From Actinomycetota bacterium (GTDB lineage Bacteria > Actinomycetota > Thermoleophilia > Gaiellales > Gaiellaceae): a DNA stretch of 64,000 nucleotides. The stretch lies in contig JBKOYJ010000028.1 in NCBI GenBank assembly GCA_046725345.1, forward strand, positions 1,300 to 65,299, read 5' to 3'. Made by a program: the position numbers and the translations under genes. Under the pieces are notes generated by a model that had not been told where the DNA came from, searched no databases, and worked only from the letters and a program-made list of their open reading frames with translations. Shown piece after piece: positions 1-64,000 of this stretch (positions within the stretch are counted from its first letter, which is position 1; every line of letters starts with the position of its first letter).

Positions 1-723
1 AGCCGCTACGACCCCGACCCGCTGCGGTACTACCTGATGGCGGCCGGGCCTGAGCAGCAGGACACCGACTTCAGGTGGGCGGAGTTCGTCAGGCGGAACA
101 ACGACGAGCTGCTCGCGAACTGGGGAAATCTGGTCAACCGCACGCTCAAGATCACCCATGACAACTTCGGCGCCGTCCCGGAGCCCGGCGAGCTCGGTGC
201 CGACGACCGCGCGCTGATCGCGGCGATCGACGGCGGCTTCGGCTCCGTCGGGGATCTGATCGAGACGGCGCGCTTCAAGGCCGCCCTGGCGGAGGCGATG
301 CGGCTCGCCTCGCAGGTGAACCAGTACGTGAACGACCAGGAGCCGTGGGCGCTCGTGAAGCGCGATCGCGCTCGGGCCGCGACGGTCCTGTACGCCTGCC
401 TGCGCTGCGTCGACAGCCTGAAAACCATGTTCACGCCCTTCCTGCCCTTCAGCTCCCAGACCGTGCACGAGCTGCTCGGGTACGACGGCTACCTCGCGGG
501 GCCGCTCGAGTTCAGGGACGTGCACGAGGACGCCGAGTCGCACGTCGTGCTCACGGGCGACTACGCCTCGTGGGTCGGCCGCTGGGCACCGAGCGAGCTC
601 TCTTCGGGGCAGGCGCTGCGCGAGCCACGCCCGCTGTTCCGAAAGCTGCCGCCGGAGCTCGTCGAGGAGGAGGTGGCGCGGATGGACCCGAACCGCCCCT
701 CGCCCGAGCCGGCGCCCGCGTGA
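1..723 (+). CDS. metG: Methionine--tRNA ligase, C-terminal part (5' end outside window)
   Basis: Frame 1 is open from nt 1 ([26 protein letters not shown]...[10 protein letters not shown]), which matches the class I MetRS anticodon-binding region. Stop TGA at 721-723. Confidence 0.85.
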
Positions 724-1466
724 TCGACACGCACGCGCACCTCGACGCGTGCGCCGATGCGCCCGAGGCCCTGCTCGAGCGCGCGGGCCGGGCAGGCGTG
801 GGGCGAGTGCTCGTCGTCGGCACCGGGATCGAGTCGAGCCGGGCGGCGCTCTCGCTTGCCGGGCGGCACGAAGGCGTCTTCGCGATCGTCGGCGTGCATC
901 CCCACGAGGCGGGCGGGCCGGACGCCGAGCGGCTCGACGAGCTCCGTTCGCTCCTCGCGGAGCCGGGCGCTGTCGCTGTCGGCGAGACGGGGCTCGACTT
1001 CTACCGCGACTACGCGCCCCGGGATCGCCAGCGCGCGGTCTTCCGTGCCGAGCTCGAGCTCGCCCGCGAGCTCGACCTGCCGGTGGTCATCCACACGCGG
1101 GCGGCCGACGACGAGACCGCGGCCGCGCTCGCGGGGTTCGACGGCACGGTCGTCCTTCACTGCTTCTCGTCGCCCCGGCTCCTCGACGTAGCGCTCGAGC
1201 GCGGCTACTACGTCTCGTTCGCCGGCAACGTCACCTATAAGAACGCCTACGACCTTCGCGCCGCCGCGCGCGCCGTTCCGAGTGACCGGATCCTGGCCGA
1301 GACCGACTCCCCATACCTCTCTCCGGAGCCGCGCCGAGGCCGTCCCAACGAGCCCGCGAACGTGGTCCACACGCTCGCCGCGCTGGCGCAGGCGCGCAGC
1401 GAGGACGCACGCGAGCTCGAGCAGCGGATCGACGTCAACGCCGCAAGGGCGTTCGGGCTCCCGTGA
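720..1466 (+). CDS. TatD family metal-dependent hydrolase/DNase
   Basis: GTG at 720 overlaps the metG stop (GTGA). VIDTHAHLD...[10 protein letters not shown]...VIHTR...ETDSPYL are the TatD signature motifs. The upstream part of ORF 345..1466 overlaps metG in another frame and is Arg-rich. Confidence 0.85.
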
Positions 1467-2239
1467 TGGTCGTTCCGAAGAAGGAGCTCGGCCAGCACTT
1501 TCTCGTCGACCAGAACATCCTCGGCGTGATCGAGCGCCTCGCGGCGCTGGAGCCTGAGGACGTCGTGCTCGAGGTGGGCCCGGGCCTCGGCATCCTGACG
1601 TCCTACCTCGCAGAGCGCGTGGCGCACGTGCACGCGATCGAGCTCGACCGCTCGCTCGAGCCGCACCTCCGCGAGCGCGTCGGAGGGCGCGGGAGCTTCG
1701 ACCTCGTCCACGCCGACGCGCTCCGGGTCGATCTCTCGGCGTTGCGGCCCGCGCCGTCGAAGCTCGTCTCCAACCTGCCGTACAACATCGCGACGCCGCT
1801 CATCGTCGAGAGCCTCGACGGCGCCCCGAGCATCGAGCTGTGGTGCGTCATGGTCCAGCGCGAGGTCGCCGACCGCCTGTTCGCGGCGCCTGCGACGAAG
1901 GCCTACGGCGCCGTGTCGGTGCTCGTCCAGCTCGCCGCCGAGCGCACCGGCTTCCACCCCGTCTCTCGTAACGTCTTCCAGCCGCGTCCGAACGTGGACT
2001 CGGCCCTCGTCGCCTTCCGTCGGACGCCGTTGCCTTCCGGCTTTCGCGACGTGAAGCGCGTGGTCGAAGGCGCGTTCTCGCACCGCCGCAAGACGCTCTC
2101 GAACTCGCTCGCGCTCGCGGGCGTGGCGTCCCGGGACGAGGCGGCTGCGGCGCTCGCGAGGGTCGGGCGCCCCGCGTCGGCCCGGGCGGAGCAGCTCGCG
2201 CCGCCGGAGTTCCTCGCGCTTGCGCGCTCGCTCGCGTGA
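1463..2239 (+). CDS. rsmA: 16S rRNA (adenine1518/1519-N6)-dimethyltransferase
   Basis: KKELGQHFLVDQNIL...VLEVGPGLGILT...SNLPYNIATP...FSHRRK is typical KsgA/RsmA. The start overlaps the tatD stop. Confidence 0.9.
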   Translation: MMVVPKKELGQHFLVDQNILGVIERLAALEPEDVVLEVGPGLGILTSYLAERVAHVHAIELDRSLEPHLRERVGGRGSFDLVHADALRVDLSALRPAPSKLVSNLPYNIATPLIVESLDGAPSIELWCVMVQREVADRLFAAPATKAYGAVSVLVQLAAERTGFHPVSRNVFQPRPNVDSALVAFRRTPLPSGFRDVKRVVEGAFSHRRKTLSNSLALAGVASRDEAAAALARVGRPASARAEQLAPPEFLALARSLA

Positions 2240-3054
2240 TCCGGGCGCCTGCGTGCGCCAAGCTCAATCTCGCCCTCGTCGTCGGTGAGCGCAGGAGCGA
2301 CGGCAAGCACGAGCTCACGACGGTGCTCCAGCGTCTCGACCTCGCCGACCGGATCGCCGTCGAGCGGGCGTCGCGGCTGGATGTCCGCGGCTTCGCCCCC
2401 GACACGCTCGTCCGGCAGGCGCTGACAATGCTGGCGGAGGCCGGCAGCGTCGACCCGCGCTGGCGCGTGACGATCTCCAAGCGGCTGCCGGTGGCAGCCG
2501 GCCTCGGCGGCGGCAGCTCCGACGCCGCGACTGCGCTCCGGCTCGCGAATGCGACGCTGGACGAGCCGCTACCGAGCGAGCGCCTGCATGCGCTGGCGGC
2601 GGCGCTCGGGGCGGACGTGCCATTCTTCCTCGTCCAGGGGCCGCAGCTCGCCGAGGGAGACGGCACCGAGCTGTCGCCTGTCGACCTGCCGCAGGACTTC
2701 TGGGTCGTGGTCGTCGTGCCGCACGACGTCCACAAGCCGTCGACGGCGGCCGTCTACGGCGACTTCGACGAACGGAACGGGGCGGACGGCTACGCGCAGC
2801 GCCGCGCGAGCGTGTTGGGTGCACTCCAGGGCATTCGGCGGCCCCGCGATCTGGCCGCGCTGCCTCCGAACGACCTCGCGTCATCGGCGCTCGCCGACGA
2901 GCTCCGTGCGGCCGGGGCGTTCCGTGCCGACGTGAGCGGCGCGGGGCCGGCGGTCTACGGGCTCTTCGGCCGGCGAGCCGACGCAGACGCCGCACGGCGC
3001 GCGTTCGCCGCTCGGGGGCAGACCTGGACGTCGATACCCGCGTGGTACGGTTGA
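2236..3054 (+). CDS. ispE: 4-diphosphocytidyl-2-C-methyl-D-erythritol kinase
   Basis: APAKLNLAL-type N-terminus (APACAKLNLALVVGERRSDGKHEL) and the GHMP kinase motif PVAAGLGGGSSDAA. The rsmA-ispE adjacency is classical. Confidence 0.9.
   Translation: MIRAPACAKLNLALVVGERRSDGKHELTTVLQRLDLADRIAVERASRLDVRGFAPDTLVRQALTMLAEAGSVDPRWRVTISKRLPVAAGLGGGSSDAATALRLANATLDEPLPSERLHALAAALGADVPFFLVQGPQLAEGDGTELSPVDLPQDFWVVVVVPHDVHKPSTAAVYGDFDERNGADGYAQRRASVLGALQGIRRPRDLAALPPNDLASSALADELRAAGAFRADVSGAGPAVYGLFGRRADADAARRAFAARGQTWTSIPAWYG
3046..3051 (+). promoter_or_regulatory. -10-like hexamer TACGGT, 6 nt upstream of GTG 3058 (possible leaderless promoter)
   Basis: TANNNT hexamer lying inside the ispE 3' end. 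Same geometry as at several other genes in the window. Confidence 0.25.
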
Positions 3055-3057
3055 TCG

Positions 3058-3411
3058 GTGGAATACCCGGTCGTTGAGCACCGCCGCTCGCGTCCGGCTC
3101 GATGGCTGCGCGAGCACCGAATTTGGATCGCGATCTGGGTCGCGGTCGCCGAGGGTGTCCTCGTCGTCTTCGACCAGATCTCAAAATGGGTCGCGCTCGC
3201 GGTCGCCGCAGCGGTGCTCGCCTTCTACGCGCTCGTGGCGCGCAACCTCCGCAACGACGTCGGCCGGCAGGTGAGCTGGATCGCCGCGCTCTCCCAGGTG
3301 TTCGTCGCGATGGTTCCGGTGCTGGTATTCGTCATCGGCCTCTTCACGCTCATCGTCGTCGGCATCCTCGCGGTCATCGCGCTGGTCCTGCTGTTCGCGG
3401 ACAGGCGCTGA
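3058..3411 (+). CDS. Small integral membrane protein, function unknown
   Basis: 117 aa with three hydrophobic helices (IWIAIWVAVAEGVLVV, WVALAVAAAVLAFYALV, VLVFVIGLFTLIVVGILAVIALVLL). No family recognised. Confidence 0.5.
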   Translation: MEYPVVEHRRSRPARWLREHRIWIAIWVAVAEGVLVVFDQISKWVALAVAAAVLAFYALVARNLRNDVGRQVSWIAALSQVFVAMVPVLVFVIGLFTLIVVGILAVIALVLLFADRR

Positions 3412-3445
3412 CGGCCCTTCTAGACTTTCTGTCGGAATCACGTAC

Positions 3446-3519
3446 TGGGGCGTAGCCAAGTGGTAAGGCAGCGGGTTTTGGTCCCGCGATCCCAGGTTCG
3501 AATCCTGGCGCCCCAGCCA
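3446..3519 (+). tRNA. tRNA-Gln (anticodon UUG), CCA encoded
   Basis: Cloverleaf read by hand. Acceptor TGGGGCG/CGCCCCA; anticodon stem GCGGG/CCCGC with loop TTTTGGT (anticodon TTG); T arm CCAGG-TTCGAAT-CCTGG; 3' GCCA. Very similar to E. coli tRNA-Gln. Confidence 0.9.
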
Positions 3520-3525
3520 CCTGCG

Positions 3526-3563
3526 CCGCAAGATGCGACGCGCTTACGCGACGCATCTTGCGG
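3526..3563 (+). terminator. Strong hairpin immediately 3' of tRNA-Gln (no U tract)
   Basis: ccgcaagatgcg...cgcatcttgcgg form a 12 bp stem. An inner cgcg/cgcg pairing surrounds loop ctta. Confidence 0.4.
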
Positions 3564-3569
3564 CGGTAA

Positions 3570-4934
3570 GTGAAACGGATAACGCCAGCGAAGATGACAG
3601 GGGAAAATCGTCTTGCAGCAGTGGTAATGGCCGGCGGGCTCGGAACGCGGATGCGGTCGGCGACGCCCAAGCATCTTCATCCGCTGCTCGGCCGGCGCAT
3701 GGTCGACTGGGCGGTCGACGCGGTGCGGGCGCTGCGACCGGATCCGCTCGTGGTCGTCTGCTCGCCGGAGGCCGAGCAGCCGCTCTCGGGCTCGCTCGAC
3801 GGGGTGCTTCTCGCCGTCCAACGCAAGGCGCGGGGAACGGGCGACGCCGTCGCGGCGGCCCGTGACTCGCTCGGTGTCTTCGACGGTGACGTGCTCGTCG
3901 TTCCCGGCGACGGCCCGCTGCTGACGCCGCGGCTGCTCGAAGAGGTCGTCGCGACGCACCGGCGCGAGCGGCCTGCGCTGACGATGGTGACGGTCGAGCC
4001 CGAGACGCCGCGGGCGTACGGCCGCGTGCTCCGGAGCGCGACCGGAGACGTCGAAGCCATCGTCGAAGCGAGCGACGCCACGGCCGAGCAGCTCGCGATC
4101 CGGGAGTTGAACGCCTCGATCTACGTCTTCGCGGCCCGTGACCTATGGGGTGCGCTCGACCGTCTCGACGCGAGGAACGCGCAGGGCGAGCTGTACCTGA
4201 CCGATGCGGTCGCCGCGCTCGCGGCGAGCGGCCGGCCGGTGGCGACGTATCGGGCGGACGACGCCTCGGAGGCCGACGGCGTGAACACGCGAACGGAGCT
4301 CGCCGAGGCGGCCGCCGTGCTTCGCGACCGCATCAACGCCGAGCACATGGAGGCGGGCGTGACGATCGTGGATCCGGCGACGACGTGGATCGACGCGGGC
4401 GTCGAGCTCGAGGCCGACGCCGTGATCGAGCCGTTCACCGTGCTCCGCGGCCGGACGCGCGTCGCGCGCGGCGCGGTGATCGGACCGCACACGGTCGTCG
4501 TCGACGCGAACGTCGGCGCGGGGGCGACCGTCGGACCGTTCTGTTACGTTCGGCCCGGAACGGTGCTGGAGGCAGGCGTGAAGGCAGGCACGTTCGTGGA
4601 GATCAAGAACTCCCGGATCGGGGAAGGCACGAAGGTGCCGCATCTCTCGTACATCGGCGACGCCGAGATCGGGGAGGGATCGAACATCGCCGCAGGCAAC
4701 GTCACCGCGAACGTGCGCCACGAGTCCGGGCCGAAGCAGCGCACGAAGATTGGGCGCAACGTCAAGACGGGGATTCACGATTCCTTCGTGGCGCCGGTCG
4801 AGATCGGCGACGGCGCCTGGATCGCGCCCGGCTCGGTGATCACCGAAGACGTGCCCCCCGACTCGCTGGCGGGGTTTCCGCCACGGCAGGAGACCAAGGA
4901 GGGATACGTGCGTGGCAGACGGCGTCGCCACTGA
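3570..4934 (+). CDS. glmU: Bifunctional UDP-N-acetylglucosamine diphosphorylase / glucosamine-1-phosphate N-acetyltransferase
   Basis: N-terminal AAVVMAGGLGTRMRSATPKHLHPLLG nucleotidyltransferase motif and C-terminal left-handed beta-helix hexapeptide repeats (IGEGTKVPHLSYIGDAEIGEGSNIAAG). The start could be the ATG at 3594. Confidence 0.9.
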   Translation: MKRITPAKMTGENRLAAVVMAGGLGTRMRSATPKHLHPLLGRRMVDWAVDAVRALRPDPLVVVCSPEAEQPLSGSLDGVLLAVQRKARGTGDAVAAARDSLGVFDGDVLVVPGDGPLLTPRLLEEVVATHRRERPALTMVTVEPETPRAYGRVLRSATGDVEAIVEASDATAEQLAIRELNASIYVFAARDLWGALDRLDARNAQGELYLTDAVAALAASGRPVATYRADDASEADGVNTRTELAEAAAVLRDRINAEHMEAGVTIVDPATTWIDAGVELEADAVIEPFTVLRGRTRVARGAVIGPHTVVVDANVGAGATVGPFCYVRPGTVLEAGVKAGTFVEIKNSRIGEGTKVPHLSYIGDAEIGEGSNIAAGNVTANVRHESGPKQRTKIGRNVKTGIHDSFVAPVEIGDGAWIAPGSVITEDVPPDSLAGFPPRQETKEGYVRGRRRRH

Positions 4935-5973
4935 GATTCCGCTTCCTGGCCTCGAGACACCCCCCGTCGTCACGGAGCCCACGATCGGCCACTGGCGGGA
5001 GCACGCGCCGCAGAAGCGGCTCATGCTGTTCTCCGGCCGCTCGCACCGCGACCTTGCGGAGCGGATCGGCGAGAAGCTCGGCGTCGAGCTGGGCGAGATC
5101 ACGCTGAAGACGTTCGCCGACGGCGAGACCTACTGCCGCTACGAGGAGTCGATCCGCGGCGCAGACCTCTTCCTCGTCCAGACCGGATGCGAGCCGGTCG
5201 ACCGGAACCTGATGGAGCTCCTGATCATGATCCAGGCCGCGAAGCTGGCTTCGGCGAAGCGGATCACCGCCGTCATCCCGTGGTACCCGTATTCGCGGCA
5301 GGACAAGAAATCGGCGCCCCGCGAGCCGATCACGGGCAAGCTCGTCGCCGACTTCCTGCACACGTCGGGCGTCGACCGCGTGCTCACGATGGATCTTCAC
5401 GCGGGCCAGATTCAGGGCTTCTTCACGATTCCGGTCGACCACATGACGGCGCTACCGCTGTTTTCGCAGTATTTCCGGGACCGCGGCCTCGCAGGCGATG
5501 GCGTCGTGTCCGTGGCCCCCGATGCGGGCCGAGCGAAGATGGGGGTGAAGTTCAGCCAGATGCTGGAGGGCGACTTCGCGATCATGCACAAGACTCGCCC
5601 CGGGCACGACGTCGCCCAGGTCACTGAGGTCACGGGGCGCGTCCGCGGCAAGATCGCGATCGTCGGCGACGACATCATCACGACCGGCGGAACGTTGATC
5701 TCCGGCGCGCGCGCGCTCAAGGACGCCGGCGCGACCGAGGTGCATCTCTTCGCGACACACGGACTGTTCGTCCGCGACGCGCTCGAGCGGCTGGGAGAGG
5801 CTGACGAGGTCGACAGCATCACCGTCACGGATACCGTTCCGGTCGATCTGCTGAAGCAGCCTCAGAAGGTGACCGTCCTGTCGGTGTCCGGCCTCTTGGC
5901 CGAGACGATCTGGAACGTCTTCTCGGACGAGTCCGTGTCCGCGATCTTCGCGGGCGAGAACCAGCTGTTCTAA
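4912..5973 (+). CDS. prs: Ribose-phosphate diphosphokinase
   Basis: LMLFSGRSHRDLAERIGEKLGV...ADGETYCRYEESIRG...DLHAGQIQGFF...IVGDDIITTGGTL are Prs motifs. GTG 4912 overlaps the glmU end; the ATG at 5023 is an alternative start. Confidence 0.9.
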   Translation: MADGVATEIPLPGLETPPVVTEPTIGHWREHAPQKRLMLFSGRSHRDLAERIGEKLGVELGEITLKTFADGETYCRYEESIRGADLFLVQTGCEPVDRNLMELLIMIQAAKLASAKRITAVIPWYPYSRQDKKSAPREPITGKLVADFLHTSGVDRVLTMDLHAGQIQGFFTIPVDHMTALPLFSQYFRDRGLAGDGVVSVAPDAGRAKMGVKFSQMLEGDFAIMHKTRPGHDVAQVTEVTGRVRGKIAIVGDDIITTGGTLISGARALKDAGATEVHLFATHGLFVRDALERLGEADEVDSITVTDTVPVDLLKQPQKVTVLSVSGLLAETIWNVFSDESVSAIFAGENQLF

Positions 5974-5999
5974 CGGCGTCCGCGGCCGCCGGGCTGCGT

Positions 6000-6005
6000 T
6001 ACGGT
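6000..6005 (+). promoter_or_regulatory. -10-like hexamer TACGGT, 6 nt upstream of ATG 6012
   Basis: TANNNT hexamer in the prs-epimerase intergenic region. No Shine-Dalgarno sequence lies between it and the ATG. Confidence 0.3.
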
Positions 6006-6011
6006 TCGCGG

Positions 6012-7361
6012 ATGGCCGAGTCGGCCGATCGAGCCGCCCTCGAGCCGGCCGTCGCCGATCAGCCCGCGCCTCCGTTCGCGGAGGACGAGCGCGAGCGCCT
6101 CTGCGGCGAGCTCGAAGCCGACCTGCGCCGCCACGTCATCGACGCGTGGTTCCCGCGCTGCGTCGACCATGAGCGCGGCGGGTTCTTGTGCGACTTCGAC
6201 CGCCGCTGGCGGGCCCACGGCCCCCAGCGTCGGATGCTGGAGTTCCAAGCCAGGCAGACCCGAACCGCGGCCGAGCTCGCTGTGGCGTTCCCAGCCGACG
6301 GCCGCTGGGCTGAGCTTGCGCTGCACGGCTTCCGGTACCTGCGCGAGCACATGTGGGACCGCGAGCACGGCGGTTGGTACTGGCTCCTCGACGCCTCCGG
6401 GACCCCGCTCCACCGGGCCACGAAGCACGCCCACGGAACCGCCTACGCGATCGGCTCGTGCAGCTCCGTCTTCCGCGCGACCGGCGAGCGCGCCGCGCTC
6501 GAGCTCGCGCTCGAGGGCGCCGAGTGGATCGAGCAGAAGCACCTCGACGAGGAGCACGGTGGCTACGACGGCTGGGTGACGCGGGAAGGACGGAAGATCC
6601 TCTCCGCGGATGCGGCAGGAGGACTCGCCGAACCCCTTGGCGGCCCGCTCGACGAGAAGAACGTCAACGTCCACGGCGACGTCGCACATGCCTTCTCCCT
6701 GCTCGCCGACGTCCACCGAGACGCTGGAGTCGAACGGCGTGCGGCCGCCGCCTGGGACACCCTCATCCGCCGGTTCGTGCTCGCAGACGGGGCCGTGCAG
6801 TACTCCTTCACGCGCGAGTGGAATGTCCTGCCCGAGCTCGAGCGGTTCGGCTACCCGCTCCAGATCGGACATCGCGTCCTTCAGGCGCGGAAGTTGCTGC
6901 TCGCGGCCGGTCACGATCCCATCGCGCTTGCCGGTGCGCTCGTTGGTCACGGGGTCGAACGAGGGTGGCGTGAGCCCGGAGGCATCGTCTACGCCGGGCC
7001 GGCGCGCCCGCCCGATGCAATCGAAGGCGAGCCCGTCTTCCTCTCCCGACGCAGCTGGTGGGTCCAGGCCGAAGGGCTCCACGCGTCGCTCGTCCTGAGC
7101 GCTGCACGGCCGTCGGATGGGCTGTTGCGGCAGCGCTTTCTCGACCTGCACCGGTTCGTTCGCCGTGAGCTGCTCGACCACAGGTACGGAGGCTGGCTGC
7201 AGTTCTCCCGCCACGGCGAGGCCCGGCGCGCCCGTGTCGGGCGTTTGCTCCGCCGGTCGCCTCGCAAAGGCGACGTATGGACCGACGCGTCGCACCAGAC
7301 GGACATGTATCTCGCGTGCCTCCGCACGTTGCGCGGCATCCCCGCCGACGCGCCGCTCTGA
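6012..7361 (+). CDS. AGE-family (N-acylglucosamine 2-epimerase-like) sugar epimerase/isomerase
   Basis: HERGGFLCDFDRRW...LEFQARQT...HMWDREHGGWYWLLDASGTPL...KHAHGTAYAI...DEEHGGY are repeated (alpha/alpha)6-barrel motifs typical of AGE/cellobiose-2-epimerase proteins. Confidence 0.8.
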   Translation: MAESADRAALEPAVADQPAPPFAEDERERLCGELEADLRRHVIDAWFPRCVDHERGGFLCDFDRRWRAHGPQRRMLEFQARQTRTAAELAVAFPADGRWAELALHGFRYLREHMWDREHGGWYWLLDASGTPLHRATKHAHGTAYAIGSCSSVFRATGERAALELALEGAEWIEQKHLDEEHGGYDGWVTREGRKILSADAAGGLAEPLGGPLDEKNVNVHGDVAHAFSLLADVHRDAGVERRAAAAWDTLIRRFVLADGAVQYSFTREWNVLPELERFGYPLQIGHRVLQARKLLLAAGHDPIALAGALVGHGVERGWREPGGIVYAGPARPPDAIEGEPVFLSRRSWWVQAEGLHASLVLSAARPSDGLLRQRFLDLHRFVRRELLDHRYGGWLQFSRHGEARRARVGRLLRRSPRKGDVWTDASHQTDMYLACLRTLRGIPADAPL

Positions 7362-7369
7362 GCGCCGCG

Positions 7370-8512
7370 GTGCTCGAACGGCTGCGCTTCGAGGCCGACG
7401 CCGAGAAGCTCGCGCGCGAGCGAGGGTGGGTGGTTCGCGCGTCGACGCCGGCGCGCTCGAACCGCGTCGACGTCTCGCGCACCTCCGCGGCCGGGGTGGC
7501 GGCGATGCTCGCCGCGGTCGGCCACCATCTCGACGAGCACCAGGCCGCGACGAAGCGCGGGAAGTCGGCCGCAGACGTCGAGCGCTACTACAGGGCTCTG
7601 CACTCGGTGACCCGCTACGAGACGCCGTCCACGTTCACGTGTGAGCTGCCCGACGCGCTCATCGCGGGCGACCAGGGGATCGTCGTCTCGGCCGAAGGCG
7701 ACGTCCTCGTGCAGTCGTCGCTCTACGGCGGCGCCCGTGGCGCGCGTGTCGCGCTCGCGCTCGAGGCCGACGCCGTCCGCTCACCGCAGAGGCTCGCCGG
7801 CAAGTACGTGTCACTCGTCTCGTTCGACGCCGGCAACTACGCCCACTGGCTGCTCGACTGCCTTCCGCGGCTGGATCTGCTCTCCCCGGACGACAGCAGC
7901 TGGAGCGTGCTCGTTCCCCAGGACGTCCGGCCCTTCCAGCTGGAGTCGCTGCGGCTCCTCGGGATCGCGGACGAGCGGATCGTGGCGATGCCGGCGGGCG
8001 CGATCCGGGTCGAGTCGCTGCTGTTCGCCCGCGTCGCCGGACGCACGACGCGCCCGGCGCCCGAGCATCTGCTGGCGATCCGGCGGCGGCTGCTCGACGG
8101 CGCTGGAGCCGGCGGCGAAGGCGGCGACCGCCGGCTCTACGTCTCCCGCGGCGGCGCGTCACGCGCCGTCGTCGACGAGGCGCGGCTCGCGCCAGCACTC
8201 GAGGCCCATGGCTTCGAGCAGATCCATCCGGAGACGCTCCCGCTCGCCGAGCAGATCAGGACGTTCGCCGGCGCGCGAGCGGTGCTCGGCCCTCACGGGG
8301 CGGGCATGCACAACCACCTGTTCGCGCCGGCGGGCGCCGACGTGATCGAGCTCTTCGGCCGTGGCTACCTGTATCTCACAGTGCAACGAGCCGTCGCGAT
8401 CGCCGGCCAGCGGCACTGGCACCTGTTTGGCGAACCGGCCGGCGAGGAGTACGCGACCCGCGTCGATCCGGCCGAGCTGCTCGACCTCCTGGCCCTCGTC
8501 TTCGACGTCTGA
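7370..8512 (+). CDS. Glycosyltransferase family 61 / DUF563 protein
   Basis: YAHWLLDCLPRLDLL...LYVSRGGASRAVVDEARL...GFEQIHPETLPLAEQIRTFAGARAVLGPHGAGMHNHLF is the characteristic DUF563 (GT61) C-terminal pattern. The start is taken at the first GTG after the upstream stop and is uncertain. Confidence 0.75.
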   Translation: MLERLRFEADAEKLARERGWVVRASTPARSNRVDVSRTSAAGVAAMLAAVGHHLDEHQAATKRGKSAADVERYYRALHSVTRYETPSTFTCELPDALIAGDQGIVVSAEGDVLVQSSLYGGARGARVALALEADAVRSPQRLAGKYVSLVSFDAGNYAHWLLDCLPRLDLLSPDDSSWSVLVPQDVRPFQLESLRLLGIADERIVAMPAGAIRVESLLFARVAGRTTRPAPEHLLAIRRRLLDGAGAGGEGGDRRLYVSRGGASRAVVDEARLAPALEAHGFEQIHPETLPLAEQIRTFAGARAVLGPHGAGMHNHLFAPAGADVIELFGRGYLYLTVQRAVAIAGQRHWHLFGEPAGEEYATRVDPAELLDLLALVFDV

Positions 8513-8587
8513 CGCCTCTGAGGGCGCACTTCGAGCGACGCTGCCGCTTGCCGTCTGACTGCACGGACGCCAAGATGACGTCCTTCG

Positions 8588-9034
8588 ATGTCGTCGCCGA
8601 CCGCTGAGAGCCGCTTTCGAAGCCATCCGCGCGTCGTCCACGAGACCATCGAGGGAGAAGTCATCCTGATCCAGATCGAGACGGGCTACTACTACAGCCT
8701 CGGGGGCTCGGGAGCACGGATCTGGCGGCTCCTGGAGCAGGGGCGCTCGCTCGAGGAGGTCGCAGCCGCGCTCGAGCGGACGCACGGGGGAAGCCCAGAG
8801 ATCCGCCCGGCGGTCGCGCGGCTGATCGAAGAGCTCCAGAACGAGACGTTGCTCGAGCCGGCCACGGCTCGGCCCGACGTGTCGGTCGGCGGCGACGACA
8901 CCGAGGCGTCCGAGGTCGCGGGGTCCTTCGTCCCGCCGCTGCTCGAGCGGTACGAGGACATGCAGGACTTCCTGCTCGTGGATCCGATCCACGAGGTCGA
9001 CGACTCGGGCTGGCCCAACAAGAAGACGGCTTGA
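8588..9034 (+). CDS. PqqD-family protein (RiPP recognition element fold) with a ~55 aa acidic C-terminal extension
   Basis: RVVHETIEGEVILIQIETGYYYSLGGSGARIWRLLEQGRSLEEVAAALERTHGGSPEIRPAVARLIEELQNETLL matches the PqqD pattern (beta strands, then a helical bundle). Confidence 0.75.
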   Translation: MSSPTAESRFRSHPRVVHETIEGEVILIQIETGYYYSLGGSGARIWRLLEQGRSLEEVAAALERTHGGSPEIRPAVARLIEELQNETLLEPATARPDVSVGGDDTEASEVAGSFVPPLLERYEDMQDFLLVDPIHEVDDSGWPNKKTA

Positions 9035-10116
9035 CGCGTGTGGGCTCGCACACGCTCGCCGACCGGCGTGACGGGCTCGAGGCGGCCCCGCACGGCACGG
9101 CTCGGGACTACTTCGCGTCGCTGCGGGAGGGATTCGACGCCGCTGTAGCGGCACGCGGCATTCGAACGTACGAGCTTGCCCTCGCCGGCGCCGCGGTACG
9201 CCTGCGGTTCGCGGGCGCCGCTCTGCCACCGGTCGTCATCCGGCCGCTGGCCCAGCTCCCCCGCCCGGTCGGCGACGACCGCGCCGCGACGGCCTGCCTG
9301 TGGGACAGCGAGTCGACGGGGATCGCGCTGCCCGAGCCGCCGTGGCAGCGCCGCGACATCGATCAGCGCTGGGAGGTTCACGGGTTCGGCGACGAGGGGA
9401 TCCAAACGCAGCACGATCCGGAGGCCGGCGTCCTGACGATGTTCGAACCGGCGACCCGCACGGGGATCTGGTGGGCGCCCTCGGTCGCCGCGGTGCCCTG
9501 GTACGACCAGGCTGCGCCACTACGCACGCTTCTGCACTGGACGGTCACGGTGCCAGGCCGCCATCTGCTCCACGCCGGCGCGGTCGCGGTCGCCAACGGC
9601 GCTGCGCTCCTCGTCGGCAAGGGAGGCTCCGGCAAGTCGACGACGGCCGTCCTCTGCCTCGAGGCGGGGTTCGACTACCTCGGCGACGACTACGTCTTGC
9701 TCACGGTGGACCCGGCGCCGACCGTGCACAGCGTGTACAGCACGGCGAAGGTCACGCCGTACACCGTTCGCCGCCTCCCCAGCCTCGAGGCAGCCGTCGT
9801 CGCTCGCGGGCGGCCGTTCGAGAAGAGCGTGGTCGACGTCGCGGCGTACCGCCCGCGCCGGCTGCGCCATTCCGCACCCCCGGCTGCCGTCGTCGTGCCC
9901 ACGGTCACGCCGGGCGAGCGCACGCGGCTGCGCCCGATCGCTGCGGCAGCGTGCCTGCGCGCGCTTGCTCCAAGCACCGTGCTCCAACTCCCGCACGAAG
10001 GCGGCCGGGCACTGAGCGCGATGGCCGAGCTCGTCCGCGAGCTCCCGGCCTACGCGCTCGATCTCGGGGACGACGGCGCGGATGTTCCGGCGCTCCTCCA
10101 CCCGCTCCTGGCGTGA
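9031..10116 (+). CDS. HPr kinase C-terminal-domain-like P-loop protein (HprK-related kinase)
   Basis: LLHAGAVAVANGAALLVGKGGSGKSTTAVLCLEAGFDYLGDDYVLL is the Walker A plus following LGDD motif seen in HprK-like serine kinases of RiPP clusters. The TTG start overlaps the PqqD stop (TTGA). Confidence 0.7.
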   Translation: MTRVGSHTLADRRDGLEAAPHGTARDYFASLREGFDAAVAARGIRTYELALAGAAVRLRFAGAALPPVVIRPLAQLPRPVGDDRAATACLWDSESTGIALPEPPWQRRDIDQRWEVHGFGDEGIQTQHDPEAGVLTMFEPATRTGIWWAPSVAAVPWYDQAAPLRTLLHWTVTVPGRHLLHAGAVAVANGAALLVGKGGSGKSTTAVLCLEAGFDYLGDDYVLLTVDPAPTVHSVYSTAKVTPYTVRRLPSLEAAVVARGRPFEKSVVDVAAYRPRRLRHSAPPAAVVVPTVTPGERTRLRPIAAAACLRALAPSTVLQLPHEGGRALSAMAELVRELPAYALDLGDDGADVPALLHPLLA

Positions 10117-11234
10117 CCGTCGGGGGCGAACACCACGCACGCGTGCTCGTCGTGGACGAGCGCGTGCCGAGGCCCGATCGCGACGGGGGCTCGCTGCGAA
10201 TGGCGAATCTCCTTCGGGTCCTCACGCAGATGGGCCACGACGTCAGCTTCGCCGCGCAGTTCCCGCGCGCCGGCGACCCGCGCGGTCTCGCCGAGAGCGA
10301 CGGCGTTCGATTGGTGTGGGACGAGCGGCCGCTCGTCCATCTCCGAAGGGCTGGGCGACGGTACGACGCCGTGATCCTCAGCCGCCCTGAGGTGGCCGTG
10401 GAGCTCGTCAAGGCCGTCCGGCGCTTCGCGCCCCGGGCGCTGATCCTCTACGACACCGTCGACCTGTCGTTCGTGCGCGAGTTCCGTCTCGCGAAGCTTC
10501 GCCGAAGCCGCTTTCTGCTCGACGTCGCCCTGCGGCGGCGCAGACAGGAGCTGAGCCTCGTTCGCGCTGCCGACCGGACGCTCGTCGTCAGCGAGCGCGA
10601 GAAGCAGGTGCTCGAGGAGGCGTGTCCGGGCGCGGCCGTCCATGTCGTCTCGAACGTCCACGAGAGCGCGGGAGCGAAGCGCGGCTTCGGCGAGCGCTCG
10701 GGTGCACTCTTCGTCGGCAACTTCGGCCACGAGCCGAACGCCGACGCGATGCGTCATCTCGTCGAGGACGTCTGGCCCGTTGTCCGTGCGAGCAGGCACG
10801 GGCTCGAGCTGCACGTCGTCGGCGGCGAACCGCCGGACTGGCTCCTGGACCTCGGCGCGACGGACGTCCACGTCGCCGGCTGGGTCGACCACGCGACGCT
10901 CGAGGAGTACCTCCAGCGCTGCCGCCTGTCGGTGGCCCCGCTGCGCGCCGGCGCCGGCGTCAAGGGGAAGGTGCTCGCCAGCCTCGGGAGCGGTCTTCCG
11001 GTTGTCGGTTCCGCGATTGCGTTCGAGGGCATCCCGGTCGCGGATGGGCACGAGGTGCTGGTCGCGGACGACCCGGCAACCTTCGCCCGCGCCGTCGCTC
11101 GCCTCCACGACGACGAGCGGCTCTGGACCGAGCTCTCGGAGCGCGGTGTGGCGGTCGTCGCGGAGCGCTTCTCCTCGGGGGCGGCGAAGGCTGGTCTCGC
11201 CGCCGCGCTGGCTCCGGTGGAGGCGCTGGCATGA
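10113..11234 (+). CDS. Glycosyltransferase, GT4 (Glycos_transf_1) type
   Basis: HARVLVVDERVP...GGSLRMANLLRVL at the N-terminus. C-terminal ...VAPLRAGAGVKGKVLASLGSGLPVVGSAIAFEGI... is a retaining GT-B E(x7)E-like region. GTG overlaps the previous stop. Confidence 0.85.
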   Translation: MTVGGEHHARVLVVDERVPRPDRDGGSLRMANLLRVLTQMGHDVSFAAQFPRAGDPRGLAESDGVRLVWDERPLVHLRRAGRRYDAVILSRPEVAVELVKAVRRFAPRALILYDTVDLSFVREFRLAKLRRSRFLLDVALRRRRQELSLVRAADRTLVVSEREKQVLEEACPGAAVHVVSNVHESAGAKRGFGERSGALFVGNFGHEPNADAMRHLVEDVWPVVRASRHGLELHVVGGEPPDWLLDLGATDVHVAGWVDHATLEEYLQRCRLSVAPLRAGAGVKGKVLASLGSGLPVVGSAIAFEGIPVADGHEVLVADDPATFARAVARLHDDERLWTELSERGVAVVAERFSSGAAKAGLAAALAPVEALA

Positions 11235-11911
11235 CGGGCCCGCTCGTCAGCGCGATCATCCCCGCCCATGAAGGCGAGCGGTTCCTCCACGCCGCGATCG
11301 GGAGCGTTCTGGCGCAGGAGTACACCCCGCTGGAGGTGATCGTCGTCGACGACGGGTCGACGGACGGCAGCGCCGATGTCGCGGCATCGTTTCCCGTCCG
11401 GTGCCTCCGTCAGCCGAACCTCGGCGTGGCGGCAGCGCGAAACGCGGGGCTCGCAGCCGCCGGCGGCGAGGTGATCTCCTTTCTCGACCAGGACGACCTC
11501 TGGCCACCCGCCAAGCTCGCCGTCCAGGTCGGGCATCTGCTCGAGCATCCCGAGCTCGGGTTCGTCGTGGGCCGGATGGAGGTCTTCCTGGAGCCCGGCG
11601 CACCGCGGCCGGCCTGGATGCACGTCGACCAGCCGGCGTTCTTGCTCGGGGCGCTCGTCGCGTGGCGACACGTGTTCGACCTGGTCGGCGCGTTCGAGAC
11701 GGGATACACGGTCTCGAGCGACGCGGACTGGTTCGCACGTGCGAAGGACGCCGGGATCCCGCGCGCGGTCCTGCCCGAGGTCGTCCTCCGCTATCGCATC
11801 CACGAGCAGAACGCGTCGCACAGACGCGACGTGCTCTGGCACGAGACGATGCAGGTGCTCCGACGCTCGGTGGAGCGCCGGCGTGCGGGGCAGGCGGCCG
11901 ATGGCGACTGA
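11231..11911 (+). CDS. Glycosyltransferase family 2
   Basis: VSAIIPAHEGERFLHAAIGSVLAQEYTPLEVIVVDDGSTDGS...ARNAGLAAAGGEVISFLDQDDLW is the canonical GT2 DxD region. ATG overlaps the previous stop (ATGA). Confidence 0.85.
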   Translation: MTGPLVSAIIPAHEGERFLHAAIGSVLAQEYTPLEVIVVDDGSTDGSADVAASFPVRCLRQPNLGVAAARNAGLAAAGGEVISFLDQDDLWPPAKLAVQVGHLLEHPELGFVVGRMEVFLEPGAPRPAWMHVDQPAFLLGALVAWRHVFDLVGAFETGYTVSSDADWFARAKDAGIPRAVLPEVVLRYRIHEQNASHRRDVLWHETMQVLRRSVERRRAGQAADGD

Positions 11912-12581
11912 CTCGGTCTCGGTCGTCATCCCCGTTCGGAACGGCGCACGCTACCTGGGCGCGGCGATCGAGAGCGTGCTGGCGCAGACGACGTCTCCTT
12001 TGGAGCTGATCGTCGTTGATGACGGCTCGACTGACGCGAGCGTCGAGGTGGCTGCGGAGTACGCGGCCGTCCGCGTCGTCTCACAGGCACACGCTGGCCC
12101 CGGCGCGGCGCGAAACCGCGGCGTCGAGCTCGCGGGCGGCGCGTACGTCGCGTTCCTCGACGCGGACGACGTCTGGGTCGAGACGAAGCTCGAGCGCCAG
12201 CTCGCCGCCTTCGCAGCCCAGCCGTCGGCGGACGTCGTGGTCGGATATGTCCGCCACTTCGCGGGCCACCGGCCGCCCGACGACGATGGCGACGGGGACC
12301 CGGGTGAGCTCCGACCGGGCTACCTGCCGAGCGCGGTCCTTCTGTCGCGCTCGGCGTGGCAGGCCGTCGGCCCGTTCCGGACGGACCTGCGTGTTGCAGA
12401 GCTCATGGACTGGCTCCTGCGTGCCCGCGAGCTCGGTCGCCGCGAACTCGTGGTGCCCGATCACGTCGTCTGGCGCCGGGTCCACGGTGAGAATCTCACG
12501 ATCGTGGAGCGCGCGAGCCTGGGCGAGTACGCGCACATCCTCAAGGGAGCGCTCGACCGCCGGCGCGAGGCGGCCCGCTAA
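11901..12581 (+). CDS. Glycosyltransferase family 2
   Basis: VSVVIPVRNGARYLGAAIESVLAQTTSPLELIVVDDGSTDAS...ARNRGVELAGGAYVAFLDADDVW. 11 nt overlap with the preceding GT2. Confidence 0.85.
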   Translation: MATDSVSVVIPVRNGARYLGAAIESVLAQTTSPLELIVVDDGSTDASVEVAAEYAAVRVVSQAHAGPGAARNRGVELAGGAYVAFLDADDVWVETKLERQLAAFAAQPSADVVVGYVRHFAGHRPPDDDGDGDPGELRPGYLPSAVLLSRSAWQAVGPFRTDLRVAELMDWLLRARELGRRELVVPDHVVWRRVHGENLTIVERASLGEYAHILKGALDRRREAAR

Positions 12582-14269
12582 TGCGCACGTGGCTCCTCTT
12601 CGCGCGCCTGTTCGCCGACTCCAAGCATCTGCTCCTCGTCAGCCTCGTTCTGTCGCTCGCGCAGTCGCTCGTGCTGGTGCCGATCGCGCTCCTCGTGCGG
12701 CACGCATTCGACGTCATCCTCCCGGCGGGCGATCGTCTCGAGCTCGCGTGGATCGCTGCGCTGATGCTCGCGCTCTACCTGACGAGCATCGCACTCGCGC
12801 TGCTGACGCGCCACACCGTCCTGCAGGCGACGAAGGCGGCCGTGACCAAACTTCGCGTTCGCCTGTTCGAGCGCCTCTTCTCCTTTCCGGCGTCGTACTA
12901 CGACGCCCACGACGTCGGCACGCTTCACGCGACGATCACCAAGGACATCGAGCGCTTCGACCTCATGACCTACGCGGTCGTCGCGTTCATCCTGCCGCCG
13001 TTCGTGATCGCCACCGCGCTGTCGGCGGCGCTCGTCACCGTCAGCCCGATCCTCTTCCTCGTACTCGCCCTCGCCCTGCCCGTCATGGGCGTCGCGAGCC
13101 ACGTCATGGGCGGGCAGGTGCGCTCGCGCTCGCGCGAGTGGCAGGAGGCGTACGCAGTCTTCAGCTCGGATGCCCTAATCACCCTCAGGGCGATGACGTT
13201 GCTGAAGGTCCACGCCCTCGAAGACGTGCGCCTGCAACGCGCCGCCGTGCTGTTCGAAGAGCTCGCGCGGACCGGCCGGAGACTCAGCTGGATGCAGTCG
13301 GCGTACTCGCTCATCAACGGCTCGCTCGCCGCCGCCGCGGGGGTCCTCGTCCTCGTCGTGGGCGGGATCGCGGTGATCGACGGCCGGATGACGCTCGGCG
13401 AGCTGCTCTCCTTCTACTCGCTGCTCGCGCTGCTCCGGTCGCAGCTGACGAGCGTGATGTGGGGGGCGCCGATCGCCGTGGCCGGACGGGAGTCGCTCGA
13501 GCGCCTGCGGGCGCTCCTGCTTGCGTCCGAGCGCGACCCGTACCGGGGAACGTCTGTGATCGACTTCACCGGGGCGATCGACGTCGAGCACGTGACGTTC
13601 GGATATCGGAATGGAGACGAGCCCGTGCTGCGGGACGTGACGGTGTCCCTGCGACCGGGCGAGGTGGTGGCCTTGATCGGACCGAACGGGGCGGGGAAGA
13701 GCACGCTCGCGCGGCTCGCCGTCGGCCTCTACAAGCCTCAGCGCGGACGTGTTCTGGCCGACGGGATCCCGCTCGACGAGCTCGATCTGCACGCGCTGAG
13801 GCGGCGGATCGCCGTCGTCGACCAGGACCCGTTCATCTTCCCGACGACGGTTCGCGAGAACATCGCGTTCGGCGCCGAAGGCGGCAGCGAGGAGCAGATC
13901 CGCGCCGCGGCCGCCGCCGTTGGGGTTGACACGTTCGCGGAGACGCTGCCGGATGGCTACGACTCGCAGGTCGGCGACGAGGGCGCGCTTCTCTCGGGCG
14001 GCGAGCGTCAGCGGGTCGCGATCGCCCGGGCGCTCGCGCGCCGCCCGGCGCTGCTCGTGCTCGATGAACCGACCTCGTCTCTCGACCCTGACGCCGTGGA
14101 GCAGTTGCTCGCGAACCTGCACGAATTCCCCGGGTCGCCCGCCGTCCTCGTTATCACCCACGACCCCTCGCTCGTGGGTGCGGCGGATCGGGTCTACGTG
14201 CTCCGAGAGGGGAGGGCTGTCGGGACGGTCGCCCCGCCGGTGCCGACGGCCGCCGAGGACGAGGCGTGA
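12581..14269 (+). CDS. ABC exporter, fused transmembrane and ATP-binding domains (MsbA/MdlB-like)
   Basis: Six-helix N-terminal half, then GPNGAGKSTLARL (Walker A), LSGGERQRVAIARAL (signature), LLVLDEPTSSLD (Walker B), ITHD (H loop). Confidence 0.9.
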   Translation: MRTWLLFARLFADSKHLLLVSLVLSLAQSLVLVPIALLVRHAFDVILPAGDRLELAWIAALMLALYLTSIALALLTRHTVLQATKAAVTKLRVRLFERLFSFPASYYDAHDVGTLHATITKDIERFDLMTYAVVAFILPPFVIATALSAALVTVSPILFLVLALALPVMGVASHVMGGQVRSRSREWQEAYAVFSSDALITLRAMTLLKVHALEDVRLQRAAVLFEELARTGRRLSWMQSAYSLINGSLAAAAGVLVLVVGGIAVIDGRMTLGELLSFYSLLALLRSQLTSVMWGAPIAVAGRESLERLRALLLASERDPYRGTSVIDFTGAIDVEHVTFGYRNGDEPVLRDVTVSLRPGEVVALIGPNGAGKSTLARLAVGLYKPQRGRVLADGIPLDELDLHALRRRIAVVDQDPFIFPTTVRENIAFGAEGGSEEQIRAAAAAVGVDTFAETLPDGYDSQVGDEGALLSGGERQRVAIARALARRPALLVLDEPTSSLDPDAVEQLLANLHEFPGSPAVLVITHDPSLVGAADRVYVLREGRAVGTVAPPVPTAAEDEA

Positions 14270-15387
14270 TGCGAGCGGGTGGACACGCCTTCCCGACCTT
14301 CCGCCAGGAGGCGCTGATCCGGGCGGCCGTCCTCGAGGGCGATGCGGCGAGGTCGGCCTGGAAGCAGTGGCTGGCGCTCGGCGGCAACGTCGATCGGATC
14401 GACGGCGCGTCCTACGGGCTGTTGCCGCAGGTGTACCGGAACCTCGAGGCGATCGCTCCGGAGGAACCCCTGCTCGCGAAGCTCAAGGGTGTCTACCGCT
14501 ATCACTGGTACCGCAACCAGGTGCTGCTCCACGGCGCTGCCGATGCCGTCCGCGCGCTCGAGGCGGCCGGCGTTCCGACCCTCGTGCTGAAGGGGGCGGC
14601 GCTCGCGATCCTCCACTACGGCGACGCGGGCGCGCGCCCGATGGAGGACGTTGACGTGCTCGTCCCGCGGGAGCGCGTGCACGAAGCGATGGAGGTTGTG
14701 CGGCAGGCAGGCTTCGCCTCCGTGCCTGCCACACCGGCGACGTCGGTCGGCGTCGGGCACGCGCGCACGTTCCTCTCCGGGGCCGACCACTCGCTCGACC
14801 TCCACTGGTGGGCGCTCGCGCAGGCGGCGCGCGACGACGACTTCTGGCGGGGCGCGGTCCCGCTGGCGCTCGCAGGGGTGCGGACGCGCGCGCTCGCGCC
14901 CGCGCACCAGCTCCTGCACGTGTGCGTGCACGGCTTGCGGATCCACGAGACGCCGCCGCTGCGCTGGGTGCCCGACTCCTTGCTCGTGCTGCGCTCGCCC
15001 GGCGGCGAGGTCGACTGGGAGGCGCTGGTCGCCGGGGCTCGTGCCCGCGCGCTCACGGTCCACGTCGGAGCGGCGCTCACGTACCTTCGGGAGAGGTTCG
15101 CGGCGCCCGTGCCGCCGCAGGTGCTCGATCGCCTGCGGACCTCGCCGAGCTCGCTGCTCGAGCGCTGGACGTACCGCGCGAGCGTGATGCCTCCGCCCCG
15201 CGCCGCGCGCGTCCTTCTCCACGTCGATCGGTACCGAAGGCTGCGAGCGGCCGGCGACCTCGAGCCGGGGACCTCGTTCCTGCGCTTCTGGGCGCGCTCG
15301 CGCGCACTGGAGCACCCCGCGCAACTCCCGGCGCAGGTGCTCCGCCGGTACGTCGAGCACCTCCGTGCGCGGAGCGCTACGTCCTGA
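14266..15387 (+). CDS. Uncharacterised nucleotidyltransferase family protein (NTP_transf_5 / PF14907-like)
   Basis: LLPQVYRNL...VLKGAALAILHYGDAGARPMEDVDVLVPRERVHEAMEVVRQAGF...LDLHWW is the pattern of PF14907-type proteins found next to PqqD/HprK-like genes. Confidence 0.65.
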   Translation: MMRAGGHAFPTFRQEALIRAAVLEGDAARSAWKQWLALGGNVDRIDGASYGLLPQVYRNLEAIAPEEPLLAKLKGVYRYHWYRNQVLLHGAADAVRALEAAGVPTLVLKGAALAILHYGDAGARPMEDVDVLVPRERVHEAMEVVRQAGFASVPATPATSVGVGHARTFLSGADHSLDLHWWALAQAARDDDFWRGAVPLALAGVRTRALAPAHQLLHVCVHGLRIHETPPLRWVPDSLLVLRSPGGEVDWEALVAGARARALTVHVGAALTYLRERFAAPVPPQVLDRLRTSPSSLLERWTYRASVMPPPRAARVLLHVDRYRRLRAAGDLEPGTSFLRFWARSRALEHPAQLPAQVLRRYVEHLRARSATS

Positions 15388-15401
15388 GCTCAGAGCCTTT
15401 T

Positions 15402-15503
15402 CGGTTGGTGTCCGGGCGTGTCGACCGGTCACCTCAGACGCGTGCACGGGCCAAGCCCGTGCACGCTGAATGTCGGCGCCGCCGAGTCGGGGCCTTTAGG
15501 GCG
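15402..15503. repeat. Structured intergenic repeat, family A, copy 1 (~100 nt)
   Basis: About 90 % identical by eye to 36660..36758. Core hairpin gcgtgcacgggc-caa-gcccgtgcacgc (12 bp). Lies between convergent genes and supplies the TAA stop of the minus-strand GT2. Confidence 0.8.
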
Positions 15504-16209
15504 ACGCGTGGCGCCTGCGGTCGATCCTTCCTTTCAGCGCCCGGACCGCCTCGCGCTGGCAGCTCTCGACGTCGTAGGTCAGGTTCGCCCCGTGTATGCG
15601 CCTGACGACGACGACGTCGTCGAGGATCCCGACCCCGACGTCGCCGTCCTGGGCACGGAAGAGCCAGTCGACGTCCTCGGCGTAGCGGAACGACGCGTCG
15701 AAGGGGCCGATCCGCTCGAGGGCCGTCCTCCGAACGAGCGCCGACATCGGCTGCACGAGCTCGGATTCGCCGCCGTCGACGCCCGCCTTCCCGACCCATT
15801 CTGGCGGCTCGACACCCGGCTCGACGGCGATGCGCTGGCGGCCGAGGACGCAGGCGTATTCCGGCCGCTCGCGGAGGTAGGCGACCTGCCGCTCGAGCCG
15901 GTCCGGAAGCATCACGTCGTCGGCGTCCAGGAAGGCGACGTACTCGCCTGTCGCCGCGGCGACACCGCGGTTCCGCGCCGCGGCCTGCCCGGCGCGTTCC
16001 TGCCGAAGGCCATGGACGTTCGGATACGACGCGATGATCTCAGGTGTCCGATCCGTCGACCCGTCGTCGACGACGACGATCTCGACGGTCGGATACGTCT
16101 GCGCGAGCACGCTGTCGATCGCCTCCGCGAGGAAGCGGGCGCCGTTGAAGACCGGAGTCACGACGGAGACGAGCGTCGGCACGGCGCGTGATGACGGCGA
16201 GCTCCGCAC
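15496..16209 (-). CDS. Glycosyltransferase family 2
   Basis: VSVVTPVFNGARFLAEAIDSVLAQTYPTVEIVVVDDGSTDRT...ARNRGVAAATGEYVAFLDADDVM. Confidence 0.85.
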   Translation of the reverse strand: MRSSPSSRAVPTLVSVVTPVFNGARFLAEAIDSVLAQTYPTVEIVVVDDGSTDRTPEIIASYPNVHGLRQERAGQAAARNRGVAAATGEYVAFLDADDVMLPDRLERQVAYLRERPEYACVLGRQRIAVEPGVEPPEWVGKAGVDGGESELVQPMSALVRRTALERIGPFDASFRYAEDVDWLFRAQDGDVGVGILDDVVVVRRIHGANLTYDVESCQREAVRALKGRIDRRRHASP

Positions 16210-16242
16210 TTGGCAGATGGTAGAGGCGGCGGTCGGGCGCGC

Positions 16243-16248
16243 TACAAT
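16243..16248 (+). promoter_or_regulatory. -10 box TACAAT, 8 nt upstream of GTG 16257 (likely leaderless rplY/ctc mRNA)
   Basis: Near-consensus hexamer in a 47 nt divergent intergenic region, with no SD. Confidence 0.4.
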
Positions 16249-16256
16249 CGCGCGCC

Positions 16257-16985
16257 GTGGCCGAGCGCGTTCGCATCCAGGCGCAGGAGCGCGACACCCG
16301 CGGGTCCCGCGAGTCGCGTCGCCTCCGTCGCGCAGGGAAGATCCCAGGCGTGATCTACGGGCGCGGCCGCGATCCGCACGCGATCTGCATCGACGAGCGC
16401 GAGCTCCGGCGTGCGCTCAGCGGCCCGGGCGGCCTGCACGCGATCCTCGACGTCGTACTCGACGGCGGAAGCCCGAGCCCGGCCGTCCTGAAGGACTATC
16501 AGCAGCATCCGATCCGCGGGACCCTTACGCACTTCGACCTCCACGCCGTGCGCCTGGACGAGCCGATCCAGGCCACCGTGGTCGTCCAGCTCGTCGGCGA
16601 GTCGGCGGGAGCGAAGGAGGGCGGCGTGCTCTCGCAGGTCACGCGCGAGCTCAACGTCCAGGCGCTGCCGATGGACATTCCCGAGCACATCGACGCCGAC
16701 GTCAGCGAGATGCACATCGGCGACACGCTCCGGCTCGCCGACCTGCCGGCGATCGAGGGCGTGACGTTCCTCGACGACCCGGAGGAGACGGTGCTGGCAA
16801 CGGTGACGCAGCCGACTCGCGTCGAGCTGCCCGAGGACCTCGTCGAGGAGGAGGCCGAGGAGGGCGAAGAGGGCGAAGTCCCCGAAGGTGAGGAGGCTCC
16901 CGAAGGCGCGACGGAGACCGCCGCCGCTCCCGGTGCGCTCCCTGCCTCGGACGACGAGGGCGAGTCCGGCACGACGTCCGGCTAG
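16257..16985 (+). CDS. rplY: 50S ribosomal protein L25 / general stress protein Ctc, with acidic C-terminal tail
   Basis: RGSRESRRLRRAGKIPGVIYGRG...HAILDVVLDG...VLKDYQQHPIRGTLTHFDL is the Ctc-type L25 pattern. Confidence 0.9.
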   Translation: MAERVRIQAQERDTRGSRESRRLRRAGKIPGVIYGRGRDPHAICIDERELRRALSGPGGLHAILDVVLDGGSPSPAVLKDYQQHPIRGTLTHFDLHAVRLDEPIQATVVVQLVGESAGAKEGGVLSQVTRELNVQALPMDIPEHIDADVSEMHIGDTLRLADLPAIEGVTFLDDPEETVLATVTQPTRVELPEDLVEEEAEEGEEGEVPEGEEAPEGATETAAAPGALPASDDEGESGTTSG

Positions 16986-16991
16986 CCAGCT

Positions 16992-17585
16992 ATGCGCCTG
17001 TTTCGGCGGGGCGAGACCGCCCCGTCGCTCGACTTGCTGGTGGCGGGCCTCGGCAATCCAGGACGGGAGTACGAGCGCAACCGGCACAACGTCGGCTGGA
17101 TGGTCGCCGAGGAGCTCGCGCGGCGGCACGGCGGCTCGTGGCGCGGAAAATTCTCCGGACGGCTGGCCGAGGTGCGCGTGGACGGCAATCGTGTCGCGCT
17201 GTTGAAGCCGGAGACGTACATGAACGAATCGGGCCGCTCGGTCGGCGCCGCCCTGCGCTTCTTCAAGCTTCCGCCGGAGGGTCTGCTGGTGGTGCACGAC
17301 GAGGGCGACCTCGATCTCGGCCGGCTGCAGGCGCGCCGCGGCGGCGGTCTCGCCGGCCACAACGGGCTGCGCTCGGTCGCGGGGCAGCTGGGAACGCCGG
17401 AGTTCCTCCGCCTGCGTGTCGGCGTGGGCCGTCCCGAGCGCGGCGATCGCCGCTCGCTCTCCGACTTTGTGCTCTCCGACTTCGAGCCCGGGGACGACGC
17501 CGAGGGCGTCGTCGCGCGCGCGGCGGACGCGGTCGAGACGGTCGTCCGCGACGGCCTCGAGGCCGCCCAGCAGCGCTACAACTGA
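16992..17585 (+). CDS. pth: Peptidyl-tRNA hydrolase
   Basis: LLVAGLGNPGREYERNRHNVGWMV...LLKPETYMNESG...VVHDEGDL...GGLAGHNGLRS. Confidence 0.9.
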   Translation: MRLFRRGETAPSLDLLVAGLGNPGREYERNRHNVGWMVAEELARRHGGSWRGKFSGRLAEVRVDGNRVALLKPETYMNESGRSVGAALRFFKLPPEGLLVVHDEGDLDLGRLQARRGGGLAGHNGLRSVAGQLGTPEFLRLRVGVGRPERGDRRSLSDFVLSDFEPGDDAEGVVARAADAVETVVRDGLEAAQQRYN

Positions 17586-17629
17586 CGGCTAGACTGGCTG
17601 CCCGCGAGACGCACGTCTCGTCAGTCGTC

Positions 17630-20600
17630 ATGGACCGGCCGGCCCTCCATCCGCTCGTGCGCGAGCTCGCCGAGAGCGAGCGCCTTGGCGCGTTCGCGGA
17701 CGCGCTCCCGGCGCGCGCGCGTGTGTCCGAGCCGGCGCTGCCGCTCGTCGTCGCCGCCCTCCACGAGCGGCTCACGCGCGCGCTCGTTGTCCTCACCGCC
17801 GACGACGCCGACGCGCGCGACCTCGCCGAGGCGTGCGGCTGGCTGGTCGGCGGTGACCGCGTCGCCCTGCTACCGAGCCGCGGCGTGCGCTGGGACTCGG
17901 GCCTCGCGCCGCCGCCGCATCTCGTCGGCGAGCGGGCGCGCGCACTGGACGTCTTCGCCTCGAGCGGCCTCGTCTGCGCCTCGGCCACGGCGCTGGCGGA
18001 GGGCATGCCGCCCACGCGCGCGCGACCGGCGCCGATCAGGCTCTCGGTCTCGGACGAGACCGGCCTGGAGGGCGTGGCCGAGAAGCTCGCCCTCGCGGGA
18101 TACGAGCGGGTCGAGCGGGTCGACGAGCGTGGCCAGTTCGCGGTTCGCGGAGGGCTGCTCGACGTCTTCCCGACGACCGGGCGCGAGCCGCTGCGCGTCG
18201 AGCTCTTCGGGGACGAGGTGGAGTCGATCCGCGCGTTCTCGCCGTTCACGCAGCGCGCTCTCCACGCCGTCGACGAGGCGGTCGTCTACCCGGCCGCGGA
18301 ACGCCGGCTCGACCTCGTGGAGCCGAGCCTCGACGACGAGACGACGAGGGCCCCGACGGACCTCGTTCCGCCGCTCGACCGACGGCCCGACCTCGTCTGG
18401 CAGGCCGACGACGTGCGCGAGGCCTGGCGCGAGGAGGGCTACGCCGAGCTGCCGCTCGACGGCTCGGCCGAGCTCGAGCCGTTGCCCCGCGGGCAGGCGT
18501 ACACGTTCGAAGCCCAGAGGCCGGCGCTCGCCGCGCGCGGCCTCGCGGAGGCGGAGAACGAGCTCGCCGCGCTCGTCCGGGCGGGCTTGCGCGTGGTCGT
18601 CGCCTTCCCGCACCGGGGCGACGCGCTGAGGACGCGCGGCCTCCTGCGGAGGCTCGACGCCCGCGTGCTCGAGCCGGGCGAGGGGTTGCCGAGACGTCCT
18701 GAGCTCGTCTTCGCCGTCGCGCCGGCACGGCGCGGCTTCGTCTGGCGGGAGCTCGGCCTCGCGCTGCTGCCCGACGTGCAGGTGTTCCGCAAGCGGCCCC
18801 CTCGCGCGGATGCGCGGCTCGGGCGCGCGCTCCAGACGTTCGCCGACCTGCGCGCGGGCGACCACGTCGTGCACGAGGACCACGGGATCGGCAAGCTGCT
18901 CGGCTTCGAGACGAAGACGGTCGCAGGCGTCACGCGCGACTACCTGCTGCTCGCCTTCCGGGGCGACGACCGCCTCTATCTCCCGCACGAGCAGCTCGGC
19001 AAGCTCTCGCGCTACATCGGCGCTGACGGCCGCGCCCCCGCGCTCTCGAAGCTCGGCGGGAAGGCGTGGCAACTGCTCAAGAGCCGTGCGCGCGAGTCGG
19101 TCCGGGAGCTCGCCGGCGAGCTGCTCGCGCTCTACGCGCGTCGCCAGCAGGCCGAAGGCACGCCGTTCGAGCTCGACGGCGACTGGCTCGAGCGGCTGGA
19201 AGCGTCGTTTGCCTTCCGCGAGACCGACGACCAGCGGCGCGCGATCGAGGCGGTGAAGGAGGACCTCGAGGCGCCGCGCCCGATGGACCGGCTCGTCTGC
19301 GGCGACGTCGGCTTCGGCAAGACCGAGGTCGGCGTCCGGGCGGCCTTCGCCGTCGCCGTCAACGGCAAGCAGACGCTGCTGCTCGCGCCGACGACGATCC
19401 TCGCCGAGCAGCACTGGCACACCTTCCGCGAGCGGTACCGCGACTTCCCGGTCCGCGTGGAGATGATCTCGCGCTTTCGCTCTCCCGCCGAGGCGAAGCA
19501 GGTGCTGCGCGACTTCGCGGAGGGCAAGGTCGACGTGCTGATCGGGACGCACCGCGTGCTCTCGCGCGACGTCATCCCGAAGAACCTCGGCCTGGTGATC
19601 CTCGACGAGGAGCAGCGGTTCGGGGTCGCGCAGAAGGAGCTCTTGCGCTCGCTGCGGCTCGAGGTGGACGTGCTCGCGCTCTCGGCAACCCCGATCCCGC
19701 GCACGCTGCACATGTCGCTCTCGGGGCTCCGCGACATCTCGGTGATCGAGACGCCGCCCGAGGGCCGCCGGCCGATCCGCACGCATGTCGGGGAGTACGA
19801 CGAGGAGCTGATCAGGACCGCGCTCGAGCGGGAGCACGCCCGCGGCGGCCAGTCCTTCTACCTCCACAACCGCGTGGACACGATCGACGAGGCGGGAGCC
19901 AAGCTCCAGCAGCTCTGCCCCGGCCTCCGCATCCTCGTTGCCCACGGGAAGATGCGGGAGCGCGAGCTCGAGGAGCGGATGCATTCGTTCCTGCGCGGCG
20001 ACGCCGACGTACTGGTCTCGACCACGATCATCGAGTCCGGCCTCGACATCCCACAGGCCAACACGCTGGTCGTCGAGCGATCGGACGCGCTCGGCCTTGC
20101 CCAGCTCTATCAGATCCGCGGCCGCGTCGGCCGGTCGGATCGCGTGGCCTACGCCTATCTGCTCTATCCCGACGCGCACGAGCTGACGCCCGAGGCGCGC
20201 GCGCGGCTGGCGACGCTCGCCGACCACACGGAGCTCGGCGCGGGCTTCTCGATCGCGATGCGCGACCTCGAGATCCGCGGCGCCGGCGAGCTGCTGGGCG
20301 CCGAGCAGCACGGGCACGTGGCGGCCGTCGGCTTCGAGCTCTACGTCGAGATGCTCAACGAAGCCGTCGCGGAGCTGTCCGGCCAGCGGCGCGCTGCGGC
20401 GCGTCCGGTACGCGTGGACGTGCGCGTCGACGCCTACATCCCGGCGTCGTACATCGGCTCGGAGGCGCTCAAGATCGACCTCCACCGACGGCTCGCGCTG
20501 GTCGAGGACGAGGACGAGCTGCGCGAGCTACGCGCGGCGACGGAGGACCGCTTCGGACCGGTGCCCGATGCGGTGCAGAACCTGTTCGCGATCCAGGAGG

Positions 20601-20827
20601 CGAAGCTGAAGCTCGCCCGCGCGGGGGCCGACTACCTGGTGTTTCGCGGCGGTCGCATGAGCGTCGGGCCGCTCGTCCTCGGAACCGGCGAGCTGCGGCT
20701 GCTGAGGCAGGACGTCGACACGGCGGTGTACACGACCGCACGCCAAGAGGTTTCGTTAAGGGACGATGAATTCCGGGGCGCCCTGCGGCTGGTCGATGCT
20801 ATCGTGGCGCTGCGCCAGGCGGCGTGA
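17630..20827 (+). CDS. mfd: Transcription-repair coupling factor
   Basis: CarD/TRCF domain (GDHVVHEDHGIGKL), DEAD/DEAH helicase motifs (LVCGDVGFGKTEV, ILDEEQRFG, LSATPIPRTL, YQIRGRVGRS) and a TRCF C-terminal domain. The ATG at 17630 follows the pth stop; the 164 aa upstream extension of the ORF overlaps pth and is rejected. Confidence 0.9.
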   Translation: MDRPALHPLVRELAESERLGAFADALPARARVSEPALPLVVAALHERLTRALVVLTADDADARDLAEACGWLVGGDRVALLPSRGVRWDSGLAPPPHLVGERARALDVFASSGLVCASATALAEGMPPTRARPAPIRLSVSDETGLEGVAEKLALAGYERVERVDERGQFAVRGGLLDVFPTTGREPLRVELFGDEVESIRAFSPFTQRALHAVDEAVVYPAAERRLDLVEPSLDDETTRAPTDLVPPLDRRPDLVWQADDVREAWREEGYAELPLDGSAELEPLPRGQAYTFEAQRPALAARGLAEAENELAALVRAGLRVVVAFPHRGDALRTRGLLRRLDARVLEPGEGLPRRPELVFAVAPARRGFVWRELGLALLPDVQVFRKRPPRADARLGRALQTFADLRAGDHVVHEDHGIGKLLGFETKTVAGVTRDYLLLAFRGDDRLYLPHEQLGKLSRYIGADGRAPALSKLGGKAWQLLKSRARESVRELAGELLALYARRQQAEGTPFELDGDWLERLEASFAFRETDDQRRAIEAVKEDLEAPRPMDRLVCGDVGFGKTEVGVRAAFAVAVNGKQTLLLAPTTILAEQHWHTFRERYRDFPVRVEMISRFRSPAEAKQVLRDFAEGKVDVLIGTHRVLSRDVIPKNLGLVILDEEQRFGVAQKELLRSLRLEVDVLALSATPIPRTLHMSLSGLRDISVIETPPEGRRPIRTHVGEYDEELIRTALEREHARGGQSFYLHNRVDTIDEAGAKLQQLCPGLRILVAHGKMRERELEERMHSFLRGDADVLVSTTIIESGLDIPQANTLVVERSDALGLAQLYQIRGRVGRSDRVAYAYLLYPDAHELTPEARARLATLADHTELGAGFSIAMRDLEIRGAGELLGAEQHGHVAAVGFELYVEMLNEAVAELSGQRRAAARPVRVDVRVDAYIPASYIGSEALKIDLHRRLALVEDEDELRELRAATEDRFGPVPDAVQNLFAIQEAKLKLARAGADYLVFRGGRMSVGPLVLGTGELRLLRQDVDTAVYTTARQEVSLRDDEFRGALRLVDAIVALRQAA

Positions 20828-20851
20828 AGGTAGCCGGCCGGCGCTGTTTTC

Positions 20852-21907
20852 ATGATGCGGTTCCGATCCATCGCCCTCTTCCTCCTCGCGACGCTCGTCG
20901 TTCTCGCGGCCGGCTGCGGCGGCGGCGACTCCGATGTCCCTGCGGGCGCGATCGCCGTCGTCGACGGTCACGAGGTCTCGAAGGCCAGCTACGACCGGAC
21001 CCTCGAGCAGGCGAAGAAGGGCTACGGGCAGAGCGGCCGCACGTTCCCGAAGCAGGGGACCCCCGAGTACCAGACCATCAAGACGAACGCGGTCAACTAC
21101 CTCGTCGAGAAGCTTCAGTTCGAGCTCGCGGCCGAGGATCTGGGCGTCAAGATCGACGAGGCGGACGTGACCAAGCGGCTGAACGAGCTGAAGCAGCAGT
21201 ACCACCTGACCGAGAAGACGTATCAGCAGCAGCTGAAGGCCGCGGGGAAGACGGATGCCGACGTCCGCGAGGACGTCAAGAACAACCTCCTCCAGGAAGG
21301 CGTCGCCGCGAAGCTAACCGAGGACATCAAGATCACCGACGACGACATCCAGAAGTACTACACGGAGCACAAGAAGGAGTTTCAGACGGCGGCGTCGCGC
21401 GACATCCGCCACATCTTGGTCTCCGTCTGCGGCGCGAAGGCGACCAACGTGCCGGCGAAGGGCTGCCTGTCCGAGGCGAAAGCCAAGAGCCGCGCGAACG
21501 AGCTGCACACGCGTCTCCAGCACGGCGCGAGCTTCACGACGCTCGCGAAGAAGTACTCGACCGATCCCGGCTCGAAGGACACCGGCGGGAAGCTGACGAT
21601 CTCGAAGGGCTCGACCGTCCCCGAGTTCGACAAGGTGGCATTCAGCCTTCCCGTCCACACCCTTTCTCAGCCCGTCAAGACGCAGTACGGCTACCACTTG
21701 ATCGAGGCGCTCTCGAGCATCCGGCCGGCGACGACGACGCCGCTCAAGCAGGTGCGCGCCCAGATCAGGACGCAGCTCGAGAACCAGAAGCGCACCGAGG
21801 CGCTGTCGCAGTGGGTGGAGAAGACGAAGGACAAGTACGCGGACAAGACCGAGTACCAGGTCGGGTTCGCGCCGCCGAAGTCCTCCACGCAGACCGTCTC
21901 GCGCTAA
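20852..21907 (+). CDS. Parvulin-type peptidyl-prolyl isomerase lipoprotein (PrsA/SurA-like)
   Basis: Lipobox LAAGC at the end of the signal peptide. Rotamase core SRDIRHILV...KKYSTDPGSKDTGGKL...FDKVAFSLPV...VKTQYGYHLIE. Confidence 0.8.
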   Translation: MMRFRSIALFLLATLVVLAAGCGGGDSDVPAGAIAVVDGHEVSKASYDRTLEQAKKGYGQSGRTFPKQGTPEYQTIKTNAVNYLVEKLQFELAAEDLGVKIDEADVTKRLNELKQQYHLTEKTYQQQLKAAGKTDADVREDVKNNLLQEGVAAKLTEDIKITDDDIQKYYTEHKKEFQTAASRDIRHILVSVCGAKATNVPAKGCLSEAKAKSRANELHTRLQHGASFTTLAKKYSTDPGSKDTGGKLTISKGSTVPEFDKVAFSLPVHTLSQPVKTQYGYHLIEALSSIRPATTTPLKQVRAQIRTQLENQKRTEALSQWVEKTKDKYADKTEYQVGFAPPKSSTQTVSR

Positions 21908-21927
21908 GGCGCCGTCTCGACGGCGCC
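21908..21927 (+). terminator. Short GC hairpin directly after the PPIase stop (no U tract)
   Basis: ggcgccg-tctcga-cggcgcc directly after TAA 21905..21907. Confidence 0.25.
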
Positions 21928-22023
21928 GACCATCAGGACGTGCGGGCGTGGTCCGCGCGTCCGTCTGAATCGACCGGTCGACACGCTGGAGGCCAACCGG
22001 ACGGCTCTGGGCGCATCGGCCGG

Positions 22024-22029
22024 TAGCGT
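22024..22029 (+). promoter_or_regulatory. -10-like hexamer TAGCGT, 9 nt upstream of GTG 22039
   Basis: TANNNT hexamer with no SD before the mazG start. Confidence 0.3.
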
Positions 22030-22038
22030 CCGGCCGGC

Positions 22039-24116
<2,078 letters not shown>

Positions 24117-24125
24117 TCTCGGCGT

Positions 24126-25541
24126 ATGGTCCGTACGGACCCGCGCCGGACGAAGATCGTCGCCACGATCGGGCCTGCGTGCGGCCTCCGTGACCGGCTC
24201 GCCGCGATCGTGGGCGCCGGTGCCAACGCGGCCCGGCTCAACTTCTCCCACGCGACGCACGAGCAGCATGCGGTGTGGGCCGGACTCGTCCGGGAGGTAC
24301 AGCAGGAGGCCGGCCGACCGCTCGCGCTGATCGCCGACCTCCAGGGGCCGAAGCTGCGGATCGGCGAGCTCGCGGAGCCCGCCCGGCTGCAGCGTGACGG
24401 GCAGGTCGTGGTCGCCGGCCAGGACGTCGCCCGGGACGGCGACCTTCCGGTGAGCCCGGGCGTGATCGGCAACGTCCTCGCGCCGGGCAACGACGTGCTG
24501 ATCGACGACGGGCTCGTGCGGCTGCGCGTCGAGGCAGTCGAGCAGGGCCGCGCGCGCTGTGCGGTGCTCGTCGGCGGGACGATCCACTCGCACAAGGGTG
24601 TGAACGTTCCCGGGGTACCCGTCCCGATCCCCTCGCTGACGCGGAAGGACCTCGACGACCTCCAGTTCGCGCTCGACCTCGGTGTCGACTTCGTCGCGCT
24701 CTCGTTCGTCCGCTCGGCGGCCGACGTCCGCGACCTCCGCCGGATCGTCGAGGAGGCGGGCTCGACCGCGCGGTTGATCGCGAAGATCGAGAAGGCGGAG
24801 GCGGTCGACGCGCTCGACGACATCCTCGCCGTCTCCGACGCGGTGATGGTCGCGCGCGGTGACCTCGGCGTCGAGATCGGCGCCGCGGCGGTCCCGCTGC
24901 TCCAGAAGCGCATCATCTTGCGCGCGCTCGAGCGGGGACAGCCCGTGATCACCGCAACGCAGATGCTCGAGTCGATGGTGGGCCAGCCGGAGCCGACGCG
25001 GGCGGAGGCGAGCGACGTCGCGAACGCGATCCTCGACGGCACGTCCGCGGTGATGTTGTCGGAGGAGACGGCGATCGGGGAATATCCCGTCGAGGCGGTC
25101 GCGACGATGGACCAGATCGCGCGCGCGATCGAGCCGAGCCTCGGCTACCGCCACGAGCTTCCCGACGCGAGCGAGGATCCGACGATCGGGCAGGCGACCT
25201 CGAACGCCGCCTGCGACCTGGCCGAGGCGCTCGGCGCCCGCGCCATCCTCGTCCCGACCTACACCGGACGGACGGCATCCGTCGTCGCGCGCCTGCGGCC
25301 GCGGCGCCCGGTCCTCGGGCTCACGCACCGCCGATATGCACTGCAGCAGATGGCGCTCGAGTGGGGGGTGACGCCCCTCGAGATCGCGGAGGCCGCCGAC
25401 GTCGAGGATCTCTGGCGGCTCTCGGTCGAGGCTGCACGTGCGAGCGGGATCGTCGAGACCGGCGACCGTGTCGTCCTCACCGCCGGCACCGCCGTGAACA
25501 TCCCCGGCTCGACGAACGTGATCAAAGTCGAGGTCGTCTAG
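24126..25541 (+). CDS. pyk: Pyruvate kinase
   Basis: RRTKIVATIGPA...ARLNFSHA...DLQGPKLR...MVARGDLGVEI...TATQMLESM...EASDVANAILDG. Confidence 0.95.
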   Translation: MVRTDPRRTKIVATIGPACGLRDRLAAIVGAGANAARLNFSHATHEQHAVWAGLVREVQQEAGRPLALIADLQGPKLRIGELAEPARLQRDGQVVVAGQDVARDGDLPVSPGVIGNVLAPGNDVLIDDGLVRLRVEAVEQGRARCAVLVGGTIHSHKGVNVPGVPVPIPSLTRKDLDDLQFALDLGVDFVALSFVRSAADVRDLRRIVEEAGSTARLIAKIEKAEAVDALDDILAVSDAVMVARGDLGVEIGAAAVPLLQKRIILRALERGQPVITATQMLESMVGQPEPTRAEASDVANAILDGTSAVMLSEETAIGEYPVEAVATMDQIARAIEPSLGYRHELPDASEDPTIGQATSNAACDLAEALGARAILVPTYTGRTASVVARLRPRRPVLGLTHRRYALQQMALEWGVTPLEIAEAADVEDLWRLSVEAARASGIVETGDRVVLTAGTAVNIPGSTNVIKVEVV

Positions 25542-25560
25542 CCCGCAAGGGCTGGCGCTC

Positions 25561-25992
25561 TTGCGGGCTGACTGGGTCCGCGCGGCGTTAGGAGGAAACG
25601 CCGCCGGAGAGGCCGAACACGAAGTCGTGGCGAAGGCGACTCGCCGGACGCGGCGGTTCCGCGGCGCGCGCCCTACGCGGCGGTGGTTCGGCCTGCTCGT
25701 GCTCGCGCTCGTCGGGTTCCTCTACTACCGGCCGCTCGTGGCGTACGTCGATACGCGCGAGGCGGTGGCGCGCCGCAGCGCCGAGGTGGCCGCTCTGCGC
25801 TCGGAGAAGCGCGTGCTCCAGCGGCGGCTGCGCAGGCAGGCGAGCCCCAGGGCGCTCCAGCGGGAGGCACGGCGGCTCGCATACGTGAAGCCGGGAGAAC
25901 GGCTGTTCATCGTCACGGGAATCGCGGCGTGGCGCCGCGACCGCGCGCGGGAACGGGCGAGGACGGCCGCTACGCTCGGACGTGGTGGATGA
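25561..25992 (+). CDS. Septum formation initiator family protein (FtsB/DivIC-like)
   Basis: Single TM (WFGLLVLALVGFLYY), then coiled coil (VAALRSEKRVLQRRL) and the ARRLAYVKPGERLFIV motif. The eno-ftsB-DUF501 order is typical of Actinobacteria. Start uncertain. Confidence 0.6.
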   Translation: MRADWVRAALGGNAAGEAEHEVVAKATRRTRRFRGARPTRRWFGLLVLALVGFLYYRPLVAYVDTREAVARRSAEVAALRSEKRVLQRRLRRQASPRALQREARRLAYVKPGERLFIVTGIAAWRRDRARERARTAATLGRGG

Positions 25993-26521
25993 CGCGGAGA
26001 TCGTTGCGCGCCAGCTCGGACGCCCTCCTCGGGCGTTTCTGCGCGTCGCCCGCCGCTGTCCGTTCGGACTCCCCGCGGTCACGGAGCAGGCGCCGTACGA
26101 CCGCGACGGCGAGCCGTTCCCGACGACCTACTACCTGACCTGTCCCCACGTCGTCGCGGCCCTCTCGCGGCTCGAGGCGGGGGGCGGCGTCGAACGCTGG
26201 AGCGAGGCCGCCGTTCGCGAGCCTGAGCTTGCGGAGAGCCTCGCACAAGCGACCGCTGAGCAGCGGCGCATACGCCGCCGGCTCGCGGGGGGCCGAAGCG
26301 GCAAGGACGGCGGAACATCGCTTGCGCTCGGCATCGCGGGCGCCGGCCGCCGCGGCAGCCTCAAGTGTTTGCACGCCCACGTCGCGTTCGCGCTCGCCCG
26401 CCCCGGCTATGAGCTGGGCGATCGAATCGTCGCCGAGCTCGAGCCGCTCTGGCCGGACCGGTGCTGCAGCGAGCCGCTGTCACCGGCCGGCGATCGTGCC
26501 GCGCCTACCCGGGCTGGTTAG
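25982..26521 (+). CDS. DUF501 domain protein
   Basis: CPFGLPAVTEQAP...PFPTTYYLTCPH...LKCLHAHVAFALA is the conserved Cys/His pattern of DUF501. Confidence 0.75.
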   Translation: MVDDAEIVARQLGRPPRAFLRVARRCPFGLPAVTEQAPYDRDGEPFPTTYYLTCPHVVAALSRLEAGGGVERWSEAAVREPELAESLAQATAEQRRIRRRLAGGRSGKDGGTSLALGIAGAGRRGSLKCLHAHVAFALARPGYELGDRIVAELEPLWPDRCCSEPLSPAGDRAAPTRAG

Positions 26522-26527
26522 CATCGC

Positions 26528-26848
26528 GTGCCCGTGAACGCGGCCGTCGAGCACGCCCGGCAGGAGTGGGAGGAGAGCGCGCGCCGACTCGACCAGGAGG
26601 CGCGCGACCGTGCCCACCGGCTGCAGCTGCTCCGGCAGGTGGAGGCCGTGACGGCCGAGCTCCGTCGCCGCATCGGCGAGACGTTCACGCTCGCCGAGCT
26701 CGCGGGCGAGTACGCGCGGGCGGAGGCGTGGACTCGCGAGGCGGTGGCGGCGACGGAACCACCGCCCGGCTGGCCGAGCACGCTCGCGCTGGTCGAGGGC
26801 GCGGCGTTCCGCGCCTACGCACGCGGCGCGATCGACTACGCCCCTTGA
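26528..26848 (+). CDS. Hypothetical protein (helical, charged)
   Basis: 106 aa ORF in the coding-like frame. No family recognised. Confidence 0.4.
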   Translation: MPVNAAVEHARQEWEESARRLDQEARDRAHRLQLLRQVEAVTAELRRRIGETFTLAELAGEYARAEAWTREAVAATEPPPGWPSTLALVEGAAFRAYARGAIDYAP

Positions 26849-27069
26849 GCGCGACCCCGGTGCGCCGCGCGCGACCGCGCCGCCGTCCGCTCGCGCGCGT
26901 CGCCCTGCTCGTCGCGGCAGGCGTGCTCCTGTTCCTCTTCGGCGTCGCGCTCGGCGAGGCGCTCGAGGAAGGCCCGTCTGGGGGAACGCGCACGGAGGTC
27001 CGAACGCTCCGTCCGGCGACGGTCGCGCCGCCGGCCCGGACGGTGACGGTGATCGTCACCGAGCGCTGA
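26845..27069 (+). CDS. Small single-pass membrane protein, hypothetical
   Basis: TTG overlaps the upstream stop (TTGA). Arg-rich N-terminus, then LARVALLVAAGVLLFLFGVALG. The stop lies inside repeat family B. Confidence 0.3.
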   Translation: MSATPVRRARPRRRPLARVALLVAAGVLLFLFGVALGEALEEGPSGGTRTEVRTLRPATVAPPARTVTVIVTER

Positions 27070-27343
27070 AAGCTGCGCTTTCAGCGCTTCCGGGGTTAGA
27101 CCCTTTGGGTGAGCGCGCGCGAAGAGCGCGGTCTTCGCGCGCTCTTTCCCGGGCGTCCGAGAGCCGCGAAGGCGACCGTCAGCAGGGGCCGTGAACCGGT
27201 CACCGAGCGCTGAAAGCTGCGCTTTCAGCGCTTCCGGGGTTAGACCCTTCGGGTGAGCGCGCGCGAAGAGCGCGGTCTTCGCGCGCTCTTTCCCGGGCGT
27301 CCGAGAGCCGCGAAGGCGACCTTCGGCAGGGGCCGTGGGCCGG
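27056..27343. repeat. Tandem direct repeat, family B, 2 x 144 bp
   Basis: Units 27056..27199 and 27200..27343 differ at about 5 positions. Each carries hairpins gcgctgaaagc-tgc-gctttcagcgc and aagagcgcg-gtcttcg-cgcgctctt. Confidence 0.9.
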
Positions 27344-27374
27344 TCGACCGTAGTTAAGAAGCGTAATATTTGAT

Positions 27375-27380
27375 TAGATT
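27375..27380 (+). promoter_or_regulatory. -10 box TAGATT in an AT-rich patch, 8 nt upstream of GTG 27389
   Basis: gtagttaagaagcgtaatatttgattagatt is strikingly AT-rich for this genome. No SD present. Confidence 0.4.
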
Positions 27381-27388
27381 CCCGGACT

Positions 27389-27979
27389 GTGGCAAATCGC
27401 GATGCTCTCGCCCCCCGCGCGCCGGGAAGCGAGCCCGACTGGCTCACCCTCGGTCAGGCGGCGAAGTACCTGGGGGTCGCCCAGAGCACGATCCGCAAGT
27501 GGTCGGATCAGGGTCGGCTGCCCGCCTTCTACACGCCGGGCGGCCATCGGCGCTACCGGCGGTCCGACCTCGAGGCGTTCCTCGAGCGCTCCGGGCCCGC
27601 CAACCGCGCGAAGGAAGGACCCGTCGTCCTCATCGTCGACGACGACCCCGGTCTGCGGGCATTCGTGCGCGCACGCCTGGAGCTCGAGGGCTACGCAGTC
27701 CAGGAAGCGGGGAGTGCGGAAGAGGGCCTCACCGCGCTCGAGGAGGGCGCTCCCGACCTGATCCTCCTGGACGTGATGATGCCGAAGGTCGACGGGTGGG
27801 AGATGCTCCGGCGGGTCCAGGAGCGGCACGGCGTCGGTGCCATTCCGGTTCTCATGTTCAGCGGCAAGGTGGACGCCGCGGCGGAGGAGGCGGCCTCGCG
27901 TGGTGCGCACGGGTTCATCGGCAAGCCGTTCGACCCGCAGCAGCTGATCGAGTCGACGAAGCAGATGCTCCCGACCTGA
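27389..27979 (+). CDS. Response regulator with N-terminal excisionase/MerR-type HTH (HTH_17-like) and C-terminal receiver domain
   Basis: WLTLGQAAKYLGVAQSTIRKWSDQGRLPAFYTPGGHRRYRRSDLEAFL (HTH). Then VLIVDDDPG...LILLDVMMPKVDG...VLMFSGK...FIGKPF (REC with all phospho-acceptor pocket residues). Confidence 0.8.
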   Translation: MANRDALAPRAPGSEPDWLTLGQAAKYLGVAQSTIRKWSDQGRLPAFYTPGGHRRYRRSDLEAFLERSGPANRAKEGPVVLIVDDDPGLRAFVRARLELEGYAVQEAGSAEEGLTALEEGAPDLILLDVMMPKVDGWEMLRRVQERHGVGAIPVLMFSGKVDAAAEEAASRGAHGFIGKPFDPQQLIESTKQMLPT

Positions 27980-28045
27980 GCCGGGACGTCCCGGCGCGCG
28001 GAGGGTGCGGGCCTGACGGCGATCGACGAGCACCTCCAGCGCTGG

Positions 28046-28573
28046 GTGGTCGAGCATCGCGTCGACGCTCTCGACCCGCTCGTCGTCGCGCTCTCGCGCC
28101 TGGGAAGCTTCGGTCTCGTCTGGATCTTCGCCGCCGCAGTGGCCGCGGCCGCGTGGCGCCGGCCGGACGTGCTGTGGCTGACGACGGCGTCGGTCGCGGC
28201 GGCCGACCTCGTCGCGCTGGCGCTCAAGACCGCGATCGGCCGTCCGCGTCCGTACGTGCGCTTCCCCGAGCAGGAGCCGCTGCTCCGCACGGCCTTCGAT
28301 TACTCGCTGCCGTCAGGCCATGCGGCGACGAGCTTCGCCGCCGCGACCGTGCTCGTCCGCTTCGCGCCCCGCCTCGCGCCGGCGCTGTTCCCGCTCGCAG
28401 CGGCGATCGCGTGGTCGCGTGTCTACGTCGGCGTCCACTATCCGTCCGACATCCTTCTCGGGGCGCTCCTCGGCGTCGCCGTCGGGCTCGCCGTCGTGGC
28501 CGCGGCGCCTAGAGTTCGTCGCCGGCTTGAAGCAGCCCGGCGACGATCACCACCACTGCCGCCGCCAGGCTGA
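28046..28573 (+). CDS. PAP2-family phosphatase (membrane)
   Basis: KTAIGRPRP...PSGHAATSF...SRVYVGVHYPSD are PAP2 motifs C1-C3. The true start is probably CTG 28013 behind GGAGG (see findings). Confidence 0.8.
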   Translation: MVEHRVDALDPLVVALSRLGSFGLVWIFAAAVAAAAWRRPDVLWLTTASVAAADLVALALKTAIGRPRPYVRFPEQEPLLRTAFDYSLPSGHAATSFAAATVLVRFAPRLAPALFPLAAAIAWSRVYVGVHYPSDILLGALLGVAVGLAVVAAAPRVRRRLEAARRRSPPLPPPG

Positions 28574-29054
28574 TCCAGATCCCGACCGCGCGCCCGTCCG
28601 CGGGGATGAACCGATCCGGGATCGAGATGATCCGGATCAGGACGAAGATCGTCGCGAGCGAGCCGAGCGCGATCACCACGAGGCTCTCGGGGAGCGCGGC
28701 GGGCGGTTCGATCCCGGCGGCACGGAGAGCGATCAGCGCGAGCAGCACCACGCCGGTGAAGAAGACGAGCTTGCCGAGCGCGCCTGTGTCCCACCCGAGC
28801 ACGCTGATGGTGAGCCCGTCGCCCGAGCCCCTGTACCAGCCTGTGAACGCCGACACGGCGAGCACGAGCGAGGCCAGGAGCGTCAGGCGCTCGCCCGTCG
28901 TCCAGAGCCCCTCGCCGCGGCCGGGCACCACCGTCCGGTCGGGCCCGCGGCGCAGACGCCCCGGGTCGCGAGGATCGCGCTCGGACGTTTGCACGGCGCT
29001 CAGTATGGGGACCGCGCCCAGCGCGCGCTTCGCTTGGGATCGATCCGCAGCCAC
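28509..29054 (-). CDS. Hypothetical integral membrane protein
   Basis: 181 aa with four hydrophobic helices. Its 3' end overlaps the PAP2 3' end by 65 nt. Confidence 0.5.
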   Translation of the reverse strand: MAADRSQAKRALGAVPILSAVQTSERDPRDPGRLRRGPDRTVVPGRGEGLWTTGERLTLLASLVLAVSAFTGWYRGSGDGLTISVLGWDTGALGKLVFFTGVVLLALIALRAAGIEPPAALPESLVVIALGSLATIFVLIRIISIPDRFIPADGRAVGIWISLAAAVVVIVAGLLQAGDEL

Positions 29055-29105
29055 CGGTCCCTCGCCCGGGCACCGAAGCCTCGCTCATACATTCGTTACA
29101 GTTCC

Positions 29106-29372
29106 ATGCGCTTGGAAAGCTCGCCGCGCGTCGCGGGCGCACTGGAAGGGGTCGTCTTGGAAGCAACCAACCGTTCGGGAATAGAAGCCTCGGCCGATGG
29201 GTTCGTCGAGTTTCGCGCGGCGGGCGAGGCGGTCGACGGCGAGTACCGCTGCAGCGAGTGCGGCTACGGCGTCGTCGTCGTGGGCGTCCTGCCCGAGTGC
29301 CCCATGTGCCGTTCGACGGCCTGGGAGCGCGGCGCGTGGAGCGGCGTGGGGCGGCTCCACGCCCCGTTGTAA
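29106..29372 (+). CDS. Small zinc-ribbon protein, hypothetical
   Basis: 88 aa from the ATG at 29106. CSECGY...CPMCRS gives a CxxC-x16-CxxC knuckle pair. Confidence 0.45.
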   Translation: MRLESSPRVAGALEGVVLEATNRSGIEASADGFVEFRAAGEAVDGEYRCSECGYGVVVVGVLPECPMCRSTAWERGAWSGVGRLHAPL

Positions 29373-29378
29373 GCGCTA

Positions 29379-29470
29379 AAGCTGCGCTTTCAGCGCTTTC
29401 TGGGTAGACGCTTCGGGTGAGCGCGGCCGAAGAGCGCGGTCTTCGCGCGCTCTTCGGCCGCTGGGCCATA
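29379..29470. repeat. Repeat family B, third (single, diverged) copy
   Basis: gcgctaaagctgcgctttcagcgc... aligns with the 5' ~90 nt of the 144 bp unit. The second hairpin is extended to 16 bp (gcggccgaagagcgcg/cgcgctcttcggccgc). Confidence 0.7.
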
Positions 29471-29472
29471 CT
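29467..29472 (+). promoter_or_regulatory. -10-like hexamer CATACT, 8 nt upstream of ATG 29481
   Basis: Same spacing as the other candidate leaderless promoters. Confidence 0.25.
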
Positions 29473-29480
29473 GGTCCTCG

Positions 29481-32219
29481 ATGGTTGTGGAGCCGAGCCA
29501 GGCGATGGAGTCGCGAGCGGCGTCGTCCGTTCCCGACCTGCAGGCGGTCGCGGCGACGGCTCGAGCTCTCGCCGTCGCGCAGACGCTCGACGAGGCGCTC
29601 CACGAGCTCGTCGGGGCGGCCGCGCGAACGCTCGCCGCGCGAGTGGCCATCGCACGTGTCGTCGATCCAGCGACGCGAACGCTCGCAGCCCGCGCGGTGG
29701 CGAGCGCCTCGCCGGCGCTCGCGGCCGAGGTGGCCGGCTCTCGCCTGCCGCTCGACGTCCTGCCGGCCGAGGAGACCGACGAGACCGGGATGCCGGCGGA
29801 GCTTCGGGCGCTCGCCGAGCGAGCGGGTGCGAGGGCCGTCCTGCTGCTCGCCGTACGCGTCGACGGGGAGGCCGTCGGCAGCCTGGAGCTGCTGCGGGCG
29901 GCGCCGACCTTCTCGGCATCGGAACGGCTACTGGCGCGCATCGCGGCCGACCAGCAGGCCGCCGCGATCCGCGCCTTCGACCTGCCAACGCGAAACGGCG
30001 TCTCGTCGGTGGAGAGCGCGCTCGAGCTCGCCGGCGCGGCGCTCGTGGCGGGATCCGACGAGGAGCGCATCGCGGTCGAGATCGCACGGCTCGCAGCCGC
30101 CGCCACGCGTGCGACGGCCGCCGTCGTGTGGCGACGCGAGGCCGAGGGGGTCGCCGCGGCGGGCGTCTACGGGTCGCGCGAGCGTGCGACGTCGCCCGAG
30201 GCACGCGAGCAAGCGGTGCGCGCGCTCGAGGAGGCACAGCCGCTCGTCGTCGCGCCGAACCGGGGGCTCGCCACGGTCCAGCTGGGCGAGCCCGCGCTCC
30301 ACGCGCTCCAGCTCTTCTTCGAGGAAGATGCTGCGCCGCCGCCGGCAACGCTCGACGCCCTCGCCAGCTTCGCCGTGCGCGCGGCCAACGTGTTGGGCGC
30401 GGGCGAGCGTGCCCGAACGCTCACGACTGAGCTCGAGCGCACGCGAGAGCTGCTGGCGCTTACCGCGCGAATGAACGCCGAGCTCTCGCTCTCGCATCGG
30501 CTCGACGCGGTGGTCGAGCACGTCGCCGAGCTGCTCGGCGCGACGCGGGTCGCCGTGTACCTGCGGGAACGCTCGCAGCTGGAGGCGGCGGCATCGCGTG
30601 GCCTCGAAGGCCCGCACGAGGCGGTCGCCGAACGGCTGCTCGAGCTCGCTATCGGCCCCTTCCGGGCCCGCGGAATGCTCGTCGTCCCCGCCGCCGTCGG
30701 CGATCCACGGCTCTCCGGGCTCGAGGGCGAGCTGGAAGCGACCGGAATCGGGGCGGCCGTCGCCGTGCCGTTGCTCGTGCAGGACAAGGTGACAGGCCTG
30801 CTCGCGGTCTACGGCTGGGGAGGTGACCTCGGCGACAACGAGAGGGCGCTGCTGAGCGCGTTCGCCGCCCAGCTCGCCGTTGCGCTCGAGAACGCGCGCT
30901 TGCACGAGCGTTCGACGAAGCTCGGTGCCGAGCTCGAGAGCGTTCTCGCCTCCGAGCGAGAGTCCGCTAACCGCCTCGCGGCGCTGTACGAGATCTCGCG
31001 TTCGTTCTTGCAGAGCGTGGCTCCCGACGTCGAGCCTGTCGACGCGACGCTGCAGGCCGTCGTCCGGACCGTCGTGGAGCTGCTCGGCGTCGACGCAGCC
31101 GTGATCCGCATGCCCGACGCCCGACGGGAGCTGCTCGTGCCGCGTGCGCTGCACATCGCGGACGAGCGGCTCGATGCGGCCCTACGCGGGATCCTCTCCG
31201 TCCCGCAGCCGCTCGACAAGCTGCCGGGCCGTCGCCTGTTTCGCCAGGGGAAGGCGTTCGTGCTCGACGCGCAGCTCGCGTCGGGGCTGGGCGGTGCGCA
31301 CGAGCTGCTCGTGCCGTTCCTCGAGAAGGGAGGGACGGCGGTGGTGCTACCCGTCGCGAGCCCGAGCGAGCTGCTCGGGACGCTGAAGCTGCTGTCACTC
31401 GACCCGAGCCGGCCGATCACCGAGGAGGCGGTCCAGCTCGGGCTCTCGGTGGCCGCCCAGGCGGCACTCGCGATCGAGAACGCACGCCTGTACGAGCACC
31501 AGAAGTACTTCACGGAGTCGATGCAGCGCTCGCTGCTTCCCAGCACGCTCCCCGACCTCCCCGGCTTTCGGCTCGGCGCGATCTACGCCTCGTCGGCGCA
31601 CGTCGACCTGGGCGGCGATGTCTACGACTACATGCCGCTCGCGGACGGACGGCTGGCAGTCGTGCTGGGCGACGTCACGGGGCACGGGGTCGAGGCGGCG
31701 GCCGACATGGCGATGGCGAAGTTCGTCTTCCGCTCGCTTGCACGCCAGCACGGGGATCCCGGGCGTTTCCTCGCCGCTGCGAACGACGTCGTCTTCGGCG
31801 AGATCGCCTCGGGCAAGTTCATCACGATGCTCTGTGTCACCGTCGATCCGCGAAGCGCGGCCGCCTCGTGCGCGAGCGCAGGCCACCCGGCGCCACGGCT
31901 CGTGCTGCCGGGAGGAGAAGTCAAGCCTCTGTCGGCGCGCGGTCTCGCGCTCGGCATCGAGCCGGGACAGGCCTACGAGGAGGTGCACGAGACGATTCCT
32001 CCAGGCGCGAGCGTCGTCCTGTACACGGACGGCGTCGTCGAGGCGCGACGCGCCGACGAGCTCTACGGCGCGGACCGGCTCGACGCGTTGCTCGTCCGCC
32101 GTTCGAAGCTCGCGCCACAGGACCTCGCCGCGGCCGTGATCGCCGATTGTCGCGCCTTCGCGGGAGGCGACCTTCGCGACGACTGCGCGGTGGTCGTGAT
32201 CCAACGCACGACGGAGTAA
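29481..32219 (+). CDS. Multi-GAF domain PP2C-type (SpoIIE/RsbU-like) protein phosphatase
   Basis: Several GAF-like repeats (each ending ...LALENARLHE / LAIENARLYE). C-terminal GGDVYDY...VVLGDVTGHGVEAA...ASAGHPAP...LYTDGVVEAR PP2C motifs. Confidence 0.85.
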   Translation: MVVEPSQAMESRAASSVPDLQAVAATARALAVAQTLDEALHELVGAAARTLAARVAIARVVDPATRTLAARAVASASPALAAEVAGSRLPLDVLPAEETDETGMPAELRALAERAGARAVLLLAVRVDGEAVGSLELLRAAPTFSASERLLARIAADQQAAAIRAFDLPTRNGVSSVESALELAGAALVAGSDEERIAVEIARLAAAATRATAAVVWRREAEGVAAAGVYGSRERATSPEAREQAVRALEEAQPLVVAPNRGLATVQLGEPALHALQLFFEEDAAPPPATLDALASFAVRAANVLGAGERARTLTTELERTRELLALTARMNAELSLSHRLDAVVEHVAELLGATRVAVYLRERSQLEAAASRGLEGPHEAVAERLLELAIGPFRARGMLVVPAAVGDPRLSGLEGELEATGIGAAVAVPLLVQDKVTGLLAVYGWGGDLGDNERALLSAFAAQLAVALENARLHERSTKLGAELESVLASERESANRLAALYEISRSFLQSVAPDVEPVDATLQAVVRTVVELLGVDAAVIRMPDARRELLVPRALHIADERLDAALRGILSVPQPLDKLPGRRLFRQGKAFVLDAQLASGLGGAHELLVPFLEKGGTAVVLPVASPSELLGTLKLLSLDPSRPITEEAVQLGLSVAAQAALAIENARLYEHQKYFTESMQRSLLPSTLPDLPGFRLGAIYASSAHVDLGGDVYDYMPLADGRLAVVLGDVTGHGVEAAADMAMAKFVFRSLARQHGDPGRFLAAANDVVFGEIASGKFITMLCVTVDPRSAAASCASAGHPAPRLVLPGGEVKPLSARGLALGIEPGQAYEEVHETIPPGASVVLYTDGVVEARRADELYGADRLDALLVRRSKLAPQDLAAAVIADCRAFAGGDLRDDCAVVVIQRTTE

Positions 32220-32302
32220 GGACCGCCGCGGAGGCGCATCCGCGCGTCTCGGGGATCGAGGAGGCGGATGCTCGTGTCTCGCAGCATCGGCTGTCCGCGC
32301 TC

Positions 32303-33784
32303 GTGTTCGGCGCCGGCACCGGAGCGCTGGCAACGGAAATTTGCGCGTCGCGCCTGCTCGCACCGTCGTTCGGCTCGTCGACGGTCGTCTGGGCGAACCT
32401 GATCGGGCTCGTCCTGGCCTCGCTCGCCCTCGGTTACTGGCTCGGGGGTCGGCTCGCCGACCGCCATCCCAGTCCGCGCCTGCTGGGCTCGATCGTGCTG
32501 GGGGCGGGGTTCGCCGTCGCGGCCGTGCCGTTCGTGTCTCGTCCGCTCCTGGAGGTGACGGCACGCGGGCTCGACGAGCTCTCCGCCGGAGCCGTGATCG
32601 GATCGTTCTTCGGAACCCTCATCCTCTTCGCGCCGCCGGTCGTCGCGCTCGGGATGGTCGCTCCCTTCGCAATCCGCCTGGCGCTCGACGACATCGACTC
32701 CGCCGGCTCCGTCGCCGGTCGCCTATACGCGCTCTCGACCGCCGGCAGCCTCGTCGGGACGTTCGTCCCCGCGCTCGTCACGATCCCTCTCGTCGGAACT
32801 CAGCGCACGCTGATCGGCGCCGCCGCGCTGCTGGCGGCTTCGGCGGCGCTCCTTCTCGGCCCTCGCTGGACCGCGGCTCCGCTCGCGCTCGCCGCGCTGG
32901 TCGCCGTCCCGCCGGGAGCGGTGAAGGCGGCCGACGGGCTCATCTACGAGAAGGAGTCGAGGTACCAGTTCATCCAGGTGGTGGAGCGGCACGGCGTCCG
33001 TCGCCTCTACCTCAACGAGGGGATCGTCGTGCACTCGCTCTGGCGCCGCGACACCGTACTGACCGGGGACTACTGGGACGCGTTCCTCGCCGTCCCGCTC
33101 GTGCTCGACCGCCCGCCGCGCCGGCTCGCCGTCCTGGGCAACGCGGGCGGGACGATCGCGCGCGCCTTCGGGCGTTACTACCCGCAAGTGAGGATCGACG
33201 GCGTGGAGATCGACCCGGCCGTCACCGATGCCGGGCGGCGCTTCCTCGGCCTCGGCGACAACCCGCGCCTTACTGTGCACGACGCCGACGCGCGCCCGTT
33301 CCTGCGCCGGACGGACACCCGCTACGACCTCATCTACGCGGACGCCTACCACCAGCCGTACGTCCCCTTCTACCTCGCGACCCGCGAGTTCTTCCGGCTC
33401 GCGCGCGAGCGCCTCCGTCCCGGCGGGGTGCTCGCGCTGAACGTCGCGACGGTGCCGGGCGACCCGCGCCTGGAGCGTGCCCTCGCCGGAACAGCGGCGA
33501 CGGAGTTCGCGGAGGTGCGTGTGTGGCCCGTCCTGCGGTTCAGCCGCGTCGTGCTCGCGTTCACGCGTCCCTACCGCCCGACTCGTCGGGCTGTCGGCGC
33601 GGCGGGGCCGGTCGCAATCCTGGGACGGTTGCTGGAGCGAGAGCTGAGCGCTCCTGTCGAGCCGTCGGCGCATCCGTGGACCGACGATCGCGCGCCGGTT
33701 GAGTGGACCACCGACCGCATGATCCTGGGCTATGCGGCGCGACGCGGCGGGCTCGACGAGACGCCACTGCCGACGGCTCCCTGA
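32303..33784 (+). CDS. Membrane-anchored spermidine synthase-like protein (fused polytopic N-terminus + SpeE-like methyltransferase fold)
   Basis: About 7 TM helices, then YQFIQVVE...LYLNEG...LGNAGGTIAR...VDGVEIDPAV...DLIYADAY...TREFF...L.PGGVLALN. The start is uncertain; the first in-frame GTG with a sensible N-terminus is used. Confidence 0.7.
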   Translation: MFGAGTGALATEICASRLLAPSFGSSTVVWANLIGLVLASLALGYWLGGRLADRHPSPRLLGSIVLGAGFAVAAVPFVSRPLLEVTARGLDELSAGAVIGSFFGTLILFAPPVVALGMVAPFAIRLALDDIDSAGSVAGRLYALSTAGSLVGTFVPALVTIPLVGTQRTLIGAAALLAASAALLLGPRWTAAPLALAALVAVPPGAVKAADGLIYEKESRYQFIQVVERHGVRRLYLNEGIVVHSLWRRDTVLTGDYWDAFLAVPLVLDRPPRRLAVLGNAGGTIARAFGRYYPQVRIDGVEIDPAVTDAGRRFLGLGDNPRLTVHDADARPFLRRTDTRYDLIYADAYHQPYVPFYLATREFFRLARERLRPGGVLALNVATVPGDPRLERALAGTAATEFAEVRVWPVLRFSRVVLAFTRPYRPTRRAVGAAGPVAILGRLLERELSAPVEPSAHPWTDDRAPVEWTTDRMILGYAARRGGLDETPLPTAP

Positions 33785-33856
33785 CGGCGCGCGAGGCGCC
33801 GACAGTCTGCATCCGCCGCCCGACCCGCTGGAACCCAACCGAGCCCTTGGTGAGGC

Positions 33857-33862
33857 TACTCT
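33857..33862 (+). promoter_or_regulatory. -10-like hexamer TACTCT, 6 nt upstream of GTG 33869
   Basis: TANNNT hexamer with no SD. Confidence 0.25.
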
Positions 33863-33868
33863 GACGCC

Positions 33869-34912
33869 GTGAGACGGCTTGGCCTCGCCGCCCTGCTTGT
33901 CGCCTGCGCCGGGGCAGGCGTCTTGGCCGCTGTCATCGCCGCGAGCCCGAGCGCCGCGTCACTCCTCGCGACCGTGACGACGACCACGCCCACCGGCACG
34001 CAGGCGCAGCCGCCTCCGACCCTGCCTCCGCCGCCGGGGCCGCGTGTGATCGCGACCGGGGTCAGCGTCGGCGGCATCCAGGTCGGCGGCCTGACGGAGG
34101 ACGCCGCGCTCTCGGCGGTGCGGACGGCGTTCTTCGCGCCGCTCGTGCTCACCTTCCAGCGGCACGTGTTTCGGCCGACTCCCGGCCGCCTGGGCGCGAC
34201 AGCCGCGATCCGAACTGCCGTTCAGCGCGCGCTCGTGGCGGCACCAGGGACGCGGGTGCCGCTCGCAGTCCGCGTGCACCGCCCGGGCGTCCGTCGCTAC
34301 GTACGCAGGCTCGGCGTCCGCTTCGACCGAGCCCCCACCGACGCGCGGTACGTGCTCCGCAGATCGCGCGCGGTCGTCGTGCGCGACCGACCAGGGCGGG
34401 CGCTCGACCAAGCACGTGCGGTGCAGGCGATCGTCTCGGCCCTGCGTGCCAACCAGCGGCTGCCGATTCGCCTGCGTACCAGACCCGTTCAGGCGACGGT
34501 CACGCGCCGCAAGCTCGGTCCCGCGATCGTCATCCGACGATCCTCGAATCGGCTCACGCTCTACGTCAACGGCCGCCTCTCGCGCGCGTTCGGCATCGCC
34601 ACCGGCCAGAGCCACTATCCAACGCCTCTCGGCCGCTTCTCGATCGTGGTCAAGTGGCGAAACCCCTGGTGGTACCCCCCGAACTCCGACTGGGCGCGGG
34701 GCGCCTCGCCGATCCCGCCCGGCCCTGGCAACCCGCTGGGGACGCGCTGGATGGGGCTCTCGGCGTCGGGCGTCGGCATCCACGGCACGCCCGATGCGGC
34801 ATCGATCGGGTACTCGGTCTCGCACGGCTGCATCCGTATGCGCATCAGCGATGCCGAATGGCTGTTCGAGCACGTGGGGATCGGAACGCCGGTCTTCATC
34901 GTCCCGGCGTGA
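33869..34912 (+). CDS. L,D-transpeptidase (YkuD domain) with signal/anchor sequence
   Basis: TPLGRFSIV...GPGNPLGTRWMGLSASGVGIHGT...SHGCIRM is the catalytic His/Cys motif. Confidence 0.85.
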   Translation: MRRLGLAALLVACAGAGVLAAVIAASPSAASLLATVTTTTPTGTQAQPPPTLPPPPGPRVIATGVSVGGIQVGGLTEDAALSAVRTAFFAPLVLTFQRHVFRPTPGRLGATAAIRTAVQRALVAAPGTRVPLAVRVHRPGVRRYVRRLGVRFDRAPTDARYVLRRSRAVVVRDRPGRALDQARAVQAIVSALRANQRLPIRLRTRPVQATVTRRKLGPAIVIRRSSNRLTLYVNGRLSRAFGIATGQSHYPTPLGRFSIVVKWRNPWWYPPNSDWARGASPIPPGPGNPLGTRWMGLSASGVGIHGTPDAASIGYSVSHGCIRMRISDAEWLFEHVGIGTPVFIVPA

Positions 34913-35457
34913 TGTCCAGCTCGCCGAAGCTCGTTGCCCGGGCGCTCGCCCTCGCCGGCGTCGCCGCCCTGCTCGTGCTGCTGGTGTGGAAGATCGCACA
35001 CCGGGACTCGACGATCGCGGGCGCCGTCCGCGACGGCAAGCGACCGGAGGCCCCGGCGTTCGCACTTCCCCGGCTCGCAGGGGCGGGGACGTTGGCGCTG
35101 ACGTCGCTGCGCGGCCGGACCGTCGTCCTCAACTTCTGGCAGTCGATCTGTCCGCCGTGCGAGGACGAGGCCCCGAGCTTCCAGCGCACGTGGGAGCGCT
35201 ACCGCGACGACGGCGTCGTCTTCGTCGGCGTCGACTTCTGGGATCTGCGCGGAGACGCGCAGCGCTTTGCCAGGCGGTTCGGGATCAGCTACCCGAACGT
35301 CTACGACGGGCCTGGGACGACGCTGCAGCCGTATGGCGTCACAGGCGCCCCCGAGACGTTCTTCATCGATCGCACCGGCCGCGTCGTCGACCACCACGCG
35401 GGGGAGCTGTCGCAACGTGAGCTGACCGAACGGCTCGAGGAGGTGCTCGCGAGCTGA
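34912..35457 (+). CDS. TlpA/ResA/CcmG-like thiol:disulfide oxidoreductase (membrane-anchored thioredoxin fold)
   Basis: N-terminal TM, VVLNFWQSICPPCEDEAP (CxxC), GVTGAPETFFIDRTGRV. Confidence 0.85.
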   Translation: MSSSPKLVARALALAGVAALLVLLVWKIAHRDSTIAGAVRDGKRPEAPAFALPRLAGAGTLALTSLRGRTVVLNFWQSICPPCEDEAPSFQRTWERYRDDGVVFVGVDFWDLRGDAQRFARRFGISYPNVYDGPGTTLQPYGVTGAPETFFIDRTGRVVDHHAGELSQRELTERLEEVLAS

Positions 35458-35468
35458 GGCGGCCGACA

Positions 35469-35927
35469 GTGGTGCTGCTCGTGGGACTGCTCGCGGTGGT
35501 GGCTCCGTCCGCCGCGTTCGCCCGGCGGTGCCCGACGTTGAGCGAGCTGGAGCCGCAGCTCGTCTGTCCGAGCTGCAAGACGACGCTCGATCTCTCGACG
35601 GCGCCCATCGCGGAGCGGATGCGCGTCTTCATTCGCGAGCGAACTGCATCGTGCGCCTCCGAGGACGAGATCAAGGCCGAGCTCGTGGCCCAGTTCGGGC
35701 CGCGTGTGCTGGCGACGCCGCCCAAGCGCGGATTCGACCTGCTCGCGTGGCTCGTTCCGCTCGGCGGGGTGCTGGTAGCGGCTGCAGTTGTCGGCGTCGC
35801 GGCGTGGCGCTGGAGCGCACGCCGAAGTCTGTCGGAGAAGCCGGCGGATCCGTCGTCGAACGGCCAGGCGCGGCTCGAGCCGGACCTCGAACGGCGGCTC
35901 GAGGAAGAGCTCGCGCGCTTTGAGTAG
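35469..35927 (+). CDS. ccmH: Cytochrome c-type biogenesis protein CcmH/NrfF family
   Basis: LVCPSCKTTLDLSTAPIAERMRVFIRERTASCASEDEIKAELVAQFGPRVLATPP followed by a TM helix. Matches the CcmH LRCxxC...SNAPIA...YGDFVLYxPP pattern. Confidence 0.8.
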   Translation: MVLLVGLLAVVAPSAAFARRCPTLSELEPQLVCPSCKTTLDLSTAPIAERMRVFIRERTASCASEDEIKAELVAQFGPRVLATPPKRGFDLLAWLVPLGGVLVAAAVVGVAAWRWSARRSLSEKPADPSSNGQARLEPDLERRLEEELARFE

Positions 35928-35945
35928 CCGATCGTCGTTCGCCCG

Positions 35946-36650
35946 ATGCTGACGAGCGCGCCGATCGCGTTCCTCGCCGGTCTGCTCTCGGTCGTCTCGC
36001 CCTGTGTGCTCCCCCTCGTTCCGGGTTACCTCTCGATCGTCTCCGCGGGTGAGGCTGCGAGGCTCGGCCAGCCCGGCGTGGCACGTCGAGTGGTGCTCGC
36101 GACGGTCCCGTTCTTCGCCGGGTTCACCGTCGTCTTCGTTCTCCTCGGTGCGGCTGCCGCGTTCGTCGCGGAGCAAATCGGCGCGCGAAGCGCGACGTGG
36201 ATCGCCGGCTTCGTGCTCGTCGTGTTCGGGCTCGCCTTCATGGGCCTTCTGCCGCTGCCGAAACGGATCGTGGCGCCAGGCCTCGTCGCGCACGCGCGTA
36301 CCCGGGGGTCGAGCGCGCTGCTCGGCGCGGCCTTCGCCGTCTGCGCGGCGCCGTGCATCGGCCCGGTGCTCGCCGGGATACTCGTGCTCGCGGGAGACGC
36401 GGGAACGGTCGTGCGCGGCTCCGTCCTGCTCGCGTTCTACTCCGCAGGGATCGCGCTCGCGTTTCTCGCGGCGGGGATCGGGTTCGCCCGCGCGCTGTCC
36501 GGATTCCGCTGGTTGCGCGACCGCTACACCGCGATTCAGGCGGGCAGCGGGGCGGTGCTCGTCGCGTTCGGCCTGCTGCTCTTCTTCGATCGCTACTGGT
36601 GGCTTCAGCTCGCGTTCGACCGGACGCTCGGGGCAGTCGGCCTCGAGTAA
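35946..36650 (+). CDS. ccdA: Cytochrome c biogenesis protein CcdA (DsbD-family thiol-disulfide transporter)
   Basis: GLLSVVSPCVLPLVPGYLS and AVCAAPCIGPVL are the two conserved Cys motifs. Six TM helices. Confidence 0.85.
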   Translation: MLTSAPIAFLAGLLSVVSPCVLPLVPGYLSIVSAGEAARLGQPGVARRVVLATVPFFAGFTVVFVLLGAAAAFVAEQIGARSATWIAGFVLVVFGLAFMGLLPLPKRIVAPGLVAHARTRGSSALLGAAFAVCAAPCIGPVLAGILVLAGDAGTVVRGSVLLAFYSAGIALAFLAAGIGFARALSGFRWLRDRYTAIQAGSGAVLVAFGLLLFFDRYWWLQLAFDRTLGAVGLE

Positions 36651-36659
36651 AGCCACCTA

Positions 36660-36758
36660 CGGTTGGCGTTCGGGCGTGTCGGCCGGTCAATTCAGACGCG
36701 TGCACGGGCCAAGCCCCTGCACGCTGAATGTCGGCGCCGAGTCGGCGCCTTAAAGGCG
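36660..36758. repeat. Structured intergenic repeat, family A, copy 2
   Basis: Aligns with 15402..15503. Again lies between convergent genes and supplies the TAA stop (36750..36752) of the minus-strand gene. Confidence 0.8.
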
Positions 36759-37079
36759 CGGAGCAGGGAGCGCTAGCGAGCCGTTGGCGACGGTTCGCCG
36801 GGCCTCGTCGAGCTGCGCAAGCAGGGACGCGAGGTCGAGACCGCGGTGCGACGGCGCGAACGGGGAGAGGCGACGGGTCGCCTTCTCGAGCTGCCTGCGG
36901 GTGCCCGTTCCGTTGCCACGGCCGGCCTGGTACCAGGCGACGGCGACGTGGACCACACCCTGGAAGAAGTCACGCTCCTCGGGCGCGGACGCGCGCCAGG
37001 CAAGCTCGAGCTCCTCGTGGGCGGCGAAGAACTCGCCCAGGCGAATGAGCTCGATTCCGAGCTCGTAGCGTCTGGCCAT
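36750..37079 (-). CDS. DUF309 domain protein
   Basis: GIELIRLGEFFAAHEELELAWRASAPEERDFFQGVVHVAVAWYQAGRGN..G...L is the DUF309 pattern. The start is taken at the ATG 37079; the longer ORF N-terminus looks non-coding. Confidence 0.7.
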   Translation of the reverse strand: MARRYELGIELIRLGEFFAAHEELELAWRASAPEERDFFQGVVHVAVAWYQAGRGNGTGTRRQLEKATRRLSPFAPSHRGLDLASLLAQLDEARRTVANGSLALPAPRL

Positions 37080-37259
37080 GTTCGCCTCGGCCGCGTCCAC
37101 CGGGCGCGTGGGCCGGGGTCCTGACTCGCGGGCCGCCGACCTCCTCCCCACGGGTGACACGGTATCGCGGAATTGTGCGCGCGGGGGAGACGAGCTCGTC
37201 GCGAATCTGTGTCGTTTGCGGCGGCTGGGCGCCCGGGAGTGCCGTGTTACTCTCCGCAC

Positions 37260-37571
37260 ATGGCCACGATCCTGCTCTGTGGGGTCGATCTCTTCTTCAG
37301 GGCCAAGCTCGAGGGGCTGCTTCCGGGCCATCGCGTCGTCACGGTCGACAGCGCCGACCGTCCAGAGCTCGTGATCGCGGACATCGCGCGGATCGATCCC
37401 GACGAGGTGGCCGACGCATATCCGGACGTTCCGATCCTCGGATTCACGAACCACACCGATACGGCCGGGCTGCGTGCCGCCCATGCTGCCGGGTTCGATC
37501 AGGTGGTGGCCAAGTCGGCCCTCACGGAGCGCGCGCACGAGCTGGTCGACGAGCTCACCGCGATCACCTAA
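37260..37571 (+). CDS. Small receiver-like (CheY-fold-like) protein, hypothetical
   Basis: 103 aa with an alternating beta/alpha pattern: ILLCGVD, LVIADIA, ILGFTNH, VVAKS, resembling REC beta1/3/4/5 with D, T, K in place. Weak call. Confidence 0.35.
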   Translation: MATILLCGVDLFFRAKLEGLLPGHRVVTVDSADRPELVIADIARIDPDEVADAYPDVPILGFTNHTDTAGLRAAHAAGFDQVVAKSALTERAHELVDELTAIT

Positions 37572-37599
37572 ACGCGTCGGAACACGGGGGGGCGCGAGC

Positions 37600-37605
37600 T
37601 AGAGT
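37600..37605 (+). promoter_or_regulatory. -10 box TAGAGT, 8 nt upstream of GTG 37614 (likely leaderless fdxA)
   Basis: TANNNT hexamer with no SD. Confidence 0.35.
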
Positions 37606-37613
37606 ACGCCACC

Positions 37614-37919
37614 GTGACGTACATCATCGCCGAGCCGTGCATCGACATCAAAGACCGCTCGTGCGTCGACGTTTGCCCGGTCGACTGCATCCACGAGGCC
37701 GACCGGATTCTGATCATCGATCCCGAGGAGTGCATCGACTGCGGGGCGTGCGAGCCTGAGTGCCCCGTCGAGGCGATCTTCCCCGAGGACGCGCTTCCGG
37801 AGAAGTGGAACGACTTCGTCAAGATCAACTACGCGTACAGCGACGGCATGGACGTGGTGAACGAGTTGACGCAGAAGTACGCCGACGACAACGACGTCCA
37901 CAACGAGCCGCTGGAGTAA
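37614..37919 (+). CDS. fdxA: 7Fe ferredoxin (3Fe-4S + 4Fe-4S)
   Basis: TYIIAEPCIDIKDRSCVDVCPVDCIHE...ECIDCGACEPECPVEAI is the classical actinobacterial FdxA. Confidence 0.9.
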   Translation: MTYIIAEPCIDIKDRSCVDVCPVDCIHEADRILIIDPEECIDCGACEPECPVEAIFPEDALPEKWNDFVKINYAYSDGMDVVNELTQKYADDNDVHNEPLE

Positions 37920-37950
37920 GGAACGGCGGCGTTCAGTCGCCAAACACACG

Positions 37951-38649
37951 ATGAATCCTCGCACTCTCGACCACGTCGCCCTCTGGACCGACGAACGCGA
38001 CGCCCTCGCCGACTTCACGGTGGCCCACCTCGGCATGCACGTGATCGAGCAGACCGACCGCTTCACGCTCGTCGGCAGGGACGCGCGCCGAGGGAAGCTC
38101 ACGCTGTTCGAGGCGGAGGGGCCACGCGACCGTGGCGCTCTCGTGCACGTCGGGCTCCGCGTCTCGGACCTCGAAACCGCTGCCCGCGAGCTCCCCGGCG
38201 GATCGGCCACGCGCGTCGGCGACGGCCTCTATGTCGAGGCGCCCGGCAGGCTCAGGGTCGGGCTCGTCGAGGCGCCGACCGACAGCGAATGGGACCTCGA
38301 CCACGTCGCGCTGCGGAGCTCCGACCCGGCGGCCGCGGCAGCTACGTACGTCCGCCTGGGCTTCGAACAGGCCTCGCCGGCCAACGGCGGCAGGCCGCGC
38401 GTCAGCGTCGGCGGCGCGTTCGTCGAGCTCTGGGAGGGCGGCGCGGGACGCGAACCGGAGCGGCCGTTGCTCAACCACCTCGCGGTTCTCGTCGACTCTG
38501 CAGAGGACCACCGGGACGAGGCCGAGCGGCTCGGGATCGAGGTCGACGACTGGGTCGACGCCCCGAACACGATCGCCGTATTCCTGCGCGGCCCGGACGG
38601 CGTCCGCGTGGAGTACGTCGAGCACAAACCCACCTTCTCCCTCGCCTGA
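37951..38649 (+). CDS. Two-domain VOC (glyoxalase/bleomycin resistance/dioxygenase) family protein
   Basis: LDHVALWT... and LDHVALRS.../LNHLAVLV... are repeated VOC beta-alpha-beta modules. Confidence 0.7.
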   Translation: MNPRTLDHVALWTDERDALADFTVAHLGMHVIEQTDRFTLVGRDARRGKLTLFEAEGPRDRGALVHVGLRVSDLETAARELPGGSATRVGDGLYVEAPGRLRVGLVEAPTDSEWDLDHVALRSSDPAAAAATYVRLGFEQASPANGGRPRVSVGGAFVELWEGGAGREPERPLLNHLAVLVDSAEDHRDEAERLGIEVDDWVDAPNTIAVFLRGPDGVRVEYVEHKPTFSLA

Positions 38650-38653
38650 CCGC

Positions 38654-39796
38654 CTGCTCCAGCCGGAGACAAGCCGCAAGGCGGGGTCTCTCACGATCGC
38701 GGGCGCCGGGATGGCCGGGCTCGTCGCGGCGGCTCGGGCTCGCGAGCTCGGCGTGGCACCAATCGTGTTCGAGAAGGGCGACCGACCGGGCGGGTCGATG
38801 CTGCTCTCGAGCTGCGTCGTCTGGCGCTACCGCACGCTCGCGGACTTCCGCCGCGAGTGCCCGGGCGGCGACGAGCGCCTCCAGCGGCTCGTCGTCGAGC
38901 GTCTGGACGACGGCCTCGAGTGGCTCGAGTCGCTCGGTGCTCCTGTGGTCGAACGCGAGACCGGCAACCCGCGCACGGTCGGGTGGCGCTTCGACCCGGT
39001 CGGCCTGACCGAGGCACTCGCGCGCGCGGCCGTGGACGTGTCGCTGCGTTCACCCCTCCCGCCCGACGCGGGGGGACCGGTCGTGCTCGCGACCGGCGGC
39101 TTCCAGGGTTCGCGCGAGCTCGTCGCCCGCTTCATCCGGCCCGACGGCGACCTCCTCTTGCGCGCCAACCGCTGGAGTGCCGGCGAGGGGCTCGCCTTCG
39201 CGCTCGCGCGCGGCGCCGGACTCTCGTCGGGGCTCGACGAGTTCTATGGACGCGCACTCCCGGCGCCGCCCGCACGGATCCGGGAGCAGGACTTCGTTCG
39301 GCTGGCGCAGATCTACGGGCGCTACGCGCTCGTCCTGGACGAGGGAGGAGAAGAGTTCGCCCCCGACCCGGTCTCGTGGTCCGAGATCGACCTCGTTCAC
39401 GCGATCGCCCGCCGGCCCGGAGCGCGGGCGTGGTACCTCGTCGACGACCATGCGCTCGGCGCGCGCGTGCGGGAACGCACGGTCGCCGAGATCGTCGAGG
39501 CCGCCCGGGCAGCGGGCGGCACCGTCGCTCTCGCGGGCGAGCTGCCGTTCGAGCTGCCCACGGCGTACCGCTACGCCGTCCGTGTGCAGGCCGCGATAAC
39601 CCATACGATCGGCGGCTTGAGCACGGACGCGCGTGCGCGCGTGCTCGGCGAGGACGGACGGCCGCTGGACGGGCTCTACGCTGCGGGAGTCGACGTCGGC
39701 GGCCTCGCGACGGGCGGCTACGCGAGCGGTCTCGCGCAAGCGCTCGTGCTCGGCCTGACGGTCGCCGAGACCGCTGCCGAGGAGCTGCGTGACTAG
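38654..39796 (+). CDS. FAD-binding flavoprotein (FAD_binding_2 / fumarate-reductase-flavoprotein-like)
   Basis: LTIAGAGMAGLVAAARARELG...FEKGDRPGGS (Rossmann dinucleotide motif) and C-terminal ITHTIGGLSTD...GLYAAGVDVGG. The 5' end is unresolved: the GxGxxG motif lies upstream of the first ATG (38711). CTG 38654 is used as a placeholder. Confidence 0.7.
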   Translation: MLQPETSRKAGSLTIAGAGMAGLVAAARARELGVAPIVFEKGDRPGGSMLLSSCVVWRYRTLADFRRECPGGDERLQRLVVERLDDGLEWLESLGAPVVERETGNPRTVGWRFDPVGLTEALARAAVDVSLRSPLPPDAGGPVVLATGGFQGSRELVARFIRPDGDLLLRANRWSAGEGLAFALARGAGLSSGLDEFYGRALPAPPARIREQDFVRLAQIYGRYALVLDEGGEEFAPDPVSWSEIDLVHAIARRPGARAWYLVDDHALGARVRERTVAEIVEAARAAGGTVALAGELPFELPTAYRYAVRVQAAITHTIGGLSTDARARVLGEDGRPLDGLYAAGVDVGGLATGGYASGLAQALVLGLTVAETAAEELRD

Positions 39797-39799
39797 GAG

Positions 39800-39994
39800 C
39801 TACTCGATCACGAAGACGCACGGGCGCGAGTCGCCCGGGAGCGGCGAGGCGCCGATCTTCGTCACGCGCTCGCTGCGCCCGTCGATCTCGACCTCAGCGC
39901 CGATCTCAGGCACCTCTCCGTCGCGCTCGAACAGGCGGTAGCCCGTCGGCTGCCAGACGAACAGGAGGTAGCGCTGCTGGCCGACCGGCTCCAC
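39800..39994 (-). CDS. Small hypothetical protein (64 aa) downstream of the sensor kinase
   Basis: ORF in the same orientation, 35 nt after the HK stop. No family recognised. Confidence 0.35.
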   Translation of the reverse strand: MEPVGQQRYLLFVWQPTGYRLFERDGEVPEIGAEVEIDGRSERVTKIGASPLPGDSRPCVFVIE

Positions 39995-40029
39995 GTCCGC
40001 GCGGGAGTCTACAGCCGCCTCTTAGCAGC

Positions 40030-41172
40030 TCAGAGATTGCGTCGAGCGTGTCGCGGCAGGTGGACGTGCACGGTCGTCCCGGTCGGCTCCCCATGCTCGA
40101 CCGACACCTCGCCGCTGACCGTGCGCGCGCGGGCGGCGATCGCCTCGAAGCCTGCGCGGCGGCGCTCGCCCGGCGCGTCGTCGGCGATCTGCGCCTCGAA
40201 CGCTCCGTCGGCCCCCTCGCGAACCGTGACGGAGACGTGGCTGGGCGGACCGCGCCGGAGCGCGCCGTCGAGCGCCTCGCGGATGATCTGGTAGAGCACG
40301 GTCTGCGCCATCTCGGCTAGCTCGTCGGCGGCGGCGACGTCGAGCTCGATCGCGGTCCGCCCATCCAGCCCGAGCCGCTCCGCGAGTGCCGCCACCGCCG
40401 GCTCGAAGCCCTGGTCGCGCAGGACGACCGGCTCGAGTGCGAAGGAGAGATCGCGGAGCTCGCGGATCGTCTCTCGGAGGCGAGGGAGAGCCGACGTCAA
40501 GATCGTCCGGCCCTCCTTCAGCCGCCCCTCGCCGACCGCATGCTGGACGGCGTCGAGCATGAGCGCGATCCCGGAGAGCGATTGCACCGACGTGTCGTGC
40601 AGGTGCAGCGCCAGCCGCCGGCGCTCGTCCTGCTCCGCCGAGACGAGCTGATCCGAAAGCCGCGCGCGCTCGGCTTCACGCACCTCCGCTTCCACACGCA
40701 GCCGCGCGTTCTCGTGCGCACGCTCCACGAAGTCGGCGAGGACGAGCGCGCGTGCCACCTCGGCGCGGCCCAGCGGCCGCTCGGTGACGAGCCGCAGCAG
40801 CTCGACGTTCTCCTCGCGAAGCCGCAGCGGAAGCAGCACCTCGCCGTCGACCGTGTCACGCGCGCCACCGGGAGGAACGAGCTCCGCACGCGCCTCGAAC
40901 AGTCGCTCGGCCTCGTGCCGCGCGAGCTCCGCGATCTCCCGCGGCTCGGGCGTTGCCGCGAGCGCGCCGAGCGAGGAGACGAGAGATTCGAGCGATGCGG
41001 CCTCCCGGGCGAGCTCCTGCTCCGCGAGCGCATGCCGTCGCCGTTCGCTCCGGATCACGTCGACCACGAGCAAGAGTGCGGCCGGGATCGCGAGGGCGAG
41101 CGCGGCGGCGCCGGCAAGGCGGTCGTCGGGCGCGGCCACCATCAGCACTGCCACGACACTGAGCGCGAGCAC
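40030..41172 (-). CDS. Sensor histidine kinase, HisKA_3/NarX-DesK type
   Basis: N-terminal TM helices, ERRRLALHLHDTSVQSL (H box) and a C-terminal HATPase_c region (VSVTVREG...IADDAPG...SGEVSVEHGEPTGTTVHVHLP). GTG 41172 is chosen to avoid the overlap with the regulator gene. Confidence 0.8.
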   Translation of the reverse strand: MLALSVVAVLMVAAPDDRLAGAAALALAIPAALLLVVDVIRSERRRHALAEQELAREAASLESLVSSLGALAATPEPREIAELARHEAERLFEARAELVPPGGARDTVDGEVLLPLRLREENVELLRLVTERPLGRAEVARALVLADFVERAHENARLRVEAEVREAERARLSDQLVSAEQDERRRLALHLHDTSVQSLSGIALMLDAVQHAVGEGRLKEGRTILTSALPRLRETIRELRDLSFALEPVVLRDQGFEPAVAALAERLGLDGRTAIELDVAAADELAEMAQTVLYQIIREALDGALRRGPPSHVSVTVREGADGAFEAQIADDAPGERRRAGFEAIAARARTVSGEVSVEHGEPTGTTVHVHLPRHARRNL

Positions 41173-41194
41173 GGCGAAGAGACGCGCGAATCGA

Positions 41195-41827
41195 CTACTC
41201 GATGATGGACTCGCGAAGGGCAATCGCGACCGCTTGGGTGCGCGTGTCAGCCTCGAGCTTCGCCAGGATGTGCCGGACGTGGCTCTTGACCGTCTCCTGG
41301 CTGATGACGAGGCGGCCGGCGACGTCGGCATTCGACATGCCGTCGGCGAGCAGCTGGAGGATCTCGCGCTCGCGGGCCGTCAGGAGCTCGTCGCGTTCCT
41401 TCTCCGGGAGGAACGCCGCCATGAGCGCCGGGTCGACGTACGCGTCGCCTGCGGCGACCTTGCCGATTGCTCGCACGAGCGTCTCGTGCGGGGCCTCCTT
41501 GAGGATGTAGCCCTTCGCGCCCGACTCGAGGCCCTTCGAGAGCAGGGCGCGCTCGCTGTAGGCGGTGAAGATCAGAACTGCGACGTTCGGCAGACGCGAG
41601 GTGAGGATCTTCGTCGCTTCGAGGCCGTCGATGCCCGGCATCCGGATGTCCATCAGCACGACGTCGGGACGGCGTCGCTCGGCGAGCGCGATTGCCTGTG
41701 TGCCGTCCGCCGCCTCGCCGACGACGCGAATGTGCGGCGCGCGCGAGAGCGAAAGGCGCAGCCCTTCGCGGACCACCTCGTGGTCGTCGACGATGAGGCA
41801 GGTGATCTCGCCGTTGCCCGTCGCCAC
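41195..41827 (-). CDS. NarL/LuxR-family response regulator
   Basis: LIVDDHEVVREGL...VVLMDIRMPGIDG...LIFTAY... plus a C-terminal LTAREREILQLLADGMSNADVAGRLVISQETVKSHVRHIL HTH. Confidence 0.9.
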   Translation of the reverse strand: MATGNGEITCLIVDDHEVVREGLRLSLSRAPHIRVVGEAADGTQAIALAERRRPDVVLMDIRMPGIDGLEATKILTSRLPNVAVLIFTAYSERALLSKGLESGAKGYILKEAPHETLVRAIGKVAAGDAYVDPALMAAFLPEKERDELLTAREREILQLLADGMSNADVAGRLVISQETVKSHVRHILAKLEADTRTQAVAIALRESIIE

Positions 41828-41867
41828 GCCGCGATTCTAGGTGCGCGCGGGGACGGCCCGAGGGAAG

Positions 41868-42764
41868 TCAGACGGCAAGCGCCAGCTGCTCGGGAGCGGT
41901 GGGGGGCGCGAGCTTGACCGGGCGGCGGTCTGCGATGTCGAAGCGCCTGCGCAGCTCGTCCACTCGGTCGCGCACCGGCCGCGTCTCGGCCGAGCCGAGG
42001 TAGGAACGGCCGGCGTAGAGCCGCTCGTAACGCTCGAGCTGCTCGGGCCAGTCGCGAGCTAGCTGCTCGAGGAAGTGCTCCCGCGTGCCGGGCCGCAGGA
42101 ACAAAACGTTTACCCAAAGGTGGGTCGCGCCCGCCTCGCGCGCGGCGCGCACGACGTCGGCGAGCTGCTCCGGCCGGTCCGAGAGGCCGGGGAGGATCGG
42201 CGCCATCGCCACGCCGGCCTTGATCCCGCCGTCGACGAGGGCTTTCAGCGCCCGCAGGCGCTGCCTCGGGTGCGCGGTCCCTGGCTCTGTGCGCCGCCAG
42301 ACCTCCTCGTCGAGGGTCGGGATGGAGAAGTTGACCGACACCTCGGCGCGGGCCGCGGCCTCCTGGAGCACGTCGAGGTCGCGAACCGCGAGCGGGCCGC
42401 GGGTGATGAGGCTGAAGGGATTCCGCGCGGCGGCGAGCGCCTGGATGCATCCGCGCGTGAGCCGGTAGCGGCCCTCGGCCGGCTGGTACGGGTCTGTCGC
42501 CGCCCCGAAGGCGATGCCCTCGCGGCGCCAGGTGGAACGGGCGAGCTCGCGCTCCAGCACCTCGACGACGTTGACCTTGACGCGGATGCTGCGCCCGTAG
42601 CGATCGTCGGAGGGGCGGTCCGCGCGGCGCTCGAACGCACGCACGTAGCAGAACGTGCAGCGGTGGACGCAGCCCATGTACGGGTTGAGCGACCACTTGA
42701 AGGGCATCCCGCGGACGGCGTTGAGCGCGGCGCGGCAGGGCTCTTCGCGATACTCGGCCCGCAC
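41868..42764 (-). CDS. Radical SAM protein, Rv2578c/SplB-like (DNA photolyase-like family)
   Basis: FKWSLNPYMGCVHRCTFCYVRAFE is the CxxxCxxC cluster in this family's typical context. The start is set at the GTG 42764, which sits 8 nt downstream of TATACT. Confidence 0.8.
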   Translation of the reverse strand: MRAEYREEPCRAALNAVRGMPFKWSLNPYMGCVHRCTFCYVRAFERRADRPSDDRYGRSIRVKVNVVEVLERELARSTWRREGIAFGAATDPYQPAEGRYRLTRGCIQALAAARNPFSLITRGPLAVRDLDVLQEAAARAEVSVNFSIPTLDEEVWRRTEPGTAHPRQRLRALKALVDGGIKAGVAMAPILPGLSDRPEQLADVVRAAREAGATHLWVNVLFLRPGTREHFLEQLARDWPEQLERYERLYAGRSYLGSAETRPVRDRVDELRRRFDIADRRPVKLAPPTAPEQLALAV

Positions 42765-42772
42765 GACCGAGC

Positions 42773-42778
42773 AGTATA
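42773..42778 (-). promoter_or_regulatory. -10 box TATACT (minus strand), 8 nt upstream of GTG 42764
   Basis: Read on the reverse complement: tatact-gctcggtc-gtg. Confidence 0.35.
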
Positions 42779-42786
42779 GAGAACAC

Positions 42787-43731
42787 GTGTTCGATTCAGT
42801 CGAGCTTGCCGCGGACGTCCGACGGGTGACGTTCCCGTTGCCGACGCGGCCCGGCCACGTCAACGCCTACCTGCTGCGCGACGGCGACGGCTGGACGCTC
42901 GTCGACACTGGTCTCGCGCTCCCCGACGTGGACGAGCGCCTGGAGCGGCTGGTGGCCGCCCTCGACGCGCCGATCGTCAGGATCGTCATCACCCACATGC
43001 ACCCCGATCACGTCGGTGCGGGAGAGGCCGCTGCGTCGGCGACAGGGGCTTCGGTCTGGCAGGGCGAGCTCGACTACGAGCAGTGCGCGCGCGTGTGGGG
43101 GAATCCCGCCTGGCCGCAGCGGGTCGCAGACTGGTTCCGCGCGAACGGCGTGCCGACTTCGATCACCGACGACCTCCTCGAGCAGGGGCCGGTATTCGCC
43201 TCCTTCATCCGCTTCGCACGCGACCCGCGTCCGTTGCGCGAGGGCGACCGGATTGCCGGCTGGGAGGTGCTCGAGCTGCCCGGCCACGCGGACGGACATC
43301 TGTGCCTGCGGAAGGGCGACCGGCTGGTCTGCGGCGACCATCTCCTGCCCGGGATCTCCCCCGCCGTCGGCCTCTATCCTGAGAGTCGTCCCGATCCGCT
43401 CGGAGACTTCCTCGCGTCGCTCGAGCGGACGATCGCGCTCGCGCCGGCCGTCGCGTATCCGGGGCACGGCGAGCCGCTCGCCGATCCCGTCGGCCGGGCG
43501 CACCAGTTGATTGCGCACCACGACGAGCGGCTGCGGGCAACGGAGAGGGCGCTCTCCGACCGCGCACGGACGGGGTACGAGGTCTCGCTCGCGCTCTTCG
43601 GTGCCGACCTGGAGCCGACCTCGCGCCGCTTTGCCGTCGCCGAGTCGCTCTCCCACCTCGAGCATCTCGTCTCGCTCGAACAGGCTCGCCGGGAAGGGGG
43701 CGACGACCCCATCTCCTATACTTCTGCCTAA
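42787..43731 (+). CDS. MBL-fold metallo-hydrolase
   Basis: NAYLLRDGDGWTLVDTG...IVITHMHPDHVGA...LPGHADGH...YPGHG are the beta-lactamase-fold metal motifs. Confidence 0.8.
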   Translation: MFDSVELAADVRRVTFPLPTRPGHVNAYLLRDGDGWTLVDTGLALPDVDERLERLVAALDAPIVRIVITHMHPDHVGAGEAAASATGASVWQGELDYEQCARVWGNPAWPQRVADWFRANGVPTSITDDLLEQGPVFASFIRFARDPRPLREGDRIAGWEVLELPGHADGHLCLRKGDRLVCGDHLLPGISPAVGLYPESRPDPLGDFLASLERTIALAPAVAYPGHGEPLADPVGRAHQLIAHHDERLRATERALSDRARTGYEVSLALFGADLEPTSRRFAVAESLSHLEHLVSLEQARREGGDDPISYTSA

Positions 43732-43849
43732 CTTTGGAAGACGACGGCCGACCGCCCAGTACGCGCGCCCCGGCGCGCGGGGCTGCCATCACTCCCCGGA
43801 TACCAGCTTCGTTCGCCGCACGAACGGCGAATGACGGCATAGCAGGACC

Positions 43850-45154
43850 ATGACGCTCGCGTTCGAGCTCGTCGCACTCGCGGTCCTGATCCTGCTGAAC
43901 GCCTTCTTCGTGGCGGGCGAGTACGGCCTGGTCACGGCGCGACGGACGCGAATCCGCGAGCTCGAGCAGCAAGGCAGCCGGCGTGCGCGCGACGTGCTCG
44001 CAATCGTCGCCCGGCCGCCGCGGTTCATCGCGGCGATGCAGCTGGGCGTCACGCTCACGAGCCTGGCGATCGGCGCGGTCGGCGAGCCGGTGCTGGCGCA
44101 CGCCCTCGACCCGGTCCTAGCGCGGGTCGTCGCGATCGTGCTCGCGTTCCTGATCATCACGTTCCTGCACGTCGTGATCGGCGAGCTCGTGCCCAAGGGC
44201 GTCGCGCTCAGCTACTCGGACCGCGTCGCGCTCGCGGTCGCCGTTCCTGTTCGCGGGTTCTTCATCCTCTTCTGGCCGCTGATCTGGGTGCTGCAGGGCG
44301 CGACCGAGGGGATCCTGCGCCTGCTCGGTCTTCGCCTCCCGGGCGAGGACGGAATCGTCTACTCGGAGGCCGAGCTCAAGATGCTGCTCGAGCAGTCGAC
44401 CGAGCGCGGCGAGATCGAGCAGGAGGAGCAGGAGATGCTCTACAAGGTCTTCGACTTCGCCGAGAAGGAGGTCTCGGACGTCATGGTTCCGCGGCCCGAG
44501 GTCGTCGCCCTCTCCGTCGACCTCCCGCCCGAGGAGTGCCTGGCGGCCGTCATCGACTCGCCGTTCACTCGCTACCCGGTCTACCGCGGCTCGCTCGACG
44601 AGATCGTCGGCATCCTCCACGTGCGCGACCTCTTCTCGGCGATGAACGAGCGCGGGATCGCGGGGGTCGAGGTCGGCGAGCTCGCCCGCAAGCCGTACAT
44701 CGTCCCGGAGACGAAGAACCTCGGCGCGCTGCTGACGGAGTTCCGGCGCACGAACCAGCACCTGGCGATCGTCGTCGACGAGTACGGTGCGATGCAGGGG
44801 ATCGTGACCATGGAGGACCTGCTCGAGGAGATCGTCGGCGAGATCGAGGACGAGTTCGACCTGCCCGACGAGTCGGTCGAGCGCGTCGACGAGCGTACGG
44901 TGCGCGTCGACGGCACCTTCCCGATCGACGACTTCAACGAGCAGTTCGGGACCGCGCTCCCGGACGAGGACTACCACACGATCGCGGGCTTCGTCTTCGG
45001 CCTGCTCGGTCGCGCGCCCGAGGAGGGCGACGAGGTCGAGCACGACGGCGCGCGTTTCCGCGTCACCGGCGTCGAGGGCTCGCGGATCGAGAAGCTCGAG
45101 GTCGAGCTCCGGGCGGACGGCGATTCCCCGGACGAGGTGCAGGCGCCGGGCTAG
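43850..45154 (+). CDS. Hemolysin-family / CNNM-type protein (DUF21 - CBS pair - CorC_HlyC)
   Basis: LLNAFFVAGEYGLVTARRTRI (DUF21), VSDVMVPR...VYRGSLDEIVGILHVRDL (CBS), V.VDGTFPIDDFNEQFG...YHTIAGFV (CorC_HlyC). Confidence 0.85.
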   Translation: MTLAFELVALAVLILLNAFFVAGEYGLVTARRTRIRELEQQGSRRARDVLAIVARPPRFIAAMQLGVTLTSLAIGAVGEPVLAHALDPVLARVVAIVLAFLIITFLHVVIGELVPKGVALSYSDRVALAVAVPVRGFFILFWPLIWVLQGATEGILRLLGLRLPGEDGIVYSEAELKMLLEQSTERGEIEQEEQEMLYKVFDFAEKEVSDVMVPRPEVVALSVDLPPEECLAAVIDSPFTRYPVYRGSLDEIVGILHVRDLFSAMNERGIAGVEVGELARKPYIVPETKNLGALLTEFRRTNQHLAIVVDEYGAMQGIVTMEDLLEEIVGEIEDEFDLPDESVERVDERTVRVDGTFPIDDFNEQFGTALPDEDYHTIAGFVFGLLGRAPEEGDEVEHDGARFRVTGVEGSRIEKLEVELRADGDSPDEVQAPG

Positions 45155-45188
45155 GCGCGGCCAGCGGCGTTAGGATCGCGGCCGTTCC

Positions 45189-46205
45189 GTGGCGGCGCGC
45201 GCTGAGCACTCGGTCGCGATCCTGGGCGCGGGCCGCATCGGGAGCCTGCATGCCGAGAACGTGGGGCGGATCGCCGCGCTCCGGCTCGTCGCCGTCGCGG
45301 ACGAGAACGCGGCCGCCGCGGAGGAGCTCGCGGCCAAGGCGGGCTGCGAGGCGGTCGCCGACTGGCGAGACGCGATCGCGCGCCCCGAGATCGACGCCGT
45401 GCTCCTTTGCTCGCCCCCGGGCGCGCACGCGGAGCAGGTCGCGTTCGCCGCAGGCGAGAGCAAGCACGTCTTCTGCGAGAAGCCGCTCGCAGACCAGCTC
45501 GGGCCCGCCGACCGCGCGCTCGCCGCGGTCGAAGCAGCCGGGGTCGTGCTCCAGGTCGGGTACAACCGTCGTTCCGACCTCAACTTCCAGGCGGTTCGCG
45601 AAGCCGTCGCCGCCGGCCGGGTAGGCGCGCCGTGCCTCCTCCGCATCACCTCGCGCGATCCCGCGCCACCGCCTCGCGACTATCTTGAGCGCTCGCCCGG
45701 ACTCTTCTTCGACACCACGAGCCACGACCTCGACCTCTCGCGATTCCTGCTCGGCGGCGAGATCGTGGAGGTCACGGCGCGCGGGGGCGCGCTCTTCTCG
45801 GACAACGTTCGCGCCGTCGGCGGCGTCGACACCGCCGTGACGACGGCCGTGTTCGAGAGCGGCGCGCTCGCAGTCGTCGACAACTGCTGGACGAGCGCCT
45901 ACGGCTACGACCAGCGCGTCGAGGTGCACGGGACCGGCGGCATGGTCGCTGCGCGGAACGAGGTCACCAACACCACGTTCGTCGCGGATGCGGAGGGCTT
46001 CCACGAGCCCGTGCTTCCGCACTTCTTCGCAGACCGGTACGCCGCGGCGTACGTGCGCGAGCTGGAGGCGTTCGCGGCCGCCCTCGACGGCGCGCCGGTG
46101 CCCGTGACCGGCCGGGACGGTCGGCAGGCGCTCGCGGCGGCGATCGCCGCGCACCGCTCGTGGGAGGAAGGCCGCACGGTGGCGCTGGCGGAAATCGGCG
46201 GATGA
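45189..46205 (+). CDS. iolG: Inositol 2-dehydrogenase-like Gfo/Idh/MocA oxidoreductase
   Basis: VAILGAGRIGSLHA...VFCEKPLA...LQVGYNRRSD...RITSRDPAPPPRDYL...FFDTTSHDLDLSRFL matches the IolG pattern. Confidence 0.75.
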   Translation: MAARAEHSVAILGAGRIGSLHAENVGRIAALRLVAVADENAAAAEELAAKAGCEAVADWRDAIARPEIDAVLLCSPPGAHAEQVAFAAGESKHVFCEKPLADQLGPADRALAAVEAAGVVLQVGYNRRSDLNFQAVREAVAAGRVGAPCLLRITSRDPAPPPRDYLERSPGLFFDTTSHDLDLSRFLLGGEIVEVTARGGALFSDNVRAVGGVDTAVTTAVFESGALAVVDNCWTSAYGYDQRVEVHGTGGMVAARNEVTNTTFVADAEGFHEPVLPHFFADRYAAAYVRELEAFAAALDGAPVPVTGRDGRQALAAAIAAHRSWEEGRTVALAEIGG

Positions 46206-47206
46206 GGATCGCGGTGCTCGGCACGGGGCGGATGGGCGCGTTCCGGGCCGAGTGGCTCGCGCGCCATCCGGAGGTCGACTCCGTGGTCGTCGGCAGCCGC
46301 GACCCGGCGCGCGCCCAGGACGTGGCGCGACCGATTCGGAGCGACGGCGGCTCGATCGAGGACGTGCTCGCGAGCCCGCTCGACGCGGCCGTGATCTCGT
46401 CGAGCACCGGCGAGCACGCGGGGCAGATCGCGGCCTGTGCCGAGCTCGGACTGACGATGCTGTGCGAGAAGCCGATCGCCCTCACGCTGCACGAGACGCG
46501 CCGCGCGATCGAAACGGCGGACGCAGCGGGCGCGACGCTCCAGGTCTCGTTCCAACGCCGCTTCGATCCAGGCTTCGCCGAGGCGCGGCGGCTGGTCGAG
46601 GACGGCACGCTCGGAACGCTCTACTGCGTGCGGCTCAACTCGCACGACCACGAGCCCTCGCCGGAACGGTACGTGCCCACGAGCGGCGGCATCTTCCGCG
46701 ACCTCCACGTGCACGACTTCGACATCGCCCGCTGGCTGACGGGGTCGGAGGTCGCGCGGGTCTACGCCACCGGCGCCGTGCGGAAATGGGAACGGTTCGC
46801 TCGCCACGGCGACGTCGACACGGCCGCGATCGTGCTCTCGATGGCCGACGGGCTGCCCGTCCTGGTCTCCGGTACCCGGCACGACCCCAGGGGTTACGAC
46901 TTCCGCGCGGAGCTGTTCGGCTCCGACGATTCGATCGCGGTCGGGCTCGACGAGCGGACGCCGCTCCGCTCGGTCGAGGCGACGGGACCGCGGCTCGGCG
47001 CTGACCCCTACGACGGCTTCCTCGACCGCTTCGCGGGAGCGTTCGCCGCGGAGATGCGCGTTTTCCTCGATGTCGTGCGCGGACGCCGGGCGAATCCCTG
47101 TCCCGGCGCCGAGGCGCTCGAGGCGCTGCGTGTTGCCGTCGCCTGCGACCGCTCGCTCGCAGAGGGTCGTCCGGTCGCGCTCGAGGAGGTCCTCGATGAC
47201 GCGTGA
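46202..47206 (+). CDS. Second inositol dehydrogenase-like Gfo/Idh/MocA oxidoreductase
   Basis: IAVLGTGRMG...MLCEKPIA...LQVSFQRRFDPGF...SGGIFRDLHVHDFDIARWL. ATG overlaps the previous stop. Confidence 0.75.
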   Translation: MRIAVLGTGRMGAFRAEWLARHPEVDSVVVGSRDPARAQDVARPIRSDGGSIEDVLASPLDAAVISSSTGEHAGQIAACAELGLTMLCEKPIALTLHETRRAIETADAAGATLQVSFQRRFDPGFAEARRLVEDGTLGTLYCVRLNSHDHEPSPERYVPTSGGIFRDLHVHDFDIARWLTGSEVARVYATGAVRKWERFARHGDVDTAAIVLSMADGLPVLVSGTRHDPRGYDFRAELFGSDDSIAVGLDERTPLRSVEATGPRLGADPYDGFLDRFAGAFAAEMRVFLDVVRGRRANPCPGAEALEALRVAVACDRSLAEGRPVALEEVLDDA

Positions 47207-48368
47207 GATCGGGATCGGCCTGCTCGGCGTGGGCTGGATGGGCGAGGTCCACTCGACCTCGTACCGCCGCGTTCCCATCCACTTCCCCGAGTGCGATGGG
47301 ATCGCGCAGCTGGTGATCGCCGCCGACGAGGTGCAGGATCGCGCGGTCGCGGCGGCCGAGCGGCTCGGGTACCGCGAGTGGACGACGGACTGGCGAGACG
47401 TGCTCGCGCACCCGGACGTCGACGCCGTCAGCATCACGGCCCCGAACTTCGTCCACCGCGAGATGGCCGTCGCCGCCGCGGAGGCCGGCAAGCACTTCTG
47501 GGGCGAGAAGCCGCTCGGCCGCACCCCGGCCGAGACCGCGGAGATCGCGGCGGCCGCGGAGAGAGCGGGCGTGCGGACGATCGTGGGCCTCAACTACCGC
47601 CACCCGCCGGCGGTGCAGCACGCGCGGCGGCTGATCGCCGAAGGCGCGCTCGGCGAGATCAACCACTTCCGCACGCAGTTCGTCGCGAGCTACTCCGCGA
47701 ACCCGCACGGGGCGCTCTCGTGGCGCTTCTCGCGCGAGCTCTCGGGGGCGGGCATCCTCGCCGACCTCGGCTCGCACGCGGTCGACCTCGCCCAGTACCT
47801 CCTGGGGCCGATCGCGCGCGTCACCGCGACGTCCGCGATCCTGATCCCGCGGCGGCCGAAGGTGGCGATGGGCGAGGGTACGCACTTCACGGTCGTCGAG
47901 GACGCCGCCGAGTACGGCGAGGTCGAGAACGAGGACTGGGTCGCCGCGCTCGTCGAGTTCGCGAGCGGCCTGAAGGGAACCGTCGAGCTGAGCCGCGCGA
48001 TCGTTGGCGCGGAGGCGCGGTACACGTTCGAGGCGAACGGGACGCGCGGCGCCGTGGCGTGGGACTTCGAGCGGATGAACGAGCTGCAGGTCTACTTACC
48101 GCTGGAAACGGGGGACGCGGGGACCGCACGAGTCGTCATGGGGCCCTCGCACCCGGACTTCGCCCGCTTCCAGCCCGGACAGGGGATCGGGATGGGCTAC
48201 GACGACTTGAAGGTGATCGAGGCGTACCGCTTCCTGCAGTCGGTCGCCGACGGCAAGCAGCGCGAGCCGGGCGTCCGCGAGATCCTCGCCGCGGCGCAGG
48301 TGCTCGACGCGATGGAGCGCTCGTTCTCGTCGGACGCGTGGGAGGACGTGCGCGAGCTACGCGGGTGA
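47196..48368 (+). CDS. Gfo/Idh/MocA family oxidoreductase (third paralogue)
   Basis: IGLLGVGWMGEVHS...FWGEKPLG...VGLNYRH. Confidence 0.8.
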   Translation: MTREIGIGLLGVGWMGEVHSTSYRRVPIHFPECDGIAQLVIAADEVQDRAVAAAERLGYREWTTDWRDVLAHPDVDAVSITAPNFVHREMAVAAAEAGKHFWGEKPLGRTPAETAEIAAAAERAGVRTIVGLNYRHPPAVQHARRLIAEGALGEINHFRTQFVASYSANPHGALSWRFSRELSGAGILADLGSHAVDLAQYLLGPIARVTATSAILIPRRPKVAMGEGTHFTVVEDAAEYGEVENEDWVAALVEFASGLKGTVELSRAIVGAEARYTFEANGTRGAVAWDFERMNELQVYLPLETGDAGTARVVMGPSHPDFARFQPGQGIGMGYDDLKVIEAYRFLQSVADGKQREPGVREILAAAQVLDAMERSFSSDAWEDVRELRG

Positions 48369-49001
48369 CGGGCGGCGCTGCCGCGTCGCGAGCAAGACGC
48401 TGACGACGAGCGTCCAGATCCCGAGGCCGACGAAGGCAATGAAGCCGATGTGGTCGAGCACGCCGCCGAGCACGTGGCTGGGAACTGCCGCCACAAGGCC
48501 CAGGCCGATTGCGGACCAGTTGAGCCACGTCGCGAGCACGCGGCTTCTGACGGCGGCAATGCCCGCGCCGAGCAGAAATGCCGCCGTCCCCAGCGTGAGC
48601 GGAAAGACCAGCTCCTGACTCAGGACGTGCAGGGGCCGGAGAGTCGCCGGGCCGACGTGATCGGCGACTTCGCCGAGCGCCAACCCAAGCCCGGCGAAGA
48701 GCGCCAGCCCGGCAGTGACCAGAACACCTCCGGAGAGGCAGAGGAGGGCGAAGACGTCTGTCTCGGTCTCGCCGTCGCGGACGAATCCGGCCACCGTGGC
48801 CGCGAAAAGTAGGAACAGCAGCGCGCCGACGCTCATCAGCGCGCCCGCCGCCACCTGGCCGACGTCATGCCGTGTGTAGAAGGAGACGACCTCGCCGACC
48901 GGCGCGCTGGCACCCGGCGGGCTCCCTGCCGGCACGAACGAGCCGAAGATCAGCACGACGCCCAAGGCGCCGCTCAGCGGGAGCAGGCTCCTCGCAGGCA
49001 C
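48357..49001 (-). CDS. Hypothetical integral membrane protein
   Basis: 214 aa with about 6 hydrophobic helices. No family recognised. Confidence 0.5.
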   Translation of the reverse strand: MPARSLLPLSGALGVVLIFGSFVPAGSPPGASAPVGEVVSFYTRHDVGQVAAGALMSVGALLFLLFAATVAGFVRDGETETDVFALLCLSGGVLVTAGLALFAGLGLALGEVADHVGPATLRPLHVLSQELVFPLTLGTAAFLLGAGIAAVRSRVLATWLNWSAIGLGLVAAVPSHVLGGVLDHIGFIAFVGLGIWTLVVSVLLATRQRRPSPA

Positions 49002-49041
49002 GTGACGTTCTTCGCGCCTCGAGGCCGCGTTCCTATGCCCC

Positions 49042-49971
49042 TCAGCCGTAGAGCTCCGGGTTCGCGACGGCGCGCGGTCTCTCCCCTTGCAGAACCGCGA
49101 GAATCCCGTGGGCCACCTCCCGGAAGATGCGCTCGCGGGCGCGCCGCGACAGGCCGAGCGCGTGCGGCGTCACGAGCACCCGCGGGTGTTGGAAGAGCGG
49201 GTGCGAGACGTCGGGCGGCTCCGGCTCGAAGACGTCGAGCCCGACGCCGCCGAGGCGGCCCGACTCGAGCCCGGCGAGCAGGTCATCGAGTGAGCGCACC
49301 AGCCCGCCGCGGCCGAGGTTCGCGAGGATGAGGCCGGGCTTCGCTCGCTCGAGCAGCGTGCCGTCGACCATCGCGCGCGTCTCGTCCGAAAGCGGCGCGT
49401 GCAGGCTTGCGAAGTCGCTCTCGGCGAAGAGCGTCGCGAGATCGACGAGCTCGACGCCCTCGGCCCCGTCCGTGTACGGATCGTGGGCGAGCAGGCGCAT
49501 CTCGAACGGGGCGGCGAGGCGAGCGAGCTCGCGCCCGATGCGGCCGAAGCCGACGATTCCGAGCGTCGCGCCCTCGAGGTCGCGGATCTCGATCTCGTCC
49601 CGCACACGCCAGCGCGCGTCGCGGACCGCGCGGTCGAGCACGCGCAGCTGCTTCGCGAGCGCGAGGAGGAGGGCGAGCGCCCCTTCGGCGACCGCCCGTG
49701 CGCCGGCGCCCGGCGTGAAGACGACCGGAATCCCGCGCCGGGTCGCCGCCTCGAGGTCGATCTCCGTAAGGCCGACCCCGCTGCGCGCGATCACGCGCAG
49801 CCGCGGCGCCGACTCGATCAGCTCGGCGCCGACGTACGAGCCGCCCCGGACGATCAACGCGTCCGCGTCGCGGACCACCTCCGGCAGTGTCCGCTCGTCC
49901 GCGACGACGATCTCGCCGAGCAGCTCCTCGGCGACCGGCGGCACGGGGCCGTTCGAGACGATTCGGGTCAC
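49042..49971 (-). CDS. D-isomer-specific 2-hydroxyacid dehydrogenase (PGDH/GhrB-like)
   Basis: ATLGIVGFGRIGRELARL (NAD Rossmann), ...LANLGRGGLV..., ...TPHALG... Confidence 0.85.
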   Translation of the reverse strand: MTRIVSNGPVPPVAEELLGEIVVADERTLPEVVRDADALIVRGGSYVGAELIESAPRLRVIARSGVGLTEIDLEAATRRGIPVVFTPGAGARAVAEGALALLLALAKQLRVLDRAVRDARWRVRDEIEIRDLEGATLGIVGFGRIGRELARLAAPFEMRLLAHDPYTDGAEGVELVDLATLFAESDFASLHAPLSDETRAMVDGTLLERAKPGLILANLGRGGLVRSLDDLLAGLESGRLGGVGLDVFEPEPPDVSHPLFQHPRVLVTPHALGLSRRARERIFREVAHGILAVLQGERPRAVANPELYG

Positions 49972-50732
49972 GTCGCGGCGTGAGCCGCGTCGACCGCCGA
50001 GCGGGCGCCCGAGGCGAGGAACGACGTGTCGGAGCCGACGGCGATGAACGTGAAGTCGAGCGCGCGGTAGCGCGAGAACTCGGCCGCGTCGCGGACGAGC
50101 ACGCCGAGGGCCTTCCCGTTCGCGCTCGCGGCTCCGCGGACGCGCTCGACCGCCTCGACGAACCGCGGGTGGTCCGTCTCCTGGAAGATGTCGAGCGAAT
50201 GCGTCAGGTCAGAGGGGCCGACGAACAGGCAGTCGACCCCGTCGACGGCCGCGATTTCGTCGACGTGCTCGACCCCCGGCTCGCTCTCGATCTGGACGAC
50301 GCCGACGGCGCGCTCGTTGAACGTCTCGATCGCCTCGCGGCCGCGCGCGCCGTAGGCTGCAGAGCGGTTCATCAGCGCGACGCCGCGCACGCCCGCCGGG
50401 CCGTACCGGAGGTGCGAGACAGCGCGCCGGGCCTCCTCGGCGCCGTCCACGCGCGGCACCATCACGCCCTCCGCGCCGAAGTCGAGCGCCTTCGTGAACC
50501 GGGGCCGCTCGTTTGCCGCGACGCGCACGAGCGGCGTGACGCCGCTCGCCGCGACGGCCTGCAGCACGGGCAGGACGTCCGCCTCGGTCGCAGAGCCGTG
50601 CTCGAGGTCGATCAGAACCCAGTCGAACCCGGCGCCGGCGCAGATCTCAGCCGCGACGGGCGAGCCGGTGTTGAGGAACGTCCCGACGAGGAGTTCGCCG
50701 TGCTGGAGGCGGTCGCGGAAGGTTTCCGTCAC
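49968..50732 (-). CDS. HpcH/HpaI-family aldolase
   Basis: LLVGTFLN...AGFDWVLIDLEHG...LVRV...LDFGAEGVMVPRV...VVQIES...DCLFVGPSDL. Confidence 0.8.
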   Translation of the reverse strand: MTETFRDRLQHGELLVGTFLNTGSPVAAEICAGAGFDWVLIDLEHGSATEADVLPVLQAVAASGVTPLVRVAANERPRFTKALDFGAEGVMVPRVDGAEEARRAVSHLRYGPAGVRGVALMNRSAAYGARGREAIETFNERAVGVVQIESEPGVEHVDEIAAVDGVDCLFVGPSDLTHSLDIFQETDHPRFVEAVERVRGAASANGKALGVLVRDAAEFSRYRALDFTFIAVGSDTSFLASGARSAVDAAHAAT

Positions 50733-51118
50733 TCGGCGGCGGCGCTTCGTGCGGCCTCGACCAGCCGGGCGGGAGCGACCTCGGCGTAGGCGTCCTCGGC
50801 GATCCCGGCGAGCTCGTCCCAGTCCACGCCGCGGTCGAGCCGGAGGCCCAGCCAGCCTCGGTGCCCGACGTAGGGCGGTACGAAGAACCGCTCGGGGTCA
50901 GCCTCGACGAGCATCGCCTGCATCCCCTCTGCGGCCGCGCACCAGATCGCGAAGCGGCCGTCGCCGTGGAAGTCGGTCAGCACCATCAGGAACGCACGTT
51001 TGTCGCGGACGAAGAACGTCGGCGAGCCGTGGCTGAGCCGCTCGCTCGTCTCGGGAAGCGCCAGACAGATCTCGCGGATCCGCGCTAGCGTGCGCTCGCG
51101 CTCCTCGGGCCCGGCCAC
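50729..51118 (-). CDS. MmcQ/YjbR-family protein
   Basis: IREICLALPETSERLSHGSPTFFVRDKRAF...PPYVGHRGWLGLRL is the YjbR pattern. Confidence 0.7.
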   Translation of the reverse strand: MAGPEERERTLARIREICLALPETSERLSHGSPTFFVRDKRAFLMVLTDFHGDGRFAIWCAAAEGMQAMLVEADPERFFVPPYVGHRGWLGLRLDRGVDWDELAGIAEDAYAEVAPARLVEAARSAAAE

Positions 51119-51197
51119 GGGCCTATCGTCTCACAGCGTCCGTTGACCGCCTGCAGGGTCCGGATCCGCCGAACCGGGAGACCGGTCGCTTCGCGCC

Positions 51198-51406
51198 ATA
51201 GCGGAGGCGGGCTTGGCCCGCCGCAGCGTTCCCGTGCGGGAAGCGCGCGACTAACTGTGGGAGGGGGGTTCACGGGGGGAACCGGCCGTTCCCCCCGTGC
51301 TAATAGCGGAGGCGGGCTTGGCCCGCCGCAGCGTTCCCGTGCGGGAAGCGCGCGACTAACTGTGGGAGGGGGGTTCACGGGGGGAACCGGCCGTTCCCCC
51401 CGTGCT
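51198..51406. repeat. Perfect tandem direct repeat, family C, 2 x ~105 bp
   Basis: 51198..51302 and 51303..51406 are identical over 104 nt by eye. Each has hairpins ggcgggc-ttg-gcccgcc and cacggggggaac-cggcc-gttccccccgtg (12 bp). Confidence 0.9.
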
Positions 51407-51408
51407 CA

Positions 51409-53280
51409 CTAGTAGTAGAAACGCTGCAGCTCGGCGCGCTCGCGCTCATACTCGGCGCGGCGCTCCGCGACCTCTGGTTCGTCCGAGACCTCCGCCGGCG
51501 CAACGTCCCACCACACGTCCGAACCGGGGAGGTAGCGCTGCGGCTCGGTCTCCGCGACGATGACGCAGGCCCGCCGCTCGCCGCGCGCCTCCTCCAGTGC
51601 GCGGCGAAGCTGCTCGGGCGTCTCCACCCGCCAGGCGGCGGCGCCGAGCCCCTCGGCGGCGCGTGCCAGGTCGAGGCGCAGGTACTCGCCCTCGAGGCGG
51701 CCGTTCGTGCGGGCGCGGAACTCGTTGCCGAACGGTCGTCCGTGCCGCCAGAGCTGCAGGCGCTGGATGCTCTGGAAGCCGTGGTTCTCCGAGATCACGA
51801 CGGTGACCTTCAGGCCCTCCTGGAGCGCCGTCACGAGCTCGCCCGGGTTCAGCAGGAAGGTGCCGTCGCCGATGTAGACGTAGACCTCGCCGCCGTCCTG
51901 CGCCATGCGGACGCCGATCCCCGCCGGCAGCTCGTAGCCCATGCAGGAGTAGCCGAACTCGAGGTGGCAGTTGCGGCCGCCGGTCGCGTCCCAGATCTTG
52001 AGCAGGTCGCCGGGCGGCGTCCCCGCTGCGGCGATCACCGTGTCGCCGGGCTGCACGCTGTCGTTGAGCGCGAGAATCAGCTGCGCCTGGCTCATCGCCT
52101 CGCCCTCGACCGGGTCGGTTAGGCGGGCGCGCTCCTCGAGCCATTCGTCGCGCACGCGCGAGATCTCGTCGCGGTAGTCCTGCGCGGTCGCGATCCCTTC
52201 CTCGGCGACCGCCGCCGTCAGCGCCGACAGCGCCTCTCGCGCGTCGGCGACGATCGGAAGCGCGCCCTCCTTGTAGGCGTCACGCCCCCAGACGTTGACG
52301 CCGACGAAGCGCACGTCGGGGTGCTGGAAGACCGTGTGGGAGCCGGTCGTGAAGTCGGTCATCCGCGTTCCCACGCAGAGCACGAGGTCGGCGTCGCGGG
52401 CGATTCGTCCCGCACCGGGATTCCCCTCGAGCCCGACGCCGCCGAGCGTCAGCCACGAGTCCTCGCGCATCGCGCCCTTGCCCGCGAACGTCTCCGCGAC
52501 GGGGATCCCCGCCTGCGTCGCGAACGCCGCCAGCTCGTCCCAGGCCTGCGCGTAGTGGACTCCGCCTCCCGCGATCACGAGCGGCCTCTCGGCCGCGCGC
52601 AGCAGCTCGATCGCCTCGGTGATCCGGCGCGGATCGGGGAGCGGCCGTTCGATCCGCCATACCCGCTCCTCGAAGAAGTGCGCCGGGAAGTCGAACGCGT
52701 GCGACTGCACGTCCTGCGGCAGCGCGATCACAACCGTGCCCGTCTCGGCGGGGCTCGTGAGCACGCGCATCGCCTCGGGCAACGCCGTCAGCAGTTGCTC
52801 GGGGCGGGTGATGCGATCGAAGAAGCGGGCGATCGGGCGGAAGCAGTCGTTGACGCTGACGTCGCCGGCGAGCGGATGCTCGAGCTGCTGCAGGACGGGC
52901 CCCTGGTGGCGCGTCGCGTACACGTCGCCGGGGAACAGCAGCAGTGGAAGCCGGTTGATCGTCGCGCCGGCAGCCGCCGTGATCATGTTGGTGGAGCCCG
53001 GCCCGATCGAGGCCGTGCACGCGAGCGTCGCGAGCCGCCCCGTCGCCTTCGCGTACGCGACGGCGGCGTGCACCATCGACTGCTCGTTCCGGCCCTGGTA
53101 GAAGGGCAACCCGTCGCCGAGCTCCTCGAGCGCCTGGCCGAGCCCGATCACGTTGCCGTGCCCGAAGATCCCGAACATCCCGGGCACCAGCCGGCGCGTA
53201 TCGCCGTCCCGCTCGCTGTGCTGGGCCTGTAGGTACTTGACGATCGCCTGCGCGGTCGTCAGTCGCGTCGTCCCCGTCAC
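51409..53280 (-). CDS. iolD: 3D-(3,5/4)-trihydroxycyclohexane-1,2-dione acylhydrolase (decyclizing), TPP enzyme
   Basis: TRLTTAQAIVKYLQAQHSERDG....LVPGMFGIFGHGNV is the typical IolD N-terminus. TPP-binding GDGTFLLNPGEL. 623 aa. Confidence 0.9.
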   Translation of the reverse strand: MTGTTRLTTAQAIVKYLQAQHSERDGDTRRLVPGMFGIFGHGNVIGLGQALEELGDGLPFYQGRNEQSMVHAAVAYAKATGRLATLACTASIGPGSTNMITAAAGATINRLPLLLFPGDVYATRHQGPVLQQLEHPLAGDVSVNDCFRPIARFFDRITRPEQLLTALPEAMRVLTSPAETGTVVIALPQDVQSHAFDFPAHFFEERVWRIERPLPDPRRITEAIELLRAAERPLVIAGGGVHYAQAWDELAAFATQAGIPVAETFAGKGAMREDSWLTLGGVGLEGNPGAGRIARDADLVLCVGTRMTDFTTGSHTVFQHPDVRFVGVNVWGRDAYKEGALPIVADAREALSALTAAVAEEGIATAQDYRDEISRVRDEWLEERARLTDPVEGEAMSQAQLILALNDSVQPGDTVIAAAGTPPGDLLKIWDATGGRNCHLEFGYSCMGYELPAGIGVRMAQDGGEVYVYIGDGTFLLNPGELVTALQEGLKVTVVISENHGFQSIQRLQLWRHGRPFGNEFRARTNGRLEGEYLRLDLARAAEGLGAAAWRVETPEQLRRALEEARGERRACVIVAETEPQRYLPGSDVWWDVAPAEVSDEPEVAERRAEYERERAELQRFYY

Positions 53281-53289
53281 GACTCCCTC

Positions 53290-54705
53290 CTAGATGTCGT
53301 GGAACACCACCGTCTTCAGCTCCGTCATTTCTTCGATCGCGTAGCGCGGTCCCTCCTTGCCGATGCCGCTGCCCTTGAGTCCCCCGTAGGGCATCAGGTC
53401 CGCGCGCCAGAGCGGCGTCCAGTTGACGTGGATCGAGCCGCAGGCGACGTCGCGCGCGAACCGCAGCGCGTTGCGGATGTCGGACGTGAACACTCCCGCG
53501 GCGAGGCCGTACGAGCTGTCGTTCGCGAGGGTGACGGCCTCGTCGACGCCGCCGACGGGCGTGACCGCGACGGCGGGGCCGAAGAGCTCGTCGCGCGAGA
53601 TCGTCATGTCAGGTGAGACGTCGGCGACGACCGCGGGGGAGACGACGGCGCCGTCGCGCTCGCCCCCCGTCACGAGCGACGCGCCGCCCGCGACCGCCTC
53701 TCGGATCACCGACTCGACGCGCTCGGCTTCGCGCTCGCTGATCAACGCCGAGACCTGCGTCCCTTCCTCGAAGGGATCGCCAACGCGTAGCGCCTCCACG
53801 CGCGGGCGCAGCGCGTCGAGGAAGTCGCCGTAGATTCCGCGGTCGACGAGCACGCGCTGCACCGAGATGCAGACCTGACCGGCGTTGACGTAGCCGCCTG
53901 CTGCTGTCGCCGCCGCGACCTGGTCGAGGTCGGCGTCGGGCAGGACGACCATGGGGCAGTTCGCGCCGAGCTCGAGCGACAGGCGCTTGACCCCCGCGAC
54001 CTCCGTGATCCGTCGTCCCACCGCCGTCGAGCCGGTGAACGAGATCTTGCGCACGCGCTCGTCCGCGCAGAGCCGGAGCCCGACCTCCTCGCCTGCTCCG
54101 GTGACGCACTGGATCGCATGAGCGGGCAACCCGGCGTCGAGCAGCAGCTCGGTCAGGCGTAGCGACGTCAGCGGCGTCCGGCTGGCCGGCTTCAGGATCA
54201 CGGCGTTCCCCGCGGCGAGCGCCGGAGCGACCTTGTGTGCGACGAGCAGCATCGGATAGTTGAACGGCGTGATCGCGACGACCACGCCGCACGGCTGCCG
54301 GAGCGTGAACCCGAGCTTGCCGCCGCCGCCCGGATGCGCGTCGACGGGGACCGTCTCGCCGTGCATCCGCGCTCCCTCGCTCGCGGCGAGCCGGAAGAGG
54401 TCGGGAATACGGCTCGCCTCGGTCGTCGCCTCGGCGAGCGGCTTACCCACCTCGGCGCTGATCGTGTGCGCGAGCTCGTCGACGTCGCGCTCGAGCAGGT
54501 CGGCGGCGCTGCCGAGCAGCTCGGCTCGCTCGTAGGCTGGCAGCGCCCGCATCGCCTCCGCGCCTGCGACGGCGGCCGCGAGGGCGAGCTCGACGTCCTC
54601 GGGCGAGGCGCGCGGCACGGTGTCGACGAGCGAGCCCGAGTAGGGATTACGGATCTCGTCCTCGGCGCCCCCGTCGCGCCACTCGCCCGCGACGTACATC
54701 CGCAT
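53290..54705 (-). CDS. NAD(P)-dependent aldehyde dehydrogenase family protein
   Basis: FNYPMLLVAHKVAPALAAGN...LELGANCP (the usual Gly-Lys position differs)...GQVCISVQR is an ALDH catalytic Cys context. May play the IolA-like role, but the sequence is not obviously MmsA type. Confidence 0.8.
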   Translation of the reverse strand: MRMYVAGEWRDGGAEDEIRNPYSGSLVDTVPRASPEDVELALAAAVAGAEAMRALPAYERAELLGSAADLLERDVDELAHTISAEVGKPLAEATTEASRIPDLFRLAASEGARMHGETVPVDAHPGGGGKLGFTLRQPCGVVVAITPFNYPMLLVAHKVAPALAAGNAVILKPASRTPLTSLRLTELLLDAGLPAHAIQCVTGAGEEVGLRLCADERVRKISFTGSTAVGRRITEVAGVKRLSLELGANCPMVVLPDADLDQVAAATAAGGYVNAGQVCISVQRVLVDRGIYGDFLDALRPRVEALRVGDPFEEGTQVSALISEREAERVESVIREAVAGGASLVTGGERDGAVVSPAVVADVSPDMTISRDELFGPAVAVTPVGGVDEAVTLANDSSYGLAAGVFTSDIRNALRFARDVACGSIHVNWTPLWRADLMPYGGLKGSGIGKEGPRYAIEEMTELKTVVFHDI

Positions 54706-54793
54706 GGCCGTGAGCCTACCCGGCCGCGGATGCCCCGGCCCCGTCGTTCCCGTTTGACTTGGGCTTCACAGCCGTTGTTGAATCGCCTGGCGC

Positions 54794-55933
54794 GTGGCAC
54801 AGGACCGGATCGGAATCGGGTTCGTCGGCTACGGGTGGATCGCGCGTGCCCATGCGCACGCGCTGCACACCCTCAACCACATCGCCCCGCTGTCGCGACG
54901 GATCGAGCTCGTCTCGATCGCAGGGCGGACGCCCGAGCGGGTCGCGGAGGCAGCGGCGGAACTCGGCTTCCTGCGCCACGCCACGGATCTCGAGGACGTC
55001 GTCGACGACGACGAGGTCGACGTCGTCGCGGTCGTCGCTCCCAACGAGGCCCATGCGCCGGCGGCGATGGCGGCGCTCGAGCGGGGGAAGCCCGTGCTTT
55101 GCGAGAAGCCGCTCGGGCTCGACTCCCACGAGGCGGGTACGATGTTGGCCGCCGCCGAGGAGGCGGCCGTGACACACGGCGTCGGCTTCAACTACCGGTA
55201 TGTGCCCGCGATCTCGCTCGCGCGCGAGGTCATCGAGTCGGGCCGGCTCGGACAGCTACGCCACTACCGGGCGGTCTATCTCCAGGACTTCAAGGGCCTC
55301 GAGGAGGAGACGCGGCCGTCACACGGCGGGTCGGGCTCCGTGCTCGACTACTCGCACCTCGTTGACATGCTCCGCTGGCTGGCGGGCGAGCCGACGGCGG
55401 TGAGCGCGCACGTCGCCACCTTCGTCGCGGACACCGAGGACAGCTTCGTCGCGGCGCTCGACCTCGGGGGCGGGGCCACCGCCTCGCTGGAGGCCTCGCG
55501 CGTCGCGACCGGATGGAAGGGCCGACACCGCGTCGAGCTGAACGGCAGCGCCGGCTCGCTGTGGTGGGACATGGAGGACGTCAACCGCCTGCACGTGTTC
55601 TTCGTCGACGACGAGCGGGAGCGGCTCGGCGGCTTCCGCGACGTGCTGGTGACGCAGCCCGACCATCCCTTCGTCGCCGAGTGGTGGCCGCCCGGCCACG
55701 TGCTCGGCTGGGAGCACGCGATGGTGCACCAGTGGCGGGACTTCCTCGAGGCCGTCCTCGAGGACCGTCCCGTGCCCGTACGGCAGGCGAGCTTCGAGGA
55801 CGGATACCGCGCGGCCGTTCTCTGCGACGCGATCCTCGAATCCGCGCGCGAAGGGAGGCGAGTAGAGGTCCGAGAGCTCGAGGGCAACCGCGAGCCGGTG
55901 GGTCAGACGAACGCGAGGAAAGGAAGGGAATGA
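54794..55933 (+). CDS. Gfo/Idh/MocA family oxidoreductase (fourth paralogue)
   Basis: IGFVGYGWIARAHA...VLCEKPLG...GFNYRY. Confidence 0.8.
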   Translation: MAQDRIGIGFVGYGWIARAHAHALHTLNHIAPLSRRIELVSIAGRTPERVAEAAAELGFLRHATDLEDVVDDDEVDVVAVVAPNEAHAPAAMAALERGKPVLCEKPLGLDSHEAGTMLAAAEEAAVTHGVGFNYRYVPAISLAREVIESGRLGQLRHYRAVYLQDFKGLEEETRPSHGGSGSVLDYSHLVDMLRWLAGEPTAVSAHVATFVADTEDSFVAALDLGGGATASLEASRVATGWKGRHRVELNGSAGSLWWDMEDVNRLHVFFVDDERERLGGFRDVLVTQPDHPFVAEWWPPGHVLGWEHAMVHQWRDFLEAVLEDRPVPVRQASFEDGYRAAVLCDAILESAREGRRVEVRELEGNREPVGQTNARKGRE

Positions 55934-57021
55934 GCGACGAGAGAGACGAGATGCGAGGGAGCGAGGAGGAGGCGAGCGGTCTGTTCGACCAGTCGCTCTC
56001 CCGCGCCTCGCTGTTCAAGCGCGCGGCCGTCGGCGGCGCCGCGGGCCTCTCGCTGCCGGCGCTGCTCGCGGCGTGCGGCGGAGACGACGAGGAGGCCGCG
56101 ACCACGACGGCGACGACCGGTGGGGCGCAGCAGACGAACCTGACGTTCTACTCGGTCACCCACGGCGAGTCGGGGAACGTCTTCTGGGCGATCTACCGGA
56201 ACGGCATTCGCGACGGGAAGAAGGTGTTCGGCGTCACGGTCAAGGACCTGCCGCTCGAGAACTTCTCGGTGGCCGGCTACGTCGACCTGCTGAACCAGGC
56301 CATCGCGGCGAAGCCGGACGGCATCTTCTGCTCGATCCTCGATCAGAACGCCGTCGATGGACCCCTGCGCCGTGCGATCGACAGCGGGATCCCGGTCATC
56401 GCCGTCAACATCCCCGACACGCGGCCGCTCGACCAGCGGATCCCGTATCTGTTCTACGTCGGCGGCGACGAGGAGGCAGGGGGGAAGCTGACGGCGCAGC
56501 GGCTGCTCCAGGACAACCCCAGCCCGAAGCACGCACTCTGCATCATCCACGAGCCGGGTCACACCGGCCTCGAGGCGAGGTGCAAGGGCTATGGCGACGC
56601 GCTCAAGGCTGCGGGCGCGAACGTCACGAGGGTCCCGAGCTCGAAGGACGCGACGCAGGCCACCGAGCAGATCAAGGGGATCCTCCAGAAGAACACCGAC
56701 GTCGACGCGATCTTCGGCGTTGGCCCGCAGCCGTCGACGTTCGCGCTGCAGGCGCTCGACGAGCTCGGGAAGAAGGGCGTGACCGTCCAGGCGTACGACA
56801 TGGACCCGAAGCTGCTCGACGCGATGAACGCAGGGACGCTCCTGTCGACGATCGACCAGCAGCAGTACCTGCAGAGCTTCGAGCCGATCAACTGGCTGAA
56901 GCTCCATGTCCAGCACGGGTTCGTGCTCGCGCCGGGCGTCGACATGCTCACCGGCCCTGCGCTGGTGGACAAGTCCAACGTCTCCAAGGTCGCGGCCGGA
57001 GTGAAGGCGGGGTTCCGCTAG
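55930..57021 (+). CDS. Sugar ABC transporter substrate-binding lipoprotein (periplasmic-binding-protein type I)
   Basis: Signal/lipobox LPALLAACGG, then LTFYSVTHGESGNVFW...IPVIAVN...QQQYLQ. ATG overlaps the previous stop. Confidence 0.8.
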   Translation: MSDERDEMRGSEEEASGLFDQSLSRASLFKRAAVGGAAGLSLPALLAACGGDDEEAATTTATTGGAQQTNLTFYSVTHGESGNVFWAIYRNGIRDGKKVFGVTVKDLPLENFSVAGYVDLLNQAIAAKPDGIFCSILDQNAVDGPLRRAIDSGIPVIAVNIPDTRPLDQRIPYLFYVGGDEEAGGKLTAQRLLQDNPSPKHALCIIHEPGHTGLEARCKGYGDALKAAGANVTRVPSSKDATQATEQIKGILQKNTDVDAIFGVGPQPSTFALQALDELGKKGVTVQAYDMDPKLLDAMNAGTLLSTIDQQQYLQSFEPINWLKLHVQHGFVLAPGVDMLTGPALVDKSNVSKVAAGVKAGFR

Positions 57022-57024
57022 CCG

Positions 57025-58092
57025 ATGGCGGACGTCGAGCAGCCGCAGGAAGCGCGCCCCCCGGTCGGGGCGCGCGAGGCTGCCGAGCCGGCGGGTGCCC
57101 GGCGAGCGTGGTCGTCAGTCCGCGGCCTGCTCGTCGGGCGCCCGGAGACCGGCGCGCTATTCGGCGCGGCCACGCTGTTCGTGATCTTCGCGTTCATCGC
57201 CCCGTCGTCCGATCTCTTCCTGTCGCGGACGAACATCGCCGGCATGACGAGCATCACCGCCGAGCTCGCGATCGTGTCGATGGCCGTCACGCTGCTCATG
57301 ATCTCCGGGCACTTCGACCTCTCGGTGGGCTCCGCGCTCGGGCTCAGCTCGATGCTCGTGCCGTGGCTGATGGTCCAGCACGACGTCCCGGCCCTCTGGG
57401 CCTTCCTGATCGCGTTCGCCGCCGCGGTGGGAATCGGGCTCCTGAACGGGTCCATCCTCGTGCTCTTCCGGATCCCGTCGTTCATCATCACGCTCGGCAC
57501 CCTGCTGATCCTCCGCAGCCTCGTGCTCAAGGTCTCGGGCGGCTTCCCGGTCGCGGTGCCGCAGAACAGCAAGGTGTTCGAGATCTTCTCGCACCGGATG
57601 GAGAGCGGACCGCTCCACGGCTACCAGGTCTCGATCTTCTGGCTCCTCGGGGTGCTCGTGGTGCTGACTTTCGTCCTTCTCCGCACGCGCTTCGGAAACT
57701 GGATCTTCGCGGCAGGCGGGAACGAGCGCGCCGCCCGCTCGATGGGCGTGCCGGTCGATCGGGTCTGGATCATTCTCTTCATCGTCACGGCCCTGTCCGC
57801 GTTCCTGACCGGGGTCATCCAGGCGGGCCGCTTCGACACCGTCGAGGCGACGCGAGGACAGCTCTACGAGCTGCAGGCGATCGCCGCAGCGGTGATCGGC
57901 GGCGCCCGCCTCACCGGCGGCTACGGGTCCGTGCTCGGCGCCGCCCTCGGCGCGTTCATGATCGCGATGATCCAGCAGGGCCTCGTGCTCTCGGGGACCG
58001 AGAGCTACTGGCTCAACTTCGCGATCGGAGCGCTGATCATCGGTTCCGTTATCGTCAACCAGGTCCTCGGCCGCTCGAGGCCGCAGATGTGA
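57025..58092 (+). CDS. Sugar ABC transporter permease (RbsC/BPD_transp_2 type)
   Basis: About 10 TM helices and the AVIGGARLTGGYGSVLGAALGA motif typical of ribose-type permeases. Confidence 0.85.
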   Translation: MADVEQPQEARPPVGAREAAEPAGARRAWSSVRGLLVGRPETGALFGAATLFVIFAFIAPSSDLFLSRTNIAGMTSITAELAIVSMAVTLLMISGHFDLSVGSALGLSSMLVPWLMVQHDVPALWAFLIAFAAAVGIGLLNGSILVLFRIPSFIITLGTLLILRSLVLKVSGGFPVAVPQNSKVFEIFSHRMESGPLHGYQVSIFWLLGVLVVLTFVLLRTRFGNWIFAAGGNERAARSMGVPVDRVWIILFIVTALSAFLTGVIQAGRFDTVEATRGQLYELQAIAAAVIGGARLTGGYGSVLGAALGAFMIAMIQQGLVLSGTESYWLNFAIGALIIGSVIVNQVLGRSRPQM

Positions 58093-58175
58093 CGAACCCT
58101 ACGGGCCTGGGTTCACCGAATGAACACGTCGCTGTTCACACAAATGCCCCGCTGTAGCTGCTCGGAGGTTCTCTC

Positions 58176-58976
58176 CTGAGCGTCCAAGGAAACGGAGCCG
58201 CGCCGCTCGTCGAGGTCCGCGAGGTCACGAAGAACTTCGGCCGCATCGAAGCGCTCCGCGGCGTGAGCTTCACCCTGCCGCGCGCCGAGGTGCTCGCGCT
58301 CCTCGGCGACAACGGCGCGGGAAAGTCCACGATGATCAAGATCCTGACGGGGCTGTTCCCGCCGGACCGCGGGGAGATCCTCTGGGAGGGTGAGCCGGTG
58401 CGCTTCCACTCGCCGCGCGACGCCTACGACCTCGGCGTGGCGACCGTCTATCAGGACCTCGCGATCGTCGACCTGATGAGCATCTACCGGAACGTCTTCC
58501 TCGGCCGCGAGAAGGTCGTGACCAAGGGGATCGGCCCGTTCCGCTTCCTCGACCGGAAGAAGGCCCACGCCGACGCCCGGAAGGCGATCGCCGACATCGG
58601 AATCCAGATCCGCGACCCCGACGAGGCGATCGCACGCATGTCCGGCGGCGAGCGGCAGTCGATCGCGATCGCGCGCGCCGCGTACTTCAGCCCGAAGCTG
58701 CTGATTCTCGACGAGCCCACCTCGGCGCTGTCGCTGCGCCAGACCGACCGGGTGCTGAAATCGGTGGAGGAGGCGCGGAACAAGGGGATCTCGATCATCT
58801 TCATCACGCACAACGTCCACCACGTGTACCCCGTCGCCGACCGCTTCGTGATCCTCTGGCACGGCGAGTCGATCGCCGAGTTCAAGCGCGGCGAGCACAC
58901 GAAGGAGGAGCTCTCCGAGCTGATCGTCGAGGGGAAGCCGATGGCCGAGCGGCTCGGGCACGCCCAGCGCACGTGA
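58176..58976 (+). CDS. Sugar ABC transporter ATP-binding protein (probable CTG start; canonical-start alternative GTG 58263)
   Basis: GDNGAGKST (Walker A), MSGGERQSIAIARA, LLILDEPTSAL, ITHN. The conserved N-terminal strand PLVEVREVTKNFGRIEALRGVSF lies upstream of the first ATG/GTG/TTG. CTG 58176 sits 7 nt after GGAGG. Confidence 0.8.
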   Translation: MSVQGNGAAPLVEVREVTKNFGRIEALRGVSFTLPRAEVLALLGDNGAGKSTMIKILTGLFPPDRGEILWEGEPVRFHSPRDAYDLGVATVYQDLAIVDLMSIYRNVFLGREKVVTKGIGPFRFLDRKKAHADARKAIADIGIQIRDPDEAIARMSGGERQSIAIARAAYFSPKLLILDEPTSALSLRQTDRVLKSVEEARNKGISIIFITHNVHHVYPVADRFVILWHGESIAEFKRGEHTKEELSELIVEGKPMAERLGHAQRT

Positions 58977-60001
58977 GCCATACAACCATGCCGGCGGCCG
59001 TCCTGGCGGACGTCGGCAGGCTCGAGGTTGTGGAGCGGCCCGTGCCACGCGTCGAGCGGACAGAGGACGTCGTGCTCGACGTCGAGGCGTGCGGGATCTG
59101 CGGCAGCGACCTCCAGATCCTGAGCGTTCCGCCGGGCCATCCCGCCACGGTCGGGGTCGTGCTCGGACACGAGTTCGCCGGGGTGGTCGCGGAGGTTGGC
59201 GACGGCGTCCACGGGCTCGCGCCCGGCGATCGCGTCGTGGTCGCGCCCAACGTCTCGTGCGGCCAGTGCGCGTGGTGCCGCCGCGGGCTTCGCAATCAGT
59301 GCGAGAACTTCACGACGCACGGCGTCTTCGTCGACGGCGGGCTGGCGCCGCACGTTCGCGTGCCGGCGTCCGCCTGCCATCCCGTCTCGACGGCGCTCCC
59401 GAGCCACCTCGCGGCGCTCGTCGAGCCGCTTTCGACGGTCGTCCATGGGACGCGGCAGGCCGCGGCCGCTCCGGGAGATACGGTCGCCGTGCTCGGCGCG
59501 GGGCCGGTCGGGCTCATGTTCGTGGCGCTGCTCACACTCGCGGGTGCGAGCGTGGTCGCCGTCGAGCCGTCGCGCGAGCGTGCCGGGCTCGCGACGCGAC
59601 TCGGGGCGGTCGAGGTGCTCGACCCGCGCTCGGACGACGTCGCCGCCGCGATTCGCGCCCGCTCCGACGGGCTCGGCGCCGATGTCGTCGTCGACTGCGT
59701 CGGCACCCAGCTAGCCGCGGCCCTCTCGCTCGTACGCAAGGCCGGCCGCGTGGTGCTCTTCGGCGTGAACGCCCGGGCGCGGGCCGAGATCGCCCAGGAG
59801 CACATCACGCGCGACGAGCTGACCGTCGTCGGCAGCTTCGTCGGGCAGGACGTCTTCCCGGCCGCGATCCGCCTGCTCGAGCAGGGACGGCTCGACCTGA
59901 GTCCGCTGGTGACGCACCGGATCGGGCTCGAGGAGCTGCCCGCAGCGGTCGAGGAGCTCCGCGCGGGGCGGGCGGTGAAGGTCGAGGTCGAGTTCGCGTG
60001 A
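58973..60001 (+). CDS. Zinc-dependent medium-chain alcohol/polyol dehydrogenase
   Basis: ACGICGSDL...GHEFAGVV...C..C..C..G (structural zinc)...VLGAGPVGL. Confidence 0.85.
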   Translation: MSHTTMPAAVLADVGRLEVVERPVPRVERTEDVVLDVEACGICGSDLQILSVPPGHPATVGVVLGHEFAGVVAEVGDGVHGLAPGDRVVVAPNVSCGQCAWCRRGLRNQCENFTTHGVFVDGGLAPHVRVPASACHPVSTALPSHLAALVEPLSTVVHGTRQAAAAPGDTVAVLGAGPVGLMFVALLTLAGASVVAVEPSRERAGLATRLGAVEVLDPRSDDVAAAIRARSDGLGADVVVDCVGTQLAAALSLVRKAGRVVLFGVNARARAEIAQEHITRDELTVVGSFVGQDVFPAAIRLLEQGRLDLSPLVTHRIGLEELPAAVEELRAGRAVKVEVEFA

Positions 60002-60900
60002 TCGAGGCGGCGGTGCTCGGTCGCGTCGGCGTCGACCTCTATCCGAACGAGCTCGAGACGCCGCTGCGGGCGCAGCGGACGCTCACGCGCTTCGTCGGCG
60101 GCTTCGCCGGCAACGTGGCGACCGGGCTCGCACGGCTCGGCATCGGCACCGCGATCGTCTCGCGTGTCGGAGACGAGGGGAACGGCGAGTTCGTGCGCGA
60201 CTTCCTCGACCGCGAGGGCGTCGACACGCGGTTCCTGGCCGTCGACCCGTACTGGCTGACCCCGCCGACGTTCGTGGAGGTCTGGCCGCCCGACCGTTTC
60301 CCGATCACCTTCTACCGGCGCCCGACAGCCCCCGATTGGCAGCTTGCGCCGGAAGACTTCGACGCGGGTGAGCTCGCCCGTGCGCCGCTCCTCTACGCGA
60401 CCGGCACCGGGCTCGCGCAGTCGCCGAGCCGTGAGACGACCCTCGCTGTCCTCCGCGCCCACGAGGGGACGACGATCTTCGATCTCGACTGGCGGCCGGC
60501 GCTTTGGAACGACGCGGGCGAGTATTCGGCGCTCGCCGGGGAGGCGGCTGCGACCGCGGACGTGGTCGTCGGCAACGAGGAAGAGGTGGCGGCCTCGGCC
60601 GGGTCGCCCGAGCCGTTCCTGGCTGCGGGCGCGGCTGTCGTATTGAAGCGGGGGGAGCGGGGCGCGACCGTGCTCGCCGAGGGAGACGAGGTCGAGATCG
60701 CCGGCTTCCCGGTCGACGTCGTCAACGGGCTCGGTGCGGGCGATGCCTTCGCGGCCGCGCTCGGGCACGGCCTGTTGCGCGGTCTCACGCTCGTCGAGGC
60801 CGTCCGGCGCGGCACGATCGCGGGGGCGCTGGTCGCGGCTCAGCTCGCGTGCTCGGAAGCTATGCCGCGGCTCGCCGAGCTCGAGGCGGCAGCGGCGTGA
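59998..60900 (+). CDS. iolC: 5-dehydro-2-deoxygluconokinase (PfkB family)
   Basis: GRVGVDLYPNE....L......F..FVGGFAGNVATGLARLG...DWRP.LW...VNGLGAGDAFAAA. GTG overlaps the previous stop. Confidence 0.8.
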   Translation: MIEAAVLGRVGVDLYPNELETPLRAQRTLTRFVGGFAGNVATGLARLGIGTAIVSRVGDEGNGEFVRDFLDREGVDTRFLAVDPYWLTPPTFVEVWPPDRFPITFYRRPTAPDWQLAPEDFDAGELARAPLLYATGTGLAQSPSRETTLAVLRAHEGTTIFDLDWRPALWNDAGEYSALAGEAAATADVVVGNEEEVAASAGSPEPFLAAGAAVVLKRGERGATVLAEGDEVEIAGFPVDVVNGLGAGDAFAAALGHGLLRGLTLVEAVRRGTIAGALVAAQLACSEAMPRLAELEAAAA

Positions 60901-61727
60901 GGCTCTTCTACCGGGCCGGCGAGTGGGAGCGGATCACGCCGGACGATGCCGGGTGGCGCTACCTGACGTTCTCGGTCACGAGGCTCGCGGGCGAGATCGC
61001 GGGATCGACCGGGGGCGAGGAGGTCGCGATCGTGCTGCTGGAGGGTCGCTGCGAAATCGAGGTGAGCGGGAGTCGCTTCGAGCTCGGCCCGCGCGCCGGC
61101 GTCTTCCGGACGCTGCCGTGGACCGTCTACCTGCCCCGCGACAGCGAGTACCGGATCGCCGGCGAGGCCCAGGTCGCGATCGCAAGCGCTCCGTGCGAGC
61201 GGCGTCTCGCGCCCGTCCTTCAGCGGCCGGAGCAGGTCGACGTCGAGATCCGAGGCGCCGGCAACGTCACGAGGCAGATCAACAACATGATCCAGCCGGG
61301 GTTTCCCGCCGAGCGGATCCTCGTCGTCGAGGTCCTGACGCCGGGCGGCAACTGGTCGAGCTACCCGCCGCACAAGCACGACGAGGACCGCCCTCCCGAG
61401 GAAGTCGTGCTCGAGGAGGTCTACTACTACCGCGCGCCGGCACCCGAAGCGTTCGGAGTCCAGCGGCTCTACACGCGCGAGAACGGCGTCGACCTGACGA
61501 CAACCGTGCGCGACGGCGACTTGCTGCTCGTCCCGCAGGGCTACCACCCCTTCTGCGCCGCGCCCGGCTACGACTTTTACTACCTGAACGCGCTCGCCGG
61601 CGACCGGCACTCGATGGCGGCCTCGGACGACCCGGAGCTTGCGTGGGTGCGGTCGTCGTGGGCCGAGATGGAGAAGGATCCCCGCGTGCCGCTCGTGACG
61701 GCCACGGCGGACGACGCCGCCACGTAG
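60897..61727 (+). CDS. iolB: 5-deoxy-glucuronate isomerase
   Basis: GNWSSYPPHKHDE......LEEVYYYR...GYHP is the IolB cupin signature. Confidence 0.85.
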   Translation: MRLFYRAGEWERITPDDAGWRYLTFSVTRLAGEIAGSTGGEEVAIVLLEGRCEIEVSGSRFELGPRAGVFRTLPWTVYLPRDSEYRIAGEAQVAIASAPCERRLAPVLQRPEQVDVEIRGAGNVTRQINNMIQPGFPAERILVVEVLTPGGNWSSYPPHKHDEDRPPEEVVLEEVYYYRAPAPEAFGVQRLYTRENGVDLTTTVRDGDLLLVPQGYHPFCAAPGYDFYYLNALAGDRHSMAASDDPELAWVRSSWAEMEKDPRVPLVTATADDAAT

Positions 61728-61867
61728 ATGAAGACTCGTCTAGTCCGGGAACCCCACCTCCCTCCCCGTTGCGGCGAGCGTAGCGCCGCAGTGCGCGCGG
61801 ATGTGCGAAGGATCCGTCGCGAAAGCGTGCCGAGCGCCCGGGACACCGCCCCGGAGCGAGGCGCCCG

Positions 61868-62782
61868 GTGAACGCCCTTCGCGTCGCGAACGCACCGCTC
61901 TCCTACGGCGCCTTCGAGATGACCGTCGGCGTGTTCCCCAACGTCCCCGGCCCCGACGAGCTGCTCGCCGAGATGGCGAGCGCGGGCTACGCCGGGACGG
62001 AGCTCGGCCCGCCACGCTACATGGGGGAGGGGGACGAGCTGCGCGCCCGGCTCGAGCGCCACGGCCTCGCGCTCACGGGCGGCTGGTGCCCGCTCCGCTT
62101 CAGCGAGCCCGAGCACTGGGACGAGGACCTCGTGGAGCTGCGACGGACGCTCGACCTCTTCGAGGCGGCCGGCACCGGCCGCGACGCCCGTCCCGTGTTC
62201 GGCGACGGAGGCTCGGAGGCCCGCCGCGCGAACCCCGGTCGAGGCGCCGACGACCGCTCCCTCGGCCTCGACGACGCCGGCTGGCGCCGCTTCGCTGACG
62301 GGTTGGCCCGCGCGCAGGAGGTCGTGCACGAGCGCGGTCTCGAGCCGACCTTCCACCCGCACACGAGCACCTACGTCGAGGCCCCGCGGGAGATCGAGCG
62401 GCTGCTCGAGCTCTCGGACGTGGGACTCCTCGTCGACACGGGCCATCTGCTGGTCGGCGGCAGCGACCCTGTCCGGGCGCTCCGCGACTGGGGGGCACGC
62501 GTCAACTACGTCCACGTCAAGGACGTGCGGATGGACGTCCTCCGTGGCGTGATCGCCGACCGCGCCGACGCGCTCGAGGCGTGGCGGCGAGGCATCTTCT
62601 GCGAGCTCGGCAGCGGCGACGTCGACCTCGACGCCTTCTTCTCGGCGCTCCGAGACACCGGCTACGAGGGCTGGATCTGCGTCGAGCAGGACCGGATCCC
62701 GCGCGAGGACGAGCCGCTGTCGGAATCGGCCGAGGCGCAGGTACGCAACCGTGAGTGGCTCAGAGAGCACCTCGGGGTCTAG
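61868..62782 (+). CDS. Xylose-isomerase-like TIM-barrel protein (IolE-like inosose dehydratase candidate)
   Basis: ANAPLSYG.FE....P...P.E.L.EMA.AGY.GTELG...FHPH..TYVE...DTGH...HVKD...F.ELG.G.VD...GYEGW..VEQD. Confidence 0.65.
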   Translation: MNALRVANAPLSYGAFEMTVGVFPNVPGPDELLAEMASAGYAGTELGPPRYMGEGDELRARLERHGLALTGGWCPLRFSEPEHWDEDLVELRRTLDLFEAAGTGRDARPVFGDGGSEARRANPGRGADDRSLGLDDAGWRRFADGLARAQEVVHERGLEPTFHPHTSTYVEAPREIERLLELSDVGLLVDTGHLLVGGSDPVRALRDWGARVNYVHVKDVRMDVLRGVIADRADALEAWRRGIFCELGSGDVDLDAFFSALRDTGYEGWICVEQDRIPREDEPLSESAEAQVRNREWLREHLGV

Positions 62783-63517
62783 GTGGAGTACCCGACGTTC
62801 GATCTCGAGGGCCAGGTCGCGCTCGTCACGGGAGCGAGCCGCGGGATCGGGCACGACCTCGTGCTCGCGCTCGCCAACGCGGGCGCCCGCGTGCTCGCGG
62901 GCGTACGGCCTGGAAGCGCTCCGCCGGAGGGCTTCGACGCCGTCGAGCTCGAGCTGCGGGACGTCGCGAGCGTCCGTGCCGGCATCGCCTCCGCGATCGA
63001 CCGCTTCGGGCAGCTCGACGTGCTCGTGAACAGCGCCGGGGTAGGCACGAACCACGACGCCGTGGACGCGACCGAGGAGGAGTGGGACGAGCTCCTCGAC
63101 GTCAACCTCAAGGGTCTCTTCTTCGCCTCTCAGGCAGCGGGCCGGCACATGCTCGAACGCGGATACGGACGGATCGTGAACATGAGCTCGCAGGCGGGCC
63201 ATGTCGGCATCCGCCGGCACGCGGGCTACTCCGCGAGCAAGGGCGGCGTCGAGCTGCTCACGAAGGTGCTCGCCCTCGAGTGGGGCGCGCACGGAGTGAC
63301 CGTGAACGCCGTCGCCCCGACGTTCGTCCGCACGCCGGGCACGGCCGAGCGCCTCGATCGTCCGGAGTTCCTCGCCGACGTGGTGAGCCGCATTCCGGTC
63401 GGCCGCGTCGGCACGACCACCGAGGTTGCCGCAGCGGTCATCTTCCTCGCCTCTCCCGCAGCCGGCCTCGTGAACGGAACGAGCATTCTCGTGGACGGCG
63501 GTTGGACAGCCCAATGA
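62783..63517 (+). CDS. SDR-family oxidoreductase
   Basis: ALVTGASRGIG...NSAG...SSQAG......YSASKGG is the classical TGxxxGxG / YxxxK. Confidence 0.85.
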   Translation: MEYPTFDLEGQVALVTGASRGIGHDLVLALANAGARVLAGVRPGSAPPEGFDAVELELRDVASVRAGIASAIDRFGQLDVLVNSAGVGTNHDAVDATEEEWDELLDVNLKGLFFASQAAGRHMLERGYGRIVNMSSQAGHVGIRRHAGYSASKGGVELLTKVLALEWGAHGVTVNAVAPTFVRTPGTAERLDRPEFLADVVSRIPVGRVGTTTEVAAAVIFLASPAAGLVNGTSILVDGGWTAQ

Positions 63518-63620
63518 CCCGCGACCATGCCGAACACGCGCAGGCGCGGACGCGAAGCGCCATCGTCCGCGCGGGGGAGCCTGTCGCCCCACGTGTCCGA
63601 CAACGGGCGACGGTGAGCGG

Positions 63621-63650
63621 GCTGCGGCGGGACCGCGCTCCCGCCGCAGC
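63621..63650 (+). terminator. 12 bp GC hairpin about 100 nt after the SDR stop (weak U tract)
   Basis: gctgcggcggga-ccgcgc-tcccgccgcagc followed by ggcgttctgt. Confidence 0.35.
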
Positions 63651-63719
63651 GGCGTTCTGTCCGAGAACACGAGCTGAAGAGGGGGGGACGTGGGGAACCA
63701 GGGGTTCCCCCACGAGACG

Positions 63720-64000
63720 ATGAAGACCAGCTTGGGAATCTGGGCCATGGGGCCGATGGTCACGCGATTCGTGCCGGGCGGCTACCAACCCGAGCACGCG
63801 AACGAGACGACGGCCGACCGCGTCCGCCGTGCCGTCGCGGGGCTTGCCGGACTCATCGACGGCTACGAGTTTCACTACCCGGGCGAGCTCTCGCCGGAAA
63901 ACCTCGACGACGTCCGCGACGCGCTCCAGGGCCACGACGTGTACACGATCTGCAGCGGCCTACACCTCGACGCGCGCTTCGGCAAGGGCGGGCTGACGTC
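63720..64000 (+). CDS. Xylose-isomerase-like TIM-barrel / sugar phosphate isomerase family protein (3' end outside window)
   Basis: MKTSLGIWAMGPMVTRFVPGGY...YEFHYPGEL is reminiscent of inosose-isomerase/AP-endonuclease-2 TIM proteins. Runs off the window. Confidence 0.55.
   Translation, partial: MKTSLGIWAMGPMVTRFVPGGYQPEHANETTADRVRRAVAGLAGLIDGYEFHYPGELSPENLDDVRDALQGHDVYTICSGLHLDARFGKGGLT

What the first reader, a model, noticed from the sequence alone, without database searches (positions are those of the whole stretch)
5974..16256. About 10 kb accessory block lying inside the otherwise conserved glmU-prs-ctc-pth-mfd gene string
Seen: glmU (3570..4934) and prs (4912..5973) are followed by ten sugar- or peptide-modification genes. 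Only after these come rplY/ctc (16257), pth and mfd. Established: glmU-prs-ctc-pth-mfd is a widely conserved contiguous arrangement in Gram-positive bacteria. Inference: the 6.0-16.2 kb block is a lineage-specific insertion. No integrase, transposase or flanking direct repeat is visible and the composition looks native by eye, so it is not an obvious mobile island. Placement next to glmU (UDP-GlcNAc supply) and an AGE epimerase hints at a GlcNAc/ManNAc-derived product. A family A repeat copy (15402..15503) sits at the only convergent junction within the block.
Basis: partly seen in the sequence, partly recalled or inferred. Interest (0 to 1): 0.6.

Follow-up and report, generated by a model that had tools for sequence, protein, structure and literature searches.

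The report
Sugar-peptide gene cassette inserted between prs and rplY
A 10.3 kb, ten-gene block really does split the usually adjacent prs and rplY genes of an uncultured soil actinobacterium (Gaiellaceae); it is an old, native-looking insertion at a junction that varies across the family, and it carries a widespread, unstudied peptide-chaperone, kinase and sugar-transferase export cassette.

Summary
Ten genes (6012-16182) lie between prs and rplY. A second public assembly, 99.78% identical, has the same arrangement.

The insertion reading is supported, with one correction: in Gaiellaceae the prs|rplY junction is not fixed. In 90 family genomes the gap runs from about 30 bp to 26 kb (median 0.77 kb) and holds unrelated cargo. 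A -10 box just upstream of rplY is present in all six genomes inspected, so the junction is an operon boundary where insertions cost nothing.

The nearest sampled genus has gaps of 45 bp, 154 bp and 5.6 kb, with none of the block's genes. Block composition is fully native. There is no integrase, tRNA or flanking repeat at the ends. "Repeat A" is a genome-wide REP-like element.

The block's core is a cassette found in at least 8 phyla: a PqqD-type peptide-recognition protein (RRE), an HprK-like kinase, three short GT2 glycosyltransferases, an ABC exporter and a PF14907 nucleotidyltransferase. It occurs in about 9% of family genomes, elsewhere in the five compared. The RRE carries a fused, highly conserved lasso-leader-like tail.

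The closest characterised systems are the LPP and paeninodin-type tailoring clusters. The product is inferred, not shown. This scan has noted the cassette 87 times on other DNA. The insertion is ordinary; the cargo is moderately interesting.

The parts
3627..5973 (+). glmU (3627-4934) and prs (4912-5973): the left conserved flank, end of an upstream operon
   Evidence: Pfam; NCBI gene calls in L037; syntenic in relatives
5974..6011 (.). Left junction: a 38-bp spacer between the prs stop codon and the AGE start. No terminator-like site and no repeat.
6012..7361 (+). AGE-superfamily (N-acylglucosamine / cellobiose 2-epimerase-like) enzyme. Lineage-specific add-on to the cassette.
   Evidence: PF07221 E 5e-23; below all NCBIfam cut-offs; PDB relatives 8h1k and 3wkf; a 66%-identical fragment lies next to a short GT2 on metagenome contig L069
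7370..8512 (+). GT61-family glycosyltransferase. Add-on, also found directly upstream of PqqD on the contig of P0003, one of the two closest full-length kinase relatives (51%).
   Evidence: PF04577 E 1e-24; weak PDB match to POMGNT2; contig of P0003
8588..9034 (+). PqqD-type RRE (residues 9-91), variable linker, then a conserved tail (residues 114-148, nt 8927-9031): FxxPxL, then DMQDFLLVDPIHEVxxxGWP
   Evidence: PF05402; alignment invariants D132 P133 I134 H135 G141 P143; AF2 pLDDT 94 for residues 111-120 with a strand at 118-122; Foldseek top hits are lasso B1 proteins solved with their leaders
9040..10116 (+). HprK-like P-loop kinase (Walker A GKGGSGKST)
   Evidence: TIGR04352 E 6e-10 but 38.7 bits against a cut-off of 200; weak PF07475; more than 1,120 homologues at E<=1e-10; sequence
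10113..11234 (+). GT4 (GT-B) glycosyltransferase, an add-on between the kinase and the GT2s
   Evidence: PF13692 E 2e-21; TIGR03087-like at 99.7 bits against a cut-off of 316; absent from cassettes in the other loci
11231..12581 (+). GT2a (11231-11911) and GT2b (11901-12581): tandem short GT-A glycosyltransferases with DxD motifs; cassette core
   Evidence: PF00535; 72% nt identity over 130 nt between them; homologues in all cassette loci; PDB relatives are glycan-elongating GT2s
12581..14269 (+). ABC half-transporter exporter (MsbA/HepA-like), with no peptidase domain
   Evidence: PF00664 + PF00005; NCBIfam; present in the cassettes of G007, G108, G214 and the Lentisphaerae locus
14269..15387 (+). 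PF14907 nucleotidyltransferase with an EDVDV acidic motif. By annotation it resembles PsmN/LppN, which the papers call uncharacterised NTP transferases.
   Evidence: PF14907 E 3e-38; sequence; PsmN role in PMC6993621
15388..15510 (.). Copy of a genome-wide REP-like repeat of about 100 nt with a 12-bp GC hairpin, at the convergent NTP5/GT2c junction
   Evidence: more than 80 blastn matches across contigs; fold -61 kcal/mol, z -2.2
15496..16182 (-). GT2c: third short GT2 of the cassette, convergent with the operon
   Evidence: PF00535 E 4e-39; the same convergent position after NTP5 in G109
16243..16248 (+). TACAAT -10 box, 8 nt before the rplY GTG; marks the right edge of the insertion
   Evidence: TAnnnT found 8-12 nt before the rplY start in G006, G013, G001, G083 and G020 whatever the gap size
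16257..17585 (+). rplY/ctc (16257-16985) and pth (16992-17585): the right conserved flank
   Evidence: Pfam; synteny

Best explanation
The block is an old, fully ameliorated insertion of accessory genes at the boundary between two transcription units, in an uncultured Gaiellaceae bacterium. The glmU-prs operon ends at the prs stop codon. rplY-pth starts from its own compact promoter, a -10 box 8-12 nt before the start codon, which implies a leaderless or near-leaderless mRNA. DNA placed between those two points disturbs neither flank, so the junction has collected different cargo in different lineages.

The cargo here is one tightly packed nine-gene operon (AGE to NTP5, with overlapping stop and start codons) plus one convergent GT2. 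Its core is a cassette conserved across phyla: a PqqD-type RRE, an HprK-like kinase, three short GT2 glycosyltransferases, an ABC exporter and a PF14907 nucleotidyltransferase. In this lineage AGE, GT61 and GT4 enzymes have been added.

The mechanism is inferred. The RRE binds its own fused FxxPxL leader-like segment and presents the invariant tail (or a substrate encoded elsewhere). The kinase phosphorylates it. The PF14907 enzyme and the glycosyltransferases build a phosphate-linked glycan. The ABC transporter exports the product.

Shown here: gene content, synteny, composition, tail conservation and the predicted docking of the tail. Inferred: the insertion mechanism, co-transcription with prs, the substrate and the chemistry.
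For: Synteny. prs and rplY lie 22-106 bp apart in 6 of 7 genomes of two sister families, and under 100 bp apart in 12 of 90 family genomes; the median gap is 769 bp. The nearest genus has gaps of 45 bp, 154 bp and 5.6 kb, without block genes. Cargo elsewhere is unrelated: cyclase-SBP with MarR, NMO, an MR/MLE enzyme, an RTX protein, sulfatases, ABC systems. A -10 box is conserved before rplY.

Distribution. The cassette lies at other loci in the five relatives compared, and HprK-like homologues occur in only 26 of 300 family genomes. The kinase copies from family genomes fall in at least three clades.

Age and reality. Composition is native, the block contains a native dispersed repeat, and a second assembly shares the arrangement.

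Cassette. It is conserved in Pseudomonadota, Lentisphaerota, Planctomycetota, Cloacimonadota, Chloroflexota, Gemmatimonadota and Actinomycetota. The tail is the most conserved part of the RRE protein. AF2 places FxxPxL as a confident strand. The fold matches lasso B1 proteins solved with their leaders. Published PsmK/PsmN and LppK/LppB/LppD/LppN work gives the enzyme precedents.
Against: No mobility gene, att site or repeat marks the ends, so how the block arrived is unknown. No same-genus genome lacking the block is available, so the event cannot be dated, and loss elsewhere cannot be formally excluded. The closest kinase relatives (51%) are metagenomic and of unknown taxon, so vertical descent with relocation cannot be separated from horizontal transfer. 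The tail has no conserved Ser or Thr, unlike PsmA or LppA, whose Ser is the phospho-acceptor, so the tail may be a docking element and not the substrate. AF2 confidence for residues 131-148 is low (56-59). LppN showed no activity in the published heterologous test.
Confidence: 0.7

Rival explanations
1. The block is an ordinary cell-envelope or exopolysaccharide locus. The glycosyltransferases, epimerase and ABC transporter build and flip a lipid-linked glycan fed by GlmU, and the PqqD, kinase and nucleotidyltransferase genes are accessory regulators.
For: Five glycosyltransferases plus an AGE-type enzyme sit next to glmU. The GT4 resembles PEP-CTERM/XrtA-system GTs. The GT2s' solved relatives elongate glycans. 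The ABC protein matches MsbA and PglK-type models among many others. Published LPP clusters are embedded in capsule loci.
Against: The block has no initiating phosphoglycosyltransferase, Wzx/Wzy/Wzz, polymerase or nucleotide-sugar synthesis genes. The part conserved across phyla is exactly the RRE + kinase + short GT2s + PF14907 set, not the sugar-supply genes. RREs are peptide-binding domains, and this one carries a peptide motif.
Confidence: 0.2
2. The block supplies tailoring and export in trans for the lasso peptide encoded on contig C135 of the same genome. The fused tail merely keeps the RRE occupied until that precursor arrives.
For: C135 carries a lasso cluster with B1, a cyclase, a 53-aa ORF, an HprK-like kinase and B2, but no PF14907 gene. 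Popov et al. report that LPP and paeninodin-type clusters often co-occur in one genome.
Against: The C135 cluster has its own RRE and kinase. Of the cassette loci inspected, only the C135 lasso cluster of this genome has a cyclase or B2; the cassette loci themselves showed none, though relatives' genomes were not searched for lasso genes. The 53-aa ORF has no clear [Y/W]xxPxL motif and does not end in Ser. The genome is 72% complete, so a missing gene proves little.
Confidence: 0.08
3. The arrangement is ancestral to a deeper Gaiellaceae clade, and prs-rplY adjacency elsewhere results from repeated loss.
For: Composition is fully native. The cassette occurs in 17 of 89 sampled genera. No genome of the same genus was available for comparison.
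Against: Adjacency is the state in sister families and in the nearest genus. Other lineages hold unrelated cargo in the same gap rather than remnants of this block. In the five relatives compared the cassette sits at other loci, and the kinase tree is not family-monophyletic.
Confidence: 0.07

Closest known systems
Linear polyphosphorylated peptide (LPP) clusters of Bacillota, lppA-K-B-S-D-N (Popov et al., Nat Commun 2026, PMC13381572)
   Same: [quoted passage not shown] The leader motif is of the [Y/W]xxPx[L/V] type.
   Different: This block has no SpI-like leader peptidase and no separate precursor gene. The leader-like motif is fused to the RRE itself. Two or three short GT2s are part of the conserved core. 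The tail lacks the conserved Ser that LppK phosphorylates. The host is an actinobacterium.
Paeninodin / pseudomycoidin-type lasso peptide tailoring (PadeK/PsmK kinase, PsmN; PMC6993621)
   Same: The kinase plus NTP-transferase pair. In pseudomycoidin the pair phosphorylates a terminal Ser and then adds one or two hexoses. Both systems also have a B1-type RRE and an ABC exporter.
   Different: The block has no cyclase, B2 protease or precursor; the genome's real lasso cluster is on another contig (C135). The block's kinase is only 32% identical to that cluster's kinase, over 63 residues.
NCBIfam 'HprK-related kinase A' (TIGR04352). From memory, NCBI pairs it with a PqqD model (TIGR04353) as the 'HPr-rel-A system' in PEP-CTERM/exosortase loci.
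   Same: An HprK-related kinase paired with a PqqD-family protein in a glycan-rich neighbourhood; the function is uncharacterised.
   Different: The kinase scores 38.7 bits against a cut-off of 200, and the PqqD protein gave no TIGR04353 hit at E<=0.01. It is a related but distinct family.
Variable, integrase-free 'islets' at conserved operon boundaries in bacterial core genomes
   Same: Lineage-specific cargo at a fixed junction between conserved genes, with no mobility genes and native composition.
   Different: Nothing distinctive. In this respect the finding is an ordinary example.

Membership tests
Integrase-mediated genomic island / mobile element | Integrase, recombinase or transposase gene | tested here: not met
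   Pfam and NCBIfam on all ten genes found none. The genes are packed too tightly to leave room for another.
Integrase-mediated genomic island / mobile element | Flanking direct repeats (att) or insertion next to a tRNA | tested here: not met
   No flanking repeat. The only tRNA (Gln, 3446-3519) is 2.4 kb from the left end, beyond glmU and prs.
Integrase-mediated genomic island / mobile element | Composition deviating from the host genome | tested here: not met
   Tetranucleotide distance at the 50th percentile; GC and codon usage are native.
LPP RiPP cluster (Popov 2026) | Discrete lasso-type RRE | tested here: met
   PF05402. The AF2 model matches TbiB1 and lasso B1 structures, TM 0.78-0.87 normalised to the target.
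LPP RiPP cluster (Popov 2026) | HprK-like kinase, PF14907-type NTP transferase and MsbA-like exporter | tested here: met
   Walker A and acidic motifs present. Catalytic activity was not tested.
LPP RiPP cluster (Popov 2026) | SpI-like (SipW-type) leader peptidase | tested here: not met
   No peptidase domain in any block gene.
LPP RiPP cluster (Popov 2026) | Separate precursor gene with the YxxPxVLxHQxIxFETxxS motif | tested here: not met
   Intergenic gaps are at most 108 bp. A six-frame regex for the LPP motif found nothing in the genome. The only leader-like motif is in the RRE tail.
Lasso peptide cluster | Asn-synthetase-like cyclase (C) and transglutaminase-like protease (B2) in the locus | tested here: not met
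   Absent from the block. Both are present on contig C135.
TIGR04352 / TIGR04353 'HPr-rel-A' system | Scores above the curated cut-offs of both models | tested here: not met
   The kinase scores 38.7 against 200 bits; the PqqD protein has no TIGR04353 hit.
Wzx/Wzy or ABC-dependent polysaccharide locus | Initiating phosphoglycosyltransferase and polymerase / chain-length genes | tested here: not met
   None among the ten genes. The rest of the genome was not searched.
Multi-phylum RRE-kinase-GT2-PF14907 cassette (unnamed) | Co-linear PqqD with conserved tail, HprK-like kinase, at least one short GT2 and PF14907 | tested here: met
   The same set appears in 12 family loci and 8 loci from other phyla. 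The tail motif is conserved in 42 aligned homologues.

The most novel reading that the evidence does not exclude
The RRE protein is its own substrate. Its fused leader-like segment docks in cis, and the invariant DPIHEV...GWP tail is phosphorylated on a non-hydroxyl residue or otherwise primed. It is then extended by the PF14907 enzyme and the three GT2s into a phosphate-linked glycan, so a protein-primed glycoconjugate is built and exported without any separate precursor gene.
Probability: 0.2. Interest if true: 0.8.

Novelty: new variant of a known kind. Interest (0 to 1): 0.4.

Why it matters
For genome architecture, the result refines a textbook synteny. In Gaiellaceae the glmU-prs | rplY-pth-mfd string is two transcription units. 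Their boundary is a recurrent landing site for accessory genes, which makes it a useful anchor for finding lineage-specific cargo in fragmented MAGs.

For function, the cargo is another example of a very widespread but uncharacterised relative of the LPP and paeninodin tailoring machinery, in which the peptide-recognition protein carries its own leader. This version is complete and export-equipped (kinase, nucleotidyltransferase, five glycosyltransferases, exporter), and it comes from a phylum with good heterologous hosts. That makes it a reasonable construct for working out what the cassette makes.

Tried and rejected
Mobile island: rejected, because there is no integrase, att site, adjacent tRNA or compositional signal.

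Repeat A as a block boundary or cassette feature: rejected, because it is a genome-wide repeat with more than 80 copies.

Misassembly: rejected by the second assembly.

Separate precursor ORF: none found. Intergenic gaps are at most 108 bp, and there is no conserved small ORF upstream of PqqD in G007 (greA is adjacent), L038 or the window. A six-frame regex for the tail-core motif (DMxD...DP) hit only the PqqD gene itself; a looser DPIHEV-type pattern gave nine other scattered hits that I did not examine, and the LPP motif gave none.

Metagenome scan with AGE: found no prs-adjacent relative. The best hit (66%) lies next to a short GT2 on a 61.5% GC contig.

Literature searches for 'HprK-related kinase' and 'ScmC' gave nothing useful.

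Sequence search of the PDB found no solved relative for the kinase or the PF14907 protein.

The kinase tree could not separate horizontal transfer from vertical descent, because the nearest sequences have no taxonomy. One row, L034 (Gemmatimonadota), was mislabelled as family in that script, so the group counts in that output are off by one.

The gap statistics were read by hand from the listed matches, about 90 of 300 genomes, and are biased towards the higher-scoring ones.


Full report
**What is there.** The window is about 71% GC. Real genes were picked by third-position GC and then named with Pfam and NCBIfam. The order is ksgA, ispE, a 117-aa conserved gene, tRNA-Gln, glmU and prs (ending at 5973), then ten genes, then rplY at 16257, pth and mfd.

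The ten genes are:
- an AGE-superfamily enzyme, 6012-7361
- a GT61 glycosyltransferase, 7370-8512
- a 148-aa PqqD-family protein, 8588-9034
- an HprK-like P-loop kinase, 9040-10116
- a GT4 glycosyltransferase, 10113-11234
- two tandem short GT2s, 11231-11911 and 11901-12581
- an ABC half-transporter, 12581-14269
- a PF14907 nucleotidyltransferase, 14269-15387
- a third short GT2 on the minus strand, 15496-16182

From PqqD to the nucleotidyltransferase, successive genes overlap or abut, with no spacer beyond 5 bp. The first nine genes therefore read as one operon that begins 38 bp after prs, with no terminator-like site in between.

A second public assembly (GCA_046729495.1) carries the same 17.7 kb at 99.78% identity, with the same gene calls. 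The arrangement is real. Record titles of the closest rplY relatives place the organism in Gaiellaceae, class Thermoleophilia.

**Is it an insertion?** I located prs and rplY in 40 relatives and then in a 300-genome sample of the family. In two sister families the genes are 22-106 bp apart in six of seven genomes.

Within the family I could read both positions on one contig for 90 genomes. The median gap is 769 bp:

| Gap size | Genomes |
|---|---|
| under 100 bp | 12 |
| 0.1-1 kb | 39 |
| 1-5 kb | 28 |
| 5-10 kb | 9 |
| over 10 kb | 2 (16.1 and 26.5 kb, verified) |

The 10.3 kb block here is the third largest. The three genomes of the genus with the most similar prs (77-80%) have 45 bp, 154 bp and 5.6 kb.

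I fetched about 35 of these intervals. None contains a homologue of the block's AGE, GT61, PqqD, kinase, GT4 or PF14907 genes. Their cargo is unrelated: an adenylate-cyclase/solute-binding fusion with a MarR regulator, a nitronate monooxygenase, an enolase-superfamily enzyme, RTX-repeat proteins, sulfatases and ABC systems.

The premise needs softening, though. In this family the prs|rplY junction is a recurrent variable spot, not a fixed adjacency.

**Why this junction.** In six genomes with gaps from 45 bp to 10.3 kb, a TAnnnT box sits 8-12 nt before the rplY start codon (TACAAT-N8-GTG in the window). rplY therefore has its own compact promoter, and probably a leaderless or near-leaderless mRNA. 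prs ends the preceding unit. Any DNA placed between the prs stop codon and that -10 box leaves both flanks intact. This explains the tolerance for cargo.

**How and when.** There is no integrase, transposase, att-like repeat or adjacent tRNA. Composition is indistinguishable from the genome. The tetranucleotide distance sits at the 50th percentile of 463 windows, GC is 71.6% against 70.9 +/- 1.3%, and every gene lies within the 28th-70th percentile of native codon usage.

The repeat at 15388-15510 is one of more than 80 dispersed copies of a hairpin element of about 100 nt. It is a native REP-like element, not a boundary.

The insertion is therefore old or came from a similar genome, and its mechanism is unknown. 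It predates the split of the two 99.8%-identical assemblies and postdates the split from the sampled genera. No same-genus genome was available to narrow this.

**What the cargo is.** HprK-like homologues occur in 26 of 300 family genomes and 17 of 89 genera, at no more than 42% identity. Where both could be placed, they lie away from prs: in G007 at 2.24 Mb against 0.43 Mb, and on other contigs in G006, G019, G008 and G043.

The same co-linear set recurs in the 12 family loci examined and in loci from Pseudomonadota, Lentisphaerota, Planctomycetota, Cloacimonadota, Chloroflexota and Gemmatimonadota. The set is PqqD, the kinase, one to three GT2s of about 225 aa, PF14907, and sometimes the ABC exporter. 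The big protein database holds more than 1,120 kinase homologues at E<=1e-10. The nearest are an 89%-identical fragment and then 51%.

In a kinase tree the family's copies fall into at least three clades. The window's copy groups with untyped metagenomic sequences. Horizontal and vertical histories cannot be separated.

AGE, GT61 and GT4 are add-ons. GT61 also precedes PqqD on the contig of P0003, one of the two closest full-length kinase relatives (51%). A 66%-identical AGE fragment lies beside a short GT2 on another contig.

**The RRE tail.** The PqqD protein has about 55 residues more than a normal RRE; the genome's own lasso B1 is 98 aa. Across 42 homologues the tail is the most conserved segment: (F/Y/W)xxPxL, then DMQDFLLVDPIHEVxxxGWP, with D132, P133, I134, H135, G141 and P143 invariant. 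A variable linker separates it from the domain.

AlphaFold2 models the domain at pLDDT 94 or higher. The linker scores 59. Residues 111-120 (GSFVPPLLE) score 94, with a strand at 118-122, and the rest of the tail scores 56-74. Foldseek's best matches are lasso B1 proteins crystallised with their leader peptides (5v1v, 5v1u, 6jx3).

[Y/W]xxPx[L/V] is the leader motif those RREs bind, as cited in PMC13381572. The simplest reading is that this RRE holds its own leader-like segment in cis. I could not inspect contacts, because the tool returns no coordinates.

**Closest known systems and mechanism.** In pseudomycoidin, an HprK-family kinase phosphorylates the terminal Ser, and the uncharacterised NTP transferase PsmN is needed to add one or two hexoses to the phosphorylated peptide (PMC6993621).

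Popov et al. 2026 describe LPP clusters (PMC13381572). [quoted passage not shown]

The block shares the RRE, kinase, transferase and pump. It lacks the peptidase, the separate precursor and the lasso enzymes, and it adds conserved GT2s. Catalytic motifs are present: Walker A in the kinase, EDVDV in PF14907 and DxD in all three GT2s.

I therefore favour a phospho-glycosylation and export pathway acting on the RRE's own tail or on a substrate encoded elsewhere. The weak point is that the tail has no conserved Ser or Thr.

**Rivals.**
- A plain envelope-glycan locus. The block lacks initiating and polymerising enzymes.
- Trans-tailoring of the lasso peptide from contig C135, which has its own RRE and kinase.
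- Ancestral presence with repeated loss. Outgroup adjacency and the unrelated cargo elsewhere argue against it.

**Standing.** As a genome-architecture observation this is an ordinary, well-supported case of accessory genes at an operon boundary. The cargo belongs to a cassette that this scan has already noted 87 times in other genomes, and the same stretch has its own separate follow-up. I score interest at 0.4 and class the cassette as a new variant of the LPP/paeninodin-type kind.

Noticed in passing
G000 contig C135:1-4900 (locus L077): A separate kinase-bearing lasso-peptide cluster: ABC-2 permease, B1 RRE (1109-1405), cyclase (1402-3213), a 53-aa candidate precursor (3330-3491), an HprK-like kinase (3562-4410) and B2 (3978-4880). 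The cluster has no PF14907 gene.
   Followed up: partly
window 16211-16256, and the equivalent spacers in L025-L028 and L042: A conserved TAnnnT box lies 8-12 nt before the rplY start in six Gaiellaceae genomes. This implies a leaderless or near-leaderless rplY-pth transcript. In the window, the divergent GT2c start is only 47-74 bp away.
   Followed up: partly
window 15388-15510 and 36660-36758; more than 80 other places in G000: A dispersed REP/MITE-like repeat of about 100 nt with a 12-bp GC hairpin (GCGTGCACGGGC-CAA-GCCCGTGCACGC). The two copies examined in the window lie between convergent genes.
   Followed up: partly
window 17689-18011 against L037 18617-18816: The second assembly departs from the window at the start of mfd. 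The 99.8% alignment stops at 17689 and resumes at 87.5% identity with a 123-nt offset, close to that contig's end. This is either an indel or repeat variant, or a contig-end artefact.
   Followed up: no
G022 contigs C109 and C5 (loci L023, L024): In a relative whose prs is 73% identical, both contigs break inside the prs-rplY interval: 258 bp after prs and 273 bp before rplY. The junction may hold something there that is hard to assemble.
   Followed up: no
L010 (G006 C180) and L059 (G043 C7): Two family genomes carry divergently arranged double cassettes, with two HprK-like kinases that belong to different clades.
   Followed up: partly
window 3058-3411: A 117-aa ORF with no Pfam family lies between ispE and tRNA-Gln. 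It is conserved (53% identity) at the same place in G022.
   Followed up: no

Follow-up and report, generated by a model that had tools for sequence, protein, structure and literature searches.

The 64-kb stretch of DNA analysed here (the window) holds a copy of a conserved gene cassette that is widespread but has as yet no name. Its core consists of a PqqD-family RRE protein with a C-terminal tail, an HprK-like P-loop kinase, tandem small GT2 glycosyltransferases and a PF14907 nucleotidyltransferase-fold enzyme; an ABC exporter is optional. The order PqqD, kinase, two or three small GT2 genes, (ABC) and PF14907 recurs in ~120 loci from ~18 phyla. Related parts tailor and export the paeninodin-type lasso peptides and the peptides of the Linear Polyphosphorylated Peptide (LPP) family, which has no cyclase. 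What is new here is the 148-aa PqqD protein, in which a variable linker joins a lasso-B1-like RRE to a near-invariant tail. This tail is a candidate cis leader and substrate, and the seemingly absent precursor may be fused to the peptide-recognition protein itself. We give roughly even odds (about 0.5) to a pathway resembling LPP, in which the RRE's own tail is phospho-glycosylated and the product exported.

Seven same-strand genes at 8588-15387 are chained by start/stop overlaps and encode, in order, the PqqD/RRE protein, the kinase, a GT4, two GT2s, the ABC exporter and the PF14907 enzyme. The junctions are TTGA at 9031, GTGA at 10113, ATGA at 11231, an 11-nt overlap at 11901-11911, TAATG at 12581 and GTGATG at 14266, all as an earlier note on this DNA had read them, and third-position GC of the window ORFs in these frames is 0.86-0.91. 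That note had also placed GT61 and AGE genes directly upstream; both are there and match their Pfam profiles, but the order is AGE and then GT61. The GT61 start codon is uncertain because its ORF overlaps AGE by 85 nt. A third GT2 converges from downstream, and the block lies between prs and rplY-pth-mfd, with housekeeping genes flanking the cassette in the window. The layout supports a single coupled unit of RRE, kinase, nucleotidyltransferase, exporter and glycosyltransferase genes that lacks lasso C or B2 genes. Its features are as follows.

6012-7361, plus strand: AGE-family enzyme (GlcNAc 2-epimerase / cellobiose 2-epimerase-like), accessory; Pfam GlcNAc_2-epim, 82 bits
7277-8512, plus strand: GT61/DUF563 glycosyltransferase, lineage-specific accessory; Pfam Glyco_transf_61, 88 bits
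8588-9034, plus strand: PqqD-family RRE protein, 148 aa (RRE domain, linker, conserved tail); Pfam PqqD, 52 bits
8612-8860, plus strand: RRE domain, residues 9-91, three-strand three-helix winged-helix; AlphaFold2 secondary structure, Foldseek
8861-8926, plus strand: variable linker, residues 92-113; low conservation, pLDDT ~58
8927-9031, plus strand: conserved C-terminal tail, residues 114-148, FVPPLLERYEDMQDFLLVDPIHEVDDSGWPNKKTA; family consensus, AlphaFold2
9031-10116, plus strand: HprK-like PEPCK-fold P-loop kinase, 361 aa; family profile, AlphaFold2, Foldseek
10113-11234, plus strand: GT4 glycosyltransferase, frequent accessory; Pfam Glyco_trans_1_4, 79 bits
11231-11911, plus strand: GT2a, small soluble GT2, 226 aa, DQDD motif, core member; Pfam Glycos_transf_2, 112 bits
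11901-12581, plus strand: GT2b, small soluble GT2, 226 aa, DADD motif, core member; Pfam Glycos_transf_2, 115 bits
12581-14269, plus strand: fused TMD-NBD ABC exporter, MsbA/McjD type; Pfam ABC_membrane and ABC_tran
14266-15387, plus strand: PF14907 (NTP_transf_5) nucleotidyltransferase-fold enzyme; Pfam, 132 bits
15496-16209, minus strand: GT2c, third small GT2, 237 aa, convergent with the operon; Pfam Glycos_transf_2, 135 bits

We compared 83 kinase-anchored loci (flanks of up to 10 kb on each side, many contigs being shorter) and 44 PqqD-anchored loci. PqqD is present in all 83 kinase-anchored loci, spanning ~18 phyla, and the kinase in 40 of the 44 PqqD-anchored metagenome loci, which have at least 1.3 kb downstream. 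Oscillatoria sp. PCC 10802 is one of the carriers that can be cultured. Among the accessory genes, GT4 is common and AGE occasional. Across loci the accessory genes are all sugar-related (AGE, GT4, GT61, NAD-epimerase, SDR, sulfotransferase, methyltransferase), and some loci adjoin exosortase/PEP-CTERM, Wzx-like flippase/GT87 or cellulase genes. A kinase-less variant (L090) exists, as do decaying relatives with a split kinase and no RRE (L087, L088) or an IS insertion (L085). The picture of an orphan module wired into a glycosyltransferase operon is misleading, the tandem small GT2s being part of the conserved core.

The PqqD protein scores 52 bits against Pfam PqqD (gathering threshold (GA) 23.4), and all 60 PqqD-tail family members tested match NCBIfam lasso_PqqD_Bac. 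AlphaFold2 models it at a mean pLDDT of 84, with residues 11-90 at 94-97. Foldseek matches the RRE domain to RRE-leader complexes, and the best-matching PDB folds belong to the lasso B1 proteins TbiB1 (5v1v, 5v1u; 33-36% identity, TM 0.77-0.86) and 6jx3. By fold and by sequence, this RRE is nearest to lasso B1 proteins. An acidic, Ser/Thr/Pro-rich and poorly conserved linker leads into the tail, whose consensus across the family is F..P.L.KYTDMQ.LLLLDPIHEVDE.GWP, with D-M, D-P-x-H and G-W-P invariant or nearly so. The tail begins with a lasso/LPP leader-type FxxPxL motif ([F/W/Y]xxPxL across phyla), occurs in one copy per locus, always as the PqqD C terminus, and is under strong purifying selection as judged by column entropies. 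AlphaFold2 confidently predicts a beta-strand at residues 118-122 (mean pLDDT 93 for the 111-120 block), after the disordered linker; from the DSSP assignment and pLDDT only, we infer that the tail docks onto RRE strand beta-3.

The kinase is the only weak family assignment of the locus, at 15.9 bits against Pfam Hpr_kinase_C (GA 33.3) and 38.7 bits against TIGR04352 HprK_rel_A (cutoff 200). NCBIfam matches of its family to HprK_rel_A, HprK_rel_B and hpr-ser all fall under their cutoffs. Other results support the assignment: 55 of 92 family members match the true HPr(Ser) kinase model in NCBIfam, and the family profile matches HprK/P crystal-structure sequences over the catalytic core (E 1.5e-5), aligning at the conserved His, the GxxGxGKS[T/E] P-loop and the DD positions. 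In the window these are His181 (nt 9571-9573), Walker A (nt 9616-9642) and D219-D220-Y221 (nt 9685-9693), and the previously quoted motifs GKGGSGKST and LGDDY are both present. The AlphaFold2 model (pLDDT 92) finds its top Foldseek matches in ATP-dependent PEP carboxykinases, over both domains. The family is large and full-length, with 3,139 50%-identity representatives at E<=1e-30. Of the three key assignments made earlier, PqqD and PF14907 hold above GA, whereas the HprK-like label survives only at the level of superfamily and catalytic motifs.

Three window genes match Pfam Glycos_transf_2 (112-135 bits). GT2 genes are found in 81/83 kinase-anchored loci, usually as two or three in tandem after the kinase, and a GT2b-type gene in 69 of the 78 GT2-bearing loci, usually as the last of the tandem. 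GT2c, 40-46% identical to GT2a and GT2b, is the counterpart of the first GT2 in related actinobacterial cassettes; in six loci (L031, L054, L057, L069, L070, L078) a gene of its type directly follows the kinase. GT4, whose best NCBIfam match is TIGR03087 (below cutoff), follows the kinase in ~24/83 loci and has two subtypes. In 12 of the 83, an AGE homolog is part of the cassette or adjacent to it. GT61 is confined to the window among these loci; L090 has another GT61, 4 kb upstream of its PqqD-tail gene. The ABC exporter is present in 32/83 loci. The PF14907 enzyme (132 bits, GA 31; G...DVD metal motif intact) occurs in 67/83 loci, or in 54 of 62 when only loci with 6 kb or more downstream are counted; in L001 and the Solirubrobacterales loci it forms a fusion with an ABC-2 permease. 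Together with natural GT2-kinase, kinase-GT2 and ABC-kinase (P0484) fusions, these proteins argue for one membrane-associated modification and export complex.

The reported lack of a cyclase or protease extends to the whole window, with its housekeeping flanks and no PP-loop motif in any frame. Homologous loci do not hide these genes just outside: none of the 83 kinase-anchored and 44 PqqD-anchored loci showed a lasso cyclase, B2 protease or SipW-type peptidase, there was no PP-loop or SipW-type motif, and no cyclase or protease family recurs across them. Asn_synthase (lasso cyclase), transglutaminase-type (B2) and S24/S26 signal-peptidase families are absent from six Pfam-annotated intact cassettes (L001-L003, L083, L089, L090), near which the only peptidase families are M14, a faint M19 and M48, none recurrent. 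The earlier statement that no precursor is visible stands for separate genes, the window offering no intergenic room and no other small ORF with the leader motif, but residues 114-148 of the PqqD protein (nt 8927-9031) form a conserved, leader-like tail at its C terminus.

Alongside the observed gene content, order, conservation, catalytic motifs, folds and fusions, we infer the acceptor and the chemistry, phosphorylation then glycosylation. The PqqD protein is predicted to fold as a lasso-B1-type RRE whose own tail supplies the leader-type FxxPxL strand in cis, and the rest of the invariant tail would thereby be presented to the enzymes. The P-loop kinase would phosphorylate the tail with ATP, after which, as the PsmK/PsmN pair of pseudomycoidin suggests, the PF14907 and GT2 enzymes would extend the tail with a short glycan, probably linked through the phosphate. 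In the window genome AGE, GT4 and GT61 may add or supply further sugars, and the ABC exporter would remove the product.

Several observations count against the tail as substrate. It has no invariant Ser or Thr; the best hydroxyl candidate, the residue after Tyr122, is T/S in 87/118 sequences and E/D in 22, and is E in the window, whose kinase is nonetheless intact. Its conservation is far above that of a typical RiPP core, and only 3-13 variable residues follow the GWP motif. AlphaFold2 is unsure of residues 123-148 (pLDDT 54-74). A precursor role would be proved by tail genes standing alone, but searches for these gave none that convinced. The kinase-less variant, the lack of a protease and the all-sugar-related accessory genes likewise weigh against it, and an MsbA/McjD-type exporter is unlikely to carry a folded RRE. 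LppN, the PF14907 enzyme of an LPP cluster, had no activity in a heterologous host (PMC13381572), which also counts against this reading.

The main rival, possible though in our judgement doubtful, takes the RRE-tail protein as a structural or regulatory subunit of a glycan pathway. The RRE groove would be filled by its own pseudo-leader, the DPIHEVDE.GWP end would dock onto and activate the kinase and GT2 enzymes, and the acceptor would be a sugar, oligosaccharide or lipid-linked glycan, exported by the ABC transporter in phosphorylated or nucleotide-activated form. A tail near-invariant across phyla yet devoid of an invariant hydroxyl residue fits such an adaptor, as do the sugar-related accessory genes, the missing protease, the exosortase/PEP-CTERM, Wzx-like flippase/GT87 or cellulase neighbours, the resemblance of the kinase over both domains to the small-molecule kinase PEPCK, and the PF14907 fusion, in several lineages, to a Wzm-like ABC-2 permease whose NBD is separate. 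However, a priming phosphoglycosyltransferase, Wzx, Wzy and a chain-length regulator are all missing from the window, and none of them is a recurrent part of the other loci. The RRE most resembles lasso B1 proteins, which are genuine leader binders, and activity of the kinase/PF14907/exporter set has been demonstrated solely on peptides. We know of no RRE that acts outside peptide maturation.

It is improbable that the cassette modifies a precursor, peptide or protein, whose own gene lies in another part of the genome, while the tail only auto-inhibits or tunes the RRE. LPP and paeninodin do use separate precursors with a [Y/W]xxP leader, only 64 kb of the genome are visible, and L001 has a PEP-CTERM protein and an exosortase ~3-8 kb upstream of its PqqD gene. 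Yet the 83 loci share no conserved small ORF family, the only [Y/W]xxPx[L] small ORF in the window is a spurious antisense one, a second copy of the tail motif was never found, and a trans leader would face competition from a leader mimic bound in cis. That the locus is the decayed remnant of a lasso-peptide or LPP cluster, with cyclase, protease, precursor and coherent function lost, is effectively refuted by conservation, although some relatives (L085, L087 and L088) are clearly decaying. The cyclase-less architecture is kept across the ~120 loci, the tail is under purifying selection, and the window genes are translationally coupled, with all catalytic motifs intact and a third-position GC of 0.86-0.91.

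Modification and export of the RRE's own tail, the reading we prefer, can be set beside known systems. The P-loop core of the kinase (361 aa) aligns with HprK/P (~310 aa) at the His, GxxGxGKS[T/E] and DD positions, but the HprK/P N-terminal domain and any HPr or PTS context are missing. ATP-dependent PEPCK (~530 aa) is the closest whole-protein fold, over both domains, at only 10-13% sequence identity. The NCBIfam 'HPr-rel-A system' (TIGR04352 HprK-related kinase A, TIGR04353 PqqD_rel_X) and HprK-related kinase B (TIGR04355), judging by their model names, pair a PqqD-family chaperone with an HprK-related P-loop kinase. Sub-threshold matches to these kinase models come from 89-91 of 92 family kinases, but the window kinase stays far below the TIGR04352 cutoff (38.7 against 200 bits) and TIGR04353 is touched by only 2/60 PqqD-tail proteins. 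Paeninodin and pseudomycoidin lasso clusters (PadeK/PsmK, PsmN) share the RRE subtype (best NCBIfam model lasso_PqqD_Bac, best PDB match lasso B1), an HprK-like kinase, a PF14907 enzyme and an ABC exporter. In pseudomycoidin, PsmK phosphorylates a Ser and PsmN is needed for hexose addition on that phosphate (PMC6993621). The cassette differs from these clusters in its recognisable GT2 enzymes and in lacking an Asn-synthetase-like cyclase, a B2 transglutaminase-like protease and a separate precursor.

The closest known system is LPP, a cyclase-less RRE / HprK-like kinase / NTP-transferase / MsbA-like exporter family of Bacillota for which the core set and polyphosphorylation have been described (Popov et al., Nat Commun 2026, PMC13381572). 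The word undescribed, used of the pathway in the earlier note, is right only in part, but the cassette is distinct from LPP. Both are cyclase-less, carry a [Y/W]xxPx[L/V]-type leader motif and are often embedded among glycosyltransferase/polysaccharide genes. What defines an LPP cluster is a SipW-type SpI leader peptidase together with separate genes for one to three precursors of 35-200 aa with YxxPxVLxHQxIxFETxxS (PMC13381572), whereas the cassette has neither SpI peptidase nor separate precursor, and its kinase and RRE lie under every curated family cutoff. Its leader-like motif is instead fused to the RRE C terminus, and LPP lacks the invariant segment that comes after this motif. Two or three small GT2s, sometimes fused to the kinase, belong to the core of the cassette, and it spans ~18 phyla where LPP is found in Bacillota only.

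The cassette at 8588–15387 is a compact run of seven genes. The window is about 72% GC, so genes were called by third-position GC, and the ORFs described in the earlier note proved real by this measure (GC3 0.86–0.91). All of the start/stop junctions by which that note chained them were found: TTGA at 9031, GTGA at 10113, ATGA at 11231, an 11-nt overlap at 11901–11911, TAATG at 12581 and GTGATG at 14266. Most of its family calls lie above the Pfam threshold; the kinase is the one weak assignment.

Genes of the cassette and its surroundings (window coordinates; GA, Pfam gathering threshold)
1–5973: upstream housekeeping genes metG, ksgA, tRNA-Gln, glmU and prs
6012–7361, plus strand: AGE, Pfam GlcNAc_2-epim, 82 bits
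7277–8512, plus strand: GT61, Pfam Glyco_transf_61, 88 bits
8588–9034, plus strand: PqqD, Pfam PqqD, 52 bits (GA 23)
9031–10116, plus strand: HprK-like kinase, Hpr_kinase_C 15.9 bits (GA 33.3), NCBIfam HprK_rel_A 38.7 bits (cutoff 200)
10113–11234, plus strand: GT4, Pfam Glyco_trans_1_4, 79 bits
11231–11911, plus strand: GT2a, Pfam Glycos_transf_2, 112 bits
11901–12581, plus strand: GT2b, Pfam Glycos_transf_2, 115 bits
12581–14269, plus strand: ABC exporter, Pfam ABC_membrane and ABC_tran, both above GA
14266–15387, plus strand: nucleotidyltransferase, Pfam PF14907 (NTP_transf_5), 132 bits
15496–16209, minus strand: GT2c, Pfam Glycos_transf_2, 135 bits
16257–25541: downstream housekeeping genes rplY, pth, mfd, a SurA-like PPIase, mazG and pyk (pyruvate kinase)
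27374–27979: MerR-HTH/receiver response regulator, about 12 kb downstream of the cassette
27980–28573: PAP2 phosphatase, in the same downstream region
29421–32219: GAF-SpoIIE (PP2C) phosphatase of 932 aa, in the same downstream region

The cassette thus forms an island amid housekeeping genes (1–5973 and 16257–25541), and the composition profile of the window reveals no clear GC anomaly across it. Read from its first ATG, the GT61 ORF overlaps the 3′ end of AGE by 85 nt (7277–7361), and its Pfam domain starts only at residue 188; the true start probably lies further downstream. The tRNA-Gln (anticodon TTG, 3446–3519, plus strand) sits between glmU and a 118-aa ORF (3055–3411) with no Pfam match, and was the sole match of Rfam and ARAGORN in the whole 64 kb. 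A promoter and terminator scan of 5.8–16.4 kb returned nothing useful.

Relatives of the kinase are numerous. More than 1,100 full-length proteins of about 350–365 aa, at 35–50% identity, are named only 'hypothetical' or 'serine kinase', and an exhaustive profile search yielded 3,139 representatives (50% identity) at E ≤ 1e-30, a number that rises to 8,247 at E ≤ 1e-10. Using the window proteins as queries, we took a census of 83 loci, comprising 79 kinase-anchored genome loci, three loci with precomputed Pfam annotation and the window. PqqD is present in all 83, a small GT2 in 81 and PF14907 in 67 (54 of the 62 loci whose downstream flank reaches 6 kb or more), while ABC occurs in 32, AGE in 12 and GT4 of the window subtype in 9, with a second GT4 subtype in 15 more; GT61 is confined to the window itself. 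Clustering of the loci gave 201 GT2 ORFs in total. The usual order is PqqD, kinase, (GT4), GT2, GT2, (GT2), (ABC), PF14907, and the further recurrent families in an all-against-all ORF clustering of the kinase-anchored loci are limited to NAD-epimerases, SDRs, TPR-sulfotransferases and methyltransferases. Metagenome contigs contain at least 439 confirmed PqqD proteins with the same C-terminal tail (described below), and the kinase is present in 40 of the 44 PqqD-anchored metagenome loci with at least 1.3 kb downstream.

Carriers among the Actinomycetota belong to Thermoleophilia (including Solirubrobacterales and Gaiellaceae) and Acidimicrobiia, and those among the cyanobacteria include Oscillatoria sp. 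PCC 10802, Coleofasciculus and Halomicronema. The cassette also occurs in Acidobacteriota, Planctomycetota, Chloroflexota, Thermodesulfobacteriota, Patescibacteria, Margulisiibacteriota, Ignavibacteriae, Verrucomicrobiota, Myxococcota, Rokubacteria, Eisenbacteria, Binatia, Abditibacteriota and WOR-3, and in one Gammaproteobacteria and one Clostridia MAG. Natural fusions tie its parts together: GT2–kinase (kinase-family proteins P0372 and P0456), kinase–GT2 (P0463), a complete ABC exporter joined to the kinase (P0484) and PF14907–ABC-2 permease (locus L001 and Solirubrobacterales loci).

Several loci show further variation. The kinase is also naturally fused to an O-methyltransferase (PF01596/PF13578), the kinase fusions as a set being P0023, P0024, P0049, P0372, P0456, P0463 and P0484. 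Five Solirubrobacterales MAG loci (L039, L051, L071, L072 and L082) have a second, paralogous kinase and are arranged kinase, GT2, PqqD-tail, kinase, GT2, GT2, PF14907; their PF14907 ORF is about 700 aa, and Pfam annotates the L001 product of the same size as a PF14907/ABC-2 permease fusion. In L001, on a 2.3-Mb contig, exosortase EpsH, EpsI and a PEP-CTERM protein (1583–6370) lie about 3–8 kb upstream of the PqqD gene; the 83-locus clustering showed no recurrence of this association. A kinase-less variant, L090 (Pseudomonadota, GCA_042571045, 641–12746), reads GT61, cellulase, ABC, PqqD-tail, GT2, TPR protein, GT2, PF14907 and a 726-aa GT2.

The PqqD proteins of the cassette are about 140–160 aa long, rather than about 90 aa. 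In the 148-aa window protein, the recognition domain (RRE, residues 9–91) is followed by a variable, acidic, Ser/Thr/Pro-rich linker (residues 92–113) and a C-terminal tail, F114-VPPLLERYEDMQDFLLVDPIHEVDDSGWPNKKTA-148. An alignment of genome and metagenome copies, numbered on the window protein, shows that the tail is more conserved than the RRE domain, with the consensus F..P.L.KYTDMQ.LLLLDPIHEVDE.GWP and just 3–13 variable residues after GWP. D132, P133, H135, G141 and P143 are invariant, and P117, D124, M125 and W142 reach 90% conservation or more. The tail opens with a [Y/W/F]xxPx[L] motif whose first position is F in 93, W in 14 and Y in 7 of 118 sequences. A motif of this type is the recognition motif of the leaders of lasso peptides and of the Linear Polyphosphorylated Peptide (LPP) clusters of Bacillota (PMC13381572).

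The AlphaFold2 model of the window PqqD protein (60 sequences, mean pLDDT 84) comprises a confident RRE (pLDDT 94–97), a disordered linker (about 58), a beta-strand at residues 118–122 (mean pLDDT 93 for the 111–120 block) and a less certain segment at residues 123–148 (54–74). In the PDB, the closest folds belong to lasso B1 proteins crystallised together with their leaders, TbiB1 (5v1v, 5v1u; 33–36% identity, TM 0.77–0.86 by Foldseek) and 6jx3. NCBIfam lasso_PqqD_Bac is the best match for 60 of 60 family members; the HPr-rel-A PqqD model TIGR04353 is touched by two of the 60, the window protein not among them. Docking of the tail strand on beta-3 of the RRE is what we infer from the confidence values and DSSP strands of the model. 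By mutual information uncorrected for phylogeny, beta-2 residues I26/L27 pair with tail residues F128/V131 among the top pairs (z 5–7), a link that is no more than suggestive. The tail of the kinase-less L090 has HKEM instead of Y[T/S/E/D]DM and keeps LLLVDPIHEV..GWP, a single case, but a hint that YxDM and the kinase belong together.

The AlphaFold2 model of the kinase (pLDDT 92, pTM 0.89, from a 92-sequence alignment) has its best PDB fold matches in ATP-dependent PEP carboxykinases, over both domains (E about 1e-10, query-normalised TM 0.52–0.58); HprK/P has the same P-loop fold as PEP carboxykinase. In sequence, the best PDB matches of the kinase profile are HprK/P chains (1jb1, 2qmh, 1ko7 and 1knx; E 1.5e-5 to 7e-4). 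This alignment spans residues 171–223 and takes in the conserved His181 as well as the GKGGSGKST P-loop and D219-D220, the last two residues matching the HprK/P 'ADD' motif. Among 92 kinases, NCBIfam HprK_rel_B matched 91, HprK_rel_A 89 and HPr(Ser) kinase 55, all far below the curated cutoffs; the best family-wide E-value to TIGR04352 was 9e-16. We therefore class the protein among the HprK-like P-loop kinases, in a family that has yet to be named. Pfam ScmC (PF27840), a name we read as SynChlorMet, was rejected as a label, with faint precomputed matches and weak matches of five of the 92 kinases to the NCBIfam ScmC model TIGR04249. A PDB sequence search found no relative of the PF14907 protein and, for GT2a, generic GT-A enzymes only (heparosan and chondroitin synthases, PglI), which are uninformative about the acceptor.

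The claim that the locus has no cyclase or protease holds. The 20 window genes scanned (positions 1–32219) include no Asn_synthase match and no protease, and the SGGxDS PP-loop motif is absent from every frame of the 64-kb window. Nor is a cyclase or protease always encoded just outside homologous loci, since the related kinase- and PqqD-anchored loci show none, and the cyclase-less state is the norm. The PP-loop motif is missing from ORFs above 300 aa in the 83 loci, and their clustering returned neither a recurrent family of cyclase size (about 600 aa) nor a B2-type protease among recurrent neighbours. Six intact Pfam-annotated cassettes lack a transglutaminase-type (B2) family; the peptidase families near them (M14, faint M19, M48) are not recurrent. 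No S24/S26 peptidase was matched in the scanned window genes or the Pfam-annotated loci, and a crude regular expression found no SipW-type motif in the 83 loci. As for a separate precursor gene, 6.0–16.2 kb leaves no intergenic room (gaps of 76, 109 and 48 nt), and a leader motif was not found in any credible small ORF of the window.

A tail-only profile search did retrieve 227 short proteins of 31–81 aa as candidate stand-alone tails. The long-contig cases inspected were unconvincing and were discounted as evidence for separate precursors: L083 is split by an in-frame stop in a nanopore assembly, L086 by a frameshift; L085 is an IS-disrupted locus and L084 a fragmented one; L087 and L088 are decayed loci with no RRE and a split kinase. 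In L083 (7680–8138), the RRE (88 aa) and the tail (45 aa, start MSNVPYAPPAL) are parted by one in-frame stop and 18 codons, which could be a genuine RRE plus precursor or a sequencing error. L087 (4296–8846) and L088 represent one decayed relative in two independent samples, with a tail-only 45-aa ORF, a kinase in two pieces with an SFPLR repeat, a GT2, an APH-family kinase and PF14907, adjoining a Wzx-like flippase and a GT87 gene.

The earlier note proposed an orphan RRE/kinase/nucleotidyltransferase/exporter module that phosphorylates and glycosylates a peptide or protein, or assembles a glycan on a phosphorylated acceptor, for export; the observation was confirmed and the interpretation is partly supported. 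We favour, at a probability of about 0.5, an LPP-like pathway whose RRE–tail protein presents its own tail to the modifying enzymes. The kinase would phosphorylate the tail, PF14907 and the GT2 enzymes would then build a phosphate-linked glycan on it, and export would proceed via the ABC transporter, with GT4, GT61 and AGE as accessories in this genome. Against the tail as substrate, no hydroxyl residue is invariant among 118 tails: the residue after Tyr122 is T/S in 87 and E/D in 22, the window having E there although its kinase is intact, and Ser/Thr follows GWP in just 66. The cassette is also without a protease, and the kinase-less L090 nonetheless retains its PqqD-tail, GT2, PF14907 and ABC genes. 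Stand-alone tail genes would be strong support, but the long-contig cases examined are splits, IS-disrupted or decayed. The RRE–tail protein might instead be an adaptor whose pseudo-leader serves enzymes acting on a glycan, a possible but somewhat doubtful alternative. A precursor gene elsewhere in the genome seems improbable; the tail motif occurs once per locus, always at the PqqD C terminus. The cassette is conserved and not an accident, and we consider it most improbable that the locus is a decayed remnant.

Taking the tail as substrate one step further, we tentatively entertain a self-leadered RiPP-like system, in which a precursor fused to its own RRE has its tail end made into one conserved phospho-glycosylated product in about 18 phyla. 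The RRE would bind the FxxPxL start of its own C-terminal tail, and the invariant DM..LLLLDPIHEVDE.GWP end would be converted by the PEPCK-fold kinase, the PF14907 enzyme and dedicated GT2 enzymes into, for example, a cofactor, signal or surface anchor. Speculatively, self-cleavage at the invariant Asp-Pro-x-His might free the tail. We take this sequence to resemble the N↓PTH and GD↓PH autocleavage motifs, and such cleavage could explain the absence of a protease.

If the LPP-like reading is true, paeninodin/LPP phosphopeptide chemistry would no longer be a Bacillota speciality and would extend to Actinomycetota, Cyanobacteria, Acidobacteriota, Planctomycetota, Chloroflexota, Patescibacteria and others. 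Glycosyltransferases would become explicit partners of the PF14907 enzyme, which is enigmatic in both pseudomycoidin and LPP, and the fused leader-like tail would offer a concrete, testable answer to the missing-precursor problem. An RRE fused to its own leader-like peptide, of which we found no example in the searchable literature, would be a new RiPP-type recognition architecture. We likewise found no description of the cassette, the tail motif or PF14907 beyond the lasso and LPP papers. No Pfam or NCBIfam model captures the kinase or the tailed PqqD at threshold, and both families, lacking a curated model, are annotated 'hypothetical' or 'PqqD family protein'. Wide distribution and a lack of annotation give the cassette high practical interest, and the hypothesis that goes with it is sharp and testable. 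For experiments, culturable carriers are available in Oscillatoria sp. PCC 10802, Coleofasciculus sp. H7-2 and Halomicronema sp. CCY15110.

Among known systems, the cassette was compared with HPr kinases and polysaccharide loci as well as with lasso and LPP clusters. The window kinase conserves the catalytic His, P-loop and DD of HPr kinase/phosphorylase but stays below the thresholds of Hpr_kinase_C (15.9 bits, GA 33.3) and TIGR00679 and below the curated cutoff of the kinase model of the NCBIfam HPr-rel-A system (TIGR04352; 38.7 bits against 200), and no PTS genes lie near the cassette. Unlike conventional lipid-linked polysaccharide loci (Wzx/Wzy- or ABC-dependent), the 20 window genes scanned (1–32219) include no priming phosphoglycosyltransferase, flippase/polymerase or Wzm/Wzt pair, and none of these recurs across related loci; an ABC-2 permease is fused to PF14907 in some other lineages.

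In pseudomycoidin biosynthesis, PsmK phosphorylates the C-terminal Ser, and the PF14907 protein PsmN is needed for one or two hexoses on the phosphate, its authors leaving undecided whether PsmN is itself the glycosyltransferase or supplies substrate to host glycosyltransferases (PMC6993621). The cyclase-less LPP family, often embedded in polysaccharide loci, combines a SipW-type peptidase (LppS), a discrete RRE (LppB), an HprK-like kinase (LppK) that polyphosphorylates Ser3 of the core, an NTP transferase (LppN), an MsbA-like exporter (LppD) and separate YxxPxVLxHQxIxFETxxS precursors; LppN was silent in a heterologous host, where a missing partner is suspected, and LPP and paeninodins are described as Bacillota-restricted (PMC13381572). 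Of a lasso cluster, the cassette has the B1-type RRE of PqqD fold, with predicted YxxPxL leader binding, but not the Asn-synthetase-like macrolactam cyclase (C protein), the B2 transglutaminase-like leader protease or a separate precursor with a leader and an Asp/Glu-acceptor core. It matches LPP clusters, compared by their published description, in its discrete RRE, HprK-like kinase, NTP transferase and MsbA-like exporter, the kinase likeness being at the level of catalytic core and superfamily only. The archaeal/SipW-type signal peptidase I and a separate LppA with its N-terminal motif are absent, and the only leader-like motif in the window is FxxPxL in the PqqD tail. The SpI peptidase and the separate precursor, both of which define LPP clusters, are thus missing from the cassette, as is every lasso-specific feature. 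It nevertheless shares the RRE/kinase/nucleotidyltransferase/exporter logic of the lasso (pseudomycoidin) and LPP systems, and departs from both in having GT2 enzymes as core partners and a leader-like motif fused to the RRE.

What the first reader, a model, noticed from the sequence alone, without database searches (positions are those of the whole stretch)
27056..29470. Repeat family B: 2 x 144 bp tandem plus a third copy 2 kb away, each placed just upstream of a signalling gene
Seen: units 27056..27199 and 27200..27343 differ at about 5 positions, and a diverged ~90 nt copy lies at 29379..29470. Each copy starts at or next to the stop codon of the upstream plus-strand ORF (TGA 27067..27069 lies inside unit 1; TAA 29370..29372 lies just before copy 3). 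Each ends shortly before a regulatory gene: the HTH-REC regulator at 27389 and the GAF-PP2C phosphatase at 29481. Every copy has hairpin 1, gcgctgaaagc-tgc-gctttcagcgc. Every copy also has a second region that can fold in two mutually exclusive ways (aagagcgcg/cgcgctctt versus cgcgaaga/tcttcgcg). In copy 3 the second stem is extended to 16 bp by changes on both arms (gcggccgaagagcgcg/cgcgctcttcggccgc), i.e. the pairing is maintained or improved. Inference: a structured RNA element (terminator, sRNA or 5' leader) or a REP-like element that may couple expression of the two signalling genes.
Basis: seen in the sequence. Interest (0 to 1): 0.6.

Follow-up and report, generated by a model that had tools for sequence, protein, structure and literature searches.

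The report
Gene-end hairpin repeat of a Gaiellales bacterium
The three copies belong to a genome-wide family of about 24 small three-hairpin DNA insertions that sit on the stop codons of unrelated genes in an uncultured soil actinobacterium. They probably mark transcript ends and do not link the two signalling genes, so this is a new family of a familiar kind of repeat.

Summary
There is a 2 x 144 bp tandem (96% identical) and a third copy 2 kb away, each starting at a stop codon.

Only the first ~86 nt of each unit is a repeat family. The draft genome (Gaiellales, 70% GC, 72% complete) holds 19 close and about 5 diverged copies. Related versions occur in a minority of other Gaiellales genomes.

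18 of 24 copies abut the stop codon of a co-oriented gene, among them rpsI, rplQ, rpmB, rpoD, ribH and mreB. About nine lie between convergent genes.

Relatives show the empty sites. In the window both loci are insertions between the upstream stop codon and the downstream gene's own conserved promoter-like block. They are therefore not leaders of the signalling genes.

Hairpins 1 and 3 carry many compensatory changes. There is no Rfam match, no target duplication and no specific link to a RAYT transposase.

Best reading: a REP/BIME- or TRIT-like gene-end repeat that acts on the upstream transcript's 3' end (terminator, stabiliser or processing site).

This scan has already noted similar gene-end repeat families in other Gaiellales genomes. 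Verdict: new member of a known kind, modest interest.

The parts
27055..27350 (+). Tandem array, 2 x 144 bp. Each unit is the last ~6-9 nt of the upstream ORF, then the ~86-nt family core, then a ~54-nt locus-specific tail.
   Evidence: TRF. Unit 2 is 97% identical to unit 1. The duplication junction lies at the microhomology GTCACCG / GTCGACCG.
27061..27146 (+). Family-B core, unit 1. H1 is 27061..27089 (13-bp stem, loop UGC, contains stop TGA 27067..27069). Linker CCGGGGUUAG follows. H2 is 27100..27110. H3 is 27111..27146 (loop GCGCGG).
   Evidence: nhmmer and covariance-model hits, fold, pair counts.
27205..27290 (+). Family-B core, unit 2: H1 27205..27233, H2 27244..27254, H3 27255..27290.
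29371..29454 (+). Family-B core, copy 3. H1 is 29371..29398 (one G missing in the 5' arm). H2 is 29408..29418. H3 region is 29419..29454. The copy-specific 16-bp hairpin 29423..29461 uses flanking bases 29455..29461.
26860..27069 (+). Small membrane-protein ORF (69 aa) that ends inside H1 of unit 1. It is conserved in relatives, where it ends ...TVTVTVTAEG* or similar.
   Evidence: Coding signature. No Pfam match. Orthologous ORF in 20 relatives.
27353..27380 (+). Conserved promoter-like block GTTAAGAAG-N-TTTGnTTAGATT of the HTH-receiver regulator gene, lying 3' of the array.
   Evidence: Conserved in about 20 relatives directly after the small ORF's stop. Not matched by the sigma-70 consensus scan.
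27389..27979 (+). HTH_17 + receiver-domain regulator, the downstream neighbour. Not part of the element.
   Evidence: Pfam.
29154..29372 (+). Zinc-ribbon ORF (start uncertain). Its TAA stop overlaps the first bases of copy 3.
   Evidence: Orthologue in G006.
29467..29472 (+). -10-like CATACT upstream of the GAF-PP2C gene, conserved in relatives and lying 3' of copy 3.
29481..32219 (+). GAF + SpoIIE/PP2C phosphatase, the downstream neighbour. Not part of the element.
   Evidence: Pfam.

Best explanation
Family B is a dispersed, non-coding repeat of about 86 nt in an uncultured Gaiellales (Thermoleophilia) bacterium. It folds into three hairpins. H1 is a 12-13 bp stem with loop UNC. A conserved linker G(U)UAG follows. 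H2 is a short hairpin ACCC-UUC-GGGU, or a longer form with loop UCGCUUCGCUC. H3 is a 13-15 bp stem with loop GCGCGG.

Copies are inserted DNA. They sit, in one orientation, directly on the stop codon of an upstream gene. Often the stop codon lies in the base or the 5' arm of H1.

Shown: the copy number, the placement, the orientation, the insertion status at the two window loci, and the compensatory changes.

Inferred: the element is transcribed as the tail of the upstream mRNA. Its hairpins then stop RNA polymerase, block 3' exonucleases, or offer a processing site. This defines the 3' end and insulates the next gene's own promoter.

The 2 x 144 bp array is a recent local duplication of one inserted copy, made by slippage between GTCACCG and GTCGACCG. 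The neighbouring signalling genes are coincidental.
For: Family size: 19 close copies (nhmmer) plus ~5 diverged copies (covariance model) in 2.28 Mb.

Placement: 18 of 24 copies have a co-oriented ORF with a coding signature that stops within a few nt of the H1 base. With automatic gene calls the count is 14 of 24, against a null of 1.2% (p ~1e-21). In other genomes 18 of 23 sampled copies behave the same way.

Upstream genes include the operon-end genes rpsI, rplQ, rpmB, rpoD, ribH and mreB.

TAA stops make up 7 of 18, against 9.6% genome-wide (p 9e-4).

Empty sites:
- The small-ORF/regulator junction lacks the element in 20 relatives.
- The zinc-ribbon/PP2C junction lacks it in G006, the one relative in which the zinc-ribbon gene was seen next to the PP2C gene.
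- The rpsI-glmM junction is empty in most of the order.
- Only this genome has the element after rplQ.

Structure: H1 has 11 of 13 pairs changed on both sides, and no shuffle out of 500 reaches the observed values. H3 across sub-families is 92% paired with 11 of 13 pairs changed on both sides.

After rplQ, the 3' arm of H1 (GCTTTCAGGGCG) complements the gene's own native last codons.

In G013 some H1 copies are followed by T5-6, like canonical terminators. A canonical terminator is seen after rplQ in G082, so this lineage uses them.
Against: The consensus scan finds no canonical terminator in the window. In this genome H1 is followed by only 2-5 U in 8 nt.

G-U versus A-C mismatch counts show no strand asymmetry that would prove selection at RNA level.

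Compensatory changes could also arise at DNA level, through template switching in quasi-palindromes or recognition by a DNA enzyme.

Four loci do not follow a detectable gene end: C46 and C16 lie in divergent regions, C129 has a 660-nt gap, and C21 is at a contig end.

For mycobacterial TRIT, the closest analogue, Term-seq found little overlap with real termination sites (10.1101/2022.06.01.494293).
Confidence: 0.6

Rival explanations
1. Purely selfish or neutral mobile DNA. The family spreads by an unidentified enzyme or by recombination or template switching. It survives only where insertion is harmless, namely just past stop codons in a compact genome. It has no role for the host. The hairpins serve the copying mechanism.
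For: Patchy distribution: hits in 7 of 41 relatives, none in the closest relative G017. Each genome has its own 'house' version at the same gene end, for example after rpoD. Modules are shuffled between families, and elements are stacked with families C and D. The H1 of C102:4776 carries the same stem-breaking T that is needed only as the rpsI stop codon, which suggests copying from one gene end to another. There is no G-U strand asymmetry.
Against: No transposase link was found. The RAYT-like gene of this genome is flanked by a different palindrome. No convincing model hits lie next to Y1 genes (best 17 bits). Y1_Tnp occurs in 30 of 41 genomes regardless of family B. No target-site duplication is seen at the empty-site comparisons. 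Tolerance alone does not explain the strict co-orientation with the upstream gene or placement to within a few nt. The linker and H2 are conserved across genera.
Confidence: 0.28
2. One reading: a 5' leader or riboswitch-like element with two exclusive folds that co-regulates the downstream HTH-receiver regulator and the GAF-PP2C phosphatase.
For: Both window loci precede signalling genes. In the main sub-family the sequence can form either fold, and copy 3 forms a 16-bp version of the second fold.
Against: The other copies precede unrelated genes or face convergent genes. Conserved promoter-like blocks of both signalling genes lie 3' of the element, and relatives keep these genes without the element. 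The alternative fold has no covariation and is 58% paired across sub-families. There is no Rfam match.
Confidence: 0.03
3. A DNA-level site, for example binding of a nucleoid protein, gyrase or recombinase as described for some BIMEs, or a separate small RNA gene.
For: The loops and the linker are conserved in sequence (UNC, GCGCGG, GGTTAGACCC) while the stems vary. There is no strand asymmetry of wobble pairs.
Against: The strict orientation relative to the upstream gene is not expected for a symmetric DNA-binding role. No promoter-like sequence precedes the element. Copies overlap coding ends, so an independent sRNA gene is unlikely.
Confidence: 0.09

Closest known systems
TRIT, the 'Tuberculosis Rho-independent terminator' motif of Mycobacterium (Gardner et al. 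2011, PMC3152330)
   Same: Actinobacterial. A hairpin family conserved in both sequence and structure, with many copies. [quoted passage not shown] Its function is debated: terminator, or an RNase III processing site that shapes 3' ends (PMC13714241; 10.1101/2022.06.01.494293).
   Different: TRIT is one ~45-nt palindrome, mostly bidirectional, and reported only from Mycobacterium. Family B has three different hairpins, is asymmetric and strictly oriented, and has fewer copies. I noted no sequence resemblance, but made no direct comparison with a TRIT model.
REP/BIME elements and REPIN-RAYT systems of Proteobacteria
   Same: Extragenic, GC-rich hairpin repeats at gene 3' ends. They are modular and mosaic, cluster with other repeat types, have species-specific 'house' sequences at shared positions, and show compensatory stem changes. 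A G(T)TAG-like motif precedes a hairpin.
   Different: No RAYT association was found. The unit is a fixed three-hairpin module, not a single 20-40 nt palindrome or an inverted doublet. It is oriented with the upstream gene.
Bacterial MITEs such as Correia/NEMIS, ERIC and RUP
   Same: Small non-coding insertions of about 100 nt that are co-transcribed with neighbours, can supply stop codons, and can act as terminators or RNase III substrates.
   Different: No clear terminal inverted repeats. No target-site duplication at the two empty-site comparisons.
MIRU (mycobacterial interspersed repetitive units)
   Same: Actinobacterial. Oriented with transcription, sits at gene junctions, and forms tandem arrays whose unit length is a multiple of 3 (144 nt here).
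   Different: MIRUs carry a short open frame that overlaps the flanking stop and start codons. Here each unit carries the in-frame TGA, downstream genes have their own promoter-like blocks, and about nine copies face convergent genes.

Membership tests
REP/BIME with RAYT (REPtron) | Dispersed extragenic GC-rich palindromic repeats in many copies | tested here: met
   19 + ~5 copies, all outside or at the edge of coding sequence.
REP/BIME with RAYT (REPtron) | A Y1 (RAYT) transposase gene flanked by the same repeats and co-occurring with them | tested here: not met
   The one Y1_Tnp gene found in G000 (C38) is flanked by inverted GGGGTCTGACCCC palindromes, a different family. No significant R1 hits lie next to Y1 genes of G000, G013, G032 or G036. 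Y1_Tnp is present in 30 of 41 genomes irrespective of family B. G000 is only 72% complete.
REP/BIME with RAYT (REPtron) | Conserved GTAG tetranucleotide 5' of the hairpin | tested here: inconclusive
   GGTTAG / GGGTAG precedes H2 in most copies. H2 has only 4 bp in its short form, and no enzyme is tied to it.
TRIT-type conserved terminator motif | Sequence-conserved hairpin with a narrow position distribution at the stop codon | tested here: met
   Stop-codon offsets run mostly from -8 to +6 relative to the H1 base in G000 and from -11 to +6 in relatives.
TRIT-type conserved terminator motif | Single palindromic, largely bidirectional ~45-nt motif, homologous to the Mycobacterium model | tested here: not met
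   The element has three distinct hairpins and is strand-specific. Reverse-strand model scores are far lower. No direct comparison with a TRIT model was made; whether Rfam holds TRIT was not checked.
Canonical intrinsic terminator | GC-rich hairpin followed by a U-tract (at least 5 U in 8) | tested here: not met
   No terminator-like site in window 26500..29700. H1 is followed by UUCC/UUUCU and H3 by UCUUU. Some G013 copies do have T5-6 after H1.
Canonical intrinsic terminator | Transcripts end at the site | not testable with these tools
MITE | Terminal inverted repeats and target-site duplication | tested here: not met
   Comparison with empty sites gives ...GAG|element|GTTAAGAAG, with no duplicated flank. 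Only a weak AAGCGC...GCGCTCTT end similarity is present.
MIRU | Open mini-frame through the unit that overlaps the upstream stop and the downstream start | tested here: not met
   TGA is in frame at the start of each unit. Promoter-like blocks separate the element from the next gene. About nine copies lie between convergent genes.
Riboswitch / 5' leader | Located in the 5' UTR of the regulated gene, with alternative folds supported by covariation | tested here: not met
   position; folds. No Rfam family at E<=0.05.

The most novel reading that the evidence does not exclude
Family B may be a terminator module that originated at the 3' end of rpsI and has been copied to other gene ends together with the donor's last codons and stop codon.

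The family's 5' end, AAGCG(G/C)-T(A/G)A-AAGC, equals the native Lys-Arg-stop of rpsI. That Lys-Arg-stop is conserved across the order, even where the element is absent.

The module then donates stop codons and sometimes a new C-terminal residue to recipient genes. Its free hairpin arm appears to be re-templated on the recipient's own sequence. After rplQ, the H1 3' arm matches native codons. In copy 3, the H3 5' arm matches the native downstream flank.

This points to a transposase-free spread and 'palindrome perfection' by replication template switching.
Probability: 0.15. Interest if true: 0.6.

Novelty: new member of a known kind. Interest (0 to 1): 0.35.

Why it matters
The family adds to growing evidence that uncultured Gaiellales genomes hold several families of hairpin repeats sitting exactly on stop codons. 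In this genome these are families A, B and C, and earlier notes of this scan report others in other genomes.

For annotation, these elements explain rare TAA stops, slightly altered C-termini and inflated intergenic spacers. They also mark likely operon ends.

For biology, they offer a natural set of variants for asking how GC-rich actinobacteria define mRNA 3' ends without strong U-tracts. The same question is still open for TRIT in mycobacteria.

The finding does not reveal a new regulatory link between the two signalling genes.

Tried and rejected
- Rfam scan of 26000..30500 at E<=10: only chance-level hits (best Pxr at 25 bits against a gathering score of 80, and a plant miRNA).
- Exact-pattern scans for the G000-type core in genome contigs and metagenome contigs, and for the window junction in metagenome contigs: no hits, so no strain-level copy-number or empty-site data.
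- An 18-mer of the H3 apex gave many chance hits in unrelated GC-rich genomes. It was useful only for naming the lineage (Gaiellales, Gaiellaceae and Thermoleophilia MAGs).
- RAYT link: examined and rejected.
- tRNA or tmRNA near the odd copies: none.
- Wobble-pair strand-asymmetry test for RNA-level selection: inconclusive (H1 has 6 G-U against 13 A-C; H3 has 18 against 9, and 14 of the 18 come from one terminal pair).
- Integron attC, SECIS and MIRU-type coupling were considered and dropped on anatomy. The copies are dispersed rather than arrayed. All three stop codons are used. There is no open mini-frame.
- The 54-nt tail of the 144-nt unit has no significant second copy in the genome. Its origin is unexplained.
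Full report
**1. The observation**

Tandem Repeats Finder reports one array at 27055..27350 with period 144, 2.0 copies and 96% matches. A whole-genome search with unit 1 finds unit 2 at 97% identity. It finds the third window copy at 91% over unit positions 7-91.

- TGA 27067..27069.
- TAA 29370..29372.
- An HTH_17 + receiver regulator at 27389..27979.
- A GAF + SpoIIE/PP2C phosphatase at 29481..32219.

The segments fold well. Unit 1 gives -74.6 kcal/mol (z -2.1), copy 3 gives -61.1 (z -4.5), and the family consensus gives -48.3 (z -4.0).

Three small corrections apply:
- Copy 3 lacks one G in the 5' arm of hairpin 1.
- The 16-bp stem of copy 3 uses bases 29455..29461, which lie outside the repeat.
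- Only the first ~86 nt of the 144-nt unit is repeated elsewhere.

**2. A genome-wide family**

The window lies on contig C99 of a 2.28-Mb draft genome with 135 contigs, 70.4% GC and 72% completeness. Record titles of related DNA name Gaiellales, Gaiellaceae and Thermoleophilia MAGs from soil.

Iterated nhmmer finds 19 copies of a ~86-90-nt core on 14 contigs. A covariance model built from them (R1) adds about five diverged copies, at C6:8545, C90:4491, C90:4872, C90:~5580 and C55:17318. Rfam has nothing comparable.

**3. Anatomy**

The alignment of the 19 copies (A1) shows the following parts, in order:
- H1: a 12-13 bp stem, AAGCGGGAAAAGC / GCTTTTCCCGCTT or AAGCGCTGAAAGC / GCTTTCAGCGCTT, with loop TNC.
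- A conserved linker, CTGGTTAG.
- H2: ACCC-TTC-GGGT. Seven copies carry a longer or extended form: six have the longer loop TCGCTTCGCTC, and C98 (after rpoD) has an 8-bp stem.
- H3: GAGCGCGCGCGAAGA-GCGCGG-TCTTCGCGCGCTC.
- A tail TT(T).

In H1, 11 of 13 pairs show changes on both sides. None of 500 shuffles reaches the observed pairing or covariation.

Within the main sub-family H3 hardly varies. Across the diverged G000 copies and the G032/G036 versions, the outer stem is replaced wholesale while the apex AGA-GCGCGG-TCT stays. That gives 92% of cells paired, 11 of 13 pairs changed on both sides, and no shuffle out of 500 reaching it.

Across sub-families it is 58% paired, the same as shuffles. 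It is a by-product of the (CG)n/AAGAG composition of one sub-family, not a conserved alternative structure.

**4. Position**

For each copy I looked for ORFs with the strong codon-position GC signature of this genome. 18 of 24 copies have a co-oriented ORF whose stop lies between -8 and +6 nt of the H1 base. In three further cases the stop lies at -27, at +13 (in the H1 loop) or at +34 (the TAG of the linker).

A cruder automatic gene call still gives 14 of 24. The chance value for random non-coding sites is 1.2% (binomial p ~1e-21).

The remaining copies are:
- The second tandem unit.
- One copy stacked behind a family-C element (C75).
- One copy 70 nt past a gene end (C90:5584).
- Four unclear loci: C46, C16, C129 and C21.

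TAA makes up 7 of 18 associated stops, against 9.6% genome-wide (p 9e-4). The two A's pair with the TT that closes H1.

The upstream genes are unrelated in function. Many are classical operon ends: rpsI, rplQ, rpmB, rpoD, ribH, mreB, an M50 protease, a bifunctional nuclease and a SnoaL-like protein. From the sequences I also read an M32 carboxypeptidase, an aldehyde dehydrogenase and a FAD oxidase, but I did not scan these.

About nine copies lie between convergent genes. The second gene's stop is then only 4-32 nt from H3 in five of those cases.

**5. Relatives**

R1 finds related elements in 7 of 41 Gaiellales genomes, counting G000:
- G013 (same family, another genus): 19 hits.
- G036: 14 hits.
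- G032: 6 hits.
- G006, G007 and G019: one or two hits each.

G096 has its own version, and the closest relative G017 has none.

The versions share the architecture and some motifs: the GC-UGC-GC apex of H1, the G(T)TAG linker, the long H2 and the H3 apex. Stems differ and are compensated.

In G032 and G036, H1 is replaced by CGCGGGGGAACCCAGGGTTCCCCCGCG. This is the hairpin of the window's repeat family C (51198..51406), so modules are exchanged between families.

In the sampled loci of these genomes, 18 of 23 copies again follow a co-oriented ORF's stop within ~11 nt.

**6. Empty sites**

(a) *The tandem locus.* In 20 relatives the small membrane-protein ORF (...TVTVTVTAEG* or similar) is followed at once by a conserved block, GTTAAGAAG-N-TTTGGGTAGnTT, and then by the regulator's start codon. 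This looks like a promoter feeding a leaderless or nearly leaderless mRNA.
- G017 reads GTCACTGCCGAGGGTTAAGAAGGG...
- G000 reads GTCACCGAG|CGCTGAAAGC...(2 x 144)...GGTCGACCGTA|GTTAAGAAGCG....

The array is therefore an insertion between the ORF end and the regulator's own promoter-like block. The ORF's last codon and TGA probably come from the element. No flank is duplicated. Unit 2 begins with a second copy of GTCACCGAG, and the array ends in GGTCGACCG. The array thus arose by a local duplication at that microhomology.

(b) *Copy 3.* A -10-like CATACT about 9 nt before the PP2C start is conserved in about a dozen relatives. In G000 it lies 3' of the element. G006, which has the zinc-ribbon gene, has only 25 nt between the stop and that box.

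(c) *rpsI.* In most of the order the rpsI stop is followed within 15-30 nt by glmM. G000, G019 and G070 instead have an H1 whose 5' arm is the native AAG CGN + stop.

(d) *rplQ.* Only G000, of the 29 family-f1 genomes whose rplQ 3' flank was examined, has the element. The 3' arm of its H1 (GCTTTCAGGGCG) complements the gene's own ACG CCC TGA.

(e) *rpoD.* G000, G013 and G096 have B-type elements. Six other genomes have C-type elements. The rest have unrelated hairpins or none.

Each genome thus tends to place its own 'house' repeat at the same highly expressed gene ends.

**7. How it most likely works**

What is shown:
- The copies are insertions.
- They are oriented with the upstream gene and touch or contain its stop codon.
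- They lie upstream of the next gene's promoter-like block, or face a convergent gene.
- Two long stems are maintained by compensatory change.

What is inferred: the element is the 3' tail of the upstream transcript and defines or protects its end. This could work by termination, since some G013 copies have T5-6 after H1 and canonical terminators exist in the lineage. It could also work by blocking exonucleases or by RNase III-type processing.

Caveats:
- No canonical U-tract terminator is found in the window.
- The wobble-pair test shows no RNA-strand asymmetry.
- No RNA reads could be consulted.

A purely selfish element that survives only at gene ends remains a serious rival. It is also not exclusive of a terminator role.

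**8. What moves it**

Unknown. The single Y1 (RAYT-like) gene found in G000 is flanked by inverted GGGGTCTGACCCC palindromes, which belong to another family. R1 finds nothing convincing beside Y1 genes in four genomes. Y1_Tnp is present in 30 of 41 genomes irrespective of family B. There is no target duplication.

Two details hint at copying from gene end to gene end:
- C102:4776 shares 28 identical nt of H1 with the rpsI copy 4.7 kb away. The shared stretch includes the stem-breaking T that is needed only as rpsI's stop codon.
- The family's 5' end, AAGCG(G/C), equals rpsI's native Lys-Arg codons.

This is the basis of the 'novel case', and it is inference only.

**9. Comparison with known families**

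The closest known analogue is TRIT of mycobacteria. TRIT is sequence-conserved, sits on the stop codon, and has a debated function. REP/BIME, Correia-type MITEs and MIRU each share some traits, but each fails at least one defining feature (see the membership table).

Two other repeat families of this genome also abut stop codons: family A with about 90 copies and family C with about 13.

Earlier notes of this scan describe several similar gene-end repeat families in other Gaiellales genomes. I treated those as leads. They agree with the tests made here. No look-alike of this particular sequence was on record.

**10. Verdict**

The leader, switch and signalling-coupling half is not. This is a new family of a known kind of element.

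Noticed in passing
window 15402..15503, 36660..36758, ~21906..21991: Repeat family A is the major repeat of this genome, with about 90 nhmmer hits. Its consensus is GTTGGCGTTCGATCGTGTCGACCGGTCGTTTCAGACGGACGCGCCGGCAAAGCCGGCACGTCCTGATGGTCGGCGCCGCCGAGTCGGCGCCTTAG. Its GGCGCC end abuts TTA/TCA/CTA, the stop of a minus-strand gene, and a plus-strand stop lies ~12 nt before its other end. It typically fills the gap between convergent genes.
   Followed up: partly
window 51198..51406: Repeat family C (perfect 2 x 105 tandem) has about 13 copies in G000, most starting 0-3 nt after a stop codon. The same hairpin, ACGGGGGAACCnnGGTTCCCCCGTGAGCCCCCTCC, follows rpoD in G001, G006, G020, G087, G092 and G098. 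It also forms the first hairpin of the G032/G036 elements.
   Followed up: partly
G000 contig C38, L087:1305..2037: A 189-aa Y1-transposase-like ORF (L087 1444..2013) is flanked by 57-nt inverted arms containing GGGGTCTGACCCC. This looks like a REPtron for a further REP family. The motif has no copy in the window.
   Followed up: partly
window 27353..27391 and 29467..29483: Both signalling genes have promoter-like blocks conserved across genera, ending only ~8-9 nt before the start codon (GTTAAGAAG...TAGATT-N8-GTG; CATACT-N8-ATG). This suggests leaderless or very short-leader mRNAs.
   Followed up: partly
G000 contig C102:9400..9900 (L205): rpsI is followed by glmM in nearly all Gaiellales genomes examined. 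In G000 it is followed by the element and then a short convergent ORF. A rearrangement breakpoint seems to coincide with the repeat.
   Followed up: no
G000 C16:2271..2330, C46:~3900..3970, C75:715..775, C102:~4620..4690: A further repeat, CGCGACTCGGCTCCGCGAAGCGGAGCCCGAGTCGGACCCACGGAGGGGG, follows four family-B copies directly, giving BIME-like mosaics.
   Followed up: no
G000 contig C90:4491..5670 (L052): Three diverged family-B copies lie within 1.2 kb, one after each of three consecutive genes (ribH, rpmB and a 174-codon ORF). The arrangement looks cassette-like.
   Followed up: partly
L342 (G090), L065 (G006), L066 (G007), G000 copies with long H2: The linker plus long H2, G(T)TAGACCC-TTCGCTTCGCTC-GGGTGA, is nearly identical across different genera. 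G006 carries a compensated stem variant (TACCG/CGGTA). This is unusually strong conservation for a repeat and is unexplained.
   Followed up: no
window 27147..27199 and 27291..27352: The 54-nt tail of each 144-nt unit (CCCGGGCGTCCGAGAGCCGCGAAGGCGACC...GGCCGTG..CCGG) has no significant second copy in the genome. It is absent from relatives' empty sites and its origin is unknown.
   Followed up: partly
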